Sequence record: ON529858.1 | Length of the DNA stretch: 64,000 nt | Direction: 5' to 3' (one strand) | Translations under genes and position numbers: made by a program | Part shown: positions 1-64,000 of the stretch, in pieces | Numbering within the stretch: position 1 is the stretch's first letter | Layout of the letters: every line of letters begins with the position of its first letter | Notes under the pieces: generated by a model | Seen by the model: only the letters and a program-made list of their open reading frames with translations | What the model was told of the DNA's origin: nothing | Databases searched by the model: none

Positions 1-19
1 CCAGCCTGAACCCCTTCTG

Positions 20-430
20 ATGAGCGCCAAGTCTCCTGTGCATCACGCGGAACTGGCGGCGCTGCGTGACCTCCTGTTGGTGGTCAACGGTCCGTCCCGC
101 GAACTGGACATCCGGATCGCCAACGTCCTGCTGGCCTGGGATCACCCCTGGGTCTACGTCGACGGAAGCTATCAGGCCGGTTGCCGCACCATCCCCGGCT
201 CGCGCCGCGAGGTCGTGACGATCAGCGAATACACCCGCTCGCCGTCGGCCGCCTGCGACCTCGCCCTGGTGGTGAACCCGAAAGGCTTCTTCAAAGCCGT
301 CGAGTGGGCGACGCGCTACGCCGGCGGCCTGAAACTCTACCTGCGCGACGACCATGAATATCCCGCGATCCTGTCGCGCTGCATCTGTCTCTTCCTCGTG
401 AAGGACGCCCTGGAGAACCCTCGTGGCTGA
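20..430 (+). CDS. hypothetical phage protein
   Basis: ORF in tightly overlapping + strand operon, GC3-rich codons. Confidence 0.6.
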   Translation: MSAKSPVHHAELAALRDLLLVVNGPSRELDIRIANVLLAWDHPWVYVDGSYQAGCRTIPGSRREVVTISEYTRSPSAACDLALVVNPKGFFKAVEWATRYAGGLKLYLRDDHEYPAILSRCICLFLVKDALENPRG

Positions 431-746
431 CGAAACCGAACCGACCGTGGTGACCGACGAGTTCCCCTCAACGCCCCTGCCTGAGACGCCGCTTCAGGAG
501 GCCGCCCGCAAAGCGGGCTGGGAGGCCTCCGCCACGGCCGAGCCGCGTGCGACGGGTCTGCGCCCGCCCATGACCGCCGAAGAGCGTCACGAGGCCGCTC
601 TGGCGGCTCTACAGATACTCGTCGACATGCACGCCGCCATCCCGCCCCGCGCGCCCGACGAATGCGTCGTCGAGGTCAGCATCACCGTCGGCGACGTGCG
701 CGCCGCCTTCAACGCCGTTCACGGAATCCGCGCCCATGGCTCGTAA
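423..746 (+). CDS. hypothetical phage protein
   Basis: Overlaps neighbours in operon; GTG start after GGAG. Confidence 0.6.
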   Translation: MADETEPTVVTDEFPSTPLPETPLQEAARKAGWEASATAEPRATGLRPPMTAEERHEAALAALQILVDMHAAIPPRAPDECVVEVSITVGDVRAAFNAVHGIRAHGS

Positions 747-1416
747 ACAACTGCTCTGCTCCCTGGCGTCGATGACGCCCGTCGAGATCGGCGACTACCT
801 CTACCCCGCCGGCGGGCTGGATGGAAAGCTGGTCGAACTGCGCGACGGCGTCGAGGCCGTGATCGAGATCGCGGACGGGCGCCGCTACTGGACGTCCTGG
901 GCCGGCGTCGGCCTGTCCTGGGTCGACCAAGAATGGACGAAGCCCCGCTGGGCGTCGCCCGAGCCGTTCCATCACCGGCACTTCAAGAACCCGCTGATGG
1001 TCGCCGTCCTGCTGCTGCCGGTCTACCAAGGCCACGGGCAACCCGGCCTGCTGACGGTCCAGCGCGGCATCGCGCCCCACATCGGCGGCTGGGCTCTGCC
1101 CGGCGGCTACGTCGAACTGCACGAGTCGATCGAGGCGGCGGCCGTGCGCGAACTGCGCGAAGAGACCGGCATCTACCTGGAGCCGCATCAGGTCTCGCTC
1201 TACCATAGCGCCCCGACCAAGGGCGACACGACCCAGGTCTTCGTCCTGGCGAACACCGGCATCAAGATCAGCGAGGTCCGCGACGCCTTCATGGTCTGTG
1301 AGGAGTCCCTGGCGTTCGGCGACACCGTCAAGGTCGAGGACCGGAACCTCTGCTTTCCGACGCACTGCGACGCCGTCGCCCGCTGGCACGCCGTCCAGGA
1401 TGGATACCGCGCATGA
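736..1416 (+). CDS. Nudix hydrolase with N-terminal extension
   Basis: Nudix box GGYVELHESIEAAAVRELREETGI preceded by WALP. Confidence 0.9.
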   Translation: MARKQLLCSLASMTPVEIGDYLYPAGGLDGKLVELRDGVEAVIEIADGRRYWTSWAGVGLSWVDQEWTKPRWASPEPFHHRHFKNPLMVAVLLLPVYQGHGQPGLLTVQRGIAPHIGGWALPGGYVELHESIEAAAVRELREETGIYLEPHQVSLYHSAPTKGDTTQVFVLANTGIKISEVRDAFMVCEESLAFGDTVKVEDRNLCFPTHCDAVARWHAVQDGYRA

Positions 1417-2348
1417 TCGAGCCCGCCAACTTCGATCCGTCGCACCTCGTCGAAGCCATCGAGACGAACGCTTTCGACTATCACTGCACCCTCTGTGGCG
1501 CCACGGATGCGTCGGCCGACGTGCGGCTGGCGGCGCCGTGTGAGAAGGCCGCCCTGCACCCGGACAAGATGGACGACTTCTCCTTCCTGACCACGCTGGC
1601 GCGCACGCCGGCGATGACCAAGGCGACGAAGGCGCGGCTGCTGAAGGTCGCTGAGCGGATCGCCGGCGCCGACCACATGGTTCCTGGCACGGCCGAGGAC
1701 ATCCAGGCCCTGAAGCGAATCGCCAAGGCGCTCCGCAACGAGGACGCCTTCACGCTCCCGCAGAAGGACCCGGACCTGCTGGAACGGCTCGCCAAGGACA
1801 TCGACATGAACCGGACCTACGGGATGCCGTGGCTGGCGCGTCAGGTCTGGGATGAGCGGCTGGAGGACAAGGAGATCGTCTCGATCCTGCGGTTCCATCC
1901 GCTGATCCAGGACCTGCACATGGTCAACGGCGCCATCCCGCAGCCGACCCATGGCGATGACCTGAAGCTGGTCCAGCGGCTGCTCGTGACCGCCCAGGTC
2001 GCCTCCTGCACCTGCTGCACGAAGACGCCCGAGATCGCCTTCCACGACGAGACCTGCACCTACCGTCTGGTGGTCGAGGCCTCGCACCTGATCACCCTGG
2101 CCCAGGAGAACGACGGCGGCGTGCGCGCACCCTGCCTGGAGACCAAGCCGCCACGCTCGCTCACCATCTGGGGTCCTCTGACCACCGCGCTCAACGACGG
2201 GATCGAACTGCCAATCAACACCCACGGCACGCACCCGGCGGTGGTCGCGGCCGACGCCCTGATCCAGAAGGCGATCGACCAGAAGCTGACCATCCCGGTC
2301 GACTCGGCGGAGGCCGTCGCCTTCCTTCTCGGCCTCAAAGATGCCTGA
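1413..2348 (+). CDS. hypothetical protein (CxxC motifs)
   Basis: ATGA overlap; HCTLC and CTCC motifs. Confidence 0.7.
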   Translation: MIEPANFDPSHLVEAIETNAFDYHCTLCGATDASADVRLAAPCEKAALHPDKMDDFSFLTTLARTPAMTKATKARLLKVAERIAGADHMVPGTAEDIQALKRIAKALRNEDAFTLPQKDPDLLERLAKDIDMNRTYGMPWLARQVWDERLEDKEIVSILRFHPLIQDLHMVNGAIPQPTHGDDLKLVQRLLVTAQVASCTCCTKTPEIAFHDETCTYRLVVEASHLITLAQENDGGVRAPCLETKPPRSLTIWGPLTTALNDGIELPINTHGTHPAVVAADALIQKAIDQKLTIPVDSAEAVAFLLGLKDA

Positions 2349-2565
2349 GATCGTGACCTGCACCGCCAACGGCGAGAAGACCTATGACGTGGCCTTCGAC
2401 GGCGACGAGATCGCCTATGTCGAGGTGGTCCAAGAGCGCGTCGTGGCCGGCAACCCTCAACGGTTTAAGCGCCGCATGTGGACGCGGGGTCGCGGCACAT
2501 TCGGATCGCCTCGTATCGAAGCCGCCAAGCGCGCCGCCCGCGCCGTAAAGGAATCCCATGCCTAA
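2341..2565 (+). CDS. hypothetical protein
   Basis: Overlapping operon gene. Confidence 0.6.
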   Translation: MPEIVTCTANGEKTYDVAFDGDEIAYVEVVQERVVAGNPQRFKRRMWTRGRGTFGSPRIEAAKRAARAVKESHA

Positions 2566-2989
2566 GAAGTCCGACAAGACCCCGCTGAACACCGCTCCGC
2601 GCCGGGGCATGACCATCACCGTTGACACGGCGCCGGCGAAGCGCGAGCCCGCGCCCAAGGTCGACCTGTCGATCCTGACGGACGACGCCAAGGCGATCCT
2701 GGGCTGCTGGTTCGCCATGATGCCGACCCACACCACCAACGGCCTCCAGTTTGGGATGCGCGAACTGAAGCCGACCGCCCGGACCCGCGCCGCGCTGGCC
2801 GAACTGATCGAGAAGAAGATCATCTTCCGGGTGATGGACTCCAGCGTGCCGCCGCCGCCGACCGAGGTCTACAAGCCCCTGTTCGACTGCTTCGAAGCGT
2901 TCGACTGGACCCGCGAAATCCTGGAGGACACCGACCATCCCGAGCGCGCCGCCGCCGTGTCCTGGAAGCTGATGGAGCCCGTCGCCTGA
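2558..2989 (+). CDS. hypothetical protein
   Basis: Overlapping operon gene, AAGGA RBS. Confidence 0.65.
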   Translation: MPKKSDKTPLNTAPRRGMTITVDTAPAKREPAPKVDLSILTDDAKAILGCWFAMMPTHTTNGLQFGMRELKPTARTRAALAELIEKKIIFRVMDSSVPPPPTEVYKPLFDCFEAFDWTREILEDTDHPERAAAVSWKLMEPVA

Positions 2990-3222
2990 TGGTCCCGGTC
3001 CTGTTCTTCATCTGCCTGGGCGTGCTGCTGCTCGCTCTCGCCGTCTGCATCGTCCAGGCCTACGGGACGACCCTGCTGAACGGTCCTGAAGCCGCCCAGC
3101 CTTGGGTCTTCGGCGCCGCCCTCACGGTGCTCACCCTGATCTACCTGATCTGGCATCCCGCCGGCCCGGCCGACTTCGTCCGCAGCCTTCACTTCACCGC
3201 ACCCCCGAGCCCATTCCAGTGA
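2989..3222 (+). CDS. small membrane protein (2 TM)
   Basis: TGATG coupling; two hydrophobic stretches. Confidence 0.65.
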   Translation: MVPVLFFICLGVLLLALAVCIVQAYGTTLLNGPEAAQPWVFGAALTVLTLIYLIWHPAGPADFVRSLHFTAPPSPFQ

Positions 3223-3425
3223 ACCTCTCGAATCACCTCCTGATCTGCGCGTCCCTGGCGCTGATGATCCTGTCGAGCCTCGTGGGGTCCGCGACGCCCA
3301 TGGTGGCGACGACCGACAACATGGCGCGGCTTCGCTTCGCCCTGGTCCTGAAGTCCCTGGCGGTGATCCTGGCGATCGTCGCGGCGGCCTCGGAGAACCA
3401 TCTGCTGGTCTGGCCGATCCGGTGA
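3219..3425 (+). CDS. small membrane protein (2 TM)
   Basis: GTGA overlap; start moved to GTG 3219; hydrophobic. Confidence 0.6.
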   Translation: MNLSNHLLICASLALMILSSLVGSATPMVATTDNMARLRFALVLKSLAVILAIVAAASENHLLVWPIR

Positions 3426-3601
3426 AGGGCCTGTCCGTCGTCGATGTCTGTGTCCTCACGGCGGTGCTCTTCGTCGGCGCCGGGCTCTTTCTCGCGCCTC
3501 CGGGCACGAAGGAGCGACAACGGCTATGGACCGCACTCGGCTGCTACGGCATAGGTTACGTCTGGCTCTCCTACGGCATCATCAAGGCGCTCTTCCCATG
3601 A
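3422..3601 (+). CDS. small membrane protein, 59 aa (not in ORF track)
   Basis: GTGA/ATGA overlaps both sides; MKGLSVVDVCVLTAVLFVGAGLFL...WLSYGIIKALFP. Confidence 0.6.
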   Translation: MKGLSVVDVCVLTAVLFVGAGLFLAPPGTKERQRLWTALGCYGIGYVWLSYGIIKALFP

Positions 3602-4515
3602 CCGACGAAATCCTGATCTCCGGCCTCGACGCTTCGGTGAACTTCGTGCGCCACCTGCCCGGCGGGCGGGGTGCGTTCGAGGCGCGCTACGTCAGCCGCA
3701 AGGACGAATACTTCATCGTCTACCTGTCCAGCCACGCCGGCTGCGACAAGGCCTGCCGCATGTGCCACCTGACCCAGATGGGGCAGACGGACATGACGCC
3801 CGCCACGCTGGAAGACTACCTGTCCCAGGCGCGCCGGGTCATGATGCACTACGCCGAACTGGAGCATGACGGACGCCCGCCGGCGGACTACGTCAACTTC
3901 AACTTCATGGCGCGGGGCGAGCCGTTCGCCAACCCGATCGTCCTGTCGGCCTTCCCGGTCCTGGACAACGACCTGCGTCAGATCGCGGCGGACGCCGGCA
4001 TCGGTCGCGCCCAACTGAACCTGTCGACCATCATGCCGCTGGAGATCGCCGGGCGAGACCTCAAGGAGATCATCGGCCCGAACCGCCGGGGCGTGAACGT
4101 CTACTACTCGCTCTACAGCATGGACAAGGACTTCCGGAAGCGCTGGCTCCCGAAGGCCATGGACCCGATGATCGCCCTGACCATGCTGGCGGAGTGGCAG
4201 ATGTCCGGCGAGGGCGGCGAGGTCGTGCTGCACTGGCCCTTCATCGCCGGCGCCAACGACAGCGAGGAAGACGTCGAGAAGATCATCCGCGCCGTGCGGA
4301 TGGTCGGGCTGAAGACCCGCTTCAACCTCGTGCGCTACAACCCGTTCAGCGCCGCCCAGGGCGTCGAGAGCGACGGCATCATCATGCGCCGCAACCTCCG
4401 CCTGCTGGGCGATGCGTTCGGCGATCCCCGCACCCAAATCGTGCCGCGTGTCGGAGGCGACGTGAAAGCCTCCTGCGGCATGTTCGTCAACGATGGAGAA
4501 CCCGCCCTTGCTTGA
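3598..4515 (+). CDS. RlmN/Cfr-family radical SAM protein
   Basis: SSHAGCDKACRMC (CxxxCxxC), FMARGEP (cf. MGMGEP), NLVRYNP, C-terminal KASCGM (cf. DAACGQ); start at ATG 3598. Confidence 0.88.
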   Translation: MTDEILISGLDASVNFVRHLPGGRGAFEARYVSRKDEYFIVYLSSHAGCDKACRMCHLTQMGQTDMTPATLEDYLSQARRVMMHYAELEHDGRPPADYVNFNFMARGEPFANPIVLSAFPVLDNDLRQIAADAGIGRAQLNLSTIMPLEIAGRDLKEIIGPNRRGVNVYYSLYSMDKDFRKRWLPKAMDPMIALTMLAEWQMSGEGGEVVLHWPFIAGANDSEEDVEKIIRAVRMVGLKTRFNLVRYNPFSAAQGVESDGIIMRRNLRLLGDAFGDPRTQIVPRVGGDVKASCGMFVNDGEPALA

Positions 4516-4954
4516 GTCCTTGAAGTCCGCCCTGTTCGCCATCGTCTGCTTCGGCGCGATCTTCGGCCTCCTGGTCCTGTGGTTCAGGGCAGGGATGCGT
4601 AGAGACGCCGCACGGACGGAATGGATCGTCGCCGGCGAGAAGCTGGTCGATCAGATGGACCGAACCATCACCGGGCCGCGCTACCGCATCGAACGCGCGG
4701 AAGGCTCCGCCACCTGGACCATCTACGTCCGCCGGCACTCCCGCCCCTACGCGCCTGAGAACTTCAAGCGCAGCACCCCGCCTCACGCCCCGGTCCTGGA
4801 GTGGGGGCTGGCCGACTGGTCGGTATCATCCGAGGCCAAGGCGAGGGCGCGGGTCAAGGAGTTCGCCGACCAGGAGCGCGCACGGTGGGCTGAGCCGGTG
4901 GTGACATGCTTCGACGTCTACGGCGGTGAGACCGACTGCGGAGACACCGTCTGA
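4493..4954 (+). CDS. hypothetical protein with N-terminal TM segment
   Basis: ORF track; C-terminus (CFDVYGGETDCGD) resembles that of the next gene; start uncertain. Confidence 0.6.
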   Translation: MENPPLLESLKSALFAIVCFGAIFGLLVLWFRAGMRRDAARTEWIVAGEKLVDQMDRTITGPRYRIERAEGSATWTIYVRRHSRPYAPENFKRSTPPHAPVLEWGLADWSVSSEAKARARVKEFADQERARWAEPVVTCFDVYGGETDCGDTV

Positions 4955-5373
4955 TGGGGTGGCTTGTCTTTTACCTGATCGTCATCCTGACGGTCGGCTG
5001 GATCATCGTTCGCGCCTTCATGCGCGGCTTCGCTCGCGACCGATGGATGACGGCGGGGCGCATGGCGACCACCGAAATGAAGCGGTCGCTCCGGATGGAG
5101 GGCCAGCCTCAGTATCGCATCTTCAGGGAGGACGATGACGACAAATACGCCGTCCAGGGTCGTGCGGTTCAGGGTCCGTGGGAGAGTAGCTGGACCGGCC
5201 CGAAAACGCCGCCCTTCAAGCCTCACGCGGTCTGGCGCACGCTCCATCTGATCGACAACGAGTCCGGCGCCAGGAGCATGATCGCGAAGTTGACCAAGCC
5301 CAAAAACCCCATGAAGATTTGCTTCGACGGCAAAGGCGACACGGTCGAATGTGGAGCGGACGATGGCGAATAG
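4954..5373 (+). CDS. hypothetical protein with N-terminal TM segment
   Basis: TGATG coupling; ends CFDGKGDTVECG, like the previous gene. Confidence 0.65.
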   Translation: MGWLVFYLIVILTVGWIIVRAFMRGFARDRWMTAGRMATTEMKRSLRMEGQPQYRIFREDDDDKYAVQGRAVQGPWESSWTGPKTPPFKPHAVWRTLHLIDNESGARSMIAKLTKPKNPMKICFDGKGDTVECGADDGE

Positions 5374-5656
5374 GGACCCCGAGGTCTGGTATAAGAACTG
5401 CTTCTACGGCCCGGCTGACCGGGGCAAGAAGATGTCGCTGTCGGGCGCCCTGGAGCCGGACCGGTCCGACAGCGATGACGACATCGACGCCCTGCGCAGC
5501 GATGTCGACCGCCTGCGGTCCATGATGGGATCGCTGCTCGCCGCCCTGGTGTCCGAGAAGGTCGTGACGATCAGCTTCGCCAAGGAGATCGCCGGCATCT
5601 ATGCCGACATCACCCCCGACGACCCCGAGATCAAGTGGAAGGATGAAGATGCCTGA
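5363..5656 (+). CDS. hypothetical protein
   Basis: ATG 5363 after GGAG. Confidence 0.6.
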   Translation: MANRDPEVWYKNCFYGPADRGKKMSLSGALEPDRSDSDDDIDALRSDVDRLRSMMGSLLAALVSEKVVTISFAKEIAGIYADITPDDPEIKWKDEDA

Positions 5657-5867
5657 CGCCTGCGAACTGTGCTCGGCACATACCGTGAACACGCGCGTTC
5701 AACCCATGGTCCTTCCCTATGGCGAGGCAGGACCGAATCGGGTGATGCTACGCTTTGACGCGCCGATCACCGAGTGCTCGACCTGCGGCGAAAGCTACAC
5801 GGCCGAGGGCTACGAGGAAGCCGAACTGGCTGCGATCGCCAAACTGAAGGACACCCGAGTTGACTGA
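5649..5867 (+). CDS. stand-alone YgiT/MqsA-type zinc-finger protein
   Basis: CELC...PY.....VML......ECSTCGESY spacing matches the MqsA N-terminal domain; no HTH; ATG 5649. Confidence 0.7.
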   Translation: MPDACELCSAHTVNTRVQPMVLPYGEAGPNRVMLRFDAPITECSTCGESYTAEGYEEAELAAIAKLKDTRVD

Positions 5868-6441
5868 AGACGACGACGACGACCACGTTGAACTGAGCGA
5901 CAGCGAATATCTGTTCGAACTGGCCGAGCGCAGCCTGGGCTTCGTCGGCGCCGGGCACGATGATCACGCCCGCCTGCACGAGATCAGCCGCCGCCTCGCG
6001 CCGCCGCCGGCCGCGAAGTCTTTCGCACCGGTCAACGCCTGGGCCAAGTCGGAGGACCCGGTCGCCAAGATGCTGCGCGACGCGCTGGAGCGGCTGGACC
6101 GCGAGACGCCCGACGTGTTCGGCGCCAAGGTCTTCCTGCACGGCCTGGGCCTCGCCATCGGCCTGATCTTCACCCATCAAGTCGCGGTCCCCGCCTGGGA
6201 GCCGGTCGAAGAAGTCGAGCCCATGGCGAAGGTCTGGTTCGTCCGGCCGGTGGTCCCCGGCAATCCCCTGCGCGGCCCGAAGCAGTTTGACACCTACATC
6301 TCGCGGCGGCCAGACGGACCCGGCTATGCCCTGTCCACCGACGACCGCGACGCCACCCTATTCACCCGCGCCGAAGTCGACCTGATCAAGGCTGCGTTCC
6401 CCGCCAACTGGATTTGGCATTTTGGAGATGAGCATGTCTGA
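5860..6441 (+). CDS. hypothetical protein
   Basis: TTG start overlapping previous stop. Confidence 0.65.
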   Translation: MTEDDDDDHVELSDSEYLFELAERSLGFVGAGHDDHARLHEISRRLAPPPAAKSFAPVNAWAKSEDPVAKMLRDALERLDRETPDVFGAKVFLHGLGLAIGLIFTHQVAVPAWEPVEEVEPMAKVWFVRPVVPGNPLRGPKQFDTYISRRPDGPGYALSTDDRDATLFTRAEVDLIKAAFPANWIWHFGDEHV

Positions 6442-7255
6442 CGAACCCCGCGTTGTCGTGAAGACCGCCGGACTGAAGCCGGCCGACGGGACGTTCCGCG
6501 ACACGGATCACCCGTCCGAGAACTACCTGACCTGCGTCGGGCTGATGGAGACGCCGACCATCACGAAGGTGATGGCCGTCGCCGACAAGATGATGCTCGG
6601 GCAGACCGTCACCGACGACGACATGACGGCCCTCTATGAAGACGGCCTGACCGGCATCGTCGACACCGCGATCGACGCGATCAACATGATCGGGCGCCGC
6701 GATGACGAAATCCACCGGCTGAACGAACTGAACGAGACCGTTTCGAAGATCGCCCTGGACTGGAAGACACCGCCCGTCGCTCTGCACGAGCGGCTTCGCG
6801 ACCTGAACGTCCGCATCGAGCGGATGATCTACCTGCCGCTGGCCTACGCCGATGACGAATACCTGGGCGAGGCCCTGGAGTCGTTCATCGAAGACGACTG
6901 GCCCGACGACGACGACAACGAACTGTGGACCCAGATGCCCGGTCTGCTGGACGCGCTGGGCTCCGAGAACGTGCCGGAGTTCGGCGAGTTCGTCCTGGCG
7001 ATCCGCCGGCTGAACCTGAACGGCTTCCTGATCCAGCTTTCGCGGCCGGTCACGCGGTGGTCCCGCAACGAGGTCGAGAAGGGCGAGGACCCGAACTACG
7101 GCTCGACGTCGTCCTGGGGCCACGCCTACCTGCGCTGGGCCTATGGGGCGACCCTGCCCGAGGCGCTGGAGCGCGCCGCCGAGTGGGCGGAGATGACCGA
7201 GGCCAAGGAGAAGACCGAGGCCAAGGTGTATCCCAAGCGCGAGGCCGTCGTCTGA
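6434..7255 (+). CDS. hypothetical protein
   Basis: ATG 6434 after GGAG; acidic. Confidence 0.7.
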   Translation: MSDEPRVVVKTAGLKPADGTFRDTDHPSENYLTCVGLMETPTITKVMAVADKMMLGQTVTDDDMTALYEDGLTGIVDTAIDAINMIGRRDDEIHRLNELNETVSKIALDWKTPPVALHERLRDLNVRIERMIYLPLAYADDEYLGEALESFIEDDWPDDDDNELWTQMPGLLDALGSENVPEFGEFVLAIRRLNLNGFLIQLSRPVTRWSRNEVEKGEDPNYGSTSSWGHAYLRWAYGATLPEALERAAEWAEMTEAKEKTEAKVYPKREAVV

Positions 7256-7458
7256 TGGAAGGAGCGGCCAAAGCGAAGTCGGAGTTCGACTTCATCCAGG
7301 GCATCGTCGCCAACCTGGAACGGGACCTGGATACGATGGAGACCGGGCTGACGAAGGCGCAGCGGACGCCCGGCATCTCGCGCCAGATCGACACCATGCG
7401 CGAGCGGGTCACGGTGATGCAACAGTGCTGCGAAGACGGCATCAAGGCGCTGTCATGA
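7255..7458 (+). CDS. hypothetical coiled-coil protein
   Basis: TGATG coupling. Confidence 0.6.
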   Translation: MEGAAKAKSEFDFIQGIVANLERDLDTMETGLTKAQRTPGISRQIDTMRERVTVMQQCCEDGIKALS

Positions 7459-7757
7459 GCGTCGCGATCGTCAAGGCCCTGCGCGCAGCGATGAAGGCGG
7501 CCGGCGAGATCGACATGACCGATCCGAAGGTCCAAGCGGCGCTGAAGACCCTCTACAACGACAAGGCCACGGGCCGTGTCATGGGGCCGATCTACGATCA
7601 GCTTCGCCGGGGCGAGCACGCCGCCGGGCGCAACCGCCTGAACGCCCGCTTCCAGCGGATCGGGCCGCGCACGTCGCTCTGGACCGCTGGGCCGTTCCGC
7701 TTCCGCGCCGATCCGAACGTGCCTGATCTCGGCATCACGAATCGGCAACTGCCATGA
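7455..7757 (+). CDS. hypothetical protein
   Basis: ATGA overlap. Confidence 0.6.
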   Translation: MSVAIVKALRAAMKAAGEIDMTDPKVQAALKTLYNDKATGRVMGPIYDQLRRGEHAAGRNRLNARFQRIGPRTSLWTAGPFRFRADPNVPDLGITNRQLP

Positions 7758-8032
7758 GAGCCCTGAAGCCCCTCCAGGAAGGCCGGACGTTCGAGGAATA
7801 CCGGGCGATCAAACAGAAGTCGTGGGACGCCTATGCGTGCTACCTGCCCTTCCGCGCCGACATCGACGACTGGACGCCGGGCGAGCCGCTACTGTTCCTG
7901 GCGGCCCGCCCGATGATGCACTACCGGATGCTCCCGCTGAAGAGCGGCAAGTGGCGGTTCGGCTTCCGCCGCCGGTCCGACCGCGACCGCTTCGTCACGC
8001 TCTACAAGGCGCGGGGGGCGAAGCCGTCGTGA
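7754..8032 (+). CDS. hypothetical protein
   Basis: ATGA overlap. Confidence 0.6.
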   Translation: MRALKPLQEGRTFEEYRAIKQKSWDAYACYLPFRADIDDWTPGEPLLFLAARPMMHYRMLPLKSGKWRFGFRRRSDRDRFVTLYKARGAKPS

Positions 8033-8241
8033 GCGATGATCCGCACCGTGACGACGTCCGCCGGCTGGCGAACCTCCTGTTCTGCCGGGTCGCGGCGAAG
8101 AGGATCAGCGAGGGGTGCGCGCTGCGCTCCCTTGAAGGCTACGTCACGGCGCCGGCGTTCGCGCTCAAGGACCGCCGGGCGCTGATCGAAGACGCATACG
8201 CCGTCCACCACCTGCCCTCGCCCTACGAGGTCCCCGCGTGA
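8029..8241 (+). CDS. hypothetical protein
   Basis: GTGA overlap; start moved to 8029. Confidence 0.55.
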   Translation: MSDDPHRDDVRRLANLLFCRVAAKRISEGCALRSLEGYVTAPAFALKDRRALIEDAYAVHHLPSPYEVPA

Positions 8242-8636
8242 TCATTCCCTACCCGCTCAACCTGGGGCCGGCCATCGTGTTCGAGCAGCACATGATCCGC
8301 ACCCTGTCGACCGAGCGCTACGAGCGCAAGAAGGCGGCCCTGCGCGCGCTTAAGGACCGGGCCAAGGCGAAGGTCATGGCGGCGCGCCAGGGCCGGCCCT
8401 GGGCTGAAGTGCTCGCGGCCCAGGACGAATACAAGGTCTGGGCGGAGCGGCTGGAGCGGTTCACCACCATCTCGTCGATGCTGCACTCGGGCGCCGAGAC
8501 CGGCTGGGGAGAGAGCGCCCCACGAGTTGCGGGTATTCGCTACCGGGCCGCCAAGCGCGCCGGCGGGCGCATCATCAAACCTCTGCCACGTCGGCTGACG
8601 TCGGCGTCCATCCCAGCCCTGAGTTTCGGTTCATGA
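8238..8636 (+). CDS. hypothetical protein
   Basis: GTGA overlap. Confidence 0.6.
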   Translation: MIIPYPLNLGPAIVFEQHMIRTLSTERYERKKAALRALKDRAKAKVMAARQGRPWAEVLAAQDEYKVWAERLERFTTISSMLHSGAETGWGESAPRVAGIRYRAAKRAGGRIIKPLPRRLTSASIPALSFGS

Positions 8637-8902
8637 CCACCTATAGCAAAGAGCGCAACTGCGAACACGTCGAGATCAGACTGTGGTCGCCGGGCGAGAG
8701 CGAAGAGGGTCTGTGGGGCTTCGACACGATGGAGGGTCGAGACGCTGACGCGCGCGGCGAGCCCGGCCCGTTCTGGCGCCGCGTGCGCCCCGCGCACCTC
8801 CCCCCGCCCAGCCTCGAATACCAAGTCACCCGCGCCTACCTCGCTGGCGCCGACATGCAGCAGGTGCTCGACACCGTCCGCGCCGAAGGAACCGTCCAAT
8901 GA
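8633..8902 (+). CDS. hypothetical protein
   Basis: ATGA overlap. Confidence 0.6.
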   Translation: MTTYSKERNCEHVEIRLWSPGESEEGLWGFDTMEGRDADARGEPGPFWRRVRPAHLPPPSLEYQVTRAYLAGADMQQVLDTVRAEGTVQ

Positions 8903-9552
8903 TCATGCTCCGCCCCTTCGACCTCGCCACTCTGCGGCTCTACAACCGGCCCGGCCGCTTCTACCACACCGCGCACCACGTCCTGGAACTGCTGGAACTG
9001 CACGAGACCGGGATGACGCGCGGCGTCCACGTCCCCGGCTACATCCGGCCGAACTTCGGCATGTATGACCCGGCGCTGATCTCGGCGATCGTCGCCCACG
9101 ACTGCGTCTACAAGCCGGGCGCGCCGAAGGGTCAGAACGAAACCGCCAGCGTCCAGGCGTGGCGCGACATGGTCCGGGCATCCCCGCAGGGCGTTGCGGC
9201 CGAATGGGACACGGCGGTCGAGAAGATCATCATGGCGACGGTCGATCACATCCCGCCGGCGCCGAGCAGCGAAACGTCCATCATCGTCCACGATGCGATC
9301 AAGCACATGATCGACCTGGATATGTCGGTGCTGGCGGCCGACCCGGCGGAGTTCGAGCAGAACACCGAGAACGTGCGCCTGGAGGCGAACTACGGCCTGA
9401 CGCTCGGCATCGCCTGGATGGATTTCAAGCGCGCCCGCAACGTCTTCTTCCAGTCGGTGCTCGACCAGCCGTCAATCTTCTTCACGCCGCAGTTTCATGT
9501 CGCGCTGGAAGAGAAGGCCCGCCACAACCTGCGCACCGCGATCGCCGGATGA
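8899..9552 (+). CDS. HD-superfamily metal-dependent phosphohydrolase
   Basis: RFYHTAHHV, IVAHDCVY, IDLDMSVL motifs. Confidence 0.8.
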   Translation: MIMLRPFDLATLRLYNRPGRFYHTAHHVLELLELHETGMTRGVHVPGYIRPNFGMYDPALISAIVAHDCVYKPGAPKGQNETASVQAWRDMVRASPQGVAAEWDTAVEKIIMATVDHIPPAPSSETSIIVHDAIKHMIDLDMSVLAADPAEFEQNTENVRLEANYGLTLGIAWMDFKRARNVFFQSVLDQPSIFFTPQFHVALEEKARHNLRTAIAG

Positions 9553-9983
9553 CCGAGCCGATCCTGGAGTTCCGGGGCAAGACCCGCTGGCTGTCCAACT
9601 TCCATCTCGTGACGGTGGTTCACGAGGGCATCACCTACCCCTCGACCGAGCACGCCTATCAGGCGGCGAAGACCCTGGACATGAGCGAGCGCCAGCGGAT
9701 CGCTGACCTGGAGAAGCCGGGCGACGCCATGCGCGTCGGTCGCGCCCTGAAGTCCCGAACGGACTGGCCGGACGTCAAGGTTCGGATCATGTATGAGGTC
9801 AACCGCGAGAAGTATCGGCCCGGCTCCGAACTGGCGGCGATGCTGCTGGCGACCGGCGACGCGCACCTGGAGGAAGGCAACCACCACGGCGACCGATTCT
9901 GGGGAACCGTCTACGGCAAAGGCCGCAACGAACTCGGCAAGGTGCTGATGCGGATCAGGGACGAACTGCGTGCCCTCCGCTAA
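9549..9983 (+). CDS. NADAR/YbiA-family protein
   Basis: WLSNF, YPSTEHAYQAAK, LEEGN...DRFWG, GRNELGKVLMRIR; start ATG 9549. Confidence 0.92.
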   Translation: MTEPILEFRGKTRWLSNFHLVTVVHEGITYPSTEHAYQAAKTLDMSERQRIADLEKPGDAMRVGRALKSRTDWPDVKVRIMYEVNREKYRPGSELAAMLLATGDAHLEEGNHHGDRFWGTVYGKGRNELGKVLMRIRDELRALR

Positions 9984-10008
9984 GCCTGCCGATCGGACCG
10001 GCACGGTC

Positions 10009-10374
10009 ATGCGGATCAGCCCGCCGCTGCGGCGCCTGGGCTTCAATCAGGCGATCAAGGTCACGCGCTATGGCGACGACAAGATCACCACCGCCGCCCT
10101 GGTCCAGGTGATGCTCTCTGGCAGTCTGGTCCTGAACAAGGGCAAGAAGGGGCTCTACTGGCTGGAGCACCCGAAGAAGGGGCGGATGCACGCGGCGCCG
10201 TTCGCTCACTACGGACGTGGCGTCTCGCGCCAGACGGTCGATCGGATCGTCGAGGCCGGCATGGCGGAGGTGCTGTCGTTCGATGAGGACTGGCGGCCTG
10301 TGGAGGTGCGCGCCCTGCCGCCGGACAACCCGCTCCCAGGTCCCGGCATCACGGTCATCGGCCACCGATATTGA
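10009..10374 (+). CDS. hypothetical protein
   Basis: ORF in operon; start uncertain. Confidence 0.55.
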   Translation: MRISPPLRRLGFNQAIKVTRYGDDKITTAALVQVMLSGSLVLNKGKKGLYWLEHPKKGRMHAAPFAHYGRGVSRQTVDRIVEAGMAEVLSFDEDWRPVEVRALPPDNPLPGPGITVIGHRY

Positions 10375-10447
10375 AGCGCGACAACGTCGTGAATCCTTGC
10401 TAGAACCTGTGCCGCTACACACCCACCCCCGCCACACTGGAGACCCC

Positions 10448-11221
10448 ATGGCCGACGAAAACTATGACCGCAAGATCGAGGACGCGCCCGTGTCCCTGTT
10501 CAAGGAGAAGGGCGCGCTGGAGGTCGACTATCAGCGCGGCCACGTCAGCCCGCCCGACGGCGGCCCCGACATCCCGCCCAGCCTGACGATCGCCCTGAAG
10601 GACGGCAAGGACTGGTTCGAGGTCAGCTTCGACAGCATGGACATGAGCCGCGTCGCCCGCGACCTGGGCGTGTCGCTCCTGAAGACCTTCGACCCCTCGC
10701 TCCTGGCCCTGCTGCCGATCGACGGCGAGGTGACCGAAGAGAAGCTGGAGATCGAGATCGACGACCTCCCGGCCCGCGCGACCAAGAAGGACATCGAACT
10801 GGTCATCTCCCAGATTTTGGACTTCGCCGGCGACGACGTGTTCGTCGAAGAGCGCCTGCTGGAAGCCCTGAAGAAGAAGCTGAAGACCACCGGCGCCCTG
10901 ATCAAGGCGGCCGTCAAGGGCGTGCGCGACAGCACGGCCCCGGCTGTCATCACCCAGATCGCCGCCGCTTCCGGTGGTCAGTCCCGCCGCCCCGCCCCGC
11001 CGGCCGAAGAATACGAGCCGGCGCCGACCCTGACCTATGACGAAGAGGCGCGTCAAAGCGAAGAGACCGCTCATCTCGACAGCCTCCGCCAAGAGGTCGA
11101 GGACGCCACCCGCACGGGGCGCGCCGGCGAGTTCGTCGAAGAGGACCGGCCGACCCTGCGCGACAGCCGTGAATACGACGACCGCGACCGCGCCTATGAC
11201 GCCGGGGACGATCGCCGCTGA
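10448..11221 (+). CDS. hypothetical acidic protein
   Basis: ATG 10448 after GGAG; promoter-like motif at 10384. Confidence 0.7.
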   Translation: MADENYDRKIEDAPVSLFKEKGALEVDYQRGHVSPPDGGPDIPPSLTIALKDGKDWFEVSFDSMDMSRVARDLGVSLLKTFDPSLLALLPIDGEVTEEKLEIEIDDLPARATKKDIELVISQILDFAGDDVFVEERLLEALKKKLKTTGALIKAAVKGVRDSTAPAVITQIAAASGGQSRRPAPPAEEYEPAPTLTYDEEARQSEETAHLDSLRQEVEDATRTGRAGEFVEEDRPTLRDSREYDDRDRAYDAGDDRR

Positions 11222-11484
11222 TGGCCGAGCCCGACCCCGGCCTGATGGCGAGCCGACATCTCGGAGACGGGATGTCGGACGCTGAACTGGTGAAGCAGAT
11301 GATGGTGCCGTCCGACAAGCAGCACGCCGACGCCATCCGAGACGCAGTCAAGGTCCTGAACGGGCGGGTGGTGGATGCGGCGAAGTCCGGCCTGGACATC
11401 GAGATCAATCAGGTCGAGATGCGAACGGTCGGTGGCGTCCCGCCGTGCCCGGTCCTGAACGTGACGATCGCCCGGCCGCTCTGA
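11221..11484 (+). CDS. hypothetical protein
   Basis: TGATG coupling. Confidence 0.65.
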   Translation: MAEPDPGLMASRHLGDGMSDAELVKQMMVPSDKQHADAIRDAVKVLNGRVVDAAKSGLDIEINQVEMRTVGGVPPCPVLNVTIARPL

Positions 11485-11732
11485 TGGGCTTCCATGACCG
11501 GCGATGGGGTGATAGCTGGATGGGCCTCGCGCCTGAAGATGTCGTCCATCGCTACGGCCTCCAGGAGATGTGCGACGAGGGCGTCAAGCTGCTGGCGGAC
11601 CCGAAGTATTCCTACACGGTGGTCGAGTTCCGGATCGGCCGAGAGGATGAGGCCGGGATCATCGAAGCCTACATGGCGAAGGTGCATCCCGGCGTGCCGT
11701 TTCAGATCGGTCGGTTGTTCTTGCAGCCCTGA
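11484..11732 (+). CDS. hypothetical protein
   Basis: TGATG coupling; last gene before terminator. Confidence 0.6.
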   Translation: MGFHDRRWGDSWMGLAPEDVVHRYGLQEMCDEGVKLLADPKYSYTVVEFRIGREDEAGIIEAYMAKVHPGVPFQIGRLFLQP

Positions 11733-11792
11733 GCGGGGCATGGTAAACAGTCCGTTCTTCCCCGGTGGGTTGAACGGTGTGGGCCGTGAGAG

Positions 11793-11828
11793 ACGGGGCC
11801 GTCGGCGAAAGTCGACGGCCCCGTTTTG
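11793..11828 (+). terminator. Rho-independent terminator
   Basis: ACGGGGCCGTCGGC-GAAA-GTCGACGGCCCCGT followed by T run. Confidence 0.8.
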
Positions 11829-11912
11829 CGTTGCATTGGAACCCCGGATCAACTAGACCGTTAGGACCTGGATGGCGGTGGTCGTGGTTGACCCAACGCC
11901 TGCGAACTGGTG

Positions 11913-11943
11913 GCCCCGGCGGAGTGATCCGCCGGGGCTTTCT
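11913..11943. terminator. hairpin terminator between convergent genes
   Basis: GCCCCGGCGGA-GTGA-TCCGCCGGGGC, then TTTCT. Confidence 0.6.
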
Positions 11944-11944
11944 G

Positions 11945-12469
11945 TTAGGCGGCGAGCCGGGCGTCTCTCGCCGTCTTCAGCCGGCCGGCCAGGACAGCCT
12001 TGGCTTCGTCCGTCAGCGGCGCCCGCTTGCGGGGCTCGGCGAAGCGGACCTTGCCCGCCTTGAAGCTGGCCTTCAGCACGTCGTGGGCCTCGCGCCCCAT
12101 CCCGAACCAGACGAGGTCCAGGTAGATCGCCGCATACTGCCAGCCGTGCCCAGCGACATCGAGCCCGTGCTTGCGCCGGGTCAGGGTGTGGGCGAGTTCA
12201 TGCAGGACGATGTGGTCGGTCCGGCTCCAGAGGGGCATCGTGATATAGCGCTCGTGTCCGCCGGCGTTGGATCGGCCGCGCCCGTCCTTGACCTTGATCG
12301 GCGTCCGGAGCCAGCGGCCGTAACGCTCCTGGATCGGCGCGCGGGCGATGACCTTGGCGATGAAGCGTTCGATGTCCGGCACGGTCTCCAGTCTCGCGGC
12401 TCTTGATCGAAGAACACCTTCGGCCTTATACAGCTTCGACCGCTGGCTATCGCGTTCTTTTATTGACAT
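11945..12469 (-). CDS. putative SprT-like zinc metallopeptidase
   Basis: VLHELAH...AGHGWQY (HExxH plus distal H); start MSIKERD at 12469. Confidence 0.7.
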   Translation of the reverse strand: MSIKERDSQRSKLYKAEGVLRSRAARLETVPDIERFIAKVIARAPIQERYGRWLRTPIKVKDGRGRSNAGGHERYITMPLWSRTDHIVLHELAHTLTRRKHGLDVAGHGWQYAAIYLDLVWFGMGREAHDVLKASFKAGKVRFAEPRKRAPLTDEAKAVLAGRLKTARDARLAA

Positions 12470-12679
12470 GGTGTGGGTCTCCATGAGTTGCGGACCTAAT
12501 CGGTCCGTGGGACCATTGTAGCACATCTGTCACTATATTGCAACACCCGTTATTTTGACCTGACAACGCGATTTGGTTGTGCCGGCGCTTTACACCCCAA
12601 AAGGGTTGTGAGATGACGGGGCCTTCGGCGGCTACGGCTGTCATTCACACCGGCGGCTACGGCTGTCAGAAAGAGACCC

Positions 12680-13768
12680 ATGACTGCTCGCATGACCGAG
12701 CGCGATTTCATCGCGACCGCTGCCCGCTATGGCAAGAACTCCGTCCGCATCAACGCACACACCGTCTACAGCGTCGGCCACAAATACGACACGCCCACGA
12801 TCGCCGGCTACGGCCCCCAGACGGGCGTCCGCGAGATCGCCCGCAACCTGACCCTCGACGAAGCCATGGAGATCGCCGAGACCTTCGGCCAGTCCATGAA
12901 GGAGTGCGAGGTCGCCGGCTTCACCCTCGACGTCCAGAAGTATGAGGTGGACGCGCCGGGCGGCGAGCGGCTTCAGCCCCTTCTCCAGGCTCTCCAGGGC
13001 CTGCCCTACGGCGCCCAGGTCAGCTTCAAGATGGAGGCCGGCGGCGCGCGCGTGATCCAGACGTGGCTCACCCCCAAGACGATCCAGGTGCGCGAAGAGG
13101 CGGCCAAGGCGGACCCTTCGGTCCGCGACCTGGAGGCCGCCAAGGCGCGTGTCGCCAGCCACATCACCACCGAGACGACGCACGCCTCGATCCTCGACAT
13201 CATGGCGAAAGAGTTCGGCGATTGGCATTGGCCGACGCAGGACTATCTCGTCGGCGTCTGCGAGGCCATGGAGCGGGCCTGGGGCAAGGACCGCCGCGAG
13301 ATGGAGCGCCTGCTGGACAACTACCGGGAGAGGCGCCGGCAGACCCTCATCGGAAACCTCACCGAGGACGCCGACCTGCCTGACATCATCCGCGTCTGCG
13401 ACCGCCTGCTGGATATGCGGCCGTCGTCCAGCTACATCCGCAAGCACATCCACGCCATCGCCGATCGGACCGGGCGCGCGCCCGAGACGATCGAGAAGTG
13501 CTTCGCAGCCCTCACGTCGGCGGCGGACGCCAAGGCTCAGGCCGTCAACGAGCACGACGCCGCCCAGAAGGGCATCGAGATCGTCTCCAGGCTCAACACC
13601 GCGACGCCCTTGGAGACGGTGCGTGCCGAGGTCATGGTCATGGGGACGATCGCCCACATCAGCCGCGCGACCCTCAACACCCTGGTCGGCATCCTGGCGA
13701 CGACCACGACCTGCCACCTGTCGGAACTGTCGGCCTGGGCCTTCAGCGACAAGCGGTGGTCCGCCTGA
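12680..13768 (+). CDS. hypothetical protein
   Basis: 362-aa ORF with strong phage codon bias. Confidence 0.75.
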   Translation: MTARMTERDFIATAARYGKNSVRINAHTVYSVGHKYDTPTIAGYGPQTGVREIARNLTLDEAMEIAETFGQSMKECEVAGFTLDVQKYEVDAPGGERLQPLLQALQGLPYGAQVSFKMEAGGARVIQTWLTPKTIQVREEAAKADPSVRDLEAAKARVASHITTETTHASILDIMAKEFGDWHWPTQDYLVGVCEAMERAWGKDRREMERLLDNYRERRRQTLIGNLTEDADLPDIIRVCDRLLDMRPSSSYIRKHIHAIADRTGRAPETIEKCFAALTSAADAKAQAVNEHDAAQKGIEIVSRLNTATPLETVRAEVMVMGTIAHISRATLNTLVGILATTTTCHLSELSAWAFSDKRWSA

Positions 13769-13986
13769 TGGGCGAGGCGAAGAAGAGGCTCACGGCCGCC
13801 GAGGCGCTGGCGTCGATCAAATGGACCCACGGGCTGGTCATCACCGGAGGCTTCCCTGCAACACGGGAAGTCTTTCGGCGGCGGGCGGCTGGGCTCCCGG
13901 AAGACGAGGCCTTGACAGAAACGGCGTTAGCTGAGATCGACGAACGCATCGCCAGCATCGGCGAGACACAGGAGGGGAATCCGTGA
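13768..13986 (+). CDS. hypothetical protein
   Basis: TGATG coupling; MGEAKKRL start. Confidence 0.55.
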   Translation: MGEAKKRLTAAEALASIKWTHGLVITGGFPATREVFRRRAAGLPEDEALTETALAEIDERIASIGETQEGNP

Positions 13987-14198
13987 CGACCATCGAGACC
14001 GTGCTGCGCACCCTGGCCCCGCGCCCGAGCGCCCATGCCATCACCACCGCCGTCGGCCGCTGCCGCGCCGAGGGCGCATCGTTCGAAGAGGTCAAGACCG
14101 CCTTCCGCCGGCAACTGACCCACAAGAAGCGCTCGACCGTCGACGACATGGTGAACCAGGGCTGGCGCGACGCCGAGCCCGAGGCCGCCGCAGCATGA
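13983..14198 (+). CDS. hypothetical protein
   Basis: GGAGG RBS, GTGA overlap. Confidence 0.6.
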   Translation: MTTIETVLRTLAPRPSAHAITTAVGRCRAEGASFEEVKTAFRRQLTHKKRSTVDDMVNQGWRDAEPEAAAA

Positions 14199-14437
14199 CG
14201 ACGAACACCGAACTCGGGCGCCTGCCGCTGGCCGACGCCGAACTGGAATCCTACTGCGTCGCCATGGCGGCGCTGCCCGACGCGAACACCGGCTCCATGG
14301 CCGTCGCTACGGCTCACGGTGTGAGCGCGCGGGAGGTCATGTCGCGCGCCCACGATCCCGAGATCAGCAGCCGCATCGACTTCCTGCGCAGCGTCAATAC
14401 CGAGCGCTGGGCTGACGTGGTCGAAGAGACCGCCTGA
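14195..14437 (+). CDS. hypothetical protein
   Basis: ATGA overlap. Confidence 0.6.
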   Translation: MTTNTELGRLPLADAELESYCVAMAALPDANTGSMAVATAHGVSAREVMSRAHDPEISSRIDFLRSVNTERWADVVEETA

Positions 14438-14533
14438 GCCGCCCGCAGGGCAACGCCCCCTCACAGACTCATTTTCTACGTTGACGCTCGCGACGTAGGC
14501 TGTATGGTAAACTTCTCTTAAGAAGGACATCCC

Positions 14534-15745
14534 ATGCCGCGCTACCCCATGGTCGAGAAATACGTCAACGGACGTCTGGTCACGCAACGCCAGTGGCGTA
14601 AGGCGGTGGTCGACGCCATCGACGCCGGCCCGCCCGAGGGCTCGACCATCACCATGATCGGCGAGCGCCTGGGGCCGGCATGGGTCGAGCCCGTCAACGT
14701 CCCGATCCTGTCGCACACCCTCCAGAACTTCAAGCGCAAGGGCATCGTCGAATGCCCGTCGCGCGGCGTCTACCGGGTCGTCGTCAACGCGGTCGACGTC
14801 TTCACCGACCACGAGAACGCGATCCTCGACAGCATCCGCAAGCGGGGCGGCGTCTGCCGCTGGCGCGACATCGCCGACGACTTCGGGGTCCGCAACAAGG
14901 ACGTGCCGCTGACGATCGAGCAGCAGGCGAACGAAAGCGACGCGGCCTGGAGGCTCCGCTTCGACGCCCACGAGCCCATCAACTTCGGCATCCGCTCCAT
15001 GCTGGTCGCCACCATCGCCGAGAGCGATCGCATCCGCCAGGACTTCGGCGTCCCCGGCCTCTACAACCTGCCCTACGAGGAACTGCACGCGCTCCCCATG
15101 CTGGGCTCCTGGGCGATCTACATGCACCGGCGCGCCGTGATGCTCCTGACGCCCCAGGGCGAGCGCTGGGATGAGGAACTGGTCGGGCAGATGACCAACG
15201 CCCACTACAAGCGGGTCGGCGCCGCCTTCCGCGCCGTGCGCGACCTGAAATACCTCGACCTGGAGACCCTGGTCGACGACAAGGTCTTCATCGGCATCCT
15301 GCGCCAGATGGCCGACAAGTCCGACGTCGCCGTCAACGACATCCTGCGCGAGCAGAAGGCCCGCATCCTGTCGCGCCACGGCATCGCCTTCGACAGCGGC
15401 ATCATCCCGCCCGAGGTCACCGAAGAACTGGACGACGCCCGCGAAGCGGCCATGAACTGGAAGTCCCTGACGATCCCCGCCGGGCTCCTGGGCGCCTTCG
15501 AAGACGGAAGCCCCGCCGTCCACCGCGTCGCGCCGGCCGACTTCTACACCGAGTTCTGCCAATCGTTCGTCGACGGCCCCGACCCGGTCCTCCTGTCGCG
15601 CGGCATCCTCGCACCCGGCGAGCCCGAGCACCGCATCCGCCCGGACCCCAACACCATGTCCGAGGAACAGAAGAAGATGCTGGCGGCCGACGGTGGCTCC
15701 CAGGTCTACATTCCCGCCGAGTGGGGCGAAGGCGCCGACGGGTAA
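14534..15745 (+). CDS. hypothetical protein, possible winged-helix DNA-binding N-terminus
   Basis: AAGGA RBS, own TTGACG promoter (14479); ILSHTLQNFKRKGIVECPSRGVYRV resembles a wHTH wing. Confidence 0.7.
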   Translation: MPRYPMVEKYVNGRLVTQRQWRKAVVDAIDAGPPEGSTITMIGERLGPAWVEPVNVPILSHTLQNFKRKGIVECPSRGVYRVVVNAVDVFTDHENAILDSIRKRGGVCRWRDIADDFGVRNKDVPLTIEQQANESDAAWRLRFDAHEPINFGIRSMLVATIAESDRIRQDFGVPGLYNLPYEELHALPMLGSWAIYMHRRAVMLLTPQGERWDEELVGQMTNAHYKRVGAAFRAVRDLKYLDLETLVDDKVFIGILRQMADKSDVAVNDILREQKARILSRHGIAFDSGIIPPEVTEELDDAREAAMNWKSLTIPAGLLGAFEDGSPAVHRVAPADFYTEFCQSFVDGPDPVLLSRGILAPGEPEHRIRPDPNTMSEEQKKMLAADGGSQVYIPAEWGEGADG

Positions 15746-15809
15746 GAACGTCGGCGCCCTTGATCAAGGCCCTCCCGCGAAGCGGCCGAAAGGGGTGTGG
15801 GTCCTCTAA

Positions 15810-16110
15810 TGACTCACAATCCTGTAGCTAGATGGGTGACAGGATGGGGTGGTGGGAGGCCTCCCCTGGCTGGCTCAGCCACCCCTCCAAAGGGACTCAT
15901 AGACACCAAGCCCATACAGGATTGATAGTCAGAACCCTATGAGGGTGCCTCTGCTCCCCCTCTCATTCTTACCAATAGATACCAAAACCATACAGGATTT
16001 AATGTTGAAACAACCCCTTTTAACATAAAATCCTATATAGACTTGGTATCTTTCCTGTATTCTGGGGGTAGGGAGAAGTGTGAATCGACTGTGAATCGAA
16101 GGCTTCTCTT
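15810..16110. repeat. AT-rich patch with six (T)ACAGGAT-type boxes in both orientations (origin candidate)
   Basis: CCATACAGGATT at 15912 and 15988; GACAGGAT 15838; inverted AATCCTGTA 15818, AATCCTATA 16029, TTTCCTGTAT 16051. Confidence 0.6.
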
Positions 16111-16428
16111 CTCTGGGGTCCGCCTCATTTTTCTCGGCTGGATCATCCAAATCGAGCCGTCCCGGTGTGACATCGGTATCGGTTGTCCGCATCAACCACC
16201 CAGGTCGTCGGCCGCGAAGGAGCGAAGCGACTGAGCCTGTCTCGTCGGGCCGAGCGAAGCGAGGCGGTCTGTCCTGGTCGTCGGCCGCGAAGAGGCGGAA
16301 CGCCTCTGAGCGAGGTCATCGGCTCCTGGCCCATATTTGGGTCACACGGTGGTTGTGGCCCTGTTTTGGGTCAGTCGATGTCCGGTTATGTCCGGATCGG
16401 TGGTGCCGGGCTCCGCCGGCGCTCGACC

Positions 16429-16495
16429 TAACTGTCCATATATGGACACTTAGCGCTTCCTGGAGCCGTAACTGTCCATATATGGACACTTAGCG
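16429..16495. repeat. two identical 27-bp palindromic boxes, 40-bp period
   Basis: TAACTGTCCATATATGGACACTTAGCG at 16429 and 16469; core TGTCCATATATGGACA is a perfect palindrome. Confidence 0.9.
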
Positions 16496-16657
16496 GTGGT
16501 GCTGGCGCTGGCCGGCGATGTCCGAGTGATGTCCGGTTTCCGCAACCGCATGAGGTTGCGATCGCGAAAGCAACCGGATTTCGTTGTTTCGGCCGAAACA
16601 ACGGGGTCGGCTACTTTTCTGCTTGACGGTGGTCTCGTCGATCGCTATGTCAGGGCG

Positions 16658-16686
16658 GACGACGTCATACGTCGCGAATCTTGACA
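16658..16686 (+). promoter_or_regulatory. conserved (late-type) promoter motif ACGTCGYGAATCTTGAC
   Basis: Same motif recurs at 40739, 51691, 52291, 55989, 56642, 62442; ends in a TTGAC -35 box. Confidence 0.7.
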
Positions 16687-16751
16687 TTTCGCGCTCGACG
16701 TGTCAGGGGTGGTTAACGAGATGACCGGTGGTCGGGTCTCGGGAGTAACCA

Positions 16752-17471
16752 ATGCCCCGCTACGTTCTGCGCCCGGTCGCCGCTAACGACCCCCGTCCCA
16801 CGGTCACCCATCCCGCCGTCGCCAATCTGGCGATCGACGGCCACATGCCCGCCCTGGTCGAGTGGACCAAGACGCGCCTGCCGGTCGACGAAGACATGAT
16901 CCGCTTCGCCGTCGGCATGGCGCTCAAGGCCGGTGGTCTCGACGGCTTCCGCATCGCCTCGCACCTGCGCGACGTCTTCTCCTGGCCGGCGAATGACGAA
17001 CTGACCGCGATCCTCAAGCAGGTCACCGGCGCCCTGAACACCGCCTGCGACGTGATCGCCGGCCAATGGGTCCTGCGCACCGGCATCCGCTTCCCTGGCA
17101 AGGTCGGCGACACGGTCGAGTTCGTCGCCGTCGACGGCTCCATCCAGGTCGGCGTCGTCACCGACATGCTCAAGCTGCGCGCCATGGGCTACGTCACCCT
17201 CGGTGGTGAAGAGAACTATCTGGTCCCGGCCGAGGCGGTGGTCGGCAACGTCACCACCTCCACCTATGCGACCCAGCGCCCGATCCTGGGGATGCGCTAC
17301 GAGGACGCGCCGGCGCTGGCCGCCGCCTACGAAGCCGAGCGCGCCGCGATCCGCCGCGCCCATCAGCCGCTGACCGTCGAAGAGCAAGAGGTCGCCGACA
17401 TGATGCGCGACGAGAACGTCTACATCGAAATCGAGGGCGACCCCGACTTCCCCGGACCGAGCGCCGCCTGA
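16752..17471 (+). CDS. hypothetical protein
   Basis: GGGAG RBS; first gene of packaging operon. Confidence 0.7.
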   Translation: MPRYVLRPVAANDPRPTVTHPAVANLAIDGHMPALVEWTKTRLPVDEDMIRFAVGMALKAGGLDGFRIASHLRDVFSWPANDELTAILKQVTGALNTACDVIAGQWVLRTGIRFPGKVGDTVEFVAVDGSIQVGVVTDMLKLRAMGYVTLGGEENYLVPAEAVVGNVTTSTYATQRPILGMRYEDAPALAAAYEAERAAIRRAHQPLTVEEQEVADMMRDENVYIEIEGDPDFPGPSAA

Positions 17472-17929
17472 TGACCAAGCCCAGCACCCCCGCCCTGGCG
17501 GCCTTCAACGACCTGGACCCGATCGCCAAGGCCGACGCCGCCCACGTCAACCTGTTCGCATGGCGTCTGTCGGCCGGTCCGCTGATGATGAGCGACCTGG
17601 AACTGGCGTGCCTGGACCTCGCCCTGGCGACCCTGCGCCAGAAGCACACCCGCATGATGGAAGAGGCGCACCCGATCTCGGCCGCCGATGTCCCCAACGA
17701 TTTCGAGAAGGTCGAGGCCGCCGATGAGGACGGCTGGAGCGAGTGGGTCCGCCCGGTCCCCAAGAGTTACCTGATGAAGTGCTGCGACTGCGGTCTGGTC
17801 CATGAGATGGACTTCGGCGTCTTCCGCCAGACCTCGCCGGCCGACGCCCAGGGCAACTACAGCGCCGAGACGATCGACGATCCCAACGTCCGCGCCATGC
17901 TGCGCGCCCGCCGGGTGGATGAAGCGTGA
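17471..17929 (+). CDS. hypothetical protein (CCDCG motif)
   Basis: TGATG coupling; WSEWVRP...MKCCDCGLVH. Confidence 0.65.
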   Translation: MTKPSTPALAAFNDLDPIAKADAAHVNLFAWRLSAGPLMMSDLELACLDLALATLRQKHTRMMEEAHPISAADVPNDFEKVEAADEDGWSEWVRPVPKSYLMKCCDCGLVHEMDFGVFRQTSPADAQGNYSAETIDDPNVRAMLRARRVDEA

Positions 17930-18438
17930 TCATTCTCGGTTGTGACCCCGGCGCCAAGGGCGCCTTCGCCCTCATCGACACCGAAGCCTGCACGATCGCC
18001 ATCTGCGACATGCCCCAGGAACCCGGCGTCAAGAACCGCACCGCCGTTTCGGCCGGTGGTGTCTCCGACCTGATCCGGGCCGCCGGCGCCGATCACCTGT
18101 TCGTCGAACTGGTCCACTCGTCGCCCCAGATGGGCGTCGCCTCCGCCTTCTCGTTTGGGCGTTCGCTCGGCATCGTCCACGGCGCCGCCTACCGCGACGG
18201 CCGCACCACCCTGACCGAGGTCCGCCCCCAGGAATGGAAGGGCAAGACCATGACCCCCAAGGACAAGAACGAAGCGCGCCGCCGGGCGATGCAACTGTTC
18301 CCGTCCGCCCGATCCATGTTCGAGCGGGTCAAGGATGACGGCCGCGCCGAAGCGGCGATCCTGGCCTTCTACGGCTGTCTGTTCCTCAAGACGGTGCCGG
18401 CGACGGCGCTGAAGCTGATCGAGTTCCCTCATGCGTAA
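17926..18438 (+). CDS. RuvC-like Holliday junction resolvase
   Basis: IILGCDPG, FVE, AFSFG, PQEWK, DDGRAEAAIL motifs. Confidence 0.85.
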   Translation: MIILGCDPGAKGAFALIDTEACTIAICDMPQEPGVKNRTAVSAGGVSDLIRAAGADHLFVELVHSSPQMGVASAFSFGRSLGIVHGAAYRDGRTTLTEVRPQEWKGKTMTPKDKNEARRRAMQLFPSARSMFERVKDDGRAEAAILAFYGCLFLKTVPATALKLIEFPHA

Positions 18439-18808
18439 CCGTCGAACCGTCCCCCTCAAGGATGTCCTGGCGATGAAGAAGCGTCAGTCCCTGCGCCCGC
18501 GCGCCGGCTTCGTCCACGGCGAAGAAGGCCTGTTCGTCGCGCCCGACTGCGTCATCGAAACGCCCCGCCCCAACCGGATCGAGGGCATCGGCATCCTGGA
18601 TCACCGGGGCCACCGCCTGTTCCGCGTCACCATCCCGATCAAGCAGCAGATGGGCTTCTACACCGGCGGCAACGCCTGGACCGGCGTCGGCGACGAGGTC
18701 TCCACCATCCTGCCCGAGGACATGATCGACGTCTCGACCGACGGCTCCGGCATCGACGGCTACGACGTCGACATCGACGACGAAGAAGAGGACGGCGAGT
18801 ATGAGTGA
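18431..18808 (+). CDS. hypothetical protein
   Basis: Overlapping operon gene. Confidence 0.65.
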   Translation: MRNRRTVPLKDVLAMKKRQSLRPRAGFVHGEEGLFVAPDCVIETPRPNRIEGIGILDHRGHRLFRVTIPIKQQMGFYTGGNAWTGVGDEVSTILPEDMIDVSTDGSGIDGYDVDIDDEEEDGEYE

Positions 18809-19088
18809 GCCGATCCGCCAACCGACGCCCGCCTACCGGGCCGCCCAACACGTCAAGTCCCGCGAGGCCGTGACCGCCAATGCGATCGCCGCCTGGGAGA
18901 CCGCCAACAAGCGGTTCGCCTCCCTCTGTCTCAAGACCGTCTCCCCGGCGATCCGTGAGCAGTATCGTTTCCAGGCCGTGGTCGCTTACGAGGCCATGCT
19001 GGATGCGATCTCCACCGAACGCGATGCGCTGAACGCCCTGCACGCCGTCGCAAATCAGAAGCCCCCGCGTCGCCGGGGAACCGCATAA
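18801..19088 (+). CDS. hypothetical protein
   Basis: Overlapping operon gene. Confidence 0.65.
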   Translation: MSEPIRQPTPAYRAAQHVKSREAVTANAIAAWETANKRFASLCLKTVSPAIREQYRFQAVVAYEAMLDAISTERDALNALHAVANQKPPRRRGTA

Positions 19089-19091
19089 CCT

Positions 19092-19982
19092 ATGAGCACC
19101 GTCACTCCCAACTCCCTGCCGAACCCCCGGCATGAACTCTTCGCGCGCCTGCGCGCCAAGGGCGCCAACGTCAACAAGGCCGGCATCGCCGCCGGCTTCG
19201 CCCAGGGCTCTTCGACGCCCTCCGAACTGGAGAAGTCGCCCGAGGTCCAGGCCCGGATCGACGAGATCAAGATCGAACTCCAGGACGCCCGCGACGCCAC
19301 CCGCGCCGCCGCCGTCGAAGCTGGGCGCGTGGTCGGTCAATCGGTCGGCGTCGGCAAGGCCTTCGTCATCCAGAAGCTGGTCGAGAACGCCCAGATGGCG
19401 GCCCAGGACGGCGACTACAAGGAATCCAACGCCGCCCTGAAGCTGATCGGCGATGAACTCGGCATGTTCACCGGCGGCTCGGCCACGCCCAAGGAGGACG
19501 AAGACGGGGTCCGCTCGATCGACATGGACGCTCTGGATGCGCTCGCCGACGCCGGCCGCGCCGGTCTGCTGCCGGGCGAAGCCGCCGAGAAGGCCGCCTC
19601 CAGCCGCAACATCGACCCCGAGGTCGCCATGGACCTGATCAAGGGTCACGGCACGGCCAAGTCGCGCCGCGCCGATCGCAAGCTGTCGCTCGGCTCCGAG
19701 ACCGATGTCGCCCTGACCATGGAAGAGGAAGAGGCCCGCGCCATCGCCGCGTTCGAAGCGTTCGAGGCCAAGAACCCGCCGCGTGAGAAGGACCCCGCCG
19801 AAGAGCCCCAGGCCGGTCCCGACGAAGACGGCATCACCTGGACGCCGGTCGATCCCAAGACCTCGCCCGAAGACCTGATCGCCATGGCGCTCGGCGACAA
19901 GCCGATCGTCCGCCGCGATGAACCCACCACCCAGGCCGCGCCCGCCGACGATGACCGTCCGCCCCGCCGGTCGCGAGGCTAA
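19092..19982 (+). CDS. probable terminase small subunit
   Basis: Directly upstream of TerL; RHELFARLRAKG.N...A.IAAGF N-terminal HTH pattern; ALKLIG..LGMF. Confidence 0.6.
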   Translation: MSTVTPNSLPNPRHELFARLRAKGANVNKAGIAAGFAQGSSTPSELEKSPEVQARIDEIKIELQDARDATRAAAVEAGRVVGQSVGVGKAFVIQKLVENAQMAAQDGDYKESNAALKLIGDELGMFTGGSATPKEDEDGVRSIDMDALDALADAGRAGLLPGEAAEKAASSRNIDPEVAMDLIKGHGTAKSRRADRKLSLGSETDVALTMEEEEARAIAAFEAFEAKNPPREKDPAEEPQAGPDEDGITWTPVDPKTSPEDLIAMALGDKPIVRRDEPTTQAAPADDDRPPRRSRG

Positions 19983-19985
19983 ACC

Positions 19986-22718
19986 ATGTCCGTCTATTCC
20001 CTGGAAGAGCGCGAACGCGCCCGGCGCGCCGTCGCCAACCTGTCCGCCATGCAGACCGAGGCCAAGAAGGCTTCCGAGCGCGGCCTGATCCTGCCCGACA
20101 CCACCGCCCAGGCGATCATCAAGATCACCGGGTCGAGCGAACTGAGCCAGCAGGTGACCGCGCTCGGCCGCATCGGCAACACCGTCCAGACCCAGCACCT
20201 GGAGCGGCTGAAGCCCCTGGCGCACGACGACTTCAACGCCTTCTGCGAATACGTCAACCCGGCCGAGGCGCCGGCGTCGAAGTGGCACATCTACCTGACC
20301 GGCCTGCTTCAGCAGATCGAAGAGGACCCGGACCTGGAGCGGTTCGTGCTGAACTGCCCGCCCGGTCACGCCAAGCCGCTGCACGTCGACACCCCGGTCC
20401 TGATGGGCGACGGGTCCTGGAAGCGTCTGGGCGACATCGTCCCTGGCGATCACGTCGTCTCCGGCGAGGGAAACGTCTGCAAGGTGACCAAGGTCCACGA
20501 GCAGGGCGTCCAACCGATCCTGCGCATCCACACCAAGCACGGCCGCCAGATCGACAGCGCCCCGGACCATTCGTTCCGGGTCGGCTCCACCTGGAAGCAG
20601 GCCGGCGATCTCAAGCCGGGCGATCCGCTCGACGTGGTCGGCTCGCATGACCTGCGCTGGAACGCCTCTGGGGTATCGGATACCCGGATGTTCCGCCTCG
20701 CCGGCTACCTCTCCGCCCAGGGCGGGCGCAGCTTCTTCACCCGCGAGCACAAGGCCGGGCCGAAGACCTACCGCAACGTCCTGCTCTGGACCTCGGACCC
20801 GATCGCGTCCCAGGACATGCAGGCCTGCCTCAACGCTCTGAAGATCGACTTCACCGGCCGGCTGGCGAAGCATGAGAAGGTCTGGCGCCTGCGCCTGAAC
20901 ACGGCCTGGGGCGATGACAACGCCGCCCTGTTCAACATCGACCAGCGGGCCAACGAGCGCCGCATTCCGGACTTCGTCTTCAAGGGCGATCATGACCAGA
21001 TTGCGACCTACCTGTCGACGGTCTTCTCGCTGCTCGCCGAAGCGCCCGACCGCTACAAGCTGCCGCGCATGATCGTTTACGCCAAGTCGCCCGGCTTCGC
21101 TCGCGACCTCCAGCGGCTGCTCGCCGTGGTCGGCGTCCCGTCCTGCGTCAAGACCCCCTCGACCGGGCGCAGCCGCGTCATCCTTACCGGCCCCGAGATC
21201 AGCAGCTACTTCGCCGCCGGCCTGACCTTCCGCTCGCCCTTCGCCGAGCGCGTCGCTGGCCGCATGAAGTCCTACCCGGTAGCGCCGGCCCTACTTGGTG
21301 ATACCGTCCACCGGATCGAGGCGATGGAGCCGGCCGAGTGCCGCTGCCTCACCGTCAAGGGCGATCACACCTTCCTGGCCGAGAACGTGGTCGTCCACAA
21401 CTCGACCTACGCCTCGCGCCTGTTCGTCGCGTGGCGCCTGGGGCGCGACCCCAGCCAGAAGATCATCGGCGGCGGACACAGTCAGCGCTTCGTCGAGAAC
21501 GAGTTCTCCGCCAAGATTCGGAACCTCGTGCGGACGCCCGAATATCAGAACGTCTTCCCCAACGTGAAGATCGACCACGCGACGTCGGCTAAGGACCAGT
21601 GGGCGATCGCCGGACACGGCGGACAGTATGCCGCCAAGGGCGCCGGACAGGCCATCCACGGTCTGCGCGCCAACTTCGTCTGCATCGACGACCCCTACCC
21701 GTCGATCGCAAAGGCTGAGTCTCCGACGTATCGCGAAGAGGTTAGGACGTGGTTCTTTGGAGACGTCGGGTCGCGTTTGCTTCCCTACGCCAAGGTCTTC
21801 CTGATCATGACGCGCTTCCACGAAGAAGACCTGACAGGTTCTATCCAAGAGATGAACCCGAAACTTCCGAGTTACGCTCAATACCACATCGTCGAAGCGC
21901 CTGCACTGTGCTACGACCCGGAAACTGACGTCTTGGGCCGCGACCTCGGAGAAGTTCTTTGGGACTACTATGACCTGGATTATTTTCTGGCGAAGCAGGT
22001 TGAGTGGAAGTATCAAAGATTTGCCTTGGTGTATCAACAGCTTGCGGACGCGGCCTCCGGCGACAACATCGCCAGCAAGTTCCTCACCTATCTGACGCTC
22101 CCTCACCTGGAGCCGAAGGTGCTCGCCGAGCGCCGCGACCAGGGCCACGTCGACGCCCACAACCGGCCGATCCCGGACATCAAGGCCCACTTCAAGCGGG
22201 TCGTGGTGTCGGTCGACGCCGCCATCAAGAACACCGAGCGAGCGGACTATTCCGTCGTCCAGGTGTGGGGCGAGACGTATGACCGCAAGCACTACCTGAT
22301 CTACAACGAGCGCAAGAAGGTCGAACTCCTGGGGCTGATCCCCATGATCGAAAAGGTGGCCGTTCGCTACGCTGCGGACAGCATTTTGGTCGAAGATAAG
22401 GGCAACGGGACCGCCTATATCCAGTCCCGAGGCCAGACGGACAGCCAGCGCCGGCTCGCGCCCTGCCCGATCGTGGCGATCCAGGTCCCGAGCACCCAGG
22501 GCAAGGAGTTCCGCTTCGAAGAGATCACGCCGATGATCGAGAACGGCGAGGTCTTCATCCCGGAGACGGCAAGCTGGAAGGACCTGTTCGTCCGCGAGGT
22601 CGGGCAGTTCCCCGACGGCGCCAACGATGACCAAGTCGACGCCATGACGCAGTATCTCCGCTGGGCCAAGACCAAGCGCACGCGGTTCGGATCGAAGAAG
22701 GTTTCTGGCATGGGCTAG
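19986..22718 (+). CDS. terL: terminase large subunit (intein-containing)
   Basis: Spliced Walker A NCPPGHAK|ST, Walker B VCIDDP, LIMTRFHEEDL, nuclease SVD, LVEDKGNG, DDQVDAMTQ. Confidence 0.93.
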   Translation: MSVYSLEERERARRAVANLSAMQTEAKKASERGLILPDTTAQAIIKITGSSELSQQVTALGRIGNTVQTQHLERLKPLAHDDFNAFCEYVNPAEAPASKWHIYLTGLLQQIEEDPDLERFVLNCPPGHAKPLHVDTPVLMGDGSWKRLGDIVPGDHVVSGEGNVCKVTKVHEQGVQPILRIHTKHGRQIDSAPDHSFRVGSTWKQAGDLKPGDPLDVVGSHDLRWNASGVSDTRMFRLAGYLSAQGGRSFFTREHKAGPKTYRNVLLWTSDPIASQDMQACLNALKIDFTGRLAKHEKVWRLRLNTAWGDDNAALFNIDQRANERRIPDFVFKGDHDQIATYLSTVFSLLAEAPDRYKLPRMIVYAKSPGFARDLQRLLAVVGVPSCVKTPSTGRSRVILTGPEISSYFAAGLTFRSPFAERVAGRMKSYPVAPALLGDTVHRIEAMEPAECRCLTVKGDHTFLAENVVVHNSTYASRLFVAWRLGRDPSQKIIGGGHSQRFVENEFSAKIRNLVRTPEYQNVFPNVKIDHATSAKDQWAIAGHGGQYAAKGAGQAIHGLRANFVCIDDPYPSIAKAESPTYREEVRTWFFGDVGSRLLPYAKVFLIMTRFHEEDLTGSIQEMNPKLPSYAQYHIVEAPALCYDPETDVLGRDLGEVLWDYYDLDYFLAKQVEWKYQRFALVYQQLADAASGDNIASKFLTYLTLPHLEPKVLAERRDQGHVDAHNRPIPDIKAHFKRVVVSVDAAIKNTERADYSVVQVWGETYDRKHYLIYNERKKVELLGLIPMIEKVAVRYAADSILVEDKGNGTAYIQSRGQTDSQRRLAPCPIVAIQVPSTQGKEFRFEEITPMIENGEVFIPETASWKDLFVREVGQFPDGANDDQVDAMTQYLRWAKTKRTRFGSKKVSGMG
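20376..21401 (+). mobile_element. intein (342 aa, residues 131-472) with degenerate LAGLIDADG domain
   Basis: Starts PLHVDTPVLMGDGSWK, block B SAPDH, block F CRCLTV..DHTF, ends VVHN|S; LAGYLSAQG endonuclease-like motif. Confidence 0.9.
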
Positions 22719-22799
22719 GCCGTTAACCATGTTCGCTAACCATGGTCATGATGGCGACAATATGGCGTGTTAACCCTAAGAACCTCCTGGTTAACGGCG

Positions 22800-22921
22800 G
22801 GGACCCTGGCATTTTAACCATGGGGACCCGCCGGAATCAAGGCCAGGGACCCTCCGATTTTCACCTCGGGGACCCAACCAAATCATCACCAGGGACCCTC
22901 CGATTTTCACCTCGGGGACCC
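22800..22921. repeat. array of six GGGACCC boxes at exact 23-bp period
   Basis: Boxes at 22800, 22823, 22846, 22869, 22892, 22915. Confidence 0.92.
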
Positions 22922-22955
22922 TTCGAAATCCAGGGCCAAAGGAGCCCAGAACACC

Positions 22956-23156
22956 GTGGATCACGCTCAAATGGCCGCTTATCTGGCTGAACACCACCTC
23001 GGGCTCATCGCCATTGCGATCCTGCTGTTCGGCATCATCGCCGCTCAGGTCCGGGGCTCGATCCACAGCCGGTCCATCGCTCTGCTGAAGGACCGCAACG
23101 AGCGCCTGCTGCGGATCATGGAGCGCATCAGCGGCATCCGGCCCGAGGACGTCTAG
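22956..23156 (+). CDS. small membrane protein
   Basis: One TM segment, GGAG upstream. Confidence 0.55.
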   Translation: MDHAQMAAYLAEHHLGLIAIAILLFGIIAAQVRGSIHSRSIALLKDRNERLLRIMERISGIRPEDV

Positions 23157-23492
23157 CCCGCCGGCTGACGGAGTCATAGGTCACAGCAATCGTGACATCG
23201 GTCAGATATTCCACAGCAAAATCAGCCGCTTAGGCCCAAATCCCATTAAGGAATCATGCAGATGTTGCCTCGTATCATGACTCGCTGCGCTGCAATATGT
23301 GCAGTTTTCTGCCTCAATATCGCGATTTCGAGGGCGATCAAGCCCGAGCCCCAGCCGCGTGTCGATCCTCACCACCAGACCGACGCCGACACCACCCGCC
23401 AACTCTAGTCCCCTGTCAAGACCCCGGCCGACCACCGTGTCATAGGTCCGGGGCATCGTGACAAAATAGTTCAGTTCTCCAAGGATTTCCGT

Positions 23493-23750
23493 ATGTTCTA
23501 TCTGCTCGCCATCTGCGTCGTGATCGCCGCCCTGGGCGGCCTCTGGCTCTACATGAAGGTCCACAAGCGCCGCATCCTGGCCCTGGAGCAGGCCGAGGTC
23601 GACCGGGCCTATGATGAACTGGTCCTGGTCCTGGACCCCAACGCCGCCCACACCACCGCCAAGGCCTTCAACGTCGCCCTCCCGGCCTCGATCGACCGCC
23701 TCCAGGGCCAGCTTCGCGAGGATGGCGTGCCCGATACGACGCCGGCGTGA
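23493..23750 (+). CDS. small membrane-anchored protein
   Basis: N-terminal TM, AAGGA RBS. Confidence 0.6.
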   Translation: MFYLLAICVVIAALGGLWLYMKVHKRRILALEQAEVDRAYDELVLVLDPNAAHTTAKAFNVALPASIDRLQGQLREDGVPDTTPA

Positions 23751-23885
23751 TTCAACGCATCAACGATTCGACGCTTTGACGCTCGAACGCTTTGACGCTG
23801 GAGCGATTCAACGGGCGAGCGATTTGACGCGCCAGCGATTTGACGGTCGCACATTTCATTTCAACGCTGACCCGATTTGACGCGG
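23749..23885. repeat. degenerate 16-bp-period array (core TTYRAC)
   Basis: Cores at 23751, 23767, 23775, 23791, 23807, 23823, 23839, 23860, 23876. Confidence 0.8.
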
Positions 23886-23904
23886 GGTCGTTTTGCGCCG
23901 GTAG

Positions 23905-24127
23905 GGTTAACGCCCGCCGGCGCTGGCGATTCAGGGTTAACGTCCATTTAAGCCTGTCCCCGTTAACCTTCACGCTGTTAAGGTTAATGCTGCCCCAGGC
24001 CGTTAGGGTTAATCCCGTTAAGGTTAACGCCGCGTTAAGGTTACCCGTTAAGGTTAACGCCGCCCGACGGCGCGTTAACCATGAAGATTCATCATGAATC
24101 AGCCTAGTGAACAAACATGGTTAACGG
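23905..24127. repeat. dense TTAAC/GTTAA cluster (CtrA half-site-like)
   Basis: More than ten TTAA within about 220 bp of otherwise GC-rich DNA. Confidence 0.75.
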
Positions 24128-24194
24128 CCCAGGCAAGCCCAAAGGCCCCCAGGCTGGCGCCTGGAGGCCTCAAGGTCGCCGAGGTGCCGCCCGC

Positions 24195-24503
24195 CTAGGC
24201 GGCGAGCGCCACCCCCTGACCCAGGGCCGCCACCTTGTCCGCCAAGGCGGCGACGGCGGGCCTGAGCGGCGCCCGGATCGCCGGGACCGGGAGAACCCAG
24301 CCCCGCCCGGTCAAGAGCCGGTCGAGGGCGCCGAGCGTGGTCGCTTGCGCGCCGGTGAGAACCGGCCGCTTGGCGAGATCGGCCCGGACTTCCAAGAGCC
24401 GTTCGACCGGCACATTCTGGAGGGCGCGGGCCTGGACGGCGACGGCGTGAGCCGGGGCGGCGGTGGCGGCGATGAGGCCGACGGCGATGGCGAGGCGTGT
24501 CAT
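24195..24503 (-). CDS. putative exported protein
   Basis: MTRLAIAVGLIAATAAPAHA signal-peptide-like; GGAG RBS; promoter box at 24564-24578 on minus strand. Confidence 0.65.
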   Translation of the reverse strand: MTRLAIAVGLIAATAAPAHAVAVQARALQNVPVERLLEVRADLAKRPVLTGAQATTLGALDRLLTGRGWVLPVPAIRAPLRPAVAALADKVAALGQGVALAA

Positions 24504-24671
24504 GTGATAGGCTCCTGAGATGCGCCGGGTAAGTCCGGACATCCACAACCTAGCGGGCAGGTCCTAACAAAGTCCTAACGTCCGAATCTTTTCTCGACTG
24601 CCGGCCGTTAACGATTCGTTAGGACTTTGGGGCTAGGGTGGCTTCATCGCAAACCACTGATGGAGTCCCCC

Positions 24672-25541
24672 ATGACCGCCCGCAAGCCCGCCGCCGCCCT
24701 CACAAATCCCTCCCATAAGGTCGTCGGGCCGGACGGGACGGAGTTCTTTCTGATCCGCCGCAAGGGCGCCCGCCTGCGCATCAAAATCCTCTTCGCCGCG
24801 AACGGTTTCGCGGCGGGCGAGGTCAGCGAGGGTTGGGGACCGACCGGCGCCGATGACGTCCTGATGGGGCATTGGACCGGCCCGCTGGGCTTCCACTTCG
24901 GTTACAACGTCATCCGCCAACTGCCCCAGGGCACGCATTGCGTCGAGATCGGTCGCGAGACCGGCGAGGCGAGCCTTCATGACTATCAGACCGACATCCT
25001 GTATAACGGCGAGGTCACCAACTTCCCCCTGGTCCGCGCCGGGTTCAACGTCGGGCGTTTCGGGCGCAAGGGCCTGCCGGTCACCCGGCCCCAGATCGCC
25101 GAGGCCCGCGCCGTCACCCTCGCCCATAAGGCCGCCCTGATCGACGGGACCTATCGCCGCGACGACGGCCCGATGATCAAGAACACGGCGCCGGACGACG
25201 GCGGCTATCGCCCGACCTATGTCCGCGCCGAGGGCTCGCCCGTCCCCGCCGACCTGCTGGCGGAGTTTGTCGCCGACTGTGACCGCCTGCTGGCCTATCT
25301 GGACTTTCTGGAGACCCTGCCGCCCCTGCCCGAGCGTCCCCGGACCTCCCCGGCGCCGGAAACTCAACTGTCCTGGCTGCGCACCCACGCCCGCTATGAG
25401 CGCGGCGAGAACCTGCGCGCCTATCTGCTGGGCGTGCTGGAGTCCGGGATGAATGACCCGGCCGCCTATGAGGCGGCCCGCGCCGCTGACACCCAGGCGC
25501 ACAACGCCCGCGTCGCCCAGGCGAGAAAATCGGCGGCGTAA
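24672..25541 (+). CDS. early hypothetical protein (cassette)
   Basis: GGAG RBS, ATG 24672; TAA stop lies inside the next junction element. Confidence 0.7.
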   Translation: MTARKPAAALTNPSHKVVGPDGTEFFLIRRKGARLRIKILFAANGFAAGEVSEGWGPTGADDVLMGHWTGPLGFHFGYNVIRQLPQGTHCVEIGRETGEASLHDYQTDILYNGEVTNFPLVRAGFNVGRFGRKGLPVTRPQIAEARAVTLAHKAALIDGTYRRDDGPMIKNTAPDDGGYRPTYVRAEGSPVPADLLAEFVADCDRLLAYLDFLETLPPLPERPRTSPAPETQLSWLRTHARYERGENLRAYLLGVLESGMNDPAAYEAARAADTQAHNARVAQARKSAA

Positions 25542-25602
25542 ACCTCTCGTTAAGACCTCCCCCGTATAAGGGGGAGGTCACCACTGAGAAGGAGTTCTCG
25601 CC

Positions 25603-25986
25603 ATGCCTCTCCCCGCCCACCTCTTCGCCTCCGATGACGGCGGCCTGTATGACACCCGCTCGCCGGACTGGTCTAAGGGCAAGCCCCTGCGCACCGGCTA
25701 CCAGGGCGCCGCCGCCCAGATCGAAACCCTCGCCCAGGTCAAGGCCGCGCTGCGCGCCGGGGGCTTCACCTTCCCCGGCGCCTACCCCCTGTATTTCGTC
25801 ACCCGCGACGGCTGCGCCCTCTCGTTTGACGCGGTCCGCGCCGAGTTCGCCGAGGTCTGCGAGGATTTCCTGGCGGACGTTTCCACCGGCTGGCGGATCA
25901 CCGGTTGCACCGTCAACTATGAGGACTCGGACCTGACGTGTGAACACACGGGCGAGAAGATTCCGGCCGCATACAGCGACGAGTAA
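25603..25986 (+). CDS. early hypothetical protein (cassette)
   Basis: AAGGAG RBS; FPGAYPLYFVTRDG...VNYED motif typical of phage hypotheticals. Confidence 0.75.
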   Translation: MPLPAHLFASDDGGLYDTRSPDWSKGKPLRTGYQGAAAQIETLAQVKAALRAGGFTFPGAYPLYFVTRDGCALSFDAVRAEFAEVCEDFLADVSTGWRITGCTVNYEDSDLTCEHTGEKIPAAYSDE

Positions 25987-26049
25987 CGATCCGTTAAGAC
26001 CTCCCCCGTATAAGGGGGAGGTCACCACCGGCAAGAGAAGGAACCCCGA

Positions 26050-26610
26050 ATGCCCGAGACCGTCACCCAGGCCGAGGCCGCCACCGTTCCCGAATACGCG
26101 GAACACGCTGAGCCGCCCGCCTACGCCGTCGCCGTCTGGACTGATGACGTGATCACCAATCACGGCGGCGACCTGCCCCTGTGGGGCCTGGACGTGCCCG
26201 TGCCCGCCATCGGCGCCGACATCGTCGTGACGATCAACCGTTGCGGCCTCGCCTACGTCACCGGCTATTTCGTGCAAGATGGCTGGCTGGGCGTGCTCTG
26301 CACCCTGCGCAACCCGCCGGAATGGCATGTGAAGCAGAACAAGGGTGATCCCAAGGGCCACGCCTTCGCCCCTGAGTTCCGCCCGGCCGTAGCCGCCGAC
26401 CTCGCCGACCCGCCGGTCGAGACGGGCGTCGCCCGCGCCGTCCGGCTGGGCTACACGGTCGAGTCGACCACCGATGAGGCGGACGGCGTGCCGATCTTCC
26501 GCTACGTCCGGCCGAACGGCGAGCCCGATTCCGAATGGCTGTCGAGCCTCGCCAAAATCTGGGAAGGCGCCGGGTCGGATTCTTTTCTTTGGGAAATGGA
26601 CCACGGGTAA
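26050..26610 (+). CDS. early hypothetical protein (cassette)
   Basis: AAGGA RBS; stop inside junction. Confidence 0.7.
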   Translation: MPETVTQAEAATVPEYAEHAEPPAYAVAVWTDDVITNHGGDLPLWGLDVPVPAIGADIVVTINRCGLAYVTGYFVQDGWLGVLCTLRNPPEWHVKQNKGDPKGHAFAPEFRPAVAADLADPPVETGVARAVRLGYTVESTTDEADGVPIFRYVRPNGEPDSEWLSSLAKIWEGAGSDSFLWEMDHG

Positions 26611-26671
26611 CCTCTTGTTAAGACCTTGCCGGTAGGTTGGCTTCATCAACCACCGGCAAGGAGCCAACCCC

Positions 26672-27031
26672 ATGCGATCCACCCTTTCCAATCTGGTCAT
26701 CGCCCTCAAGACCGCGATCGCCGACAACCGCCGCCTGCCCCGCCCGGCCGATCCGGTCGAGGCCGCTGTCATCGACGGCGTCGGCGCGCTTCAGGCCGAG
26801 GCCCTGGAGAAGGCCGAGGGCCTGCTGGCGGGCCTCGCCTATGAGATCGAGATCGCCCAGGCGGGCGCCCTCATCGGCCTGCTCCGCCTCGACACCCCCT
26901 GCCCGATCAAGGCGGACGCCCAGGCCAAAGCCATCCGCGCCGCCCTCCTGCCCGACGGGATCGAGGCGACCCTCTACGCGGTCGAGATCAACAAAAGCCG
27001 GGTGATCGCTGTCGCTCAATACCCCCGGTAA
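26672..27031 (+). CDS. early hypothetical protein (cassette)
   Basis: AAGGAG RBS; stop inside junction. Confidence 0.7.
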   Translation: MRSTLSNLVIALKTAIADNRRLPRPADPVEAAVIDGVGALQAEALEKAEGLLAGLAYEIEIAQAGALIGLLRLDTPCPIKADAQAKAIRAALLPDGIEATLYAVEINKSRVIAVAQYPR

Positions 27032-27096
27032 CGATCCGTTAAGACCTCCCCCGTATAAGGGGGAGGTCACCACCGTTTGAGAAGGAACCCGCCCAG

Positions 27097-27462
27097 ATGA
27101 GCAAGATCACGATTGAGGAAATCGAAAGCTGGACCGCCGAGGTCGAGCGCCCGCGCCAGACGCTGGAGGTCATTTTCCAAACGCTGGGCTATGACAACGG
27201 GACCAAACGAGTCGACGCCTATGTGATCGTCAAGCGCCCAGGCGGCTACGGTCGCGAGGCGGGCGTCGCCCGTGTCGTCCACGCCAGCGGCTGCTACACC
27301 TACGGGCTGGCCCTGATGTCGCTGGAGCGCCAAATGCGCGCCGCCCGCTTCGCCCCCGCCGCCCAGGCCCTGGTCGAGGGCTTCGCCGCCCAGGCCCGGC
27401 GCCAGGGGATGGACCGAACCGAGTTTCCGAAAAGCGTCACCCTCATTCCGACCGAGCGGTAA
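27097..27462 (+). CDS. early hypothetical protein (cassette)
   Basis: AAGGA RBS; stop inside junction. Confidence 0.7.
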   Translation: MSKITIEEIESWTAEVERPRQTLEVIFQTLGYDNGTKRVDAYVIVKRPGGYGREAGVARVVHASGCYTYGLALMSLERQMRAARFAPAAQALVEGFAAQARRQGMDRTEFPKSVTLIPTER

Positions 27463-27524
27463 CGGTCTGTTAAGATTTGGCCTGTAGGGTCTGATCATCA
27501 ACCCCGGACAAGGAGTCCCCGCCC

Positions 27525-27818
27525 ATGACTAAGCCCGCCAAGCCCCGCAAGCTGACCCGCGCCGAACTGGCCCGCAAGGTGCTCGAACTGGAGGGACAAC
27601 TGGCGTCGTCCTATCACTTCGCCACCCTCGAACTGCACAAGGCGGGCGACAACCTCATGGCGTCCGGCGTGCTCATCTCCCTGACCGCCCTAGGCGGGCG
27701 CGAGATCATCAAGCCCGTGGTGATCCGCGACGGCCTGAGCGCCGCCACCATCGCCGCCCTGCGCGCCGATATGGTGCGCAGCTATGAACTGGCGACCTCT
27801 TTTAAGCCCAAGGCGTAA
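27525..27818 (+). CDS. early hypothetical protein (cassette)
   Basis: AAGGAG RBS; stop inside junction. Confidence 0.7.
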   Translation: MTKPAKPRKLTRAELARKVLELEGQLASSYHFATLELHKAGDNLMASGVLISLTALGGREIIKPVVIRDGLSAATIAALRADMVRSYELATSFKPKA

Positions 27819-27880
27819 CCCTTCGTTAAGACCTCGCCTGTAGGGTGAGGTCATCAACCGCTGGACAAGGAGTCCCCCGA

Positions 27881-28435
27881 ATGCCGACCGCCAAACAAAC
27901 CGCCCAGGCCATCGCCCTGACCCCCTCGACGGGCGAGGCCGTGGCGATGATCCTTCACGCGCTCGACATCGGCCGTCTGTATTTTCAGCGCGAGGTCGAG
28001 GCGACCGACTCGCTGTCGAATAAGGAACTGGCCCAGGTCCGGCTCGACACATTCGAACGCGCCTCGATCATCGCCCGTGAATCCGGCGTGCTCATCACCG
28101 CTGAAGGCGAGAGCGTCGCGGCCATTCTCGACGATCTTTTCAACGCCATGCCTACCCCCGGAACCGACAAGCTGTCAAAGCCGTGGAACCGCGCGCTGAA
28201 GCAAGCCCGCCGCCCGCGCTACCGCTTCAAAGCCGGGACCGGGAGCGCCACCGTGACCGATACGCTTAAGGGCGTCTCCGCCACCACCCGCCACCCCGGA
28301 CCGGTCGCGGCGGCGCGCGAGGCCTTCGCCAATACCGACTCGGGCGCCCACGTCACCCCGGCCGGGGTCGGGGTCTGCGGACTGGATGAGGACAAGGCCC
28401 GCTCATTCCTCGCCACCGCTGAGCGCGGCCGGTGA
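27881..28435 (+). CDS. early hypothetical protein
   Basis: AAGGAG RBS, ATG 27881. Confidence 0.7.
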   Translation: MPTAKQTAQAIALTPSTGEAVAMILHALDIGRLYFQREVEATDSLSNKELAQVRLDTFERASIIARESGVLITAEGESVAAILDDLFNAMPTPGTDKLSKPWNRALKQARRPRYRFKAGTGSATVTDTLKGVSATTRHPGPVAAAREAFANTDSGAHVTPAGVGVCGLDEDKARSFLATAERGR

Positions 28436-28728
28436 GGGCCGGTCAAGTCAAGGTCGCGGTCCCCCTCTCGTTTGGGGCCTGCGGCTATGTCTGGCGCCCG
28501 AACAAAACCGCCGCCGGGATGACGAAAACCGACGCCCGGCGCGGTCAACGGCGCGGCCCAGGCGAGGGCGTCGGGCTCAAGCTGGCGGTGCGCGGGACCA
28601 CCGACGCCCTGGATATGGCCCTGGTTTTCTGCATCACCCGCCGAAACCCGGACTATCTGTGTCTGAACAAATCCGGCAAGGCCCGGCTGGCGCGCCTGAG
28701 AAAACGCCGCGCCGTAACCCTTCGTTAA
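28432..28728 (+). CDS. early hypothetical basic protein
   Basis: GTGA overlap; stop is the second half-site of the junction. Confidence 0.55.
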   Translation: MRAGQVKVAVPLSFGACGYVWRPNKTAAGMTKTDARRGQRRGPGEGVGLKLAVRGTTDALDMALVFCITRRNPDYLCLNKSGKARLARLRKRRAVTLR

Positions 28729-28778
28729 GACCTTGCCGGTAGGTTGGGCTCATCAACCACCGGCAAGGAGCCGCGCCG

Positions 28779-28895
28779 ATGAAACCGACCCGCAACCCCG
28801 CCGCGAAGGCCCTGGCCTCCGCCGCCTACCGTCAACAGGTCGTCAAGCCCCGCAAGGGTCGCGGCGCCTACTCTCGAAAGGGAAACCGCCCATGA
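28779..28895 (+). CDS. ArfA-like 38-aa peptide (not in ORF track)
   Basis: MKPTRNPAAKALASAAYRQQVVKPRKGRGAYSRKGNRP; own promoter, AAGGAG RBS, ATGA overlap with next gene. Confidence 0.75.
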   Translation: MKPTRNPAAKALASAAYRQQVVKPRKGRGAYSRKGNRP

Positions 28896-29374
28896 CCGCC
28901 CTCGACACTGTCAACACCTCGTTTTTCTTCGTCGTCCTGCGCGACGCCCAGGGCGTCCACCTCGCCACCGAAACCGTCTGGTGCCCGCCCGGCTCGAAAC
29001 CCGCCGACATCATCGGCGACGCCTGCTCTTTCTTCCAAGTGGACGAAAACGGCGCCTATGACGACGACGTGATCGCCGCCGGTGTCATCGACCTGTTCGG
29101 CCCCTTCGATCAAGGTTCGGCCCTGACCGTCAAGGTCGCCCGCCCGGACGGCGACGACTTCGCCGACTTCCAGATCGTCCCCGAGACCACCGCCGAACCT
29201 TTCGACTATATGGGCCAGATCATGGCCTATGAGGCGGGCGAACTGGACGACGACGACGTCGACACCCTGTTCCAATATCTGGTCGACACCGGCCTCGCCT
29301 GGAGCCTGCAAGGCGCCTATGGGCGCACCGCCCAGGCCCTGGCCGCCGCCGGTCGAATCACCCTCCCCGAGTAA
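28892..29374 (+). CDS. early hypothetical protein (two-domain)
   Basis: ATG 28892; C-terminal IMAYEAGEL...FQYLVDTGLAWSLQGAYGR domain common in phages. Confidence 0.7.
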   Translation: MTALDTVNTSFFFVVLRDAQGVHLATETVWCPPGSKPADIIGDACSFFQVDENGAYDDDVIAAGVIDLFGPFDQGSALTVKVARPDGDDFADFQIVPETTAEPFDYMGQIMAYEAGELDDDDVDTLFQYLVDTGLAWSLQGAYGRTAQALAAAGRITLPE

Positions 29375-29435
29375 CGAACCGTTAAGACCTCCCCCGTATA
29401 AGGGGGAGGTCACCCACCGAGAAGGAACCCAGATC

Positions 29436-30152
29436 ATGGCCGCTGGAGCCACAAAAGAACAGATTGCCCGCGCCACCCGCACGGCGCTGCAAAAGATCGC
29501 CAAGGCGTCCGGCGGGACCTATACCGCCGCGACCACAAAGACCCGCGCTTTCGCCAGCGGGACCACGAACGACGGCCTGCGCTGGATCGCCAACGTCGGG
29601 AGCGGCAACGCCTCGAACGGTCAAACCTTCCTGAGCCTGAACATTTCCGTCAACGGATCGTTTGGCGAAGCCATCACCCGCACCGGCTATTTTGAAGGCG
29701 ACGTGACCGTCGCGGGCGTCTGCCTGTTGTTCCGCCTGATCAACGGCTATCCCCTCGAACTGGACGGCTCGCCCGGCGACTTCCGCCTGCTGCTGGCGGC
29801 GCCCGGCGTCTCGAACTGGTTCGCCGACCGCTACGCCCTGACCTTCCGGGGCGACGGTTTCGACGTGCTGGACAAGGCCCGCAAAATGGTTCGGACCTTC
29901 ACCGCCGCCGAGGCCGATCAAGAGGCCCGCCGCCTCGCCCTGGCCTTCCGTTCGGACCTGCGCGCCGAGACGATGCCGACCCACTATGACGCGGAAACCT
30001 ACGCCCGCGTCCGGGCTTCTGAGGCCGCCTTGTCGCAACGTCGCGGCGCCGGGCTGGACGCATGGGGCGACGACCGCCTCGCCGTCTATCCCGACGGCTG
30101 GACCGGCGCCCTGACCGACTGGAGGCTGGCCCATGGCCCCCGTGAGAACTGA
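29436..30152 (+). CDS. early hypothetical protein
   Basis: AAGGA RBS, ATG 29436. Confidence 0.7.
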   Translation: MAAGATKEQIARATRTALQKIAKASGGTYTAATTKTRAFASGTTNDGLRWIANVGSGNASNGQTFLSLNISVNGSFGEAITRTGYFEGDVTVAGVCLLFRLINGYPLELDGSPGDFRLLLAAPGVSNWFADRYALTFRGDGFDVLDKARKMVRTFTAAEADQEARRLALAFRSDLRAETMPTHYDAETYARVRASEAALSQRRGAGLDAWGDDRLAVYPDGWTGALTDWRLAHGPREN

Positions 30153-30309
30153 CGGCCTCGTGCCGCTGGAGGTCTGCGCCTCCGCCCTCGAACTCGCCAA
30201 GCGCGATGTCGAGGCGCGGCTGGCGCGTGACCCGAACGCCCACGACGCCGACGTCCTGCGCAGCCAGCGCGACACCTACGCCCGCGCCCTGAGCGTGGCC
30301 TATTCCTGA
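30133..30309 (+). CDS. early hypothetical protein, 58 aa (not in ORF track)
   Basis: GGAGG RBS; MAPVRTDGLVPLEVC... Confidence 0.5.
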   Translation: MAPVRTDGLVPLEVCASALELAKRDVEARLARDPNAHDADVLRSQRDTYARALSVAYS

Positions 30310-30398
30310 AAAAATCTCGACTGCCGGCGCTGCGGTAACTTCTCGTTAAGACCTCTCCCGTATGGTCTCAATATCAACCCCGCCAAGGAGACCACCGA

Positions 30399-30839
30399 AT
30401 GCCCCGCATCACTCAAGCCGCCGCCTTCGTCGCCGCCCACCTGCCCGCGCTGCTGGGCTATGTCGAGGCCGACAAGACCGCCACCCCGCACAAGCCCGGC
30501 CCGGCCTTCACGGGGTCGAGCAACTGCCAAGCCAATATCGAGCGCGACTATGCCCGCCGCAACGGCGGCCATTGGTTCGACAAAGAGACCTTCCGGTTTT
30601 TCCGGACCACCATCACGGCCGGTTTCTGGGACGTGCCCGAGGCGGGCGTCACCCTCTTTGTGACCGGCGAGCGCGACACCTGCCAGCCGGGCCGGAGCCG
30701 GGCCTATACGGTGCGCGCCTACTTCTGGAACGGCGCCGACATCGAAACGATTGGCCCGTTCAACGAAACGAGCCAGCGCGTGGCGGAGCAAGCCGTGCCC
30801 CTCTTCGTCGCCGCCCTGAAAGAAAGGGCGGCGGCGTGA
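30399..30839 (+). CDS. early hypothetical protein
   Basis: AAGGAG RBS; GHWFDKETFRFF motif typical of phage hypotheticals. Confidence 0.75.
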   Translation: MPRITQAAAFVAAHLPALLGYVEADKTATPHKPGPAFTGSSNCQANIERDYARRNGGHWFDKETFRFFRTTITAGFWDVPEAGVTLFVTGERDTCQPGRSRAYTVRAYFWNGADIETIGPFNETSQRVAEQAVPLFVAALKERAAA

Positions 30840-31051
30840 GCCGGGTCCTGGTCGGGACCGTCCGCGTCCTGGACGGTCAAACCGTCTGCGTCCGCCCTGA
30901 CGGCCGCGTGCATGAAGTCGGCGGCAAGGTCTCGACCTTCCCCGTTTTCGGCGGCCTGCGCCCCTATGATGAGGGCAAGCAGATTTGGCGCGTGGCGGGC
31001 GTGACCCAGATGGAAAACGACTCGCAGCGCGACCGCCGCCTGGGCCGCTAA
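30836..31051 (+). CDS. early hypothetical protein
   Basis: GTGA overlap; TAA stop inside junction. Confidence 0.6.
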   Translation: MSRVLVGTVRVLDGQTVCVRPDGRVHEVGGKVSTFPVFGGLRPYDEGKQIWRVAGVTQMENDSQRDRRLGR

Positions 31052-31113
31052 CCCTTCGTTAAGACCTCGCCTGTAGGGTGAGGTCATCAACCACCGGACA
31101 AGGAGTCCACGCC

Positions 31114-31581
31114 ATGACCACCAAACTGATCGAGGTTCGCGGCCCGACCGCTGAAGAGGCCGCCGCCCTAGGCGGCGACGTGGTCTTCGTCCGCCGCGAC
31201 CGCGCGGGCGTCGAGACCAAAATCCACGCCAGCGTGTCGCACGAGTCGTGGTCGCAATGGGGCGCCGACCGTGACCTGCTGGGCGAAAATCAAGAGGCCG
31301 TCGAAAGCTGGCGGCGCGGCCTGGACGACGTTCTAGGGCTGATCGACGAATCGGACTTCGCCGACGAACCCGAAGAGGCCGAGTCCGGCGATTGGGAAGT
31401 CGGCGACCGGGCCTATGTGGGCGCCGAGGGTGACCGGGGCGAGATCATCGAGATCATCACCACCGGCCTGCCCGACTCGGCGCGAGGCCGCGCCCGCGTC
31501 AAGATGCAACTCGACTATTGGCGCGTCGGCGAACTCTGGGAAGGCTCCATCGACGACATCGACACTCTGGACGACGAGTAA
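31114..31581 (+). CDS. early hypothetical acidic protein
   Basis: AAGGAG RBS; stop inside junction. Confidence 0.7.
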   Translation: MTTKLIEVRGPTAEEAAALGGDVVFVRRDRAGVETKIHASVSHESWSQWGADRDLLGENQEAVESWRRGLDDVLGLIDESDFADEPEEAESGDWEVGDRAYVGAEGDRGEIIEIITTGLPDSARGRARVKMQLDYWRVGELWEGSIDDIDTLDDE

Positions 31582-31642
31582 CGATTTGTTAAGACCTCGC
31601 CCCTAGGGTGAGGTCATCAACCCCGGACAAGGAGTCCCCCAG

Positions 31643-32308
31643 ATGACGACCACCCCGAACTTCTCCACCCCCTCGCTCGCCGTCGCATTCTTCGCCAGCG
31701 CGGGCGGCGCCGCCTTCCTGAAGGCCGTGCTGGACCTGCGCGCCGCGACCGTCGGCATCGACGACGAACCGGACATTTCGAACGCCCTTGTCATCGAGAT
31801 CGGCGCCGCCAAGAACGCGCTCGACGACGTCATCGGCCTGCTGGCCGAGGCGGGCGTGCAAATCGTCATCGCCGCCCCCGGCGTCTATGACAACGTGCCG
31901 CAATCCATTCTCGACGCGGTTTTCAACCCGCCGAAGGAACTGGCCGCCGCTGTCGCCGACATCAACGCCGGGGCCGCCCTCAAGACCACGCTGGAGCCGG
32001 GCGACATCGGATTCGCCCAGGCGTCCGGCTACGGCATCGGCCCGGCGAGCGAGACCGGCGACGGCCGCGAAGGGTTCTGTTTCTTCGCCCCTGACGGCCG
32101 CCGCTCCGCCGCCTTCACCCTGCAACTGACGGCATGGCTTGCGGCCGTGCGCGAGGTCGAGGGCCTGCCCTACGCCGTCGGCGAGCACGGCCTGCCGCCG
32201 CTCGCCCGCTTCGCCACCGAGGCCGAGGGCGCCGCCTATATCGACACGCTGGACCCCGTCAAGCGAGAGGCTGGCGGCTACTATCTGGACGGCCCGGCGG
32301 ATGACTAA
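31643..32308 (+). CDS. early hypothetical protein
   Basis: AAGGAG RBS. Confidence 0.7.
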   Translation: MTTTPNFSTPSLAVAFFASAGGAAFLKAVLDLRAATVGIDDEPDISNALVIEIGAAKNALDDVIGLLAEAGVQIVIAAPGVYDNVPQSILDAVFNPPKELAAAVADINAGAALKTTLEPGDIGFAQASGYGIGPASETGDGREGFCFFAPDGRRSAAFTLQLTAWLAAVREVEGLPYAVGEHGLPPLARFATEAEGAAYIDTLDPVKREAGGYYLDGPADD

Positions 32309-32516
32309 GCCCCGCCGCTCCCCCAAGCGCCGCCTCGCCACCTACACGGCGAGGAACGCCCCGCCGCGAGGCAACGCCCGGTCCTATCTTCTGGACTGCC
32401 TGCGCCTCGCCGCTGACTACCGCCGCCGAGGCGTTCCGGCCGTCGCCCGCCTTGTCCTGGCGAATGTCCGCGCCGACCGCCTCGCCCAGCCCGGCCGTCT
32501 CTCGCTCCCCGGCTAA
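32301..32516 (+). CDS. early hypothetical Arg-rich protein
   Basis: ATG 32301 overlapping previous stop. Confidence 0.5.
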   Translation: MTKPRRSPKRRLATYTARNAPPRGNARSYLLDCLRLAADYRRRGVPAVARLVLANVRADRLAQPGRLSLPG

Positions 32517-32712
32517 GTCACGATTCCACCCACCTATGACATCTAGCCTTGTATTCCCCGGAACAAACAAGCATAGATGTCATTATTCCCCGGCGAGATG
32601 ACTCGTCTCATGACACAGGAGGCCTAGCACATTCATTTAGTTGAGGGTTTTATCAAGGGTTCCGCCCTGATCGCTGCACTCGTTTTTCTCATGCTTTTCT
32701 TCTAGCGCGAGA

Positions 32713-32834
32713 GGGACCCACGAAAATCTAGGCAAGGGACCCGTCGGATTCGTCCGGCGGGTCCCTTCGCATTTCAGGGCAGGGACCCGCGAGATTTAAG
32801 GGCAGGGACCCGCGCGTTTTCATGGCCGGGACCC
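32713..32834. repeat. second array of six GGGWCCC boxes at exact 23-bp period
   Basis: Boxes at 32713, 32736, 32759 (GGGTCCC), 32782, 32805, 32828. Confidence 0.92.
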
Positions 32835-33013
32835 TAGGGAATCCTCCCCAGGATTGGAGGCCGTTTTCCGGCCCGCTGAGCGCCTTGCCGCACCTTCCGG
32901 ACCCAGGGCCTGGACCGACCCAGGCCCAGGCCCTGGCGGGCCTCCCAGGCGTTTACGATTTGGTAAGACCTGCCCGCTAGGATCACGTCATCAACCGCAC
33001 AAGGAATCCCCCC

Positions 33014-33631
33014 ATGACCTTCCCCGTCTACACCGCGACCGCCGCCTCTGTCGGCGCCGCCCATATCCTGCGCGACGGTCAAGCCGTGCTCTACGTCAAG
33101 ACGATGCGCGACCCGTCCGACTCGACCCGGCCCCTGCTGTCGGATGACGCCCTAGGCGACTTGGTCGAGGCGACGGCCGAGCGCCTGACCGGCGCCACCC
33201 TGGACCGCGCCGACGCCGTCCTGCTGGCGCGCGTGCTCGACCCGGCATTCGCCACCACCGACGCCGACCTCGCCCAGGTCCGGGCCGCGCTGAACTTCGC
33301 CCTGCAAGACGCCCCAGGCGAGAAGCAGGCCGCCCGGCGGCGGCTGGCCGAGATCACCCCCGAGCAGCGCGCCCGGATCGACCGGGACGTCGCCCAGGCC
33401 CAGGGCGTCGCCACCTATCAGGGCTACGCCTGCCTCGCCTATGTGGACCGGATCGGCGGCGTGGTCATCAAGGACTCGACCGACGGGCGCGACGCCTACG
33501 TCCAACCCGGCGACGACGCCGCCGCCCTGCGGGCTGAACTGGAGGCGGCCGAGGGCGTGCCCGAGCCGACCACCTCCGCCGCCCTAGGCCCGCACGACCT
33601 GATCGAGAACATCCTGCGAGAATACTTCTAG
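33014..33631 (+). CDS. early hypothetical protein
   Basis: AAGGA RBS, junction promoter at 32952. Confidence 0.7.
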   Translation: MTFPVYTATAASVGAAHILRDGQAVLYVKTMRDPSDSTRPLLSDDALGDLVEATAERLTGATLDRADAVLLARVLDPAFATTDADLAQVRAALNFALQDAPGEKQAARRRLAEITPEQRARIDRDVAQAQGVATYQGYACLAYVDRIGGVVIKDSTDGRDAYVQPGDDAAALRAELEAAEGVPEPTTSAALGPHDLIENILREYF

Positions 33632-33688
33632 GCCGTTCACACTTCGTTAGCACCTCCCGGCTATGGTCGGGAGGTCGAACGGAAAAGC

Positions 33689-33830
33689 GCTTTGATCGCC
33701 CAGGGATTTGATCGCCGAGCGATTTGATCGCCCAGGGATTTGATCGCCGAGCGATTTAACCAGCGGGCGATTTAACCAGGGAGCGATTCAACAACCGCCC
33801 GTTTCATTTTGACCGGGAGCCGATTTGATC
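33689..33830. repeat. second 16-bp-period array
   Basis: Cores at 33691, 33707, 33723, 33739, 33755, 33771, 33787, 33808, 33824. Confidence 0.85.
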
Positions 33831-33835
33831 CTGGT

Positions 33836-33970
33836 TAGTTAACGGCGTGTTAACGAACATGAACGCGATATAGTTAACGAACATTAACCATGATGTGGTT
33901 AACGCAGCATTAACCTTCACGCCGTTAAGGTTAACGGCGCGTTAATGATGAACGAATATGGTTAACGCGA
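33836..33970. repeat. second dense TTAAC cluster
   Basis: Shares TTAACCTTCACGCYGTTAAGGTTAA with 23963 (copy at 33910). Confidence 0.75.
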
Positions 33971-34143
33971 TAGCCGTCCCCCGCCGTTGTGCCCCTTAAG
34001 TTCGAAGAGCCCGGCCTAGTCTCAAGAGTAGCACGCCGAATCCTAACAAGTCACTAACAAAATCAAGAAAAGTTCTTTTCGGGCGTTAATCTCTTCTTAA
34101 GGACTCGGGCCTAGATTGGCCTAGTCAACAACGGAGCAACCCA

Positions 34144-34467
34144 ATGACAACCCGCACCGCCGCCCAGACCGCCGCCCTCGCCGACATGGTCGCGAAGTTC
34201 GAAGGCATCGCCCAGACGCTGGAGTCCGCCGCCCTGACCGCTACCGGTTACATTCTGGCTTGGCCGACCGGCCTAGGCATCCGCTGGGTCGATGGCTCGC
34301 CCGTCGTCTGCGGAGTGCTACACGCCGACCCGATCACCGACTCGGCCCAGACGTTCACGATCCAGAACGGCGCCGGTGAAGTCGCCCGGCTCTTCACCCG
34401 CAAGGAAGCGCTAGAGGGCGCCGCCGCCTCCGCCCGCGAGTCGCTCGCATTCATGAAGGCCGCCTAG
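34144..34467 (+). CDS. early hypothetical protein
   Basis: GGAG RBS; perfect TTAA-N7-TTAA at 34086. Confidence 0.7.
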   Translation: MTTRTAAQTAALADMVAKFEGIAQTLESAALTATGYILAWPTGLGIRWVDGSPVVCGVLHADPITDSAQTFTIQNGAGEVARLFTRKEALEGAAASARESLAFMKAA

Positions 34468-34535
34468 CAGGATCGGCGCCCGGCTCAGGCCGGGCGCCAG
34501 ACCCTGGCCCCATAGTTAACGAAATCGGCTTTTCT

Positions 34536-34642
34536 GTTAACCATGTTTGGTCACCATGAAGAAACATGGTTAACCGCGTTAACCATGTTTGGTCACTATG
34601 AACAAACATGGTTAACGCGATAGTCGATCCCTCCCTAAGACT
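34536..34642 (-). ncRNA. candidate small hairpin RNA (two tandem 39-bp palindromic units)
   Basis: Units 34536-34574 and 34578-34616 downstream of minus-strand promoter box 34660; no ORF. Confidence 0.4.
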
Positions 34643-34706
34643 ACTCTAATCTCAAAAAGTTAACAGGAGGTTAACGCCGGGAGAAAAATCTCCCGGCGCC
34701 GACCTG

Positions 34707-35015
34707 CTAGAGGCGGAGGCCGACCTTGGCGCCGGGCTTGCCTTGCGGCCGTTCGGCCTCCGCCGGTTCGATCCAGTGCGCGAGGCCGAACGCTTGCACG
34801 CTGAAAGGCTCGCGCTTGACGGACTCGGCGGAGGCGGCGCAAGTCGCGTCATCCAGAAGCGAATCGGCGTTCGCGTCGTCGTCCGGATAGAGGTCATTCC
34901 GCGTGGCGACCAAATCGGCGCAAAGGGTAAAAAACGCATCTTCAAAGGATGCGCAAACGACGGGCTCCGAGTCCGGGAGATAGCCGGGAGCGTTGAAGCC
35001 GACAAGGTAAGCCAT
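34707..35015 (-). CDS. early hypothetical protein
   Basis: MAYLVGFNAPGYLPDSEP; promoter box at 35084. Confidence 0.7.
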   Translation of the reverse strand: MAYLVGFNAPGYLPDSEPVVCASFEDAFFTLCADLVATRNDLYPDDDANADSLLDDATCAASAESVKREPFSVQAFGLAHWIEPAEAERPQGKPGAKVGLRL

Positions 35016-35094
35016 GGGGGCTGATCCTCAAGAGCGGGGCGCCGCCAATCGGCGCCCCTTGTGACCTGTATAGGGGCGAAGTCTTAACGAACCG

Positions 35095-35250
35095 TTAAAC
35101 CGGCTCGACCCGGATAATCAGGGCGCGATTGCCGAACGCGAGGCGCGCGGCCTCTTCGCCGCCTTCGCCGCGCCAGATGCAGGCATGGGGCGCGCCCTCT
35201 TCGCCCTGAACCCAAACGCGGAAGGCGGAAGCGGCGGAGGCGGTTTTCAT
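35095..35250 (-). CDS. early hypothetical protein, 51 aa
   Basis: ATG 35250; TAA stop forms the half-site of the minus-strand junction. Confidence 0.55.
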   Translation of the reverse strand: MKTASAASAFRVWVQGEEGAPHACIWRGEGGEEAARLAFGNRALIIRVEPV

Positions 35251-35409
35251 GGCGGTATTCCCTAGGCGGGAGAAGCCCCGCCCCCTGTATCTAGGCCTCC
35301 GCATTTTTCTTGTCAACACTTGCAAGCCAGTAACCTTTTGTTAAGACTTTGGCCCTAGGTTGAGATTGTTCAGACGGATTGGCCGCCGGGACAGTGAAGG
35401 AAAAACACC

Positions 35410-35838
35410 ATGCGCAACGCTTCGATCATTCTCCCCGCTCGCGACAATGACGGCGCCGACCTCTCGCCCTTGCACGCCATTCTGGCGGCTGAACTGTGCA
35501 ACACGTTCGGCGGCTTCACTGCCTCCGCCGTGACTGGCGCATGGCGCGACGACACGGACGGCCGCATCTATCAGGATGAGTCGACGGAATACCGCATCGC
35601 CGCCGACTGGAATCCCGCACAACGCGAGGCGCTGGAGTCCATCGCCGCTCGCTACTGTGCGGAGGCCCGTCAGGTGGTCATCTATGTTCAGCACGCGAAC
35701 GGCGCCGTTTCCTTTGTCCCGCCGGTGGAATACGCGGAAGCCGTCGAGACGGCGCCCCGCACGGGCGAGCCGGACCACAAGGGCGCCCGACGCAAACAGG
35801 CGGAGGCGTTCGGCGAACTCTTCGCCCGCGTCGCCTAG
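35410..35838 (+). CDS. early hypothetical protein
   Basis: AAGGA RBS; FGGFT....GAW motif. Confidence 0.7.
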   Translation: MRNASIILPARDNDGADLSPLHAILAAELCNTFGGFTASAVTGAWRDDTDGRIYQDESTEYRIAADWNPAQREALESIAARYCAEARQVVIYVQHANGAVSFVPPVEYAEAVETAPRTGEPDHKGARRKQAEAFGELFARVA

Positions 35839-35967
35839 GCCAAGCGAGAGAGGCGCCGCCCTAGGGCGGCGCCGATTCTTTTCTGGCCGTTAAGGGTTTG
35901 GTAACACCCTGGCCCTAAACAGGAAGGGCGGAGGCGATTGGCGCCCCGCCCTTTAGGACCTGAACCG

Positions 35968-36180
35968 ATGCAAGATCACTACGCAATCAACGTCGCAAAA
36001 GACAACGGCCGCAAGGCCTATGGCGGAGGCCGTAGCTACTCCCATTTTTTCCGGGCGGAGGTCCGCGACACTGTCCCGGCGAAGGAAGCCGCCGCTGCTA
36101 TCCGGGCGGCTTTCCCGGAACCGGAATACAAGGTTGACGTGACCTTGTGGCAAGGTCGCGGTTACTCTCAGGACTTCTAA
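35968..36180 (+). CDS. early hypothetical protein
   Basis: AGGA RBS, ATG 35968. Confidence 0.65.
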   Translation: MQDHYAINVAKDNGRKAYGGGRSYSHFFRAEVRDTVPAKEAAAAIRAAFPEPEYKVDVTLWQGRGYSQDF

Positions 36181-36257
36181 GGCGAAGGGCGCCCGGCAGA
36201 GCCGGGCGCCCACTGCCGGCCGTTAACGGTTTGTTAAGACTTTCCGGCTATCCTGAC

Positions 36258-36345
36258 AGTAGGGAGGGATCGACTACCGCGTTAACCATGTTTGTTCATG
36301 GTGACCAAACATGGTTAACAGCCTAGCCGATCCCTCCCTAAGACT
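36258..36345. ncRNA. candidate small hairpin RNA flanked by opposed promoters
   Basis: Outer stem AGGGAGGGATCG/CGATCCCTCCCT enclosing a 39-bp unit (36281-36319); promoter boxes at 36223 (+) and 36364 (-). Confidence 0.4.
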
Positions 36346-36473
36346 GACTATACCGGCAAGAGGTTAACAAAAGGTAAACGCAGAAAAGAAAGTCCGTTTA
36401 CCTTTTGTTAAGACTTCGCCCCTAGTGTGAGTTTGTCGAGGCAATCCCGCCTCCCCTGCTTAAGGCCTCTCAG

Positions 36474-36746
36474 ATGTCCCTCGCCGAATATATCGCCCGC
36501 GCAAACGCCGCCCTTATCAAGCGCCACGGAATCTGCTTCATCACGGACGAAAACACGTCTTGGCTTGGCGACTCGGGCGCCGACGAATCGGACCTCGCCC
36601 GCTATCAGGCGGACGGCGACACGCCGGAGCAAATCGCCGCGTTTTGGGGTGACAAATACGGACTCGACTCCGTGTTCGGCGACTTCGACTCCATGGCGTC
36701 GGACTATCTGGCGAAAGCCCTTTCCGCTCTTGAGGTGGCGGCATGA
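36474..36746 (+). CDS. early hypothetical acidic protein
   Basis: Junction promoter at 36397. Confidence 0.65.
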   Translation: MSLAEYIARANAALIKRHGICFITDENTSWLGDSGADESDLARYQADGDTPEQIAAFWGDKYGLDSVFGDFDSMASDYLAKALSALEVAA

Positions 36747-36952
36747 GGGCCGTTCTCGCCGCCCTAGGCGCGGCGCTGGCGTTGGGGGCTTGCGCCCCCT
36801 CCGCCGGGCCTTCCTATACCCTGCTAGGCGTTGACGCGGCGGGCGAAGGCTACGCGCTCGACACGCGCCAGACGCTGGCGGACTGCCAGCGCCAGACGTT
36901 CGATTATGACCTAAGATTCGTCGAAAAACTTTGCGTGGCGGAGGCGTCTTAA
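36743..36952 (+). CDS. small lipoprotein
   Basis: MRAVLAALGAALALGA-C lipobox; stop inside junction. Confidence 0.7.
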   Translation: MRAVLAALGAALALGACAPSAGPSYTLLGVDAAGEGYALDTRQTLADCQRQTFDYDLRFVEKLCVAEAS

Positions 36953-36979
36953 CCTCTTGTTAAGACTTTCCCCGTAAAC

Positions 36980-37012
36980 AGGTCAGGTCAGGGGCGCTTC
37001 TGCCCCTGACCT
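36980..37012 (+). repeat. 33-bp hairpin leader repeated at 38320-38352
   Basis: AGGTCAGGTCAGGGGCGCTTCTGCCCCTGACCT identical in both copies. Confidence 0.85.
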
Positions 37013-37028
37013 AGCAAGGATCGCCCCC

Positions 37029-37415
37029 ATGGCCCGCCCCTCCGATCGCAACGCCCTTCTGACCCACGAAACCGTCAAGGCCTTTGCGCCGATCGCGTCC
37101 GCCGCCGTCGCCTCGCGCGACGCCGCTGCTATCGAGTCCGCCTCGCATATCTCCGCCGCTCTTGAGGCCTTGGCGCAATGGCGCCGGGATACGACGGAAA
37201 CGAGCCGCCGCCATGCGTTCGGCGCCGCCTCCGCCGCCTATGCCGTCGCATCCAGCCGCGCCACGGGTCACGGCGCCGTCGCGACCCGCCGCGCCCTGAC
37301 CGCCTATGCCGCCGGGCTCTTGCTCGCCACGGGCGCCCAAAACGACGCGCAAGCGGCCTTGCACGCTTGCACCGGCGCCGCTCGAATGTTGCTGGCCCTC
37401 GCCCGCGCGGCGTAA
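37029..37415 (+). CDS. early hypothetical Ala-rich protein
   Basis: AAGGA RBS; stop inside junction. Confidence 0.65.
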   Translation: MARPSDRNALLTHETVKAFAPIASAAVASRDAAAIESASHISAALEALAQWRRDTTETSRRHAFGAASAAYAVASSRATGHGAVATRRALTAYAAGLLLATGAQNDAQAALHACTGAARMLLALARAA

Positions 37416-37483
37416 CCCTTTCTTAACGCCCTGGCCCTAGAAAGGGTCAGGGCAATAAAGCCCCCTCAGAGAAAGCCGAACCC

Positions 37484-37672
37484 ATGCAAAAGCGCCATTT
37501 TGAAGCCGTCGCCGCCGACATCCGCCGCGCCTATCAGCAAGCCGAATCCGACGGCGAGCGGCGCGGCTGCTATGCCGTCGCGCACAACCTCGCCGAAACC
37601 TTCGCCGCTGCTAACCCCCTGTTTGACCGTCAACGCTTCCTTGTGGCGTGTGGCGTTGTGGCGGGGGGCTAG
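37484..37672 (+). CDS. early hypothetical protein
   Basis: MQKRHFEAVA...A..FAAANPLFDRQRFL.AC pattern common in phage early genes. Confidence 0.7.
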   Translation: MQKRHFEAVAADIRRAYQQAESDGERRGCYAVAHNLAETFAAANPLFDRQRFLVACGVVAGG

Positions 37673-37676
37673 GGCC

Positions 37677-37955
37677 ATGATCGCCACGCCTGCCCGCCTC
37701 AGAGAGGCTAGACGCCAAGCCCGCTCAGATGCGCGCCAAGGCCGGGCCTGTGACCCTTGCGGGTTCACGGGCCTAGCAGCGGAGGCCTATCGCAAGGCCT
37801 TTCGTGGGTTCTTTAGCGTGACCTATAGAGGGGTCAATCTGGAGCGCAACACAACGCGCCCCCATGCCTTGCGCTGGAGCGCGCTAGGCTATGGCGCGGC
37901 CGATACCCTAGACGGACTCAAGCGCCTTGTGCGCGACACTCAAGCGGAGGCTTAG
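37677..37955 (+). CDS. early hypothetical protein
   Basis: ATG 37677 (MIATPARL). Confidence 0.55.
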   Translation: MIATPARLREARRQARSDARQGRACDPCGFTGLAAEAYRKAFRGFFSVTYRGVNLERNTTRPHALRWSALGYGAADTLDGLKRLVRDTQAEA

Positions 37956-37959
37956 CCCC

Positions 37960-38289
37960 ATGCCCCATATCATCCTAGAACGCCACGCCTACGCCCCTGA
38001 ACTGAACCGCGCGCATATCCTCCGCAAGGGGCGAGTCGTGGCTCAGAGGCCTTGCCCCGGCGCCCTCTCGATCAAAGAGGCGCGCGCCATGCTATGGCCT
38101 CGCCTGACGCAAGGCCCTGCCCGCGTCGCCTTCTATGCCTCGCACTATGAGGGCGCCCGCAAGTGGCTTGAGAGGGCCTATCACGGCCGCGTCTCCAGCT
38201 ACGCCGCCGCGCTCGCCTTCTGGCGTCAAGAGGCCGCCAAACTGGCGCCCGGCGGAACCGCTACGATTCGCACAAGGCTTGTCGGCTAG
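37960..38289 (+). CDS. early hypothetical protein
   Basis: GGAGG RBS, ATG 37960. Confidence 0.6.
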   Translation: MPHIILERHAYAPELNRAHILRKGRVVAQRPCPGALSIKEARAMLWPRLTQGPARVAFYASHYEGARKWLERAYHGRVSSYAAALAFWRQEAAKLAPGGTATIRTRLVG

Positions 38290-38370
38290 TAACCTTTTGT
38301 TAAGACTTGCCCCGTATAAAGGTCAGGTCAGGGGCGCTTCTGCCCCTGACCTGAACCGGAGTTTCCCGCT

Positions 38371-38598
38371 ATGTCCGCCCACAAGTCGATGACCGAAACC
38401 GCCACGATGACCCCCCGCCGCGTGTTCGCCTATGAGGGCGTCGGTTACACGCGCGAGACGGGCGCCCCTGCCCCCCGCGTCGCTCCCGTGACGGTTACCG
38501 CCAAGGTTGAGCGTTTCCCCCTCTTCGCCCTTGTCGCGGTTGGCTTCGCCGCTGGCACGGTTCTTGCCGTGGTCGCCATGGCCGCCGGTCTGTTCTAA
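38371..38598 (+). CDS. early membrane-anchored protein
   Basis: GGAG RBS; C-terminal TM. Confidence 0.65.
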   Translation: MSAHKSMTETATMTPRRVFAYEGVGYTRETGAPAPRVAPVTVTAKVERFPLFALVAVGFAAGTVLAVVAMAAGLF

Positions 38599-38609
38599 AA
38601 TGACACACC

Positions 38610-38643
38610 CCCTCCCCTGTCCCAAAAAAGGACAGGGGAGGGA
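38610..38643. terminator. hairpin ending the early cassette region
   Basis: CCCTCCCCTGTCC-CAAAAAA-GGACAGGGGAGGG. Confidence 0.6.
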
Positions 38644-38908
38644 CCCAAGGCCCCCCCTTTGTTAACCACGTTTTGGGCGCCCCCGTGCGTATGGCGATGT
38701 AATCGAAAAGCGCCAACTCGTTAATCCCAGGAAAAAATGAGCCGAGGCGTTTTCCCAGGAACCGAGGGGGTAGGGTCGAAAAGGCAGTCCCAGATTTTTT
38801 TGAATCGGTGCGTCGATGTCTGTCAAGGAAAGTGCTAGGCCGACACTGGCACAGTTTGCTCCCAACGTGATAGTTGGCTATATAGCTGCTCTGGAATGGG
38901 AGTCCCAC

Positions 38909-39088
38909 ATGCCACGTCGAGATGGTCGAATGACCGCGTCCGAAAAATCGGCGGCTGTCGATGTCCTGACGGACATTTTCGGTGACGGCTCTGAAGAGGC
39001 GGGGGCAGAAGCCGGTCGTGACCTCCCGCGCCCGAGCCCCGAGAAGATCAAGGCAATCGCCCAGCAGTTGGTAGCAGCGCGCTCGTAA
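38909..39088 (+). CDS. possible small hypothetical protein
   Basis: GGGAG RBS, ATG 38909; atypical codon usage. Confidence 0.35.
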   Translation: MPRRDGRMTASEKSAAVDVLTDIFGDGSEEAGAEAGRDLPRPSPEKIKAIAQQLVAARS

Positions 39089-39531
39089 CTATTCTCCCGC
39101 GTAAACTGTGCCAGTGCCGCTAGGCCCGCGAAGCCATCGCTCAGACGCTGCGCGTCTTCGCGGCCGAGGACCGATCCAGTCCACTCGACCAATCCAGCCC
39201 ACTCATCCGATCCGGACAACTCGCCATCCCTGGCGACTAAACCGCTGATCCTGTATCCAAATCGTCAAATCTGGCGACTTATCCGCCCCAGCCGATCAGA
39301 TGTGAGGGTGTTGCGCCTGCCGGCCGGCTCGCCCAATCGGGCGCTACGCGGGAGGGTCCTGGGGACCGGGCAAAAGAAAACCGGCGGACCGCTCGTAACG
39401 ATCCGCCGGCCGTTGCCGCGCCGAGGCATGTCTTCAACAACACGGGACCCGCTTACCCCTCTAGGTCCCAGGCTGTCAAGGATCGACCCTCAGATTTTTT
39501 TTGAATCGCTCGGCGGATGCAGTCAAGTTTT

Positions 39532-40284
39532 CTACTGTCCCGGCGAAGCCGTCTTGAGCAGGTCCGGGTTCTCGCTGTCCTGACCGATGAAGATTTCGCC
39601 GGCGCCGCCGCGCCAGATGGAGAAGCCGGGGCGCAGGTCGACCGAGAGGTCTCCGTCCATCAGCACCGAGCCCAGGCGGACCGGGCGGGTCTCCTGGAAC
39701 GGCATGGGGGTTTCGTAGACGCCGACCCCGATCTCGACGACGCCGGCGTCGGCGGTTTCGACCAGGAGCGTCGCGTGTCCCGACGTGCCGCCGGGCGCCC
39801 AGATCATCAGCGCCATCTTGGACCCGCCCTGGCCGGCGGTGTGCAGCATCTCGGCGACCGTCAGGGCGTAGTCCTCGCAGTCGCCGCAGACGGTGTTGGA
39901 CGACCAGTAGTCCTCCTTGCCGAACATGAGGTCGTCGGGGGTGTAGTAGAACTTGGCCCGCAGGGCGGCGTCGATCCGCACGACCTGTTCCAGCGGGAGC
40001 GCGGCGTCACCACCGCCGGCGCAGAGCACGGACGACACGGTGGGGTCGTTGCAGAAGCGCTCGATGTCGCCGACCTCCATGACGATCCCCTCTCCTGGCT
40101 GGGGCCGTGGAGTCAGTGCCCCGAAAACGCCGGTCACGATGTTGGGCTTCTTGCGCTGGGGGCAGGGTGCGGCCGAGATCGGCGCGGTCACCTGGGTCTG
40201 TGAGGGGGCGTCCGGCTGCGCCGGCGTGCAGGCAAAGAGTCCCAGCGCCAGGGCGACGGGAGCGAGAAAGCGCAGCAGGTTCAT
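39532..40284 (-). CDS. transglutaminase-like cysteine peptidase (BTLCP/LapG-like) lipoprotein
   Basis: Lipobox LGLFA-C; DDLMFGKEDYW, GDCEDYA, GHATLLV catalytic motifs; start MNLLRFL 40284. Confidence 0.85.
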   Translation of the reverse strand: MNLLRFLAPVALALGLFACTPAQPDAPSQTQVTAPISAAPCPQRKKPNIVTGVFGALTPRPQPGEGIVMEVGDIERFCNDPTVSSVLCAGGGDAALPLEQVVRIDAALRAKFYYTPDDLMFGKEDYWSSNTVCGDCEDYALTVAEMLHTAGQGGSKMALMIWAPGGTSGHATLLVETADAGVVEIGVGVYETPMPFQETRPVRLGSVLMDGDLSVDLRPGFSIWRGGAGEIFIGQDSENPDLLKTASPGQ

Positions 40285-40727
40285 AGGGGACAGCCACAGA
40301 GGTGAAACTGTCCACAATCATGACACAATACGTCGCGAATCACAACATATTGCCAGATCACGACGACGTGATGGAACAAAAACGCCCCGCCGGACATGCC
40401 AGCGGGGCGTCTGAAGGCGCTCTCCCATCCTCACGGGTAGGGACAACTGCCCCGGTGCTCGGTCACCATGCGCGGCGCCGCCAGGGCAAGGGCCATTATC
40501 GACGCCCTCATAAAAAGGCCCGCCGCAGCGGAGGGGCTGGGGCGGGCCGGTGGATGTTATCGCCGAAGCGAGGGTCGGGAGGCGAGACCTGCGGTTCCGC
40601 CAGAACAGTTCAACGCAACATCTCGCACCTCCTGGGTCATGAGTTCATAGGGTCGCCGCAGCGGCCTTTGGGAAGACCACAACCTACAGGCTGTCGCGGT
40701 CGCGTCAAGAGGGCATCGTCGTTAACG

Positions 40728-40756
40728 GCGACATTCCTACGTCGTGAATCTTGACA
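40728..40756 (+). promoter_or_regulatory. conserved promoter motif upstream of portal
   Basis: ACGTCGTGAATCTTGAC at 40739-40755. Confidence 0.7.
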
Positions 40757-40897
40757 CCCCCCGTTAACCATGGCATCTCTGGCTTCGCTGAGCCCTCCCA
40801 GGCAGAGCACCCTCCTACGTCATGGAACACTAGGGGGCGGATAGTAGGCCCGGATCAGTATGTCGGACCGAATACCGCCCCCGCCTTTTTGAGCGCG

Positions 40898-42652
40898 ATG
40901 TCCGGTCAGACCCCCAACAGCACGAATATCGACCGGGTCGCCCGCGCCACCTCGCAAGCGGTGTATCTGGTCACGCACCCGGAGTATCAATACTGGCGCC
41001 CCGAGTGGACCAAGCTGCGCGACGTGATCTCCGGCCAGCGTGAGATCAAGCGCAAGGGCCGCGCCTACCTGCCGGGCATGAAGGGCGCAGACACCGACGA
41101 CTACGCGATCTACCTGGAGCGCGCCACCTTCTACAACATGACGGGCCAGACCGTGAACGGCATGGTCGGTCAGGTCTTCCGCCGCGACCCGGTCATCCGG
41201 GGTCTGCCGGACCGCTTCAAGACCACGATGCGCAAGTTCGGCAAGGACGGCTCCACCCACGTCCTGTTCGCCAAGTCGATCGTCGCCGAGCAAGCCACCC
41301 TGGGCCGCGTCGGCGTCCTGGTCGATGCGCCGCCCACGATGACCAAGGGCATCCCGTCCTCCTTCGCCGTCGCCTACTCGGCCGAGAACATCCTGGATTG
41401 GGACGTCACCACCAGCGAAGACGGCTTCCTGACCCCGCTGCGCGTCCTGCTGCGCGAGTTCGCCCGTGACGACGGCGTCGTCCAGGCCGCCAAGCCCCTG
41501 ACCTCCGCCGAAGCCCGCAAGCGCCGCGCCCAGGAAGAGGCCGCCGCCCGCGCCGGCAAGCCCATGGTCCGCCAGTCGCGCGCCCAGATCGGCGGCTACA
41601 GCTACAAGACCATCTACCGCGAACTGGTCCTCGAACAGATTCCGTATCCGGATGGCGTCTACCGCGCCGGCTACGTCCAATACGTCTACGAGGAAGACCC
41701 GAACTCCCAGCCGATCGACCGCATCGTGCCGACCGTGCGCGGGATGCCCTGGGCCGAGATTCCGTTCCAGATGTTCGGCGCGTCGAGCAACAACTTCGAC
41801 GTCGAGAAGCCGCCGGTCCTTGAGATCGCCGACCTCAACATCTCCCACTACCGCACCTACGCCGAACTGGAATACGGCCGGCTGTTCACGGCTCTGCCCG
41901 TCTACTACGCGCCGGGCACCGACGGCGAAGGCACGGGCGAATACCACATCGGCCCCAACATGGTCTGGGAGGTCCCGCAAGGATCGACCCCTGGCATCCT
42001 GGAATACACGGGTCAGGGGCTCAACGCCCTGGTCGTCGCCCTGAACTCCAAGGAGCAGCAGATCGCCGCGATCGGCGGGCGCATGATGCCCGGCGCCTCC
42101 AAGTCGACCTCGGAGTCGAACCAGCAGACCTCGCTCCGCGAGGCCAACGAGCAATCGCTGCTGCTGAACATCGTCCAGGCCAACGAGCACGGCATGGCGA
42201 ACGTGGTCCGCTGGTATCTGATCTGGCGCGATGCGACGCCCGAAGAGGTCGCCGAACTCCGCTACGAGATCAACACGGACTTCCTGTCCACCCCGATCGG
42301 CGCCCGCGAAATCCGCGCCGTGCAGATGATGTTCAACGACGGCCTGCTGACCGTGCCGCAACTCTACACCTACCTGCGCAAGGCCGAGATCGTCGGTTCG
42401 GACACGTCGGTCGAAGAGTTCGAGGCGCAACTGCGTGACCCGAACAGCTTCTTCAACAACCCGGACGCCCAAGCCAAGCTGCGAGGCTTCGCCAACCGCG
42501 CCCAGGAACTGCTTCAGAACCAACTCGCTCGCGAGGCGGACTTCGAACAGCAGTCGCTCGACCTCCAAGAGCGCCAGATCGAAATGCCTGACGCCGCCAG
42601 CCGCTCCAAGATGCTGTCGGCTAACATCGCCGCCAACACCCCGCCCGCCTGA
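40898..42652 (+). CDS. portal protein
   Basis: THPEY...W..LRD...G.REIK.KG.AYLP; YLERATFYN; position after terminase and before head genes; start moved to ATG 40898. Confidence 0.88.
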   Translation: MSGQTPNSTNIDRVARATSQAVYLVTHPEYQYWRPEWTKLRDVISGQREIKRKGRAYLPGMKGADTDDYAIYLERATFYNMTGQTVNGMVGQVFRRDPVIRGLPDRFKTTMRKFGKDGSTHVLFAKSIVAEQATLGRVGVLVDAPPTMTKGIPSSFAVAYSAENILDWDVTTSEDGFLTPLRVLLREFARDDGVVQAAKPLTSAEARKRRAQEEAAARAGKPMVRQSRAQIGGYSYKTIYRELVLEQIPYPDGVYRAGYVQYVYEEDPNSQPIDRIVPTVRGMPWAEIPFQMFGASSNNFDVEKPPVLEIADLNISHYRTYAELEYGRLFTALPVYYAPGTDGEGTGEYHIGPNMVWEVPQGSTPGILEYTGQGLNALVVALNSKEQQIAAIGGRMMPGASKSTSESNQQTSLREANEQSLLLNIVQANEHGMANVVRWYLIWRDATPEEVAELRYEINTDFLSTPIGAREIRAVQMMFNDGLLTVPQLYTYLRKAEIVGSDTSVEEFEAQLRDPNSFFNNPDAQAKLRGFANRAQELLQNQLAREADFEQQSLDLQERQIEMPDAASRSKMLSANIAANTPPA

Positions 42653-42671
42653 CCACCGAGCCTGAGTATCC

Positions 42672-42842
42672 ATGCCGCGTTACGACTCCATCGACGACCT
42701 GACCTTCGACCTCGATCACGAGGGTATGGCGGGGGAAGACGACTCCCTCGACGACGATGATCTGGCGCTTCTGACACCGCCCCGCCGGCCGGCGGCCCCG
42801 ACTCCGGCCAAGAAGAAGTCCACCCCGAAGAGAAAGACCTGA
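42672..42842 (+). CDS. small hypothetical protein, 56 aa (acidic N-terminus, basic C-terminus; not in ORF track)
   Basis: MPRYDSIDDLTFDLDHEG...AKKKSTPKRKT. Confidence 0.55.
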   Translation: MPRYDSIDDLTFDLDHEGMAGEDDSLDDDDLALLTPPRRPAAPTPAKKKSTPKRKT

Positions 42843-42844
42843 TC

Positions 42845-43315
42845 ATGTCCTACGATCCTTTCGCCCTCTCCCCCGAGATTGCGGCGAAGTATCCCGGTCC
42901 CGACCGTCCGCTGAGCAACATCAGCTACGAGACGAAGACCGGCGCCCGCTCCCCCTATGAGGCCCTGTGCCGCAAGGGTCCCTTCGATCCGTTCATGGTT
43001 TCGGCCGAGTTCGAGGATCGCCCCGAGGCTCCGCCCGTGCGCGGTCTCTGCCTGGACGGCCTGGGCGACCTGCCCTCCATCGACACCTACAGCGAGCAGA
43101 CGCAGGCCTACATCGCCGCGCTCCGCACGCCCGGCTTCGACCCGTTCGCCGTGTCGCCCCACATCGCCGCCAAGTATCCCAAGGACGTGCCCCTGACGGC
43201 TGGCGTCTTCGGCTCCTACGACGGCCCCGAGGACACCCTGACGTTCGTGACCCCCGAGATCGCCGCGCGCTATCCGGACAAGGCCGAGCCCCAGGCCGAC
43301 GGCGGCGCCGCCTGA
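42845..43315 (+). CDS. hypothetical protein with internal DPFAxSPEIAAKYP repeats
   Basis: Motif recurs 3-4 times. Confidence 0.65.
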   Translation: MSYDPFALSPEIAAKYPGPDRPLSNISYETKTGARSPYEALCRKGPFDPFMVSAEFEDRPEAPPVRGLCLDGLGDLPSIDTYSEQTQAYIAALRTPGFDPFAVSPHIAAKYPKDVPLTAGVFGSYDGPEDTLTFVTPEIAARYPDKAEPQADGGAA

Positions 43316-43542
43316 TGGCTCAGGTCCCGCCCGATCCCGACTACCGCTACGACTACGACGACACCCAGGTCGGCGATCGTGGCGGCCCCGCCTCCCAGGG
43401 CTGGAAGGACAGCCTTGAGGACTGGTGGCACGCCTTCATGTGGGAGACCAACGACCTGCTCCAGTTCAACCGCAAGGCTGCGCTGACCCTGGCCGGCGTC
43501 TCCGCCTTCGCCGGCTGGCTGATCGGCTCGCTCCTGTTCTGA
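43315..43542 (+). CDS. small membrane-anchored protein
   Basis: TGATG coupling; C-terminal TM. Confidence 0.6.
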   Translation: MAQVPPDPDYRYDYDDTQVGDRGGPASQGWKDSLEDWWHAFMWETNDLLQFNRKAALTLAGVSAFAGWLIGSLLF

Positions 43543-43703
43543 ACCATTCGCCCTGAAACGATAGGGGCGGACCCGCCGTGCCGGGCTTTGTAGAGCGCAC
43601 GGGCAACGCTGACCACGTTCGGTCCTGCACCCCAGGCAGTATTAGACAGGGCCGTCGCGTTGGGGTCGGCGGCCCATCCCTTCCCCGCTTTGGAGCATCC
43701 CTG

Positions 43704-44078
43704 ATGCCGCTCTCTGCCGCAGATTATCGCGAACTGGCCGACGCCGCCGACCAACACGTCCAGGACGTCGCCGCCACCGCGTATCTCATCGCCGACGAAC
43801 AGATCGCCGAGGCCTCCGCCCTCTACGACCAGATCGCCGCCGCCGACATCGACAAAGCCGTCCGAGAGGCCGCCCGCCTGAAGCTGGTCGCCGACCTCCT
43901 GGAACTCGCCGACGAAGTCGAGGCCGGTCTGGTCCGCAGCGTCGCCTACGTCGCCGTCCGCGACGGGACGATCACCAAGCGCTTCAGCCACACCGGCGAT
44001 TGGGCGACCCTGCTGGGCGCCGTCACTTCGATCGCCAACGACATCGACGCCGAGGGCAACAACACGCCCGAGGCCTAA
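43704..44078 (+). CDS. hypothetical protein
   Basis: GGAG RBS, ATG 43704. Confidence 0.65.
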   Translation: MPLSAADYRELADAADQHVQDVAATAYLIADEQIAEASALYDQIAAADIDKAVREAARLKLVADLLELADEVEAGLVRSVAYVAVRDGTITKRFSHTGDWATLLGAVTSIANDIDAEGNNTPEA

Positions 44079-44272
44079 CCCTCTTCATCCTGTGCATCCT
44101 CCACCCAGGTCGCAGGCCGGCACGCTAGGTCATCAAGACGGGGCTGCTCTGGCTGGGTTCGACACCCAGATTCCAGCAGTCAAATCGCGCACAGGCAGGG
44201 GCTTCACCGCTCCTGGTAGACAGCGTCAAGTCCCGTAAGCCGGCACCTCTCTTTCGCTCCCGAGCATCCGCC

Positions 44273-44941
44273 ATGTCCACCCAAGATCACCGCCCTGACC
44301 GCGACCAGACGCTCTTCAGCGTCTCGGGTGTGGACCTGCCGTCCTTCGCGCCGCCCCTGATCCAGGACCCCCGCGACTGGCGTAACGTCAGGCGCGCCGC
44401 CGCGCCGCACCTGTCGCACGACGCCCAGGCCGTGGACGCCATCGCCGCCGGCATGGAGCAGCCGACGGCCAGCTACCTCATCGGCGGCTGCGTCGATCTG
44501 AACGGGTCGTCCGCGCGGCCGGAGGGCATCTATCGCTCGCCTCCCCCCAACGGCCTGCCGGACCTGAGCGGCCTCGACATCGCCATCGCGCGCCCCGCCC
44601 TGCCCGGCGACCTCCGCCCCACTCCGCCCCAGCCGGGCGCCTCGCCTTTCATGCCGCGTCCCGTCGTTCTCCCCGAGAAGCCCATGCCCGCCAAGATCGT
44701 CATCGCCGTCTATCTGGATGACGGCCGCGTCTTCGAATACGACGTCAACACCACGAGCCAAGCGCGCGAGCACACCGCCGCGATCATCACGGGCGGCTAC
44801 CGCTCCTGCCAGATGGATACCTCGATCGGATCGAGCGAAGAGGGCGTGCTGGAGCACTACCCGCCGCACCGCATCCTGAAGGTCAAGGCCACGGGTCCGG
44901 GCATCCGCACCAACTATCCCGACCGCATCCGGGGGACCTGA
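44273..44941 (+). CDS. hypothetical Pro-rich protein
   Basis: ORF track, coding-like codon bias. Confidence 0.65.
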   Translation: MSTQDHRPDRDQTLFSVSGVDLPSFAPPLIQDPRDWRNVRRAAAPHLSHDAQAVDAIAAGMEQPTASYLIGGCVDLNGSSARPEGIYRSPPPNGLPDLSGLDIAIARPALPGDLRPTPPQPGASPFMPRPVVLPEKPMPAKIVIAVYLDDGRVFEYDVNTTSQAREHTAAIITGGYRSCQMDTSIGSSEEGVLEHYPPHRILKVKATGPGIRTNYPDRIRGT

Positions 44942-45195
44942 CATGGTCGCGTGGCTGCATCGTCTGATGGATCGCCTCTGCCCGTCCTTCGACTGGCTCG
45001 ACGGGCTGTTCCAGCATGACCTCCCTATCATCGACGCGGACCTCCGCATCTTCACCGGAAAGAAGCCTGATGGCGATTCCTGAAAAATACCAGGACACGG
45101 CGCTGTTCCTGTTCCATTGCGCCCTCTGGCTCGGTGGCATCTTCTTCGGCTACTTGGCCGCCCAGGTCGGCTCCTAGGGTTTCCGGATACACGCT

Positions 45196-45459
45196 ATGCC
45201 GATGGACATCCCCGAACTGCTGGATCACTTCGCCGGCTGCGCCCAGAGCACCTACGCCACGACGGGCGTAGCGCTGCACGGCTACTCGACCGGCCGTGAC
45301 GGCGGCGTCGAGACCGCGTGGTTCGAAGCGACCAAGACCGCCCTCATCCTGGATGGGCGCTTCACCGTGACGGACACCTCCAGCACGACGATGCACTCCC
45401 TGTCCCTCACCCTCAACGATCCCGTCGGCCCGGCCGGCGACATCACCCGGAAGAACTGA
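45196..45459 (+). CDS. hypothetical protein
   Basis: ORF track. Confidence 0.55.
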   Translation: MPMDIPELLDHFAGCAQSTYATTGVALHGYSTGRDGGVETAWFEATKTALILDGRFTVTDTSSTTMHSLSLTLNDPVGPAGDITRKN

Positions 45460-45460
45460 C

Positions 45461-45787
45461 ATGGCCGACGGCTCCCTCCACATCGCCCGCCCCACCCTGG
45501 CCGAGCGCCAGAAAACCATCATGTCCAGCTACGCCGGCTGGTCCGCCCAGCGCGTGGCGAACGAACTGCTGTCAAGGGCGACGACCATGCTGGTCGAGGC
45601 CGGCGAGATCAACGCCAAGGTCGAGAGGGTCGACGCCGAGATCAAGCTGCTGGAGGGCCGGCGCCGCGAACTGCAAGACCATCAGGACGAACTCACGGGC
45701 GCGGCCGAGCGCCGCCAGAAGGACGCCATGATCGTGTCCGGCCTGGACATCGACGCCCCCGAGGCCGCGCCGCCGGGAGACCGCTGA
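45461..45787 (+). CDS. hypothetical coiled-coil protein
   Basis: ORF track. Confidence 0.65.
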   Translation: MADGSLHIARPTLAERQKTIMSSYAGWSAQRVANELLSRATTMLVEAGEINAKVERVDAEIKLLEGRRRELQDHQDELTGAAERRQKDAMIVSGLDIDAPEAAPPGDR

Positions 45788-46023
45788 TGATCTCCTGGCC
45801 GAAGGGCTCCTGGGAGGCGATCGCCTTCTTCGGCACGGCCGGCTTGCTCGCCGTCGGCGCCGCGATCGGCTTCATGCTGTTCGCCCTGGTCTACGGCCTG
45901 GGCGCCCTGCTGTTCCTGCACGACTTCTCCTTCTCGTGGGTCGCCGCCGGCATCGGCGCGGGCCTGGGCTCGCTCCCCGGCCTCCTGCTGACCTTCACCT
46001 TCCTGCGCTCTGGACTCCGCTAA
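45787..46023 (+). CDS. small membrane protein
   Basis: TGATG coupling; hydrophobic. Confidence 0.65.
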   Translation: MISWPKGSWEAIAFFGTAGLLAVGAAIGFMLFALVYGLGALLFLHDFSFSWVAAGIGAGLGSLPGLLLTFTFLRSGLR

Positions 46024-46352
46024 TGGCCGCCGCTGTATGCACCTTCGCCGCCGACGGGACCCCGACCTACGCCTACGCCAAGGTCGGCGAGGCCGTGGGC
46101 TATGATCCCGCCGATCTGTCCCTGGTCGTCCCCGACAACATCGCCGTCCATGACGTGAAGACGGGGGCGCCGGCCGTCGACCCGCGCGGGCGCAAGTATG
46201 CCTTCCTGGAGGTCAACGCCGCCGAAGGCTGGGGCGTGGTCGTCGACTACGACCGCCCCTGGGACGGCGACGACATGCCGACCAAGCGGATCACCGGCCA
46301 CTTCGAAATCCGGCTGGTCCGCCCCAAGAAGACCAAGCCCCGTGCCGCCTAA
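46023..46352 (+). CDS. hypothetical protein
   Basis: TAATG coupling. Confidence 0.6.
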   Translation: MAAAVCTFAADGTPTYAYAKVGEAVGYDPADLSLVVPDNIAVHDVKTGAPAVDPRGRKYAFLEVNAAEGWGVVVDYDRPWDGDDMPTKRITGHFEIRLVRPKKTKPRAA

Positions 46353-46365
46353 TCCGTCGGAGATC

Positions 46366-46572
46366 ATGACGGACGCCTTTCGCGACCTCATGACCCACGG
46401 CTTCTACATCACCGACCCCGACACGGGCGAGGTGCTGGAAGGCGAAGAGCGCGACCGCGTCCTGAAGATGACCAAGGCGTGGCGCAACGATATGTGGCGC
46501 GCCTTCCAGCCACTCGACGACGGCCTGAACCCGATCCGGGCGCTGAACCGGATCAAGGCGCGTGGACGCTGA
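46366..46572 (+). CDS. hypothetical protein
   Basis: GGAG RBS, ATG 46366. Confidence 0.6.
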   Translation: MTDAFRDLMTHGFYITDPDTGEVLEGEERDRVLKMTKAWRNDMWRAFQPLDDGLNPIRALNRIKARGR

Positions 46573-46630
46573 TTTGAGATCGGGCGGTAAACGGTCCCAA
46601 CCCACTATTGCCGGGTTGGGTCCGCGCCCG

Positions 46631-46677
46631 TTTATGCGCTTTTCCGCATAATCCGGTTTTATGCGCTTTTCCGCATA
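46631..46677. promoter_or_regulatory. tandem operator-like palindromes TATGCG-N6-CGCATA
   Basis: TTTATGCGCTTTTCCGCATA at 46631 and 46658. Confidence 0.6.
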
Positions 46678-46918
46678 TTCGCCCGGTCCGGACCACCGAC
46701 CGGGCGAACATTCGCGAGGTGTGTCACCTTCGCTTTACACAATCCCGGTTTAACGGAGCGCGAAGGCGACATTCCGCCCAGCCGGAACGCCGGCGGCCCT
46801 GACTATCGCGCATGTCAGATGCGCCGAAGTTCCGCCGATCGAAGATTCCTACGTCAGGATTGTTGACATACTTCGTCGCCTGTGGTGTCTTGATCTCGTT
46901 AACCATACGGGCTCCCCG

Positions 46919-47179
46919 ATGTCCCTTCCTCTCCCCGTGGTGGTCGACTGTCTCGTGACGGTCGGTTGCCTCTCGACCCGCGAATACCGGGTCCTGCACA
47001 TCATCGACGACCATGCCTGGATCAGGCCGGTCGACGGCGGCGAGGACGCGCTGAAGCGTCTCACCCGCCTCCAGATGGTCGAGGTGGAAGTGGAGATCGT
47101 CGAGGTCGAGGTGACCGAATCTGTCGCCCCGCTGGGCCACTATCTCGACTCGTTCTTCGCTTTCCCCAAGGCCGCCTGA
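46919..47179 (+). CDS. hypothetical protein
   Basis: After TTGACA at 46863. Confidence 0.6.
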   Translation: MSLPLPVVVDCLVTVGCLSTREYRVLHIIDDHAWIRPVDGGEDALKRLTRLQMVEVEVEIVEVEVTESVAPLGHYLDSFFAFPKAA

Positions 47180-47493
47180 TGATCCGCCTCAACGCCGTCC
47201 CGCACAAGTCGAACACCGACAAGAGCGGCCGGGTGATCTTCGTGAACCCGGACCACATCACCCAGGTCAACGCGCCCTACGACGGCTCGAACTATCCGGG
47301 CGCCCGCGCCGCCGTCACCGTGCGCGACGCCGACTGCGAGATGGTCGCCGAGAGCCCCGACGAAGTCATGATGCTGAAGGCCGGCTGGTATAACCAGCAC
47401 AAGATCGCCGACACCGCCAACTCCCACGAACTCTGCCTCTACGTCTGGCTGGAGAATACGTTCGTGAAGCCTGAAAAGGTGATGGCGCGATGA
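47179..47493 (+). CDS. hypothetical protein
   Basis: TGATG coupling. Confidence 0.6.
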   Translation: MIRLNAVPHKSNTDKSGRVIFVNPDHITQVNAPYDGSNYPGARAAVTVRDADCEMVAESPDEVMMLKAGWYNQHKIADTANSHELCLYVWLENTFVKPEKVMAR

Positions 47494-48287
47494 GCACCAC
47501 CCACTATCAGCCGACCACCGTGGTCGGTGAAGAGAACGGACACGCAGTCGTCGCCAAGGATGGCCCCGCCTACCGGGTCACCGACGAAGACGTCAACATG
47601 GCGGCTGCTGCCGCCCGCCTCTTCCTGAAGGAAGGGGCCGCACCCAACAACAAGACTCTGGCGGCGCAACTCTCCCGCACCCTGCTTCATATCCTTGACG
47701 AACGGGTTGATCCGCGCCGCCAGTTCATCTCCCCCGAGGTCATGACCGCCTCCGGGCAGTATTTCGATTTCGAGCGCCCCGAGGCCTTCGACTGGTCGAT
47801 CGACGACATCGCCCATGGCCTGTCGATGCAGTGTCGCTTCACCGGCCACACCGGGGTCTTCTATTCGACCGCACAGCACTCGTGCCTCGCCTCCGATCTG
47901 GCGGCGCCGGAGTTCAAGTTCGAAGCCCTGATGCACGACGGCCATGAGTCCTTCCTGGGTGACATGGCGACTCCGCTGAAAATCCTCTGCCCCGACTACC
48001 GCCGCGTCGAGGACCGGGCCGAGGCGGCGCTGCGCGCCCGCTACAACCTGCCGGCCAAGATGAGCCCCGAGGTCAAGAAGATCGACACCCTCATGCTGGG
48101 CTGGGAGAAGCGCGACCTGATGGTCCCGTCCGACGGCGAGCAGTGGTCGATGCTGGCCGGCGTCGTGCCGCCCCAGCACAAGATCATCGCCTGGAGCCCC
48201 GAGTGGTCCAAGGCCGCCTTCCTCCACCGCTTCCGGCTGGAGTTCCCTCTTCACATGGAGCGCGTCGCGCGCAGTTTCTCCGCATGA
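47490..48287 (+). CDS. HD-domain 5'-deoxynucleotidase-like (YfbR/YfdR type)
   Basis: IAHGLS..CRFTGH...YSTAQHS, ALMHDGHESFLGDMATPLK, VKKID. Confidence 0.85.
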   Translation: MSTTHYQPTTVVGEENGHAVVAKDGPAYRVTDEDVNMAAAAARLFLKEGAAPNNKTLAAQLSRTLLHILDERVDPRRQFISPEVMTASGQYFDFERPEAFDWSIDDIAHGLSMQCRFTGHTGVFYSTAQHSCLASDLAAPEFKFEALMHDGHESFLGDMATPLKILCPDYRRVEDRAEAALRARYNLPAKMSPEVKKIDTLMLGWEKRDLMVPSDGEQWSMLAGVVPPQHKIIAWSPEWSKAAFLHRFRLEFPLHMERVARSFSA

Positions 48288-48580
48288 GCAAGCCCATCGC
48301 CATCTCCGAGGTCCGTGAAATCCAGAAGCCGTTCTCGGCTGACGCGATGATGGACGCCATCAACGAGCGCATCAAGGCCGCCGCTGCCGAAGGCCGCGAC
48401 GTCGCCTGGGTCCGGGTCGACGACGTTCGCGATCGCTCGTTGAGGGCGACCCTCACGGCGTCCACCGTGCTCAGCAAGAGCCTGAAGGAAGCGACCGAAC
48501 GGTTCAAAGAGGCGGGCTACACCGTCACGCATTTCCCCGGCGATCAGCGGGAAACCGAAAGCTGGAGCATCCGCTGGTGA
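48284..48580 (+). CDS. hypothetical protein
   Basis: ATGA overlap. Confidence 0.6.
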   Translation: MSKPIAISEVREIQKPFSADAMMDAINERIKAAAAEGRDVAWVRVDDVRDRSLRATLTASTVLSKSLKEATERFKEAGYTVTHFPGDQRETESWSIRW

Positions 48581-49542
48581 CCAAGACCATGACCCGAGAC
48601 TTCTCGCCCAACCGGGCGTCGATCGCCGACAGCTACAAGCCCGACGTGGTGCTCTACCACCATCCGTGCTCTGACGGCATGGGCGCCGCCTGGGCGGTCT
48701 GGAGCCGCTGGCCGGGCATCACCTTCTCGCCGGCCTCCTACGAGGACGACAAGATGCCGGACCTCGTCGGCAAGCACGTCCTCATCGTCGACTTCAGCTA
48801 CAAGCGCGACAAGCTGGTCGAGATCGCCAGCCGCGCCGCGTCGGTGACCCTGCTGGATCACCACGAATCCGCCGAGCGTGATCTGGCCGAGTGGATCGTC
48901 ACCGCCGACCAGCTTCTGCCGCCGGGCGCCCTCGCCCGCCGCGACCCTGCGCAATACGGGCCGCCGATCCAGGCGCTGTTCGACATGAAGCGCTCCGGTG
49001 CGATGATGGCCTGGAACTACGTCTTCCCCGGCATGAACCCGCCGAAGATGATCCAGTATATCCAGGACCGCGACCTGTGGACCTGGGCTCTGCCTCAGTC
49101 GCGGGCGATCGCCGCCTACTCGCAGACCGTGAACCTGTCCTTCGGTGCGTTCGAGGAACTGCACATCGAACTGGAAGAGCCGGAATCGTTCGCTCGCGCG
49201 GCCGACATCGGCGCCATCCTGGTCGAGCGCATGGACAGCGAGATCAAGACCGCCATCAAGGCGACGAAGCGCTTCATGACGATCGGCGGGCACGTCGTCC
49301 CGGTCTGCAACCTGCCCTACATGATGGCCTCGGACGGCGGCAACATCCTGTCCAAGGGCCACGCCTTCGCGGCGACCTACTTCGATCTCGCCGACGGCCG
49401 CCGCAAGTTCTCGCTCCGGTCCGACAACACCGACCCGAACGCGGCGAACGTCTCGCTCATCGCCGCCAGCTACGGCGGCGGCGGCCACTACCACGCGGCC
49501 GGCATCACCATGCCGAAGGGCTGGGAAGGCGACGAACTGTGA
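48577..49542 (+). CDS. DHH/DHHA1-family phosphoesterase
   Basis: YHHPCSDG, IVDFS, LLDHH, IQDRDLW, YGGGGHYHAAG. Confidence 0.9.
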   Translation: MTKTMTRDFSPNRASIADSYKPDVVLYHHPCSDGMGAAWAVWSRWPGITFSPASYEDDKMPDLVGKHVLIVDFSYKRDKLVEIASRAASVTLLDHHESAERDLAEWIVTADQLLPPGALARRDPAQYGPPIQALFDMKRSGAMMAWNYVFPGMNPPKMIQYIQDRDLWTWALPQSRAIAAYSQTVNLSFGAFEELHIELEEPESFARAADIGAILVERMDSEIKTAIKATKRFMTIGGHVVPVCNLPYMMASDGGNILSKGHAFAATYFDLADGRRKFSLRSDNTDPNAANVSLIAASYGGGGHYHAAGITMPKGWEGDEL

Positions 49543-49823
49543 TCACCCTGGAGATGAACCTTGTCCCCTACGGCCGCCGCATGTTCGGCGAGCAGTTGGT
49601 GATGACGGGCACGATCTGGACCGACGAACGCCGGCCGGTTCATCACTACACCCTGCGCGCCAACGACGGCCGCGTCCTCATGGAGGGCGAGGTTCCCAAG
49701 ACCAAGTCCGGGCACCGCAACCCTCTCCACCTCCTGTCCGCCATCATGGCCGACTTCAACCCCGACCTCTTCGGCGACGACTACGTCACCTGTGAGGCAG
49801 ACATCAAGGCGGGCCGAAAGTGA
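49539..49823 (+). CDS. hypothetical protein
   Basis: GTGA overlap. Confidence 0.6.
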   Translation: MITLEMNLVPYGRRMFGEQLVMTGTIWTDERRPVHHYTLRANDGRVLMEGEVPKTKSGHRNPLHLLSAIMADFNPDLFGDDYVTCEADIKAGRK

Positions 49824-50305
49824 GCACCTACTTCCTCGACTGCGAGTTCAATGGGTTCGGCGGGCAACTCCTGTCCCTCGCCCTGGTCGAAGCGGTCGGC
49901 TCGCGCGTGATCGTCCCCGAGGCGCCGGTCCGTCACCTCTACATGACCTTCGCGCACGACGGCATGACGATCGAGCCCTGGGTCGCCGAGAACGTCCTGC
50001 CGATCATGTCGGCGATCCCCGAGGGCTACGAGCAGTCCTTCCCGCTGAACCGCCGCGTCGCCGCCGAGATGATCCGTGACTTCCTGACGGCGGACCCGGC
50101 CCCCTACATCGTCACCGACTGGCCCGACGACGTCCGCTACTTCTGCGAGTCCGTCATCACCGCACCGGGCGAGATGGTCTCCATCCCCAGCCTCCGGTTC
50201 GAGGTCTGCCGTGTCGACGCCTACCCTTCCCGCCTGAACGACGCCGTTCAGCACAACGCCCTATGGGACGCGCTTGCCCTGCGCGATCTCCTTCTCAAGG
50301 ACTAA
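49820..50305 (+). CDS. DEDDh 3'-5' exonuclease-like protein
   Basis: YFLDCEF..., SLALV, WPDD, HNALWDA. Confidence 0.8.
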   Translation: MSTYFLDCEFNGFGGQLLSLALVEAVGSRVIVPEAPVRHLYMTFAHDGMTIEPWVAENVLPIMSAIPEGYEQSFPLNRRVAAEMIRDFLTADPAPYIVTDWPDDVRYFCESVITAPGEMVSIPSLRFEVCRVDAYPSRLNDAVQHNALWDALALRDLLLKD

Positions 50306-50308
50306 CCG

Positions 50309-50677
50309 ATGAGCGACCCCGTCAAGATCGAAGCCTGCGCGCGCGCCGCGCACGAGGCCAACCGCGCCTACTGCATCGCCATCGGCGATCTGACGCAACC
50401 CTCCTGGGAAGAAGCGCCCGAGTGGCAGAAGAAGAGCGCCGTCAACGGTGTGATCGGCGTCCTGCACGGCAACGGCCCCGAGCAGTCGCACGAAAGCTGG
50501 TCGGCCGAGAGGATCGCCGACGGCTGGAGGTTCGGCGAAGAGAAGGACCCCGAGGCCAAGACGCACCCCTGCCTCGTGCCCTACGCTGAACTGTCCGACG
50601 CCCAGCGGCGCAAGGACGACGTCTACGTCGCCGTGGTCAACGCCATGCGCAACGCCCTGGCGCTGCGCGCCGCCTGA
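50309..50677 (+). CDS. RyR-domain protein
   Basis: HESWSAERIADGWRFGEEKDPEAKTHPCLVPYAELSDAQRRKD. Confidence 0.85.
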   Translation: MSDPVKIEACARAAHEANRAYCIAIGDLTQPSWEEAPEWQKKSAVNGVIGVLHGNGPEQSHESWSAERIADGWRFGEEKDPEAKTHPCLVPYAELSDAQRRKDDVYVAVVNAMRNALALRAA

Positions 50678-50841
50678 TGCAACTCCCGACCTGGATACCC
50701 CGCATCTCGCGGCCTTGGAACCCGGCGTATCGCTCGACGTGGGACGTGATGTCCGACAACGAGAAGCGCTGGTCCTGGCTGTTCGATGCCGGGGTGGTCC
50801 TGGTCGTCGGCATCGTCCTCCTGGTCCTGTCCCGCCAATGA
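50677..50841 (+). CDS. small membrane protein, 54 aa (not in ORF track)
   Basis: TGATG/ATGA overlaps; C-terminal TM. Confidence 0.5.
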   Translation: MQLPTWIPRISRPWNPAYRSTWDVMSDNEKRWSWLFDAGVVLVVGIVLLVLSRQ

Positions 50842-51101
50842 CCACCCTCATCATCGTTGAGGATGCCTCGACCGCTCAGCAGATGCAGCGGCACATCCCG
50901 GTCGACATCTGCCGGTTCGGCTTCCCGTTCATGACCCTGGCAGGTCTGCGCTACGACCGCGTCTACCTGCGCTGGCCGAGCCCGAACTGGTTCACGGCGC
51001 GCCGCTGCACCGACCAGAAACTCCAAGATTGGGTTCGGATGGAACTGACGCACCAGATGCGCAGGTCCGGCCCCGATGCCCCTGATTTCCAATACTTCTG
51101 A
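50838..51101 (+). CDS. hypothetical protein
   Basis: ATG 50838. Confidence 0.55.
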   Translation: MTTLIIVEDASTAQQMQRHIPVDICRFGFPFMTLAGLRYDRVYLRWPSPNWFTARRCTDQKLQDWVRMELTHQMRRSGPDAPDFQYF

Positions 51102-51107
51102 GGACCC

Positions 51108-51500
51108 ATGACCGACTTCATCGACCGTCGCCTGAAGGTGACCGTGTCCGGCCCGCGCGGCGCCGGCAAGACCAACCTGACCCTGGCGATCGCCCGGATG
51201 CTGACCGGCTACGCCGACCAGGGCCTGCGCGCCGACCAGATCGAGGCCGCGCCGGGCGACAAGGACGCGGCCGTCGCGCTCGACCACCTGAACAAGGGCG
51301 GCAAGGTCGAGACCGCCGACCGCATCTCCGTAATCATGGCGAACGTGTCCGAGGAAATCGAGCCCCGCGAAGTCCGCACGGTCGGCCAACTGATCGAAGC
51401 GCTCCAGCGCCTGCCGGCGAAGGCCGAGGTCATCGGCGGCGAGTGCAAGCCCCTGAAGGTCGTTCCGCAGACGACCGGCGCCATCCTCATCAACGGCTAG
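51108..51500 (+). CDS. small P-loop-containing protein
   Basis: SGPRGAGKT Walker A; GAGG RBS. Confidence 0.6.
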   Translation: MTDFIDRRLKVTVSGPRGAGKTNLTLAIARMLTGYADQGLRADQIEAAPGDKDAAVALDHLNKGGKVETADRISVIMANVSEEIEPREVRTVGQLIEALQRLPAKAEVIGGECKPLKVVPQTTGAILING

Positions 51501-51514
51501 AAGGACTGAACCCC

Positions 51515-51667
51515 ATGAGCAAGAAGCTGACCAAGACCCCGCCGCCCGTGCCGGGCATCAACCGCCGTCCGATCCTGATGGCGACGACCGCCTTCGGGAA
51601 CTGGCACTACCTGATGACCCCGATGACGGCCGAGTTCGGCTGGCACGGCGCCACCGAAGCCAACTAA
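51515..51667 (+). CDS. small hypothetical protein
   Basis: AAGGA RBS, ATG 51515. Confidence 0.5.
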   Translation: MSKKLTKTPPPVPGINRRPILMATTAFGNWHYLMTPMTAEFGWHGATEAN

Positions 51668-51737
51668 ACGCTTGACATAGGCGACACACTGTGTCGCGAA
51701 TCTTGACGTTGCGCCCGGATCATGCCATGGTCCGGGC

Positions 51738-52277
51738 ATGTCGCGTTCCCCTGGCGGGCGCACCCGCCGGCGGCTGACGCCGGCCAATCGTCGCTCGATG
51801 GCGGCGAACGGTGTCGTCTCGAACCCCACCCATCGCACCTACCCAGGCCGCATCCGCCGGCCGGCGCCCGGCATGTGCCGCTGGTGCGGCGTGCTGATCT
51901 GGAAGACCGACGGCACGATTGATCGGAACCGCACCTTCTGCGGTCAACAATGTGTCACGAACTACTTGCTGCGCGCAGACCCCGCCGTGATGCGCCGCCA
52001 CGTCTTCTTCCGGGACCAAGGCTTCTGCGGCCTGTGCGGCAAGCAGCACCTCTCGCTGCGCTCCAAGGACTGGCAGGCCGACCACATCGAGCCGCTATTC
52101 ATGGCTGCGGCCGATCCTGCGTTCTGGGAACCCGAGAACGTCCAAGTCCTCTGCACCTCGCCCTGTCACCACGCAAAAAGTGCAGCAGATAGAGAGCGTT
52201 ACGCCGAGGTCTATGCGCTGCTGAAGGAGAGCGCCCCGACCGTCCGGCGCGTCCGGCTGGCAGAAAGGTTGTCGTGA
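51738..52277 (+). CDS. HNH endonuclease
   Basis: CRWCG...FCGQQC Zn motif; CGLCG, WQADHIEP, ENVQVLC...CHHAKS. Confidence 0.85.
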   Translation: MSRSPGGRTRRRLTPANRRSMAANGVVSNPTHRTYPGRIRRPAPGMCRWCGVLIWKTDGTIDRNRTFCGQQCVTNYLLRADPAVMRRHVFFRDQGFCGLCGKQHLSLRSKDWQADHIEPLFMAAADPAFWEPENVQVLCTSPCHHAKSAADRERYAEVYALLKESAPTVRRVRLAERLS

Positions 52278-52308
52278 GTCAAGACGTAAAACGTCGTGAA
52301 TCTTGACA
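52278..52308 (+). promoter_or_regulatory. conserved promoter motif upstream of scaffold/capsid operon
   Basis: GACGTAAAACGTCGTGAATCTTGAC; 24/25 identical to 56634-56658. Confidence 0.75.
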
Positions 52309-52443
52309 AAGCGAATCTTTTTTGCTAGGGTCCGCCTCAATCCCGATAGGCCTACCTGTTTCCCGACGATGGCAGGCCGGACATCTCAACAGTGACGGGT
52401 CGTCGCCCCTCCACAGGGTCTGTGGAAGTAGAGAAACACACCT

Positions 52444-53235
52444 ATGCCTATCCTGAGTTTCGACTCGCTCGACCTCGTTCCCGAAGGTCTGCGCGAGTCC
52501 GCGAAGCAAGCCGAAGGGTCCGACAAGTTCTCCGTGAACGTCGTCGCCGCCCACAAGATCGACGAGTTCCGCGACAACAACATCCAGATTTCGAAGGAGC
52601 GCGATCAGCTTCTGAAGGACCTGGAGCCGCTGAAGAATATCGTGGGTGAAGACCCCGAAGCCTTCGGAGCCCACCTGGAAGAACTGCGCAACATCGCGCA
52701 GCGCGTCAAGGACGGCGAACTGAAGGAAGGCCGTGGCCTCGACGAAGCGCTTCAGAAGCGCACCGAGGAAATGCGGAAGCAATACCAGGACCAACTTCAA
52801 AAGGTTGGTTCCGAGAAGGCCGCCTGGGAAGCCCGCCACAAGCAGGTCGAAGCGCGGTTCAAGGAATCGCTGGTCTCCAACGCCATCACGGCGGCGGCGA
52901 TGGCGAACGGTTCGGGCGTCGAACCGACTGCTGTTGACGAGATCGTGCGTAGCGCGCTCGGCGTCTTCAAGTCGGACGATGCGGGCCGCCTGACGCCGTA
53001 TGCGGGGGAAGCCCCGATCTACGGCGCCGATGGTGTCTCGCCGATGACGCCGAAGGAATGGCTGCTGAAGCTGAAGGAAGAGAAGCCCTTCTTCTTCCAA
53101 CAGTCCGGCGGCGGCGGAGCCGGCGGCGACAAGTCGGTGAAGACGGTCCACGGCAAGACCGGCGACCAACTGAAGTCGATGACGGCGGCCGAACGTCTGG
53201 CCGTTGCGAACGGCGAAGTCAGCGCCCGCCTGTAA
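52444..53235 (+). CDS. head scaffolding protein
   Basis: Coiled-coil, PFFFQQSGGGGAGG C-terminal pattern, directly upstream of capsid gene. Confidence 0.75.
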   Translation: MPILSFDSLDLVPEGLRESAKQAEGSDKFSVNVVAAHKIDEFRDNNIQISKERDQLLKDLEPLKNIVGEDPEAFGAHLEELRNIAQRVKDGELKEGRGLDEALQKRTEEMRKQYQDQLQKVGSEKAAWEARHKQVEARFKESLVSNAITAAAMANGSGVEPTAVDEIVRSALGVFKSDDAGRLTPYAGEAPIYGADGVSPMTPKEWLLKLKEEKPFFFQQSGGGGAGGDKSVKTVHGKTGDQLKSMTAAERLAVANGEVSARL

Positions 53236-53492
53236 GGCGAACGAATAATCCCACGTCGGGAAAACGACGAGAGGCCTTCCGGGGAGCCTGCACCAATCCC
53301 TGGACCAAGTTTCGACCTTCGGGTCGCAGTCCCCCAGGCGCTTCTTAGCAGCCGGGACGCACAAGTCAAGTCCCCTCTCACGGGAGGGGGCGAGAGATTC
53401 CTCTGGGCGCCTGCCGGGCGGTTCAGGGGCGAACCCGAGGCGGGGGCCGCCTCTCAAACCCGCTCGGCACGAACCCATAAGGAGCAAGCCCA

Positions 53493-54437
53493 ATGGCTGC
53501 TGTTACCCTGCTTCAAGCGTCCGAAATGGCGCTCGGCAACGATGAAGTCAAGCGCGCCGCGATCATCGAACTGTTCGCAACGCCTGACATCCTGCGCGTG
53601 ATTCCGTTCCTGGACATCACGGGCGGCGCCTACACCTACCTGCAAGAAGGCCAGCTTTCGGGCGTCGCCTTCCGTGGCATCAACGAGTCCTACACGACCT
53701 CGACCGGTGTCATCAACCCGCAGGTCGAACGTCTCCGCATCGTCGGTGGCGACCTGGACGTCGACAAGGCGCTCCTGAAGACCCACGGCACGGGCATCCG
53801 CTCGCAGCAAGAGCGCATGAAGGTCAAGGCCCTCTCGCTCTATCTGGCCGGCAAGTTCATCAACGGCGACTCGGAAGCCGACCCCCGCGAGTTCGACGGT
53901 CTGCGCAAGCGCATCACCGGCTCGCAACTGTTCCCTGCTGGCGGCACCGCTGGTGGTGACGCCCTGTCGCTGGCCGTCCTGGACGAAGCCATCGACGCCG
54001 TCGACGGCGCGAACTACCTCGTGATGTCGAAGCGTATGCGTAACCTGCTCGCGCAGTCGGCCAACAACCCCAACGTGACCGGCTACGTCACCTGGGACAG
54101 CGAGAACTTCGGCAACACCGTCCGTCGCGTCATGCGCTACGCCGACCTGCCGATCCTGGTCACCGACTACGACGACCGCAACGATCAGGTCATCGACTTC
54201 AACGAAGCCAACCCTGGCGGCGGCGCCTCGGAAGGCACCTCGATCTACGTTCTGAACGTGGGCGATGAAGGCGTTCTGGGTCTCCAGAACGGCGTCATGG
54301 AAATCGAGGACCTGGGCGAAATCGACGCCAAGCCCGTTCTGCGCACCCGCGTCGAATGGCTGGTCTCGATGGCCGTCCTCTCGGGCCGCGCCGCTGCCCG
54401 CGTCTGGGGTATCAAGAAGGCCGCTGTCGTCCGCTAA
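53493..54437 (+). CDS. major capsid protein
   Basis: TLLQASEM...IIELF...IL..IPF..I.G.AY.Y..EG.L.GVAFR.INE; EFDGLRKRI; strong AAGGAG RBS; terminator follows. Confidence 0.88.
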   Translation: MAAVTLLQASEMALGNDEVKRAAIIELFATPDILRVIPFLDITGGAYTYLQEGQLSGVAFRGINESYTTSTGVINPQVERLRIVGGDLDVDKALLKTHGTGIRSQQERMKVKALSLYLAGKFINGDSEADPREFDGLRKRITGSQLFPAGGTAGGDALSLAVLDEAIDAVDGANYLVMSKRMRNLLAQSANNPNVTGYVTWDSENFGNTVRRVMRYADLPILVTDYDDRNDQVIDFNEANPGGGASEGTSIYVLNVGDEGVLGLQNGVMEIEDLGEIDAKPVLRTRVEWLVSMAVLSGRAAARVWGIKKAAVVR

Positions 54438-54447
54438 GGACGGCAAT

Positions 54448-54472
54448 CGGGGGAGGCTAACCCCTCCCCCGA
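54448..54472 (+). terminator. hairpin after capsid gene
   Basis: GGGGGAGG...CCTCCCCC stem. Confidence 0.45.
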
Positions 54473-54524
54473 GGCTCTTCAAGACCTCGTTCCCTACAAC
54501 TCTCTGAACAGGAAACCCCCAGAG

Positions 54525-54962
54525 ATGGAATCCAAGATTCGCCACCAATACGACGCTGACCTCGCGCTTCGCGCGCCCGGTTCGGCTGCGATCACCGCGA
54601 CGACCGCCACCGGCGCCGTCGACATCTACCGTCTGGACCGCGCTCGCGGCGTGCAGGGCCGTTATGGCATCGGCTCGTTCGACATCGTGATCCACTTCGG
54701 CGCGCTCGACACGACCACCGGCGATGAGACCTACTTCATCGACGTGGAAACCGTTGACGCCAACGGCGCCAACGCCGTCGTCCAAGCGACCGTTCCGGTC
54801 GTGGCCGGCAACCTCGGCGAGCCGATCGTGCTGGGCTTCCACCCCTCCACGTTCGCTGCCAAGGACCCGGACGCCGCCAAGGTCCGCCTGAACGTCCGCG
54901 TCGCCGGCACCACGCCGTCGGCCACGTTCTACGCCTTCCTGGCCCCGCACTCGCACTACTAA
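54525..54962 (+). CDS. probable minor capsid/decoration protein
   Basis: Beta-rich 145-aa protein immediately after capsid gene. Confidence 0.6.
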   Translation: MESKIRHQYDADLALRAPGSAAITATTATGAVDIYRLDRARGVQGRYGIGSFDIVIHFGALDTTTGDETYFIDVETVDANGANAVVQATVPVVAGNLGEPIVLGFHPSTFAAKDPDAAKVRLNVRVAGTTPSATFYAFLAPHSHY

Positions 54963-54990
54963 GCGAGCGCCGGCCAGCCGGGTAACGATT

Positions 54991-55028
54991 GGGGCTGGGA
55001 GTCTTCGGGCTCCCAGCCCTTTTCTTTT
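54991..55028 (+). terminator. Rho-independent terminator
   Basis: GGGGCTGGGAG-TCTTCGGG-CTCCCAGCCCC followed by TTTTCTTTT. Confidence 0.85.
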
Positions 55029-55056
55029 GTCAGAATATCTCTCAGGAAGCACCATC

Positions 55057-55953
55057 ATGGCACGTCAACCGCAGCGCCGCCGCCTCCCCCGCTCCATCAC
55101 GCCCCGCTCGGGCATCGGCCCTGGCTTCGTCGCCTCGGTGGGCGACGTCACCCTCTCCGCCGCTCTGATCGCCGAGAACGCGCCGGAAGGCACGATCATC
55201 GGCACCCTGTCGGCCAACCCGGTCGAAGGCACCACCTACACCCTGCTCGACGCCGGCGCCAACCGCACGAAGCTGCTCAGCGGCGGTCGCCTTGCTGTCG
55301 GTCCCGCCGCCTCCAACTACGAGGCCGGCACGTCCTTCCAGATCATCGTGCGTGCGCAGTGGGGCCAAGCCTCCACCGACCAGACGTTCACGATCACGAT
55401 CACCGACGTCGACGAGATCAGCAACATCACCCTGTCGAACGCCTCCATCCTGGAGAGCGCGGCGGCGGCGGCCGTCGTCGGCGCGCTGACCTCCACGCCG
55501 ACGGGCGCGACCTTCTCCATGGTGGACACGGCGGGCAACCGCTTCGCCATCTCGGGCAACAATCTCGTGCGCGGCGCGACCGCCTTGGACACCGAGGTCA
55601 ACGCCACCCACACCGTCACGATCCGGGGCACGCGCCTGGGCGAGACCTTCGACAAGAACTTCACCATTACCGTGACCGACGTCGATGAGATCACCAACAT
55701 CTCCCTGGCGACGCCCACGATCGCTTCGGGCGCCGCCCAGGGCACCGTCGTCGGCGCGCTGACCTCGACGCCCGCCGGCGCCACCTATACGATGCCGGAC
55801 ACGGCCGGCGGTCGCTTCGGCCTTTCGGGCTCCAACGTCATCGCCGGCGCCACGCCGACCGACAGTGAAGCCGCGACCTCCCACGACGTGACCGTGCGCG
55901 GCACGCGCCTGTCCGAGACCTTCGACAAGGTCATCACGATCACGGTGACCTAA
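55057..55953 (+). CDS. cadherin/Ig-like repeat virion protein
   Basis: Three about 88-aa repeats (ITLS...I.E.A..G.VVGAL...RFAISG..L...D.E....H.VT.R...DK.F.ITVTDVDE); ATG 55057. Confidence 0.8.
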   Translation: MARQPQRRRLPRSITPRSGIGPGFVASVGDVTLSAALIAENAPEGTIIGTLSANPVEGTTYTLLDAGANRTKLLSGGRLAVGPAASNYEAGTSFQIIVRAQWGQASTDQTFTITITDVDEISNITLSNASILESAAAAAVVGALTSTPTGATFSMVDTAGNRFAISGNNLVRGATALDTEVNATHTVTIRGTRLGETFDKNFTITVTDVDEITNISLATPTIASGAAQGTVVGALTSTPAGATYTMPDTAGGRFGLSGSNVIAGATPTDSEAATSHDVTVRGTRLSETFDKVITITVT

Positions 55954-56104
55954 CCCTCTGCGCCGGTGTCAAGATCGACGACGCACTTGCGCCACGATTC
56001 TTGACTTCCGGCGCGTTTCGTGCCAAACCTTCAGGCTCTGACGCGGCTGCTCGCGTCCGCCTTCCGAACCCGCGAACAACCCCGCATAGGAAAGACCACC
56101 ACCC

Positions 56105-56554
56105 ATGTCCACCGCGCCCAAGGGCACTATCGCCGTCTACGCCCCCGGCTCGCAAGAGCCGACCTACGAAACCCGCCTGAACGCCCACGACCTCGTGAAC
56201 GGCGCCGGCTACACCTGGAAGCCCGGCGTCGAGACGACCCCGGCCGCCTTCTCGCCCGCGCGCGTGACCCAGCCGCGCGGCAAGGAACCGGCTCAGGCCG
56301 TGATGGATCGCGCCGGCTCGCCGACCCAGCACAACCCCGAGCCCGACGATGACGACGACATCGACGAGACCCCGCCGGCCCGCGCCGCTGCGCCCGCTCC
56401 GGCCCCGGCTCCCGCGCCCGCTGCTGCTCCGGTCACCGTGACCGCCGAGAAGCCGGCCGCTGAGCCCGAGGTCAAGAAGGACGTGAAGGGCGACTCGACC
56501 ACCACCAAGACCGCCGCCACGCCGAAGTCGGCCGCTGCCGCCGCCAAGAAGTAA
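56105..56554 (+). CDS. hypothetical protein with Ala/Pro/Lys-rich tail
   Basis: APAPAPAPAP tract. Confidence 0.65.
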   Translation: MSTAPKGTIAVYAPGSQEPTYETRLNAHDLVNGAGYTWKPGVETTPAAFSPARVTQPRGKEPAQAVMDRAGSPTQHNPEPDDDDDIDETPPARAAAPAPAPAPAPAAAPVTVTAEKPAAEPEVKKDVKGDSTTTKTAATPKSAAAAAKK

Positions 56555-56579
56555 GCCACCACTCGGCTGAGACGAATAG

Positions 56580-56612
56580 ACGGGTCGCCCCTCGGGCGGC
56601 CCGTTTTTCTTT
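56580..56612 (+). terminator. Rho-independent terminator
   Basis: ACGGGTCGCCC-CTC-GGGCGGCCCGT followed by TTTTCTT. Confidence 0.8.
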
Positions 56613-56722
56613 GCCCGCTGGATCAGGATCGACGACGTAAAACGTCGCGAATCTTGACGTCTGCCCTCAAACGTGTCACAAGTCAAGGCTCGATTTTCCG
56701 TTTTTCTCGGGGCGCTACCGCT

Positions 56723-57097
56723 TTGCCGAACCTCTCCTACAAGTCGCACGACGATCTGATCGCGGCCTGGGGTCCCGATCTGACGATCGGCCTGCTCTAC
56801 GGCCCGCCCAACCCGGACGGCACGGACGTCATCGAGCCTGATGCGGGCTCCGGTTATGCGCGCCTGCCGATCACGTTCACCAAGGTCCAGGCCGACGGCG
56901 TGACCTACCTGACGAACGACGCCAACATCATCTTCGGCCCGGCCGACACCACCGACTGGCAACCGGTCGACACCTTCGGCATCTTCGATGCCGCTGGCGA
57001 CCTGCGCGTCTACGGCCGCCTGCGCACCACGCGCACCGTGACCATCAACCTCGGCGCCGCCTTCCCGATCGACGACATCCAACTCCGGCTGCGGTAA
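56723..57097 (+). CDS. virion structural protein (GxGYAR/fibre-adaptor type)
   Basis: GSGYARLPITF...TNDANIIFGPA...W..V..FGIFDAA; start probably TTG 56723. Confidence 0.65.
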   Translation: MPNLSYKSHDDLIAAWGPDLTIGLLYGPPNPDGTDVIEPDAGSGYARLPITFTKVQADGVTYLTNDANIIFGPADTTDWQPVDTFGIFDAAGDLRVYGRLRTTRTVTINLGAAFPIDDIQLRLR

Positions 57098-57103
57098 CCC
57101 GGC

Positions 57104-58987
57104 GTGGCGCGCCGGATCGACATCACGGCCGACGTCAACACCGACGTTGAAGCCCACCGCATCATGCGCCTGCGCGCGGTCGGACCTTACCCTGAAGAGG
57201 GCGAGTTCTGCGGCCTGCTGTTCGCCGGCGAGCGTGGTTCGGAAGGCTACGTCCCGGTCTCGATCACCGTCCAGGGTGCGGACGATGCGACACAACTGAA
57301 GATGGGGGCCGGCGTCTATTCGGACGGCGCCGTTCTCATCACCGAGAACACCAAGGTCAACGTCGCGATCGACCTGATCAATGAGAAGCTGCTGGAGGTC
57401 TCCCAACAGGAGCCGCCGGCGACCGACGGATTCCATCTCGTGCTCGGCGACGTCGTCGCCGACGGAGACGGGACCTGGGCCGGCGGAGCCGTCATGCTGA
57501 CGGACGACATGCCGATCTCGGAAGGGATCGACCGCCTGAACGAAGTGCTCGGCCGGCTGGTTCCGGCTGGACCTCCGGCCTTCCCGAACGGCTCGCTCAC
57601 GATCTCGAACACCTCGGGATCGCAAGCGCGTCTGGCGGCGGGCTACACCGACAACGATCTGGCGGGCACTGTCCTGCCGGGCACGGCCGTCACCCGCGTC
57701 ACGGCCGCCTTCGTCAACTCGAACACGTTCAACGATGTGGGTCCGGGCGACACGGGAACGATCGGCGTCTCGCTCAACGGCGCGCTCGCCGTCTCGATCG
57801 CCCTGGATGGCACGGACGTCGGCACCTACTCCGGGCTGAACATCCTGGACCAGAAGGACTTCCCGGTCGGCACGCCCGGCTTCTGGAAGTCGCTGGACGT
57901 TCTGCTCTCGGGCTTCGCTGTCCCGGTCGGCCTCAACGCCGTCCAGATCGCGCACACCGGCGGCGGCGCCACCAACACGGTCGTGGTCATGCGCGATCCG
58001 ATGACGTCCAACCCGGCGATCTCCGCCGGCTCGGTTGTCCAGGCTGTCGGCGGACCGGGCACGGTCGCCTATTCGTCCGGCGTCCCTCACTACGGCGCCG
58101 ACGCCTACCTCACGGTCGGCATGTCGATCTCGAACCTCGCGGGCGAGACCTACTACGGCGGCGGCGACCCGATCCAGTTCTCGGGTCCGGTCATCTCGAC
58201 GAAGACCATCGGCTACGCGGCGGCGGACATCGACGCGCCGATCGCGCGCAACACCCTCGCCCCCGTGGCGATCGAGCCCCAGACCATCTCGGTCGACGGG
58301 ACCGGTCACCTCTCCGGCAAGATCAGCGGCACCGCCCGCAACGTCAACGGCTCGGCGACCCAGGACCTGGGCGGCCCGACGATCCTGATCAAGCGCGGCT
58401 CGGCCGGCGCCCGGATCGACGAAACGAGCGTGCCGGGTCCGGCGGTCACCGCCGTCCGCAAGGGTCAGGCCGCAGGCCCGACTCCCGCCGGCGTTCCCGC
58501 CGCCTGGACCCAGAACACGGTCCCGGCGACGCACGAAGCAACGGTCGTCGCGGGCGTGCTCGCGCACGACCAGACGAACTACTCGACCGGCTACCTCCCC
58601 GCCGGACCTGATCTCTCGGCCGGACGCGCGGGTGCGCAATACGTCACCTTCTCGTTCAGCCGCGCCGCGCTCTCGGCGTTCAAGATCAACGTCACGGGAA
58701 GCTATGCCGACTGCCGCATTCGCCTGCCGGGTGCGTCGGACCTCGCGCCCAACGCCCCGAACGGCTGGTGGAACGCCTTCAAGCCCTACGACGGGGCCGG
58801 CGTCCCTGGCGAACAGGGCGACGCGGACGCGGGCTGCGCTCTGGGCTCGCCCATGAACGGAGCCTCCGGGACGTTCAACATCACCTTCGGCACGCAGTCC
58901 TCCACGAATGCGACCGGCAACGAAATCCTGATCCGCTTCCGGCTCGACGCCGGCCAGTCGATCTCCGCGCTCTCCTTCTCGAACTAG
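57104..58987 (+). CDS. virion structural protein, paralog of the C-terminal part of the next gene
   Basis: Shares DQKDFPV.TPGFWKS, NLAGETYYGG, PNGWWNAFKPYDGAGVPGE, ITFGTQSSTNATGNEIL. Confidence 0.75.
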   Translation: MARRIDITADVNTDVEAHRIMRLRAVGPYPEEGEFCGLLFAGERGSEGYVPVSITVQGADDATQLKMGAGVYSDGAVLITENTKVNVAIDLINEKLLEVSQQEPPATDGFHLVLGDVVADGDGTWAGGAVMLTDDMPISEGIDRLNEVLGRLVPAGPPAFPNGSLTISNTSGSQARLAAGYTDNDLAGTVLPGTAVTRVTAAFVNSNTFNDVGPGDTGTIGVSLNGALAVSIALDGTDVGTYSGLNILDQKDFPVGTPGFWKSLDVLLSGFAVPVGLNAVQIAHTGGGATNTVVVMRDPMTSNPAISAGSVVQAVGGPGTVAYSSGVPHYGADAYLTVGMSISNLAGETYYGGGDPIQFSGPVISTKTIGYAAADIDAPIARNTLAPVAIEPQTISVDGTGHLSGKISGTARNVNGSATQDLGGPTILIKRGSAGARIDETSVPGPAVTAVRKGQAAGPTPAGVPAAWTQNTVPATHEATVVAGVLAHDQTNYSTGYLPAGPDLSAGRAGAQYVTFSFSRAALSAFKINVTGSYADCRIRLPGASDLAPNAPNGWWNAFKPYDGAGVPGEQGDADAGCALGSPMNGASGTFNITFGTQSSTNATGNEILIRFRLDAGQSISALSFSN

Positions 58988-58998
58988 GTCTCACGCAC

Positions 58999-61302
58999 TT
59001 GATCCAAGATAATGAAAAGCTGGACTTCCTCTGGAAGCGTCTGCTGTTCGGCGTGTCGAAGACCGCTAAGACGGCGGACAAGGCCGGCTCGAACGAAATC
59101 ATCCCTGCGCCGATCACCGTCTACCCCGAGTCGATCTGGGCGGACGCCGCCGCTATCCCGGCCTTCGCCGCCGAGACGCCGGGCGTCGTGCTGCCCTACG
59201 TTGGCGCGAACCGCATCGCCGCGACCACCGACCCCACCTCGACGCCGAACCTGACGTGGCTGGCGACGACGACCCCAGGCGACATCAACACCCGCATCGG
59301 CGACTTCATCCCCCCGACCTTCGGTTCCTCCTACGCCGCGCGCGTCTTCATGGGCGATCCCAACGTCGGCCCGGCCGCCCGCCTGTTCCCGGACACCACC
59401 GGTGAAGAGTGGGTGTTCGACTACGTCTCGGGCACGCTGATCTTCGCGTCGTCGATCCCCACCTCCAAGACCGCGACCATCGGCTCCGGCAACGTCACCA
59501 TGGCGGCCGGCATCTTCATCGAAGTCTACCAGTATGACGGCCTGCTCGGCTTCCCGCCCAGCTTCGACGACGGCTCGGAACTCCTGCTCGGCGACACCAC
59601 CGGCTGGGACGGTCAGGTCGTGTTCGCTCCCGACGACAGCGTCACCGAGGCGATCGACAAGATCAACGACGCCCTGAAGGCCGTGGCTCAGAACGGCGGC
59701 GGCGGAGACGGCTTCGCCATCCCGCTCGGCCCGATCGCCACGGACGGCGACGGCTCCTGGACGCCCGGCGCCGTCGTGCTCGACGACACCACCCCGGTCT
59801 CCGAGGCCGTGGACCGCATGAACGAAGTGCTCGGCAAGCTGGTCCCCACCGCGCCGACCGACTTCCCTGGCGCGGCCCTGTCCGTCGCCAACGGCGCCGG
59901 CTCTTCGCCCCGCCTTGCGACCGGCGTCACCGCCAACACCGCCAACACCCTCGCCGCCGGCGACGCCGTCACCCGGATCACCGCAGCGGGCGTGACCTCC
60001 AACGTCTTCGGCGACGTCGGCCCCGGCGAGACCGGCACGGTCACCGCCCTGATCAACGGCGTGCCCGTCGGCTCCCGCGTCCTGACCGGCACGGCGGACG
60101 GCGGAACCTACGGCGGCCTGCTCATCGCTGACCAGAAGGACTTCCCGGTCGCGACGCCCGGCTTCTGGAAGTCGATCGACATCAGCCTGTCCCTGGCCGC
60201 CGCCTCGATCGGCATCAACAAGGCCCGCATCACCCACTCCGCCGCCGGGCAGACCAACGAGGTCTTCTTCGTGCGCGACGCCCTCACCGCCACGCCGGCG
60301 ATCTCCGCCGGCACGGTCGTGGAAGCCGCCGCCGGCACCCTGGCCTATTCGTCCTCGGTCCCGCACTACGGGGACGGCGCGTCGCTGACTGTCGCCCTGT
60401 CGATGACCAACCTCGCGGGCGAGACCTACTATGGCGGCGCGGACCCCCTGATCCTGTCCGGCACGAACGGCATCATCTCGGCCGACACCCTGGCCTACGC
60501 CGATCTTGGCATCACCACCCCGATCGCGCGTCAGACCACGACCGCCACCGCCATCACCCCGGTCACCGTGGCGATCGACGGCGCGAACGTCCACAACACG
60601 GGCGTCATCCAGGCCGTCGCCAAGAACGTCAACGGCGGGTCCGCCGCGACCACCGTGCAGGCCAAGAACATCAACGTCAAGCGTGGCTCCGCCGGCGCTC
60701 GCCTCGACGAGATGGCTGTCACCGTCTCCGGCCTGGGCTCGGCCCCGAACGCGAACCCCGCCGTCCGCAAGGGACATGGTGGGACCGACACGCCGGCCGG
60801 CGCCGCCTCGCCCTGGAACTCGTCGTCCGCCATCACCGTCAACGACGCCACCGTCGTCGGCGGGGTCCTGAAGCACGACGTCACCGACTACTCGGGCTAC
60901 CTGCCCGCCGGCCCGAACCTGTCCGCAGGTCGCTCCGGCGCGCAATACGTCGAGTTCTCCTTCAACCGCTCCGCCCTGTCGGCCTTCAAGATCGCGATCG
61001 CCGGCACCTACGCGGGCGTGTGGGTCCGCCTGCCCGGCGTGTCCGACAATGCCGGCATCTCGCCCAACGCTCCGAACGGCTGGTGGAACGCCTTCAAGCC
61101 TTACGACGGCGCGGGCGTCCCCGGCGAGACGGGCGACAACGACGCGGGCTGCGCCTTGGGCTCGGTCATGAACGGCGTGGGCGGCACCTTCCAGATCACC
61201 TTCGGCACGCAGTCCTCGACCAACGCCACGGGCAACGAAATCCTGGTCCGCATCCGTCTCAACGCCGGTCAGTCGATCACCGCTCTGTCGTTCACGGCGT
61301 AA
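58999..61302 (+). CDS. virion structural protein (fusion of two paralogous modules)
   Basis: N-terminus like 61317 gene, C-terminus like 57104 gene; TTG 58999. Confidence 0.75.
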   Translation: MIQDNEKLDFLWKRLLFGVSKTAKTADKAGSNEIIPAPITVYPESIWADAAAIPAFAAETPGVVLPYVGANRIAATTDPTSTPNLTWLATTTPGDINTRIGDFIPPTFGSSYAARVFMGDPNVGPAARLFPDTTGEEWVFDYVSGTLIFASSIPTSKTATIGSGNVTMAAGIFIEVYQYDGLLGFPPSFDDGSELLLGDTTGWDGQVVFAPDDSVTEAIDKINDALKAVAQNGGGGDGFAIPLGPIATDGDGSWTPGAVVLDDTTPVSEAVDRMNEVLGKLVPTAPTDFPGAALSVANGAGSSPRLATGVTANTANTLAAGDAVTRITAAGVTSNVFGDVGPGETGTVTALINGVPVGSRVLTGTADGGTYGGLLIADQKDFPVATPGFWKSIDISLSLAAASIGINKARITHSAAGQTNEVFFVRDALTATPAISAGTVVEAAAGTLAYSSSVPHYGDGASLTVALSMTNLAGETYYGGADPLILSGTNGIISADTLAYADLGITTPIARQTTTATAITPVTVAIDGANVHNTGVIQAVAKNVNGGSAATTVQAKNINVKRGSAGARLDEMAVTVSGLGSAPNANPAVRKGHGGTDTPAGAASPWNSSSAITVNDATVVGGVLKHDVTDYSGYLPAGPNLSAGRSGAQYVEFSFNRSALSAFKIAIAGTYAGVWVRLPGVSDNAGISPNAPNGWWNAFKPYDGAGVPGETGDNDAGCALGSVMNGVGGTFQITFGTQSSTNATGNEILVRIRLNAGQSITALSFTA

Positions 61303-61316
61303 GGGGCGGCTGAGCG

Positions 61317-62003
61317 ATGATCCTGGATCAAGAAAAGATCGACTTCCTCTGGAAGCGCATCATCTACGGCGTCACCAAGACGGCCGGGTCGCTGGTGAAG
61401 TTCGCCTCTAACGAGACGATCGCTTCCCTGCCGCCGATCCTGCCGTCGCAAATCTGGGCGGACGCGGCGGACATCCCGGCGACCCCGCTCGCGAACGCGG
61501 CCGTCGCCTCCTTCACGGGCGCCTCGCGCGTGCGGATGACCACCGATCCGACCTCGCCGGTCAATCAGGCGTGGCTCGCCACGCAGACCTACGGCGACCT
61601 GCCCTCGCGGATGACCGACTTCATCCCGCCGACCTTCGGGACCGGCTACGCGGTCAAGGTCTACATCGGCGATCCGAACGGCGGCCCCGCCGCCCGCATC
61701 TTCCCGGACACGGCAGGCGAAGAGTTCGTCTTCGACTACGCCGCCGGCGTCCTTGTCTTCACGGGCACGATCCCGGCCAACAAGCCGGCCTCGATCGGCT
61801 CGGGTTCCCTGTCCGCAGCGACCTCGGGAATCTTCATCGAACTCTACCGCTACATCGGGTCCAAGGGCGCGGGTGGCGGTGGGACTGGTCCCGGCAATCT
61901 CGGGACCATGGCGACGCAAGACGCCGACAATGTGAACATCACGGGCGGTGCTCTGGATGGCGTCACACTCACGAATGTCACCGTCGACGGTGGCTGGTTC
62001 TAA
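61317..62003 (+). CDS. virion structural protein, paralog of the N-terminal part of the previous gene
   Basis: EKIDFLWKR..GV.KT, IWADAA.IPA, DFIPPTFG..YA, GDPN.GPAAR.FPDT.GEE.VFDY. Confidence 0.75.
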   Translation: MILDQEKIDFLWKRIIYGVTKTAGSLVKFASNETIASLPPILPSQIWADAADIPATPLANAAVASFTGASRVRMTTDPTSPVNQAWLATQTYGDLPSRMTDFIPPTFGTGYAVKVYIGDPNGGPAARIFPDTAGEEFVFDYAAGVLVFTGTIPANKPASIGSGSLSAATSGIFIELYRYIGSKGAGGGGTGPGNLGTMATQDADNVNITGGALDGVTLTNVTVDGGWF

Positions 62004-62025
62004 CGCCATCTAAGGAGAAACCCAA

Positions 62026-62442
62026 ATGGCTTCCGTTATCTACGACTCGTTCATGCAAGACCTCGCCACGGCGGGCCTGAACATGGACACCGACACCTTC
62101 AAGGTCGCCCTGGTCACTTCGGCCTACGTCGCCGACAAGGGCCTGCACGACCGCTTCAACGACATCACCGGCGAAGTGGTCGGCACCGGATACACGCAAT
62201 CCGGACAGGTCTCGGACGGCACGCTGACGCTCGACACGGCGCTGCACCGCCTGGACATCACGTTCGGCAACGTGACGTGGGCCGGCTCGACGCTGACCGC
62301 GCGCGGTTGCGTCATCTACAAGGTCGGCGCCACGCCGGCCCTGAGCCCGCTGGTCGCCTACGTCGACTTCGGCCAGAACGTCTCGTCGACGTCGGCTGCG
62401 TTCGCCGTGACCTTCTCGTCGGCTCTGCGCCTGCAAAACTAA
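62026..62442 (+). CDS. virion structural protein
   Basis: AAGGAG RBS; DTDTFKVALVTSAY, EVVGTGYT..G, DITFGNVTW...TLTARG. Confidence 0.75.
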   Translation: MASVIYDSFMQDLATAGLNMDTDTFKVALVTSAYVADKGLHDRFNDITGEVVGTGYTQSGQVSDGTLTLDTALHRLDITFGNVTWAGSTLTARGCVIYKVGATPALSPLVAYVDFGQNVSSTSAAFAVTFSSALRLQN

Positions 62443-62534
62443 CGTCGTCGATCTTGACGTTCAACTAGCGCCGGGCGATACCCTCGCCCGGCGCCCTTGC
62501 CTGTTTTCGGGACTCCCCAGCCTTGCCGACTCAA

Positions 62535-64000
62535 ATGCCGACCACCGGAGTTTACAGCGCCGCCTATACCGGCGCGGTGGAGACGTTTGTCGCGGAAGTC
62601 GACGGCGGGATCACCTTTGAACTGTGGGGCGGCGCCGGCGCGGGCGGCTCCTACGGGAACACCGCCAACACCAGGGCCAACCGGCGCGGTGGCAACGGCG
62701 GCTTCCAGAAGGGCCTCATTCCTGTCGTCGCCGGCGATGTGATCACCGTCGAAGTCGGGCAAGGCGGTCGCAAGCCCACGGCCTTCAGCCCCACGGTTGG
62801 CGGCGGCCCTGGCGGCTGGCCTGATGGCGGCGCAGGCGGCACGTCCACCACCGCCACGATCGCCCTGGGCGGCGGCGGCGGCTCGACGCGCCTCTATAAG
62901 AACGGCGTCCTGATGGCGATCGCCGGCGCGGGCGGTGGCGGCACGGGATATTATTTCGGCGGCTCCGGCGGCGGCGCGCTCGGCTCGACGGACGGCTACA
63001 ACACCGCCCAAGCGGCTGAGAACGGCGCGAACTCCACCGGCGGCTCCCAGACGGCGGGTGGCACCACCGGCGGCGCCTCTCTGAAGGGCGCGGATTCGCC
63101 CTCCCCCGCAACGGCGATTGCGACCGCGTCGGCAGGCGGCGGCGGCGGCTATTTCGGCGGCGGTCGCTCCAGCACCAGCGGCGCGCACGGAGGCGGCGGC
63201 GGCGGCTCGAACTTTGCGGCCGAAGCTGTCCTCAACTATGAGAGCCGCATCGCTCTGACGGCTGCGGATACGATCTCCACGCTTCCGCCGGTTTCGGCGA
63301 ATGCGCCCGCCGGCACGGGCATGGGCGGCGTCAGCGCCACCACGATCGCCGGCATCGCGAATGGCGGCGACGGCTACGCCCGACTGGCGTTCACGGCCTC
63401 TGCCCGGACCATGGGTCCGACGGATGTCCTGTCCCTGCCCCCGATCGCGAACGATCAAGTCATCACGGTCACCGCTGCTGGGGTCCTGCAACTGAAGTTG
63501 TGGGGCGCAGGCGGCGCGGGCGGTAGCTATTCGGGGAGCACCGTGACGGCCCGTCGCGGCGGTCCGGGGGCGTTCACGAACGTCTATCTGCGGGTTGCGG
63601 CCGGCGACGTGCTGCGCATCAAGGTCGGCGCCCCCGGTCAAAAGGGAATGCACGACTCCACGCCGATCCGAGGCGGCTCCGCCGCTTATCCGGACGGGGG
63701 CTGGAGCAATCGGTCGGCCGCCAACACCGTCATCCTGTTCGGCGGCGGCGGCGGCTCGACGCAGGTCTTCAAGAACAATGTCCTGGTCGCGGTCGCGGCT
63801 GGCGGTGGCGGCTGCACGGGCTTCTATGCCGGCGGCGCGGGCGGCGCAGACACCGGTCAAGTCGGCATGGACGCCGTGGCGGCGAACGGGACCGGCGGCA
63901 CGCAGAGCGCCGGCGGGCTGAGCGGCGGCGGCTATCTTCAGGGCGGCAACAGCGGCGCAAACACGGCCAGCCAGACGAACGGCGGCTCGGGCGGCGGCGG
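62535..64000 (+). CDS. glycine-rich repeat virion/fibre protein (ALK/LTK-like glycine-rich domains), 3' truncated by window
   Basis: Open frame from ATG 62535; two tandem domains starting LWGGAGAGG / LWGAGGAGG with GGGGGST and GGGGGYFGGG. Confidence 0.75.
   Translation, partial: MPTTGVYSAAYTGAVETFVAEVDGGITFELWGGAGAGGSYGNTANTRANRRGGNGGFQKGLIPVVAGDVITVEVGQGGRKPTAFSPTVGGGPGGWPDGGAGGTSTTATIALGGGGGSTRLYKNGVLMAIAGAGGGGTGYYFGGSGGGALGSTDGYNTAQAAENGANSTGGSQTAGGTTGGASLKGADSPSPATAIATASAGGGGGYFGGGRSSTSGAHGGGGGGSNFAAEAVLNYESRIALTAADTISTLPPVSANAPAGTGMGGVSATTIAGIANGGDGYARLAFTASARTMGPTDVLSLPPIANDQVITVTAAGVLQLKLWGAGGAGGSYSGSTVTARRGGPGAFTNVYLRVAAGDVLRIKVGAPGQKGMHDSTPIRGGSAAYPDGGWSNRSAANTVILFGGGGGSTQVFKNNVLVAVAAGGGGCTGFYAGGAGGADTGQVGMDAVAANGTGGTQSAGGLSGGGYLQGGNSGANTASQTNGGSGGG

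Follow-up and report, generated by a model that had tools for sequence, protein, structure and literature searches.

The window analysed here is a stretch of 64,000 nucleotides from sequence record ON529858.1, which belongs to the Brevundimonas jumbo phage Bajun. The gene of interest, BAJUN_01320, is annotated in the record as a 'methyltransferase', with the coordinates and strand given in Table 1. The stop/start overlap with the small open reading frame in front of it suggests that the two may be co-transcribed and translationally coupled. The predicted membrane protein encoded downstream is one of two tandem paralogues and has no evident link to BAJUN_01320. Among the neighbours in the window, the only domain recognized by Pfam is that of a NUDIX gene located 2 kb upstream. 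Apart from one distant NUDIX match, the neighbours of the gene in the window were found at no other locus. No tRNA gene and no conserved partner of BAJUN_01320 were found in the Bajun window, and a scan of window positions 1-9000 for promoters and terminators gave nothing above background.

Table 1. BAJUN_01320, its sequence elements and the overlapping open reading frames; positions are those of the window.
Feature	Position	Strand	Remark
Upstream ORF, 59 aa	3422..3601	+	stop overlaps BAJUN_01320 start (ATGA)
BAJUN_01320 CDS, 305 aa	3598..4515	+	short RlmN/Cfr-like radical SAM enzyme, Tyr family, PHROG 27142
Residues 1-40, beta-strand extension ahead of radical SAM barrel	3598..3717	+	aligns with about RlmN 84 to 117
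Tyr42 codon TAC	3721..3723	+	at the RlmN C118 / Cfr C105 position in alignments
CX3CX2C (C49, C53, C56), ligands of radical SAM [4Fe-4S] cluster	3742..3765	+	
M104-A-R-G107-E108-P109	3907..3924	+	Met176 equivalent and GEP SAM-binding motif, common to RlmN/Cfr
Tyr173 in 'SLY'	4114..4116	+	His ('SLH', RlmN H235) in RlmN, Cfr and the Cys-keeping sister family
N243-L-V-R-Y-N248	4324..4341	+	N243 = Cfr N288; N248 = RlmN N312
K290-A-S-C293-G-M-F296, C-terminal loop with methyl-carrier Cys	4465..4485	+	C293 codon 4474-4476
Downstream predicted membrane protein, 153 aa	4493..4954	+	overlaps BAJUN_01320 3' end by 23 nt

The first-pass annotation had read this open reading frame as an RlmN/Cfr-like enzyme, and the relationship is confirmed by homology well above chance. 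Among the NCBIfam models, BAJUN_01320 matched TIGR00048 (RlmN), TIGR04432 (Cfr) and NF011034 with E values of 1.5e-10, 1.2e-8 and 8.8e-8, respectively. The scores are far under the curated cut-offs, being 40.6 vs 290 bits for TIGR00048, 34.7 vs 550 for TIGR04432 and 31.3 vs 422 for NF011034. BLASTP gave 23% identity to E. coli RlmN over 283 aa, and the PDB chains of RlmN and Cfr were also matched by sequence using phmmer. PHROG 27142 ('Fe-S-cluster redox domain-containing') aligned at E 6.4e-102, with residues 8-297 covering positions 11-299 of the 300 in the profile. Pfam matched no domain in the protein, including RlmN_N (PF21016) and PF04055. The AF2 model has a pLDDT of 93. Its best Foldseek matches in the PDB are all RlmN structures (3RFA/5HR7/6FZ6; E about 3e-13, TM 0.74-0.76), other radical SAM folds appear only at E>2e-6, and in Swiss-Prot the top fold matches are without exception proteins named RlmN or 'probable RNA methyltransferase'. 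With the CX3CX2C and GEP motifs invariant and the model nearest to radical SAM structures, BAJUN_01320 can be placed in the radical SAM superfamily, and it is predicted to adopt the RlmN/Cfr fold, consisting of a beta-sheet extension, the radical SAM barrel and a C-terminal loop. The N-terminus is indeed much shorter than that of RlmN, as had been noticed before. The stretch of RlmN before about residue 84-104 has no counterpart in BAJUN_01320, which at 305 aa is shorter than RlmN (384 aa), and the HhH2 RNA-binding N-terminal domain is absent. In the model, DSSP assigns four N-terminal strands at residues 2-7, 14-19, 26-35 and 38-43.

To our knowledge, RlmN and Cfr are the only class A radical SAM methylases characterised so far, and a ping-pong mechanism with two cysteines is taken as their defining trait. 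Of these class A traits, BAJUN_01320 has the methyl-carrier Cys and lacks both the second Cys and the HhH2 N-terminal domain. The sequence is VYLSSHAGCDKACRMC at residues 41-56 and KASCGM at residues 290-295. In three independent alignments (phmmer against the PDB chains of RlmN and Cfr, BLASTP against E. coli RlmN, and MAFFT), C293 falls opposite RlmN C355 / Cfr C338, and Tyr42, seven residues before the first cluster Cys, falls opposite RlmN C118 / Cfr C105. The first-pass annotation had thus placed both residues correctly, and the RlmN motif LCVSSQVGC that it quoted is correct as well. A second family-specific swap in the active site accompanies Tyr42, with Tyr173 taking the place of H235, and the alignment shows Y169/Y170 as further family-specific tyrosines beside Y173. 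The catalytic residues common to RlmN are E28 (E105), C49/C53/C56, M104 (M176), G107-E108, N220-D221, N248 (N312) and C293 (C355). BAJUN_01320 contains only four Cys, namely 49, 53, 56 and 293, and therefore no substitute for the resolving Cys is available in cis; the sequence offers no other Cys at the resolving position.

The residues that hold the RNA in Cfr are retained selectively. Cfr N288 contacts the phosphate of the target nucleotide, and the four Cfr residues that contact the target or neighbouring phosphate (S151, S153, S187 and N288) align to the conserved N100, N102, N141 and N243. The rRNA-helix contacts of Cfr are not kept as basic patches, R184/R185 being replaced by A138/Q139 and R249/K250 by G206/E207. 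Net charge and pI are no discriminator for RNA binding, the median pI being 6.4 in the family of BAJUN_01320 and 6.6 in RlmN.

The relatives of BAJUN_01320, referred to here as the Tyr family, are best regarded on sequence grounds as a large and distinct branch of the RlmN/Cfr radical SAM enzymes. The family comprises 420 clusters at E<=1e-30 and forms its own clade, separate from E. coli RlmN. The alignment with RlmN, Cfr and phage homologues that the first-pass annotation had proposed shows that the Tyr is conserved. It occupies the Cys118 position in all 267 relatives that have the cluster motif (267/267), including 150 representatives of 50%-identity clusters, and only four Cys columns are conserved. 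Relatives at about 40-60% identity show no variation in the cluster ligands, the residues of the SAM motif or the methyl-carrier Cys, as is typical of active enzymes kept by purifying selection. PF04055 does match many other members of the family, and the extra domains of longer members are HNH or nothing informative. The carriers are mainly jumbo/huge phages, megaplasmids and genomic islands. A phage-only family was considered and rejected, as a GTDB scan found members on complete bacterial chromosomes, megaplasmids and islands. Public sequencing runs gave only weak partial matches from wastewater samples, with a share of at most 0.14. In database entries, the members go by '23S rRNA (adenine2503-C2)-methyltransferase' or 'Cfr family'. 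Full-text literature searches found no publication on the Tyr family; RlmN is mentioned in a Cas4 paper that has no bearing on it.

E. coli RlmN (3RFA, 5HR7), the dual-specificity methyl synthase for m2A2503 of 23S rRNA and m2A37 of tRNA, shares with BAJUN_01320 the beta-extension and partial TIM barrel, CX3CX2C, GEP, the counterparts of E105, M176 and N312, and the C-terminal-loop Cys355. The differences are that C118 and H235 are both Tyr in the phage protein and that the HhH2 domain, about 80 residues long, is missing from it. For S. aureus Cfr (9P0P), the m8A2503 methyl synthase of 23S rRNA, the architecture of the catalytic core matches and the NLxRYNP motif is identical in type, whereas C105 is Tyr and neither the N-terminal domain nor the arginines and lysine that hold helix 90 (R184/R185, R249/K250) are conserved. 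A short phage sister family, exemplified by gp170 of Tunturiibacter phage Tunturi_5, consists of proteins of about 295-340 aa that likewise have no N-terminal domain and come from large phage contigs of up to 503 kb. H57, H212 and the S-C-G-x-F loop are found in both families. The sister family, with 26% identity to BAJUN_01320, nevertheless retains the Cys seven residues before the cluster motif as well as the SLH His. The Cys is present in 105/111 of its members, the rest have Val and none has Tyr, which indicates that Tyr is a fixed and selected state in the family of BAJUN_01320. The PA1839-type 'Probable RNA methyltransferase' (NF011034 / PRK14464), an RlmN paralogue, is one of the best fold matches in Swiss-Prot (E about 1e-15) and was compared by scores alone.

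Clustering of open reading frames at 43 loci (the phage loci and the window) revealed no neighbour common across clades and only clade-specific synteny. In a derived bacterial clade of Planctomycetota and Myxococcota, the radical SAM gene lies in an operon-like cassette with an AbiEii nucleotidyltransferase, an LRR protein and a sulfotransferase-like P-loop protein, and it stands head-to-head with the toxin-type nucleotidyltransferase gene. PADLOC has no model that matches the phage or the bacterial radical SAM protein; its AbiEii match is to the neighbouring bacterial gene only. In Wenjunlia and Nocardia, the gene order is a PNP_UDP_1 nucleoside phosphorylase, a P-loop kinase-like protein, the radical SAM gene, MazG with an overlapping start, and GrpB/CoaE; since the two are close relatives, the loci count as about one observation. 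The actinobacterial neighbours point to free nucleotides, and one phage clade has SbcCD upstream of the radical SAM gene, so the context as a whole is ambiguous. By a plain count, eight related loci, which represent at least 6 lineages by our own grouping, have tRNA genes no more than about 3 kb away from the radical SAM gene. These tRNA genes and the bacterial AbiEii partner were counted in favour of the reading that we prefer.

Then, what does an RlmN/Cfr-like enzyme do with Tyr in place of the second Cys? We tentatively prefer to view BAJUN_01320 as an active variant of the class A-type radical SAM C-methylases, in which Tyr42 would replace Cys as the relay and the substrate would be a non-canonical nucleotide; the activity, the role of Tyr and the substrate are what we infer from sequence and model. 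The first SAM would methylate C293, and the second would be cleaved at the C49/C53/C56 cluster. The 5'-deoxyadenosyl radical would convert the methyl-Cys293 to a methylene radical, and this would add to the base of a nucleotide at an sp2 carbon. The part that Cys118 plays as the base would then fall to Tyr42, probably with the help of Tyr173; by accepting a proton or relaying an H atom, it would let the adduct be resolved and the enzyme turn over. The residues for the target nucleotide and its 3' phosphate are kept, and the HhH2 domain and the helix-gripping basic patches are absent. The substrate is therefore probably not 23S rRNA A2503 recognized in the canonical manner. A nucleotide in an RNA loop, tRNA-like in nature, is the favoured candidate, and a free nucleotide would come next. 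The strict conservation of Tyr, with no drift to other non-Cys residues, and the maintenance of the gene on bacterial chromosomes argue for a positive catalytic role of Tyr42.

Several points weigh against the Tyr-relay reading. We know of no case in which Tyr substitutes for the resolving Cys. RlmN C118 and Cfr C105 are described in the literature as the proton abstractor, and the adduct is not resolved in the RlmN C118S and Cfr C105S variants. Moreover, only 3.6 Å separate the C-beta of Cfr residue 105 from the target carbon, so that a Tyr side chain would leave little room in the canonical adenine site, unless the substrate is bound in another way. The first-pass annotation had left three readings side by side, of which a different substrate or chemistry is supported because Tyr is invariant, H235 has become Tyr173, the HhH2 domain and basic patches are missing, and the cluster, SAM and methyl-Cys residues are kept. 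We consider a 'suicide' cross-linker unlikely, though possible, and a mimic very unlikely.

The alternative that fares best, although we consider it unlikely, is C-methylation of a free nucleotide or another small molecule, in which a mononucleotide or nucleoside would be converted to a precursor, signal or antimetabolite. The lack of the HhH2 RNA-binding domain and of the Cfr basic residues for the rRNA helix would suit such a substrate. So would the company of the gene, namely the nucleoside phosphorylase, kinase-like protein, MazG and GrpB/CoaE in Wenjunlia and Nocardia, the nucleotidyltransferase and P-loop sulfotransferase-like partners in Planctomycetota and Myxococcota, and the NUDIX gene in the Bajun window. 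However, the two actinobacterial loci carry little independent weight and the NUDIX neighbour is not conserved elsewhere. Every characterised relative acts on RNA, and conserved polar residues (N100, N102 and N141) match three of the four by which Cfr holds the phosphate of the 3' neighbour, which suggests a polynucleotide.

A departure from methylation altogether is clearly less probable. The C293 and Tyr42 pair might serve as an H-atom or radical relay for repair, lyase or isomerisation chemistry on nucleic acid, with Y169/Y170 and Y173 possibly lengthening the relay. Spore photoproduct lyase provides the precedent, being a radical SAM enzyme that acts on nucleic acid, relays an H atom through a conserved Cys and Tyr, and is not a methylase. 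The precedent is a mechanistic analogy, with no specific sequence or fold relationship to BAJUN_01320 detected. A conserved Cys and Tyr pair at the active site and the DNA-recombination genes (SbcCD) that adjoin in some clades would fit this chemistry, but the S-C-G loop and the Met176 and E105 equivalents, which belong to methyl-Cys chemistry, are conserved, and the nearest relatives in sequence and fold are exclusively RlmN/Cfr.

The 'suicide' reading, to which we assign a small probability, holds that the enzyme works for a single turnover, the methylene bridge between C293 and the base never being broken and host tRNA or rRNA being covalently trapped. Jointly with it, and with as small a chance, the trapping would serve host shut-off in phages or make the protein an abortive-infection effector of the bacterial AbiEii-linked cassette. 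The literature agrees with the first-pass annotation that C118 mutants stay cross-linked to RNA, the RlmN C118A/S and Cfr C105A/S variants both doing so, and the lack of an alternative Cys in cis and the head-to-head arrangement with the AbiEii toxin-type gene would be in keeping with trapping. Yet any non-Cys residue would suffice for a dead-end adduct, while what is seen is Tyr without exception and a second swap to Tyr. A protein consumed stoichiometrically would be a poor weapon against abundant tRNA or rRNA, the gene is stably retained in complete bacterial chromosomes, and PADLOC offers no model for the radical SAM protein.

It is equally improbable that BAJUN_01320 is an ordinary RlmN/Cfr orthologue, methylating 23S rRNA A2503 at C2 or C8 or tRNA A37. 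The best matches are RlmN and Cfr, the NL(V/I)RYNP motif is Cfr-like and the source annotations use such names. Against this, the model scores fall far short of the RlmN and Cfr cut-offs, BAJUN_01320 has neither the defining second Cys nor the N-terminal domain, the rRNA-helix contacts of Cfr are not conserved, and the clade stands apart from E. coli RlmN. Finally, it is hardly credible that BAJUN_01320 binds RNA or a host factor as a mimic or decoy without catalytic activity. The missing Cys, which RlmN/Cfr cannot do without, might be taken as a sign of decay, but every catalytic motif is conserved, with the cluster ligands, SAM motif and methyl-carrier Cys invariant despite the sequence divergence of the family.

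Taken further than the Tyr-relay reading itself, the data allow a bolder proposal that we regard as speculative and improbable. The Tyr family may represent a new mechanistic subclass of radical SAM methyl synthases, in which the exchange of Cys for Tyr brings either a new mode of resolution or deliberate covalent capture of a tRNA-like substrate; the enzyme would be the partner of an AbiEii/MenT-type nucleotidyltransferase in an immunity-like cassette in bacteria, and in jumbo phages and megaplasmids it would act as a solo enzyme that modifies tRNA or nucleotides for counter-defence or host take-over. A large natural family that has the methyl-carrier Cys and a fixed Tyr is a natural experiment on how a protein-substrate cross-link is resolved, and a new substrate or product probably goes with it. 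The current database names over-call rRNA methylation and antibiotic resistance in phage and plasmid genomes. Since the Tyr family is common in jumbo/huge phages and megaplasmids and is AbiEii-linked in bacteria, it may be relevant to conflicts that mobile elements have with their hosts at the level of tRNA or nucleotides.

By sequence comparison, the product of BAJUN_01320 is a distant but significant homologue of RlmN and Cfr. The NCBIfam models for RlmN and Cfr matched it with E values of 1.5e-10 and 1.2e-8, both scores being far under the curated cut-offs, PDB chains of the two enzymes matched at E 6e-6 to 1e-4, and BLASTP aligned it with E. coli RlmN at 23% identity across 283 residues. 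The NCBIfam, PDB-chain, BLASTP and MAFFT alignments all place Tyr42 opposite the second, or resolving, cysteine of RlmN (C118) and Cfr (C105), and C293 opposite the methyl-carrier cysteine (C355 and C338), which bears out the first-pass annotation. The motif given there for E. coli RlmN, LCVSSQVGC with C118 seven residues ahead of the first cluster cysteine (C125), agrees with the E. coli sequence. In translation, residues 41-56 of the Bajun protein are VYLSSHAGCDKACRMC and residues 290-295 are KASCGM. A substitute resolving cysteine, the finding set beforehand against the first reading, is absent at the sequence level, where exactly four cysteines are present (49, 53, 56 and 293). Residues in common with RlmN include E28 (E105), M104 (M176), G107-E108, N220-D221, N248 (N312) and C293; M176 has been proposed in the literature to stabilise the Cys355 thiyl radical. 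The shorter N-terminus was also seen correctly, as homology sets in around residues 84-104 of RlmN and no RlmN_N domain was detected by Pfam. The HhH2 domain, reported to be important for RNA binding in Cfr and RlmN, is therefore absent. An AlphaFold2 model built with 99 relatives was confident (pLDDT 93.2, pTM 0.91). Its top Foldseek matches in the PDB were all RlmN (3RFA, 5HR7 and 6FZ6; E about 3e-13, TM 0.74-0.76), with other radical SAM folds all at E>2e-6, and Swiss-Prot models gave the same picture.

The tyrosine is a family trait. A word-indexed search yielded 1998 relatives at E<=0.001, and an exhaustive profile search over 1.84 billion representatives yielded 420 clusters at E<=1e-30 and 1062 at E<=1e-10. 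The cluster motif was found in 267 of the 268 retrieved sequences, every one of which (267/267) has Tyr seven residues ahead; the alignment of homologues proposed at first reading thus shows the residue to be conserved. The family motifs are x-Y-L-S-S-H-x-G-C-x-x-A-C-R-x-C at the cluster site and S-C-G-(M/T/C/Q)-F at the C-terminus, with only four conserved Cys columns. The sister family of Tunturi_5 gp170-like proteins is likewise short, devoid of the N-terminal domain and located on large phage contigs, but it retains the resolving Cys in 105 of 111 members, the remaining six having Val. Between the two families the Y42/C exchange is coupled with Y173/H (His235 of the RlmN 'SLH') and also with Y169/Y170, N243, R284 and V285. 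A maximum likelihood tree sets the Tyr family apart from E. coli RlmN, Tunturi gp170 and Klebsiella phage 05F01 gene_104 (SH-aLRT 98). The last is a third variant with Val at the C118 position, Cys three residues on (LSCSHGC) and a C-terminal SCGMF, and its gene adjoins an anaerobic ribonucleotide reductase gene. An ESM Atlas structural match was a cluster of 491-aa Bacillota proteins with a cytidine/tRNA-adenosine deaminase-type domain (dCMP_cyt_deam_1, MafB19-deam) and an RlmN-like part (TM 0.84 by query).

According to the literature, the radical intermediate in RlmN and Cfr catalysis is cross-linked to the enzyme, and the second Cys deprotonates its sp3 carbon. The C-S bond is thereby fragmented; variants with Ala or Ser in place of this Cys remain cross-linked. 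The Tyr family retains all the residues required to bind the cluster and SAM and to carry out methyl-Cys chemistry. At the position of the base it has fixed Tyr, and a His-to-Tyr exchange is its second swap. A mere loss of function would not readily account for the invariance of the Tyr. The most economical reading would be that the enzyme is a functional methyl synthase for a non-canonical nucleotide substrate, with Tyr42 as the putative relay of the proton or H atom. Such a synthase could well act on RNA, although we put this somewhat below an even chance; action on a free nucleotide is less likely. A Cys/Tyr radical relay without methylation is improbable. A suicide cross-linker, in which the protein stays bound to its substrate, seems more doubtful still; it would tolerate any non-Cys residue, as with the Val of the sister family, whereas the Tyr is invariant. 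Ordinary RlmN/Cfr function is equally doubtful. A dead mimic is scarcely credible. Among the three options first offered, a different substrate or chemistry is thus favoured, and the cross-linker and the mimic lose ground given the Tyr invariance and the kept catalytic motifs.

Clues to the substrate came from the Cfr-rRNA contacts of a 2026 cryo-EM preprint, transferred by pairwise alignments whose loops are uncertain at ~20% identity. Cfr S151, S153, S187 and N288, which contact the target nucleotide and the 3'-neighbour phosphate, correspond to N100, N102, N141 and N243, conserved Asn residues in the Tyr family, and the basic grip on helix 90 (R184/R185 and R249/K250) corresponds to A138/Q139 and G206/E207 in Bajun. 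This suggests a substrate that would be a nucleotide presented otherwise than in 23S rRNA. The preprint puts 3.6 Å between the target carbon and the C-beta of Cfr residue 105; a Tyr side chain would therefore need a different substrate pose. At eight related loci (L011, L021, L023, L024, L040, L062, L063 and L104), representing at least six lineages by our grouping, the radical SAM gene has tRNA genes no more than about 3 kb away. At these loci and at L028, on several unrelated phage or phage-like contigs, the gene is inside or adjoining tRNA gene arrays, and at L104 a tRNA-Val starts 3 nt past its stop codon. The proximity is suggestive as a substrate clue. No tRNA gene is present within the Bajun window, and no gene neighbour conserved across phage clades was found.

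Among isolate genomes, family-level matches (41-59% identity) are confined to jumbo phages, namely eight Brevundimonas phages, Caulobacter phages CcrColossus and CcrPW, and Pseudomonas phages 201phi2-1 (gp434, 'hypothetical'), Phabio, Psa21, D6, Viktualia and RVTF4. The IMG/VR loci are on contigs of mostly 115-624 kb, two 'genome' contigs (389 kb and 546 kb) have phage gene content, and in the ESM Atlas about 75% of the family's clusters are viral. A phage-only family is ruled out by 75 loci in GTDB species genomes; all those inspected for motifs have Tyr and S-C-G-M-F. The Planctomycetota and Myxococcota copies form a single derived clade (SH-aLRT 99 in the maximum likelihood tree). Copies outside it are on ~1-Mb Pseudomonas megaplasmids, a Paracoccus plasmid, an Achromobacter conjugative-element-like region or near tmRNA genes, and many further GTDB copies are on phage-like-looking MAG contigs.

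In 36 loci of the Planctomycetota/Myxococcota clade, an operon stands head-to-head with the radical SAM gene and codes for an AbiEii-family nucleotidyltransferase (PADLOC E 3e-49), a TIGR02996 plus LRR protein and a Sulfotransfer_3-like protein, the last having 50-57% identity between the two phyla. The cassette could represent a so far uncharacterised system of immunity or nucleotide modification; none of the three partners occurs in the phage loci or the Bajun window. Two related actinobacteria have a string of PNP_UDP_1 nucleoside phosphorylase, P-loop kinase-like protein, radical SAM, MazG and GrpB/CoaE genes, in which MazG is translationally coupled and has an overlapping start. In Nocardia a tmRNA gene 3.4 kb away suggests a genomic island.

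BAJUN_01320 is one of a long run of small genes that point the same way and are mostly hypothetical. Its start codon shares bases with the stop codon of the upstream ORF (ATGA), and its 3' end is overlapped by the next ORF. There is also a longer ORF from 3526, but the starts of relatives match position 3598. The NUDIX neighbourhood is not conserved among the related loci compared. The tandem paralogues each have an N-terminal hydrophobic segment and no Pfam match, and are absent at the related loci compared. Elsewhere in the window, at least 10 copies of a ~55-nt element stand between consecutive small genes, with the layout TAAC-N5/6-GTTAAGACCTC, GC-rich hairpin (e.g. CCTCCCCCGTATAAGGGGGAGG), TCA(T)CAACC and, last, a ribosome-binding site (GGAG). 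The element has the look of a recurring phage promoter or of a signal for RNA processing, and no copy is close to the radical SAM gene. A 16-nt unit, AGSGATTTGATCGCCS, in about five tandem copies resembles iterons or a binding-site array.

Features of the Bajun window and of related loci (L-numbers)
Feature	Position	Strand	Remarks
Window	62001-126000 of ON529858.1		Brevundimonas phage vB_BgoS-Bajun, 207 kb, Dolichocephalovirinae; 100% identity
BAJUN_01320	3598-4515	+	annotated CDS at same coordinates, 'methyltransferase'
NUDIX hydrolase	736-1416	+	annotated 8-oxo-dGTP diphosphatase; Pfam NUDIX E 6.5e-17; 2 kb upstream of BAJUN_01320
Tandem paralogous small proteins	4493-4954, 4954-5373	+	directly 3' of BAJUN_01320; 28% identity, E 6e-11
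~55-nt intergenic element	24609-32998	+	
16-nt tandem repeat	33686-33765	+	
Tunturiibacter phage Tunturi_5 gp170	L049:2929-3924		sister family, with P0269-P0381
Klebsiella phage 05F01 gene_104	L048:2872-3798		third variant
Four-gene cassette	L127:6840-10909		Rubripirellula chromosome; 35 other loci, e.g. L078, L092, L086
Actinobacterial operon-like string	L129:8255-12460; L065		Wenjunlia (L129); Nocardia (L065)

Judged by its sequence, the Bajun protein is descended from the RlmN/Cfr class and is predicted to work like RlmN and Cfr. It departs from them in having no second Cys, no N-terminal domain and HMM scores short of the curated cut-offs, and annotation as RlmN or Cfr is inappropriate. 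A full-text literature search found no description of the Tyr family, which by that search is an undescribed variant within the RlmN/Cfr class and bears on radical SAM enzymology as well as on phage and mobile-element biology.

Follow-up and report, generated by a model that had tools for sequence, protein, structure and literature searches.

GGGACCC box arrays downstream of the terminase genes in Brevundimonas phage vB_BgoS-Bajun and its phiCbK-like relatives

Brevundimonas phage vB_BgoS-Bajun carries two arrays of six short GGGWCCC boxes, both with an exact 23-bp period, within the block between terL and the portal gene, the counterpart of the region that forms a long direct terminal repeat (DTR) in phiCbK-like phages. 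A preliminary description of the window analysed here (64,000 nt of record ON529858.1) recognized these arrays and their location, and regarded them as candidate packaging signals marking the two ends of a ~10-kb terminal repeat, with their spacing acting as a ruler for its length. Do such arrays mark the ends of the packaged DNA, or do they belong to another kind of element?

The arrays and their surroundings in Bajun

All box starts of the preliminary description were confirmed (Table 1), as were the 9,913 bp between the first boxes of the two arrays and the short A/T tract of every 16-bp spacer, which lies 4-9 nt past the box. The sequence GGGACCC is found in 11 of the 12 boxes, the third box of array 2 (at 32759) being GGGTCCC, an inverted copy that forms a hairpin with the second box. 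The heptamer itself is not present above chance, since the window contains 18 GGGWCCC sites versus 19.6 ± 4.1 in shuffled sequences; the non-random feature is the clustering of the boxes and not their number. In this regard, the longest run with a fixed period (15-30 bp) in 300 first-order Markov sequences was of two boxes, versus the six observed twice in Bajun. A piecewise scan of the full 207,261-bp Bajun genome gave no further GGGWCCC arrays, and BLAST matches of array 2 were found within Bajun only, with none outside.

The terL stop codon is located at 22716-22718 and array 1 therefore starts 81 nt past the gene, in keeping with the ~80 bp given before. The spacer in between contains boxes resembling CtrA half-sites, and the same order of terL stop, CtrA-type boxes and array is common to Bajun, phiCbK, Lacusarx, L048 and Marchewka. 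At its 3′ edge, array 1 meets the RBS of a gene for a small membrane protein. Both arrays are trailed, at nearly equal offsets, by an array of 16-bp repeats and by GTTAAGGTTAAC-type repeats, and TTGACGC-type arrays equivalent to companion array 1b occur ~1 kb past the arrays of phiCbK, Marchewka and Lacusarx. Neither the companion repeats of both arrays nor the single box at 38640 figured in the preliminary description.

The promoter-like cassette of the small-gene block is composed of TAA-N7-TTAAGAC, a hairpin and an RBS, with 14 plus-strand copies from 24609 to 38290. All ten canonical CtrA boxes of the Bajun genome map between 23937 and 36949, the CtrA-box block stops at ~38.7 kb, and GC content near the modules falls to 0.51-0.58. 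Mascolo et al. 2022 (PMC9437464) describe CtrA boxes as a hallmark of phiCbK-like DTRs, and the genes and promoters of the phiCbK DTR as being under CtrA control. The Bajun arrays share their block and their CtrA-type promoters with the CtrA-box-rich terminal repeats of PMC9437464 and PMC3556154; in the passages of both papers that were searched, no mention of GGGACCC arrays, companion 16-bp arrays or a right-terminus box was found.

Table 1. Coordinates in the window of the arrays, neighbouring genes and repeats, and predicted termini
Feature	Coordinates	Strand	Description
terS	19092..19982	+	SF6/G1P-type small subunit of the terminase (296 aa), which may read the boxes
terL	19986..22718	+	2,733-nt gene for the large subunit of the terminase; collinear with phiCbK terL, which contains an intein
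Predicted left terminus	21940	+	putative first packaged base, at the position homologous to phiCbK terL codon 652
terL-array 1 spacer	22719..22799	+	GTTAACCATG / GTTAAC boxes resembling CtrA half-sites
Array 1	22800..22937	+	six GGGACCC boxes, 23-bp period, starting at 22800, 22823, 22846, 22869, 22892, 22915; unit GGGACCC-N4-A/T tract
BAJUN_01640	22971..23156	+	small hydrophobic protein, 61 aa, immediately 3′ of array 1, the place that gp001 has in phiCbK
Companion array 1b	23732..23860	+	about eight 16-bp units of the type GCGATTTGACGC
Companion array 1c	23937..24140	+	GTTAAGGTTAAC / GTTAACCATG repeats, with canonical CtrA boxes among them (23937, 24024)
Small-gene block	24609..38330	+	each gene preceded by a CtrA-box promoter-like cassette
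Array 2	32713..32850	+	six boxes, 23-bp period, starting at 32713, 32736, 32759, 32782, 32805, 32828; within a 700-bp intergenic region
Companion array 2b	33686..33792	+	about seven 16-bp units of the type GCGATTTGATCGCC
Companion array 2c	33839..34100	+	GTTAAGGTTAAC / GTTAACCAT repeats; four canonical CtrA boxes
Two palindromic units	34524..34631	+	42 bp each, GTTAACCATG...CATGGTTAAC
Right-terminus-type motif	38640..38684	+	one GGGACCC box within GGGACCCAAGGCC...GTTAACCACGTTTTGGGCGCCCCC; the right terminus would follow 38684
Single box	39444..39450	+	past the predicted right terminus; likewise in phiCbK (10458) and Colossus (17312)

Conservation of the element among relatives

Homologs of array 1 were found in 38 phage records, and every relative examined has an array of 5-9 boxes downstream of terL. 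The array lies 31-240 bp past this gene in uncultured phages with TerL proteins 33-52% identical, and likewise just past terL in Sphingobium phage Lacusarx. A consensus derived from 85 units of 15 arrays in 9 phages reveals an asymmetric unit of ~18 bp, composed of GGGGACCCT, 3-4 nt and RAATTY, and 84 of the 85 boxes share one orientation, in the same direction as terL. Judged from these sequences, the Bajun arrays are copies of a conserved element located just past the terminase genes in phiCbK-like phages. The 23-bp period is not conserved, since different phages show values of 22-26 bp, and there is consequently neither a fixed ring-wrapping geometry nor a fixed ruler geometry.

The number of arrays also varies. 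Phages with annotated DTRs have a single array and the Brevundimonas jumbo phages Gurke, Papperlapapp and Marchewka have three each, which runs against a spacing that measures the DTR. Because each of the three arrays of these jumbo phages comes with companion repeat arrays, what recurs is a composite cis-module and not an end marker. Extra full-size arrays are found 10-33 kb inside the block in Bajun, Gurke, Papperlapapp and Marchewka. The second arrays of the three jumbo phages show an exact 24-bp period, and the one of Marchewka is in frame within an ORF that codes for GDPAxxxx repeats and has a promoter and an RBS of its own. Their third arrays are directly 5′ of a CtrA-type promoter (TTAA-N7-TTAA).

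Location of the arrays with respect to the genome ends

The terminus of phiCbK was mapped by tag ligation, according to Gill et al. 2012 (PMC3556154). Its DTR starts at nt 1955 of terL (codon 652), and the CcrSC record begins at the homologous position. Bajun terL has the same length as the one of phiCbK, without internal stops, and 78% nucleotide identity to phiCbK-like terL. The homologous array is 853 bp inside the mapped left end of phiCbK and 355 bp inside the left end of Colossus, a phage that also shows a single array-type box 59 nt before its left terminus.

A different motif is found at the right end. In phiCbK, Rogue, CcrBL10, CcrSC and CcrPW, the annotated right terminus lies 45-46 nt past a single box that is part of the motif GGGACCCAA(A)GGCC, although the right ends of the Ely-lab records (CcrPW, CcrSC and CcrBL10) may be set partly by analogy with phiCbK. 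In Colossus, the coverage-based right boundary is ~430-600 bp before its box of this type. In the whole Bajun genome, the right-terminus motif occurs once, 5.85 kb past array 2, and the segment 38640-38684 aligns with segments whose ends match exactly the DTR lengths published for the five phages. Moreover, two Bajun genes past array 2 (35410-35838 and 37029-37415) are homologs of phiCbK gp018 and gp019, which are within the phiCbK DTR. Altogether, we infer by homology a Bajun terminal repeat from 21940 to 38684, of 16,745 bp, which would begin inside terL. As array 1 and array 2 are 860 and 10,773 bp from the predicted left end, both would be internal, and most likely lie inside this ~16.7-kb repeat rather than at its ends.

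The initial proposal that TerS-bound arrays sit at both ends of a ~9.9-kb DTR, whose length is encoded in their spacing, had some appeal: the 9,913 bp are near the 9.9-10.3-kb DTRs of phiCbK-type phages, array 1 adjoins terL, and Lacusarx and L048 have a looser 3-4-box cluster 10.7-11.5 kb past the first array, near the end of a ~10.5-kb double-coverage region. A weak likeness between the tail of array 2 and the right-end motif of CcrPW (a T-run, CCGG and GCGCC 40-57 nt past the last box) can also be seen. However, the homologous array is internal to the mapped left ends, the phiCbK-type right-end motif is at 38640 instead of at array 2, homologs of phiCbK DTR genes together with CtrA boxes run 5.8 kb beyond array 2, and relatives have one array where the ends are mapped and three in the multi-array cases. 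By homology, the idea that each array marks one end of a ~10-kb repeat is therefore refuted, and we regard the whole proposal as very improbable. What stands of it is the location of the arrays in the DTR-type block and a link of GGGACCC to a genome end, seen with the single box 45-46 nt before the annotated right terminus of five phages and not with the multi-box arrays, which are 355 and 853 bp from left ends.

Possible readers of the boxes

The product of terS matched the terminase small subunit family phrog_11494 (E 2e-61), and a profile of 6 homologs retrieved PDB small terminases, namely Pam5 (1e-24), SF6 (3zqp, 3e-5) and the DNA-binding domain 2cmp (2e-3), with conservation in the N-terminal ~130 aa. 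On these profile matches, the protein is a small terminase of the SF6/G1P type. The terminal-repeat block yielded no further DNA-binding protein. The most economical reading would be that the heptamer is read by this small terminase, a guess from position that we hold tentatively and put somewhat short of an even chance. A multi-box array may then serve as a high-avidity assembly site for the initiation of packaging, in the manner of lambda cosB or SPP1 pacL, and the single box (GGGACCCAAGGCC) might set the place of the terminal cut at the right end, 45 nt past the box.

Known packaging sites offer partial parallels. The pac site of SPP1 has two sets of boxes, pacL and pacR, bound by the small terminase G1P. 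Bajun TerS belongs to the same structural family as the SPP1/SF6 proteins, and both systems show repeated short boxes with A/T tracts adjoining the terminase genes, in two separate sets. However, the SPP1 boxes flank the cut within ~200 bp in a headful packaging system, whereas 355-853 bp separate the array from the left cut in the relatives of Bajun, phages of a class with long exact terminal repeats, and extra arrays are 10-33 kb away. Lambda cosB (R3-I1-R2-R1) has its three sites, of 16 bp each, no more than ~120 bp away from the cosN nick, and lambda has cohesive ends without a terminal repeat. As in cosB, repeated sites for the small terminase, candidate ones here, are just inside the first-packaged end and interspersed with sites for a host factor (IHF in lambda, CtrA-type boxes here), but the lambda TerS is of a different family (Nu1). 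Finally, the SRL and SRR arrays of T7 consist of closely spaced 7-bp units outside its 160-bp terminal repeat, on either side. The likeness lies in two similar short-repeat arrays, a direct terminal repeat and a phage with a T7-like DNA polymerase, although the repeat block described here spans 10-39 kb and contains the arrays, of which there are one to three.

Several observations speak against TerS as the reader. The distance between the array and the left cut is large and variable, unlike those of cosB-cosN or pacL-pacC; the extra full-size arrays do not fit easily with packaging from one unique site; and the second array of Marchewka is inside an ORF. The third arrays of the jumbo phages, which abut a CtrA-type promoter, would better suit a regulator of transcription. 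In this line, the boxes could be operators that bind a transcription factor of the phage or the host, perhaps in concert with CtrA, and switch early gene blocks of the terminal repeat on or off or block late read-through from terL, with the right-end box in the same regulon. The arrays are all intergenic or at a gene start, co-directional with transcription and next to CtrA-type boxes, and array 1, which ends at an RBS, probably lies within a 5′ leader. Several arrays per block also suit regulation better than a unique pac site, and the phiCbK DTR genes are CtrA-controlled (PMC9437464). Nevertheless, the block revealed no candidate regulator, a position past terL that is kept despite unrelated downstream genes is unexpected for a gene-specific operator, and the fixed 45 nt from box to right terminus would be left unexplained, so that such operators seem possible but rather unlikely.

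The composite module might instead be a plasmid-like origin or partition site of a circularised episome, CtrA-gated as at the Caulobacter chromosomal origin. Direct repeats of ~18-19 bp with a spacing of ~22-24 bp, in 4-9 copies and sometimes in two arrays, are found in the iterons of lambda ori, P1 incC/incA and RK2, and both the ~18-bp unit and its 22-26-bp period have typical iteron size and spacing. Iteron arrays pair in P1-type plasmids, and two or three arrays could pair here in the same way. Several repeat classes are combined with CtrA boxes in regions of low GC, and Dolichocephalovirinae persist as replicating episomes with an unknown origin (PMC12195562). On the other hand, no initiator-like (Rep) or ParB/ParR-like gene is beside the arrays, which have no conserved neighbour gene and a constant post-terL position; clusters of DnaA-box-like 9-mers are confined to the vicinity of Bajun array 1, with 0-2 near the arrays of 8 relatives; the phage replication module is far off; and the right-terminus box finds no explanation, all of which makes an iteron role unlikely. 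A structured or protein-binding RNA in the 5′ leader, or the coding of a peptide repeat, is barely credible. A leader transcript probably includes array 1, and the exact 24-bp second arrays of the jumbo phages, with the GDPAxxxx ORF of Marchewka, fit coding. However, the 23-bp period breaks the reading frame in Bajun, the 22-26-bp periods of other arrays exclude coding, Rfam gave no match, and fold z-scores were weak and alike on both strands (-1.9 to -2.7).

The conserved module runs from CtrA-type boxes to the GGGACCC array, ~0.9 kb with one or more small genes, the TTGACGC-type 16-bp array and the GTTAAGGTTAAC repeats. In all relatives it begins just past terS-terL, and the left packaged end is a few hundred bp before it. 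Array 2 belongs to a second copy of the whole module, with repeat arrays but not genes common to both, and the repeat block probably grew by accretion of another left-end unit.

The box arrays of Bajun and their conservation

The stretch is 100% identical to bases 62,001-126,000 of record ON529858.1 (Brevundimonas phage vB_BgoS-Bajun), a 207,261 bp genome of the subfamily Dolichocephalovirinae deposited as circular and without an annotated terminal repeat. The twelve GGGWCCC boxes of the preliminary description were all recovered at its coordinates, as two arrays of six in which successive boxes are exactly 23 bp apart; the second array begins 9,913 bp after the first, which itself starts 81 nt past the terL stop and therefore, as had been noted, close after this gene. 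Both arrays lie within the block that runs from terS-terL to the portal gene, which Gill et al. 2012 (PMC3556154) equate with the long direct terminal repeat (DTR) of phiCbK-like phages. With 18 in all, GGGWCCC boxes are no commoner in the window than in shuffled sequences (19.6 ± 4.1), and it is their clustering that is non-random: among 300 sequences simulated with a first-order Markov model, fixed-period runs (15-30 bp) never had more than two boxes. Bajun has no arrays besides these two according to a piecewise scan of its whole genome, and a scan for consensus promoters and terminators gave nothing specific at them. In array 2, a strong inverted repeat (32736-32765; GGGACCCGTCGGA TTCG TCCGGCGGGTCCC) has the second and third boxes as its arms and includes the sole inverted box among the twelve of Bajun. 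The terL gene, of 2,733 nt, is identical in length to that of phiCbK, which is annotated as containing an intein; the Bajun record says only 'terminase large subunit'.

Features of the Bajun block (window positions) and box arrays of related phages
Phage	Feature	Position	Remarks
Bajun	terS	19092-19982	
Bajun	terL	19986-22718	
Bajun	array 1	from 22800	six boxes
Bajun	16-bp GCGATTTGAC-type array	23732-23860	behind array 1
Bajun	array 2	from 32713	six boxes
Bajun	16-bp GCGATTTGAC-type array	33686-33792	behind array 2
Bajun	GTTAAGGTTAAC / GTTAACCATG repeats with canonical CtrA boxes	23937-24140; 33839-34100; 34524-34631	downstream of the 16-bp arrays
Bajun	portal gene	starts 40898	
phiCbK	six-box array	853-980 (DTR coordinates)	period 24-25; direct scan
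Colossus	six-box array	355-481	direct scan
CcrPW	six-box array	418-543	direct scan
CcrSC	five boxes		direct scan
Sphingobium phage Lacusarx	five boxes		direct scan
Three Brevundimonas jumbo phages	seven to nine boxes		direct scan
Gurke	boxes per array		7/6/2
Papperlapapp	boxes per array		9/5/3
Marchewka	boxes per array		9/5/4

BLAST searches with array 1 matched 38 phage records. Moreover, among eight uncultured viral contigs whose TerL is just 33-52% identical to that of Bajun, six carry an array 31-240 bp past terL: this element is ancient, and its link to terL has been conserved. Comparison of 85 units from 15 arrays of nine phages revealed a bipartite unit, (G)GGGACCCT followed after 3-4 nt by RAATTY, with a common orientation for all boxes except one. 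The 23-bp period proposed earlier as worth following in relatives is not kept among the phages compared, where it ranges from 22 to 26 bp (24 in phiCbK and 25 in part of the jumbo-phage arrays, with an alternation of 22 and 25 in Colossus and CcrPW), so that the exact 23 bp is a detail of Bajun and no conserved ruler.

Genome ends in relatives and predicted ends of Bajun

According to Gill et al. (PMC3556154), the termini of phiCbK were mapped via tag ligation and coverage, with the left end at terL codon 652, the right end between genes 20 and 21 and a DTR of 10,287 bp; the breakpoints of Magneto, Swift, Karma and Rogue are those of phiCbK, and the left end of Colossus is found just past terL. 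The array is therefore internal to the repeat, at 853 bp from the left end in phiCbK and 355 bp in Colossus. The same paper places the T5 A1 homolog of the phiCbK phages outside the repeat, a point considered with regard to a T5-like injection-stop signal. The right end is marked by a single box, distinct from the six-box array, within the motif GGGACCCAA(A)GGCC. From the start of this box to the annotated right boundary there are 45 nt in phiCbK (box at 10243), CcrSC, Rogue and CcrBL10, as against 46 nt in CcrPW, the boundaries of PW, SC and BL10 being record annotations of the Ely lab; no account of how these three ends were set was found in the literature. At the other end, Colossus has a single array-type box 59 nt ahead of its left terminus. 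The annotated left termini of CcrPW (1-60) and its close relative Colossus are 59 nt apart despite near-identical sequence: CcrPW begins 1 nt ahead of a GGGACCC box, Colossus begins 59 nt behind it, and one of the two annotations is probably imprecise. The left end of Colossus (1-1931) is a gene-free 1.9 kb crowded with repeat families, which comprise the six-box array, ATCCGGACAT repeats, GACGCCATTCCATTTCGCC units and about eight GTTAGGGTTAAC units.

The whole Bajun genome contains exactly one right-terminus-type motif, at 38640, and the segment 38637-38684 aligns by BLAST with segments of relatives ending at 10,287, 9,946, 9,971, 10,254 and 10,321. Bajun terL is collinear with phiCbK terL, and the phiCbK left terminus corresponds by homology to base 21940. 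On the basis of this sole motif and of the terL homology, the Bajun DTR is predicted to span 21940-38684 (16,745 bp; 83,940 and 100,684 of the record), a length near the ~16.7 kb of Colossus. The distance from the predicted left end would then be 860 bp for array 1 and 10,773 bp for array 2. The prediction is in accord with two independent lines of evidence. Two genes past array 2 (35410-35838 and 37029-37415) are homologs of phiCbK gp018 and gp019, which are inside the phiCbK DTR. As for the CtrA boxes, which are concentrated in phiCbK-like DTRs according to Mascolo et al. 2022 (PMC9437464), all ten canonical ones of the Bajun genome occur within 23937-36949, and a CtrA-type promoter cassette recurs from 24609 to 38290. 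The proposal that the two arrays represent the two ends of a ~10-kb repeat, with their spacing as a packaging ruler, is contradicted by every available comparative test. The right-end box gives more weight to the looser idea of the heptamer as a signal for the terminal repeat or the terminase.

No paper on the Bajun termini was found. Beyond the predicted right terminus there is an A+T-richer non-coding stretch (38800-39100) ahead of a minus-strand peptidase gene, and an 18-bp tandem repeat ACCGATCCAGCCCACTCA in 2.4 copies (39170-39213).

To our knowledge, how the two ends are chosen and cut is poorly understood for phages of the T5, SPO1 and phiCbK types, whose terminal repeats are long and exact. 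In this regard, three leads are offered: a 7-bp box at a fixed 45 nt ahead of the right cut in three genera of the phiCbK group, a multi-box array directly past terL retained even in very distant relatives, and base-level predictions of both Bajun ends, at positions other than those of the preliminary description. A literature search with the heptamer returned unrelated primer matches only, and no description of the arrays or of the right-end box was found in the searchable literature, including the accessible parts of PMC3556154 and PMC9437464.

Composite modules and probable growth of the block

Overlooked in the preliminary description, companion arrays of 16-bp units occur at near-equal offsets behind array 1 and array 2. 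Their units (GCGATTTGACGC / GCGATTTGATCGCC) contain a TTGAC resembling the Caulobacter -35, and equivalents are seen behind the GGGACCC arrays of phiCbK (1764-1897), Marchewka (three times) and Lacusarx. The two Bajun modules have only the repeat arrays in common (70-88% over 25-100 nt), and their genes are not homologous; a recent segmental duplication was therefore rejected, nothing being shared outside these arrays.

The jumbo phages Gurke, Papperlapapp and Marchewka each have three co-oriented arrays downstream of terL, spaced by ~18-21 kb and then 12-13 kb. In Marchewka, a TTGACGC-type array follows ~1 kb behind every GGGACCC array, with GTTAAGGTTAAC repeats also behind the first two, so that the recurring unit is a composite cis-module. 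Its right-terminus-type motif is located ~39 kb past terL, with a peptidase gene and then the portal gene behind it, an order shared with Bajun and Colossus, and the 70 CtrA boxes in the 47 kb examined all fall between terL and this motif. Lacusarx and its related contig L048 show one module past terL plus a looser cluster of 3-4 boxes 10.7-11.5 kb downstream, which in Lacusarx is near the end of its ~10.5-kb double-coverage region. The terminal-repeat block, with one to three copies of the module in Brevundimonas phages, appears to have grown through module addition, and module number bears on the growth of the repeat from 10 to ~39 kb.

At least 14 plus-strand copies of a 55-75-nt cassette precede small genes between 24609 and 38330, ordered as a near-perfect CtrA box (G/TTAAC-N6-GTTAAGAC), a -10-like CTGTAGGGT, a hairpin, CATCAACC, a ribosome binding site (GGACAAGGAG) and ATG. 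Promoters of this class, dependent on CtrA and situated in the DTR, have been described in phiCbK (Mascolo et al. 2022, PMC9437464). Four copies (25554, 25998, 27043, 29386) carry the perfect 26-bp palindrome GACCTCCCCCGTATAAGGGGGAGGTC. The second Marchewka array lies on the minus strand within a 327-aa ORF (15376-16359), with its own CtrA-type promoter and ribosome binding site, that encodes five GDPAxxxx octapeptide repeats; it is either a gene-embedded DNA element or an over-called ORF. The ORFs over the equivalent array have 333 aa in Gurke and 327 aa in Papperlapapp.

Possible roles of the arrays

We rank first, as a tentative preference, a packaging signal read by TerS, where array 1 would serve for assembly in the manner of cosB or pacL and the final cut would be positioned by the 38640 box. 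The box stays beside terS-terL across deep divergence, the spacing between a single copy and the right cut is constant, TerS is a small terminase of the SF6/G1P type with a conserved N-terminal region, and the block shows no further DNA-binding protein; a binder encoded beside the arrays was sought with Pfam (30 block proteins) and PHROGs (10), which gave only domains of unknown function. A literature search on Pam5 TerS gave nothing useful. Against packaging, the array is far from the cut, at a distance that varies, and some full-size arrays are internal. In the jumbo phages, moreover, the second array has an exact 24-bp period and in Marchewka is in frame inside the ORF, and the third arrays abut a CtrA-type promoter. 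That the arrays are operators for a regulator acting with CtrA is a more doubtful explanation.

Dolichocephalovirinae have been reported as persistent episomes with an origin still unidentified (PMC12195562), and for this reason iterons of an episomal origin or a partition site were contemplated, an improbable role in view of the lack of an adjacent initiator gene and of conserved DnaA boxes. Five near-consensus DnaA-box 9-mers (TGATCCACA type, one mismatch) do occur within 820 bp around array 1 (22297-23118), a cluster dismissed as coincidence since it is absent in eight relatives. The modules are nevertheless the obvious place to search for the episomal origin of the subfamily. In a broader version, which we hold to be more improbable still, the modules, each made up of GGGACCC iterons, a TTGACGC-type array and a cluster of CtrA boxes, would be cell-cycle-gated origins or segregation sites for episomal persistence, their count would record a stepwise growth of the DTR, and the heptamer would have been co-opted for the right-end cut. 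If true, it would provide the as yet missing origin that Mohammadi and Ely (2025) postulate, and module numbers of 1, 2 or 3 would result from capture of whole modules. An RNA role for the arrays is unlikely: fold z-scores are weak whichever strand is folded, and Rfam gave no match.

Outside phages, as a test for a host factor, three boxes at 15-19-nt gaps were searched for in 185,579 bacterial genomes, where the matches listed are mainly from actinomycetes, probably represent coding repeats and have no bearing on Caulobacter or Brevundimonas.

Follow-up and report, generated by a model that had tools for sequence, protein, structure and literature searches.

Two non-coding arrays of short boxes, repeated every 16 bp, raise the question of what function they serve in the genome that carries them. 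They lie in the window, i.e., the whole 64,000-nucleotide stretch of record ON529858.1 that was analyzed, which was found to derive from the giant phiCbK-like Brevundimonas phage vB_BgoS-Bajun, the full record of which comprises 207 kb.

Anatomy of the two 16-bp box arrays

Using the core motif TT[TC][GA]A[CT], array 1 (23749..23883, plus strand) was resolved into nine head-to-tail units with the core GATTTGACGC / GATTCAACG. Five cores at 23775, 23791, 23807, 23823, and 23839 follow each other in 16-bp steps, two more are reached by steps of 21 bp (23860) and 16 bp (23876), and two extra units, at 23751 and 23767, are shifted out of register by 8 bp. Array 2 (33686..33832, plus strand) likewise has nine units and is built on a 32-bp super-unit. 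Its seven cores from 33691 to 33787 are spaced by exactly 16 bp and are followed by steps of 21 bp (33808) and 16 bp (33824), giving exact runs of five then two cores in array 1 and of seven then two in array 2. The unit order in array 2 is GATTTGATCGCC (four times), GATTTAACC (twice), GATTCAAC, a doubled box at about 33801-33810, and GATTTGATCC. The single 21-bp step of each array contains TTTCATTT, with TTTCAT at 23854 and 33802, and is produced by a doubled box, which in array 1 is CATTTCATTT at 23853-23862 within one unit. Measured at their 3' parts, the two arrays lie 9,948 bp apart, and in this respect, as in the shared irregularity, the sequence-only reading of the locus was correct.

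On the plus strand, chains of cores at exact 16-bp steps reached lengths of seven and five, while no other period between 10 and 30 bp gave chains longer than two. Among 200 shuffles that preserved the dinucleotide composition, no chain exceeded two cores, the maximum being one in 185 shuffles and two in 15. Both arrays were also detected by Tandem Repeats Finder, which gave the 32-bp super-unit of array 2 at 97% match, and a natural variant of array 2 from the metagenome relatives lacks exactly 32 bp, i.e., one super-unit. The box arrays far exceed what chance would give, and their polarity is strict; that same reading had rightly taken them to be real.

Several identities of the arrays were considered and rejected. 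The units are not CtrA boxes, as their core is TTGAC/TTGAT at 16-bp spacing and TTAA-N7-TTAA occurs only in the flanking clusters. Four units of array 1 and most units of Marchewka, phiCbK, Rogue, and L014 contain TTGACGC, which we take to be the -35 consensus of Caulobacter sigma-73 promoters, reportedly given as TTGACGS by Malakooti, Wang and Ely in 1995. Array 2 has TTGATCG and no TTGACGC, and the arrays of Lacusarx, XM05, and L032 are devoid of TTGAC. Despite the -35 match, no -10 element follows the units or the last unit, and the units were rejected as sigma-73 promoters; a generic sigma-70 scan gave no match in the arrays either. A partition centromere of the ParA/ParB type, as distinct from the ParM and TubZ types, was dismissed after a search for the cognate genes, which found neither ParB_N nor an AAA_31 ParA in Bajun, Rogue, Marchewka, Colossus, and Lacusarx, while the control genomes were positive. 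Searches of the arrays for an Rfam family and for a conserved hairpin found neither, which favors a role at the DNA level.

A three-part module inside the predicted terminal repeat

Each box array is the middle element of a polar, three-part non-coding module, in which a GGGACCC array with a period of 23-25 bp is followed by variable filler, the box array, and a CtrA-box cluster. We found no publication on either array, and the three-part module has not been described before. All elements of the two Bajun modules given below are on the plus strand.

Block 1 opens the early-gene region, which corresponds to the long direct terminal repeat of the mapped relatives, and begins 82 bp past the terL stop with G array 1 (22800..22921), in which GGGACCC occurs six times at exactly 23 bp and the spacers carry GATTTTC/GAAATC-type boxes. 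It is preceded by a small cluster of three GTTAAC boxes (22722..22795), one of which is GTTAACCATG; a small GTTAAC cluster is also found 5' of the G array in phiCbK, Marchewka, Lacusarx, L032, and XM05. The filler of block 1 (22956..23750) contains three small ORFs (22956-23156, 23256-23408, and 23493-23750) with no Pfam or PHROG match, the second and third of which are each preceded by a GTCATAGGT-N9-CGTGAC element. CtrA-box cluster 1 (23906..24125) comprises seven GTTAAC boxes, GTTAAGGTTAAC units, and two full TTAA-N7-TTAA sites, and 3' of it lies the 3' end of the minus-strand gene 24195-24503.

Module 2 lies ahead of a further group of early genes. Its G array 2 (32713..32834) again has six GGGWCCC boxes at exactly 23 bp, five of them GGGACCC and one GGGTCCC, and no further GGGWCCC array is present in the 207-kb record. 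The filler (33014..33631) holds one orphan ORF of 205 aa, for which searches for a family and for Atlas relatives found none. CtrA-box cluster 2 (33838..33966) contains six GTTAAC boxes and three full TTAA-N7-TTAA sites, followed by an A+T-richer stretch and then the plus-strand gene 34144-34467. Canonical CtrA sites directly adjoin each box array; in the window, TTAA-N7-TTAA was observed 10 times against 0.03 expected, and half of these sites fall within the two clusters.

The G array and the box array are separated, start to start, by 951 bp in block 1 and 978 bp in block 2, close to the 0.9 kb first proposed. Only the arrays align between the blocks, at about 71-72% over 80-100 bp, and the intervening sequence and ORFs are unrelated, which bears out the earlier claim that the architecture is kept and the content is not. 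GGGTC, on the minus strand of the G box, was considered as a T7-type priming site, but a search for a T7-type primase zinc ribbon found none and gave the idea no support.

The modules lie downstream of the terminase genes, i.e., those of the small subunit (19092..19982, plus strand; PHROG phrog_11494, E 2e-61) and of the intein-containing large subunit (19986..22718, plus strand; Pfam Terminase_6C and Intein_splicing, terL in the record annotation). In a phiCbK-type phage, the left terminus was mapped to terL codon 652 (Gill 2012). The left end of the direct terminal repeat of Bajun is predicted at the same codon, between 21939 and 21940, and the window from 21940 onwards aligns with position 1 of CcrRogue. 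The predicted right end is the plus-strand homologue of the phiCbK/Rogue right terminus (38640..38684), identified by alignment to the mapped terminus and consisting of one GGGACCC, 14 bp, GTTAACCA, 8 bp, and then a G+C run; this motif occurs once in the 207-kb record. At the mapped right terminus of phiCbK and Rogue, one GGGACCC with a CtrA half-site is found 44 bp from the end, on the inner side, and the Bajun homologue has it in the same position. All 16 copies of the early-junction motif GTTAAGA[CT] fall between 25549 and 38299, and the gene at 35410-35838 is homologous to phiCbK gp018, which lies within the repeat of phiCbK. By homology, the Bajun repeat is predicted to span from about 21940 to about 38684 (∼16.7 kb). 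With these predicted ends, both blocks would be internal to the repeat and neither would be a genome end. The sequence-only reading had interpreted the arrays as the second component of a duplicated terminus or replication module; what stands is that they are the second component of a duplicated non-coding module, while the terminus does not agree with the predicted internal position of the blocks.

Conservation of the module in related phages

The layout was found 3' of terL in phiCbK, Rogue, Karma, BL10, Colossus, CcrPW, CcrBL9, CcrSC, Marchewka, Gurke, and Lacusarx, as well as in Erythrobacter phage XM05 and in metagenome contigs with a TerL only 33-52% identical. The module is thus common to all phiCbK-like relatives examined, with hosts including Caulobacter, Brevundimonas, Sphingobium, and Erythrobacter, and was not found in the more distant DSS3P8. 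Conservation of the period in related genomes, on which the original proposal had been staked beforehand, was confirmed together with that of the layout. Location within the repeat is seen directly in phiCbK, Rogue, Karma, BL10, CcrSC, CcrBL9, CcrPW, and Colossus, the repeats of which are annotated or mapped. The module starts from 6 bp to 2.5 kb past the terL stop in the relatives, and the distance from G array to box array stays within 0.70-1.18 kb across 18 modules despite unrelated filler.

Across the relatives, the box unit ranges from 16 to 36 bp, and the core ATTT(T)G/C box and the doubled CATTTCATTT box are kept. A doubled CATTT(T)CATTT(T) stands at the 3' end of both Bajun arrays and of those of Rogue, phiCbK, CcrBL9, CcrSC, CcrPW, Colossus, and Lacusarx, and in the longer units of 22-36 bp it is present in every unit. 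The recurrence of the doubled box shows that the 21-bp irregularity is not noise. The box arrays differ between clades in motif and period, whereas the G box is invariant; the two arrays therefore probably have different binders. In natural metagenome relatives, too, the G boxes are kept and the spacers change.

More than one module per genome was found only in Brevundimonas phages, in three records of 207-348 kb (Bajun two, Gurke two, Marchewka three). All seven modules point the same way as terL and the early genes, and their internal order is identical. Since the modules of Marchewka and Gurke are 19.0, 13.4, and 20.8 kb apart, the 9.9-kb offset in Bajun is probably not the repeat length.

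Possible functions and comparison with known systems

Our tentative reading is that the box array serves as a protein-binding platform which, together with CtrA, switches the early region. Each array would present nine head-to-tail putative binding boxes with the core (C)GATTTGAY, along which a sequence-specific protein, either phage-encoded or a factor conserved among alphaproteobacterial hosts, might polymerize. As steps of 16 bp (1.5 turns) would place neighboring protomers on opposite faces, the working unit would be a 32-bp pair. The filament would abut CtrA~P on the adjoining boxes, could possibly bridge to the GGGACCC array 1 kb upstream, and would form with CtrA~P an on/off platform that ties early transcription, which depends on CtrA, to the cell-cycle state of the host. 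Mascolo et al. 2022 (PMC9437464) showed that CtrA binds phiCbK terminal-repeat promoters and is needed for their activity. MucR, a silencer of the host that acts alongside CtrA at G1 promoters (Fumeaux 2014), prefers A+T-rich sites with T-A steps; the boxes, in contrast, have no T-A steps, which counts against the platform. In addition, the CtrA cluster of block 1 faces the 3' end of a minus-strand gene in Bajun, Rogue, Marchewka, Gurke, and Colossus, and the lack of a co-directional gene fits poorly with pure promoter control. The invariant position after terL and the single GGGACCC 44 bp inside the right terminus point to packaging rather than to a platform.

It is less probable, and in our view unlikely, that the box array is a replication origin, in which iterons or a priming platform would be used by a phage or host initiator and the CtrA boxes would silence initiation in swarmer cells. 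CtrA silences replication at the Caulobacter chromosomal origin, and polar, non-coding tandem repeats of variable copy number beside sites for this silencer would suit such a role, as would the position of block 1 between convergent genes. Classical iterons recur about every two helical turns, with the initiators on one face, whereas a period of exactly 16 bp alternates faces and the relatives range from 16 to 36 bp, departing from two-turn phasing (about 21-23 bp). The G+C content of the window is lowest at 22-24 kb (0.606) and 34-36 kb (0.618), a mild local minimum, but the cumulative GC skew has no inflection. Allowing one mismatch, the blocks contain no TTATCCACA-like DnaA box except for one chance overlap with a GTTAA box, and no recognizable initiator gene was found beside them, although the neighboring ORFs, for which Pfam, PHROG, and Atlas gave no match, may include an orphan initiator. 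Mohammadi and Ely 2025 postulate an origin, not yet known, that would allow episomal replication of these phages. The multiple modules of the three Brevundimonas phages would agree with the origin and, if it is real, would represent extra origins.

We consider it quite unlikely that the module is a packaging or concatemer-processing signal recognized by the terminase small subunit, with the GGGACCC array in the lead and the box array in an accessory role. This would account for the adjacency to the terminase genes in Bajun block 1, for the G array coming after the end of terL in all relatives examined, even at 33% TerL identity, and for the GGGACCC and CtrA half-site near the right terminus; the box CGTTTCATTT also weakly resembles the lambda cosB R sites CGTTTCC(G/T)TTCT. 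However, a packaging site is expected once per unit genome, and Bajun and Gurke have two modules each, Marchewka three. The mapped left terminus and the G array are anywhere from 355 to 1944 bp apart, and in Bajun both the G array (22800) and the box array (23749), the latter ∼1.8 kb from the predicted left end, lie beyond the ≤200 bp expected. The probably different binders of the two arrays argue against a single recognition site as well.

An injection-stop or anchoring region as in T5 is very improbable. If the right end enters first, the module would lie at the inner end of the first-entering repeat and pause entry during early expression. The architecture parallels the untranslated repeat regions in the T5 terminal repeats (Davison preprint, bioRxiv 10.1101/866236), and both repeats of about 10 kb and homologues of T5 A1 are known from phiCbK-like phages (Gill 2012). 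Yet two-step transfer has never been reported for phiCbK-like phages, the A1 homologues belong to the replication module outside the terminal repeat, and two or three modules would imply several stops. Functionless, neutral VNTR-like tandem repeats are hardly credible: short perfect TTGACGC-containing tandem repeats are common in unrelated bacteria and the array copy number varies, but phages of four host genera, with a TerL identity down to about 33-40%, have the position, polarity, order, and doubled terminal box in common, while the flanks are not kept.

Returning to the platform that we favor, its CtrA part has a precedent. The GTTAAC clusters described here correspond to the CtrA-box clusters reported in the same genome region, the terminal repeats or gap regions of pilus- and flagellum-dependent alphaproteobacterial phages, by Mascolo et al. 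2022 (PMC9437464). The passages of that work that were searched deal with CtrA sites only and contain no mention of 16-bp or 22-36-bp box arrays, of GGGACCC arrays, or of a fixed order and spacing.

Iteron origins (lambda ori, P4 ori/crr, plasmid iterons) resemble the Bajun arrays as tandem direct repeats in non-coding DNA, P4 additionally in having two separated cis elements, and the CtrA-gated Caulobacter origin shares the CtrA sites; the Bajun arrays differ in their 16-bp period and in having neither DnaA boxes nor a recognizable initiator gene nearby. The lambda cosB R sites, the SPP1 pacL/pacR boxes, and the P1 pac hexamers are, like the module, short repeated boxes by the terminase genes and close to the packaging start. 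Such sites are found no more than about 200 bp from the cut, and each genome has one, whereas Bajun has two 16-bp arrays, at about 1.8 kb from the predicted end, and their motif varies between clades.

The T5 untranslated regions keep a conserved repeat order amid poorly conserved ORFs and contain DnaA boxes, nine direct repeats, and paired elements at variable distance (Davison, bioRxiv 10.1101/866236). Like them, the module is a non-coding part of a direct terminal repeat of considerable length (about 10 kb), in Bajun by homology, in which small early ORFs are numerous and poorly conserved, and the order of its repeats is kept while the ORFs are not. Both combine direct-repeat arrays (the DRD repeat of T5 is present in nine copies) with clustered boxes for a master regulator of the host, and in both a sub-element occurs in pairs at variable distance. 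The two are unrelated in sequence: T5 has DnaA boxes, inverted repeats, and palindromes and its candidate stop at the inner end of the left repeat, whereas the module has CtrA boxes and strictly head-to-tail arrays and lies 0.4-2 kb from the left end.

Paired box arrays in Bajun

The record of Brevundimonas phage vB_BgoS-Bajun (ON529858.1; 207,261 bp, circular as deposited), a member of the Dolichocephalovirinae (phiCbK-like giant siphophages), is 100% identical to the window, in which each position equals the record position minus 62,000. The genes for the small and the intein-containing large terminase subunit lie at 19092-19982 and 19986-22718, respectively. As the sequence-only reading had described, the cores of a first box array (23749-23883) follow one another at exact 16-bp steps from 23775 to 23839 and then at steps of 21 and 16 bp, and a second array (33686-33832) has seven cores at 16-bp steps from 33691 to 33787, again followed by steps of 21 and 16 bp. 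Both 21-bp steps contain TTTCAT, and the 3' parts of the two arrays are offset by 9,948 bp. Array 1 additionally holds two units (23751 and 23767) in a register shifted by 8 bp, and array 2 shows a 32-bp super-unit with a 97% match. Core chains of 7 and 5 were seen only with a period of 16 and only on the plus strand, and the longest core chain never exceeded 2 in 200 dinucleotide-preserving shuffles.

Each box array is preceded by a GGGWCCC (G) array (22800-22921 in block 1, 32713-32834 in block 2), and both G arrays consist of six copies spaced exactly 23 bp apart, with no others in the whole record. The proposal that the non-coding architecture is kept while the content differs was borne out: the two blocks align only in their arrays, and filler and ORFs are unrelated. 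In metagenome contigs that differ little from Bajun, the G boxes are retained and the spacers altered. A contig from an urban metagenome, almost identical to Bajun elsewhere, is short of exactly 32 bp, i.e., two 16-bp units, in array 2 (33685-33718). In a second metagenome contig, no G box of G array 2 is lost, because the changes are confined to spacer differences and 1-nt indels, one of them bordering on the first G box.

The 64-kb window is devoid of GCCWGGC (∼40 expected), GGCWGCC (∼18 expected) and ACCWGGT (∼16 expected), while CCCWGGG (23) and TCCWGGA (32) occur at normal counts. This looks like restriction-site avoidance. GCCWGGC and ACCWGGT are also missing from the phiCbK, Rogue and Colossus loci; Marchewka and Gurke have both.

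A polar module downstream of terL

The same polar order was found 3' of terL in every relative examined, often with a small GTTAAC cluster first: a G array is followed by variable filler of 0.70-1.18 kb, a second-box array and a dense GTTAAC/GTTAAGGTTAAC cluster. This order is present in phiCbK, Rogue, Karma, BL10, Colossus, CcrPW, CcrBL9, CcrSC, Marchewka and Gurke, in Sphingobium phage Lacusarx and Erythrobacter phage XM05, and in metagenome contigs with only 33-52% TerL identity to Bajun. The layout is absent from the more distant Roseobacter phage DSS3P8. In the 152-kb phage XM05 (locus L188, 4735-6150, after terL), a CtrA-box cluster, four loosely spaced GGGWCCC boxes, ∼0.8 kb, a box array of GGCCGTTTT/GGCCATTTT with an 18-21 bp period and a further CtrA-box cluster follow one another. 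The G arrays of the relatives contain 5-9 GGGACCC boxes 22-26 bp apart; the box is invariant, its central base being nearly always A on the terL strand. No other non-coding feature of the phiCbK-like group is as conserved as this module.

The Caulobacter phages checked carry one module per repeat copy. Among the Brevundimonas phages, Bajun has two modules, Gurke two complete ones (loci L006 and L186; record ∼314.4 and 293.7 kb) and Marchewka three complete ones (loci L005, L064 and L187; record ∼88.2, 69.2 and 55.7 kb), all in uniform orientation. Every one of them comprises a G array, a gap of ∼1-1.2 kb and a box array; GTTAA boxes follow them all, and a dense cluster follows some only. Since each of the three phages carries two to three modules, the paired architecture with different content that had been noticed in Bajun is a recurrent property of the Brevundimonas branch.

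The second array varies between clades, whereas the G box does not. Bajun, the phiCbK group, loci L014 and L035 and module 1 of Marchewka have 16-bp units with TTGACGC, and the TTGACGC units of Gurke module 1 measure 15-17 bp. Colossus, CcrPW, CcrBL9 and CcrSC have 27-29-bp units with TTGACGC and CCATTTC; the extra modules of Marchewka and Gurke have 21-36-bp units, and locus L015 has 26-bp units. Units of 18-22 bp with GGCCATTTT(G/C) and without TTGAC are present in Lacusarx, locus L032 and XM05. Across the second arrays a core (C/G)(C/G)ATTT(T)(G/C) is kept, of which the Bajun version is GCGATTTG, together with a 3'-terminal doubled box, CATTT(T)CATTT(T); what had been read as a 21-bp irregularity is exactly this doubled box. 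Similar boxes (GATTTTC, GAAATTC, CCATTTTC) fill the G-array spacers. A G-array spacer of Marchewka module 3 carries CCATTTTC, the second-array box of Lacusarx. When 185,579 bacterial and archaeal genomes were scanned for three TTGACGC boxes spaced 16 bp apart, more than 120 matches were obtained, but the result was uninformative: every match inspected was a perfect tandem repeat of a generic kind, with a period of 8 or 16 bp, and came from an unrelated taxon.

CtrA clusters and the predicted terminal repeat

Canonical CtrA boxes are found in the flanking GTTAAC clusters (23906-24125 and 33838-33966). The window has 10 TTAA-N7-TTAA sites (0.03 expected), all of them between 23.9 and 37.0 kb and half of them in the two clusters. 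GTTAACCATG, present in the CtrA-box clusters, is the SciP/CtrA half-site consensus (Fumeaux et al., 2014). According to Mascolo et al. (2022; PMC9437464), the terminal repeats of the phiCbK group are enriched in CtrA sites, and the phiCbK gp005 and gp018 promoters are bound by CtrA and need it for activity. In five phages (Bajun, Rogue, Marchewka, Gurke and Colossus), a minus-strand gene has its 3' end directed towards the block 1 CtrA cluster. The box array and the CtrA cluster there occupy a convergent zone, which is what one would expect of a cis-acting DNA site.

The minus-strand gene after block 1 of Bajun (24195-24503) encodes 102 aa with a clear signal peptide; a minus-strand gene likewise follows module 1 in Rogue, Marchewka, Gurke and Colossus. 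No relationship was detectable between the Bajun protein and its Rogue counterpart (gp004). Near the downstream end of the block 1 CtrA-box cluster, a perfect palindrome, GATTCATCATGAATC (24091-24105), contains two GANTC (CcrM) sites. A 24-bp element, GTCATAGGT-N9-CGTGAC, lies on the plus strand at 23177-23200 and 23439-23462, upstream of the small ORFs at 23256 and 23493 within block 1, and recurs inverted at 32519-32543, a short way upstream of block 2; it resembles a promoter or an operator. Between 25542 and 31642, eleven early-gene junctions of ∼50-89 bp (9 of the 11 at 61-65 bp) share GTTAAGACC, a hairpin with the loop GTATAAG or GTAGGGT, and AAGGAG; each is a cassette-like promoter/RBS junction.

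The ends of phiCbK were mapped via coverage and terminal ligation, which placed the left end at terL codon 652 and the right end in an intergenic region, with repeats of 9,946-10,321 bp (Gill et al., 2012). Position 1 of CcrRogue aligns to 21940 of the window, and alignment identified 38640-38684 as the homologue of the mapped Rogue/phiCbK right-terminus sequence. This stretch consists of one GGGACCC, ∼14 bp, GTTAACCA, ∼8 bp and a G+C run, a motif found once in the whole Bajun record. The early-gene junction motif GTTAAGA[CT] occurs 16 times, always within 25549-38299, and the Bajun gene homologous to gp018, which in phiCbK is part of the repeat, occupies 35410-35838, on the far side of block 2; both are consistent with a right boundary near 38684. 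From the terminus homologies, the range of the junction motif and the position of the gp018 homologue, we predict a Bajun terminal repeat of ∼16.7 kb, from 21940 to ∼38684, that would enclose both blocks and exceed the phiCbK repeat by ∼6.4 kb.

Of the earlier suggestion that the arrays are a component of a duplicated terminus or replication module, the terminus reading is disfavored by this prediction, under which both arrays would fall inside the repeat and not at the genome ends. The 9.9-kb offset resembles the repeat length of phiCbK relatives, probably by coincidence, since the Marchewka modules are 19.0 and 13.4 kb apart and the Gurke modules 20.8 kb. Block 2 as a diverged copy of the whole terminal repeat was rejected: no remnant of terL precedes it, and the genes that come first behind each block are not paralogues.

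Candidate functions of the module

We tentatively favor the reading that the module may be a protein-binding platform that acts jointly with CtrA in switching the early region. MucR and CtrA co-occupy G1 promoters (Fumeaux et al., 2014), which makes MucR attractive as the binder, but the T-A steps for which MucR has a preference are missing from the boxes. The product of ORF 33014-33631 was likewise set aside as a candidate binder, having no family and an Atlas model of low confidence. Most units of Bajun array 1 and of the Caulobacter phages contain TTGACGC, the host -35 consensus; the arrays were nevertheless rejected as promoters, because no -10 follows, and the arrays contain no sigma-70-type match. 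No known RNA family was found between 21 and 40 kb.

A replication origin is a possible but unlikely alternative to the binding platform. An origin of the DnaA-box type was dismissed, as the blocks contain no DnaA boxes, and a ParABS centromere was dismissed since neither ParB_N nor ParA was found in Bajun, Rogue, Marchewka, Colossus or Lacusarx. Nor was a T7-type primase zinc ribbon found that would fit the G box (GGGTC on the minus strand) as a primase site of that type. Rather more doubtful is a cis element that reads the host cell cycle, that is, a CtrA-gated site without a promoter, serving as a replication start or in maintenance, that would be silent in swarmer cells and fire after differentiation, the additional Brevundimonas modules being extra origins; if true, this would account for 'lytic deferment' as well as for stable carriage as an episome. 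We give no better prospects to a packaging or concatemer-processing signal. A T5-like injection stop appears improbable, and neutral repeats are very hard to credit.

No description of either array was found in Gill et al. (2012), the Lacusarx paper, McLaughlin (2023), Mohammadi and Ely (2025) or the searched passages of Mascolo et al. (2022; PMC9437464), nor through a text search of the literature. Four points are new here: a box array is conserved as the second element, the 21-bp irregularity is homologous across relatives, the module spacing is fixed, and Brevundimonas phages carry several modules each. In the Caulobacter cell-cycle model phiCbK is the classic phage, yet to our knowledge none of its cis-acting DNA signals is known, whether for packaging, for the replication origin, for early control or for episomal carriage. 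The module occurs in phages that infect at least four genera of alphaproteobacteria and lies in the terminal repeat, adjoining experimentally validated CtrA-controlled promoters. The identity of its binder would reveal how a long-terminal-repeat phage organizes the first minutes of infection and possibly how early infection is coupled to the host cell cycle. Among described systems, the untranslated repeat regions of the T5 terminal repeat come closest to the module in architecture; we claim neither a sequence relationship nor membership in a family.
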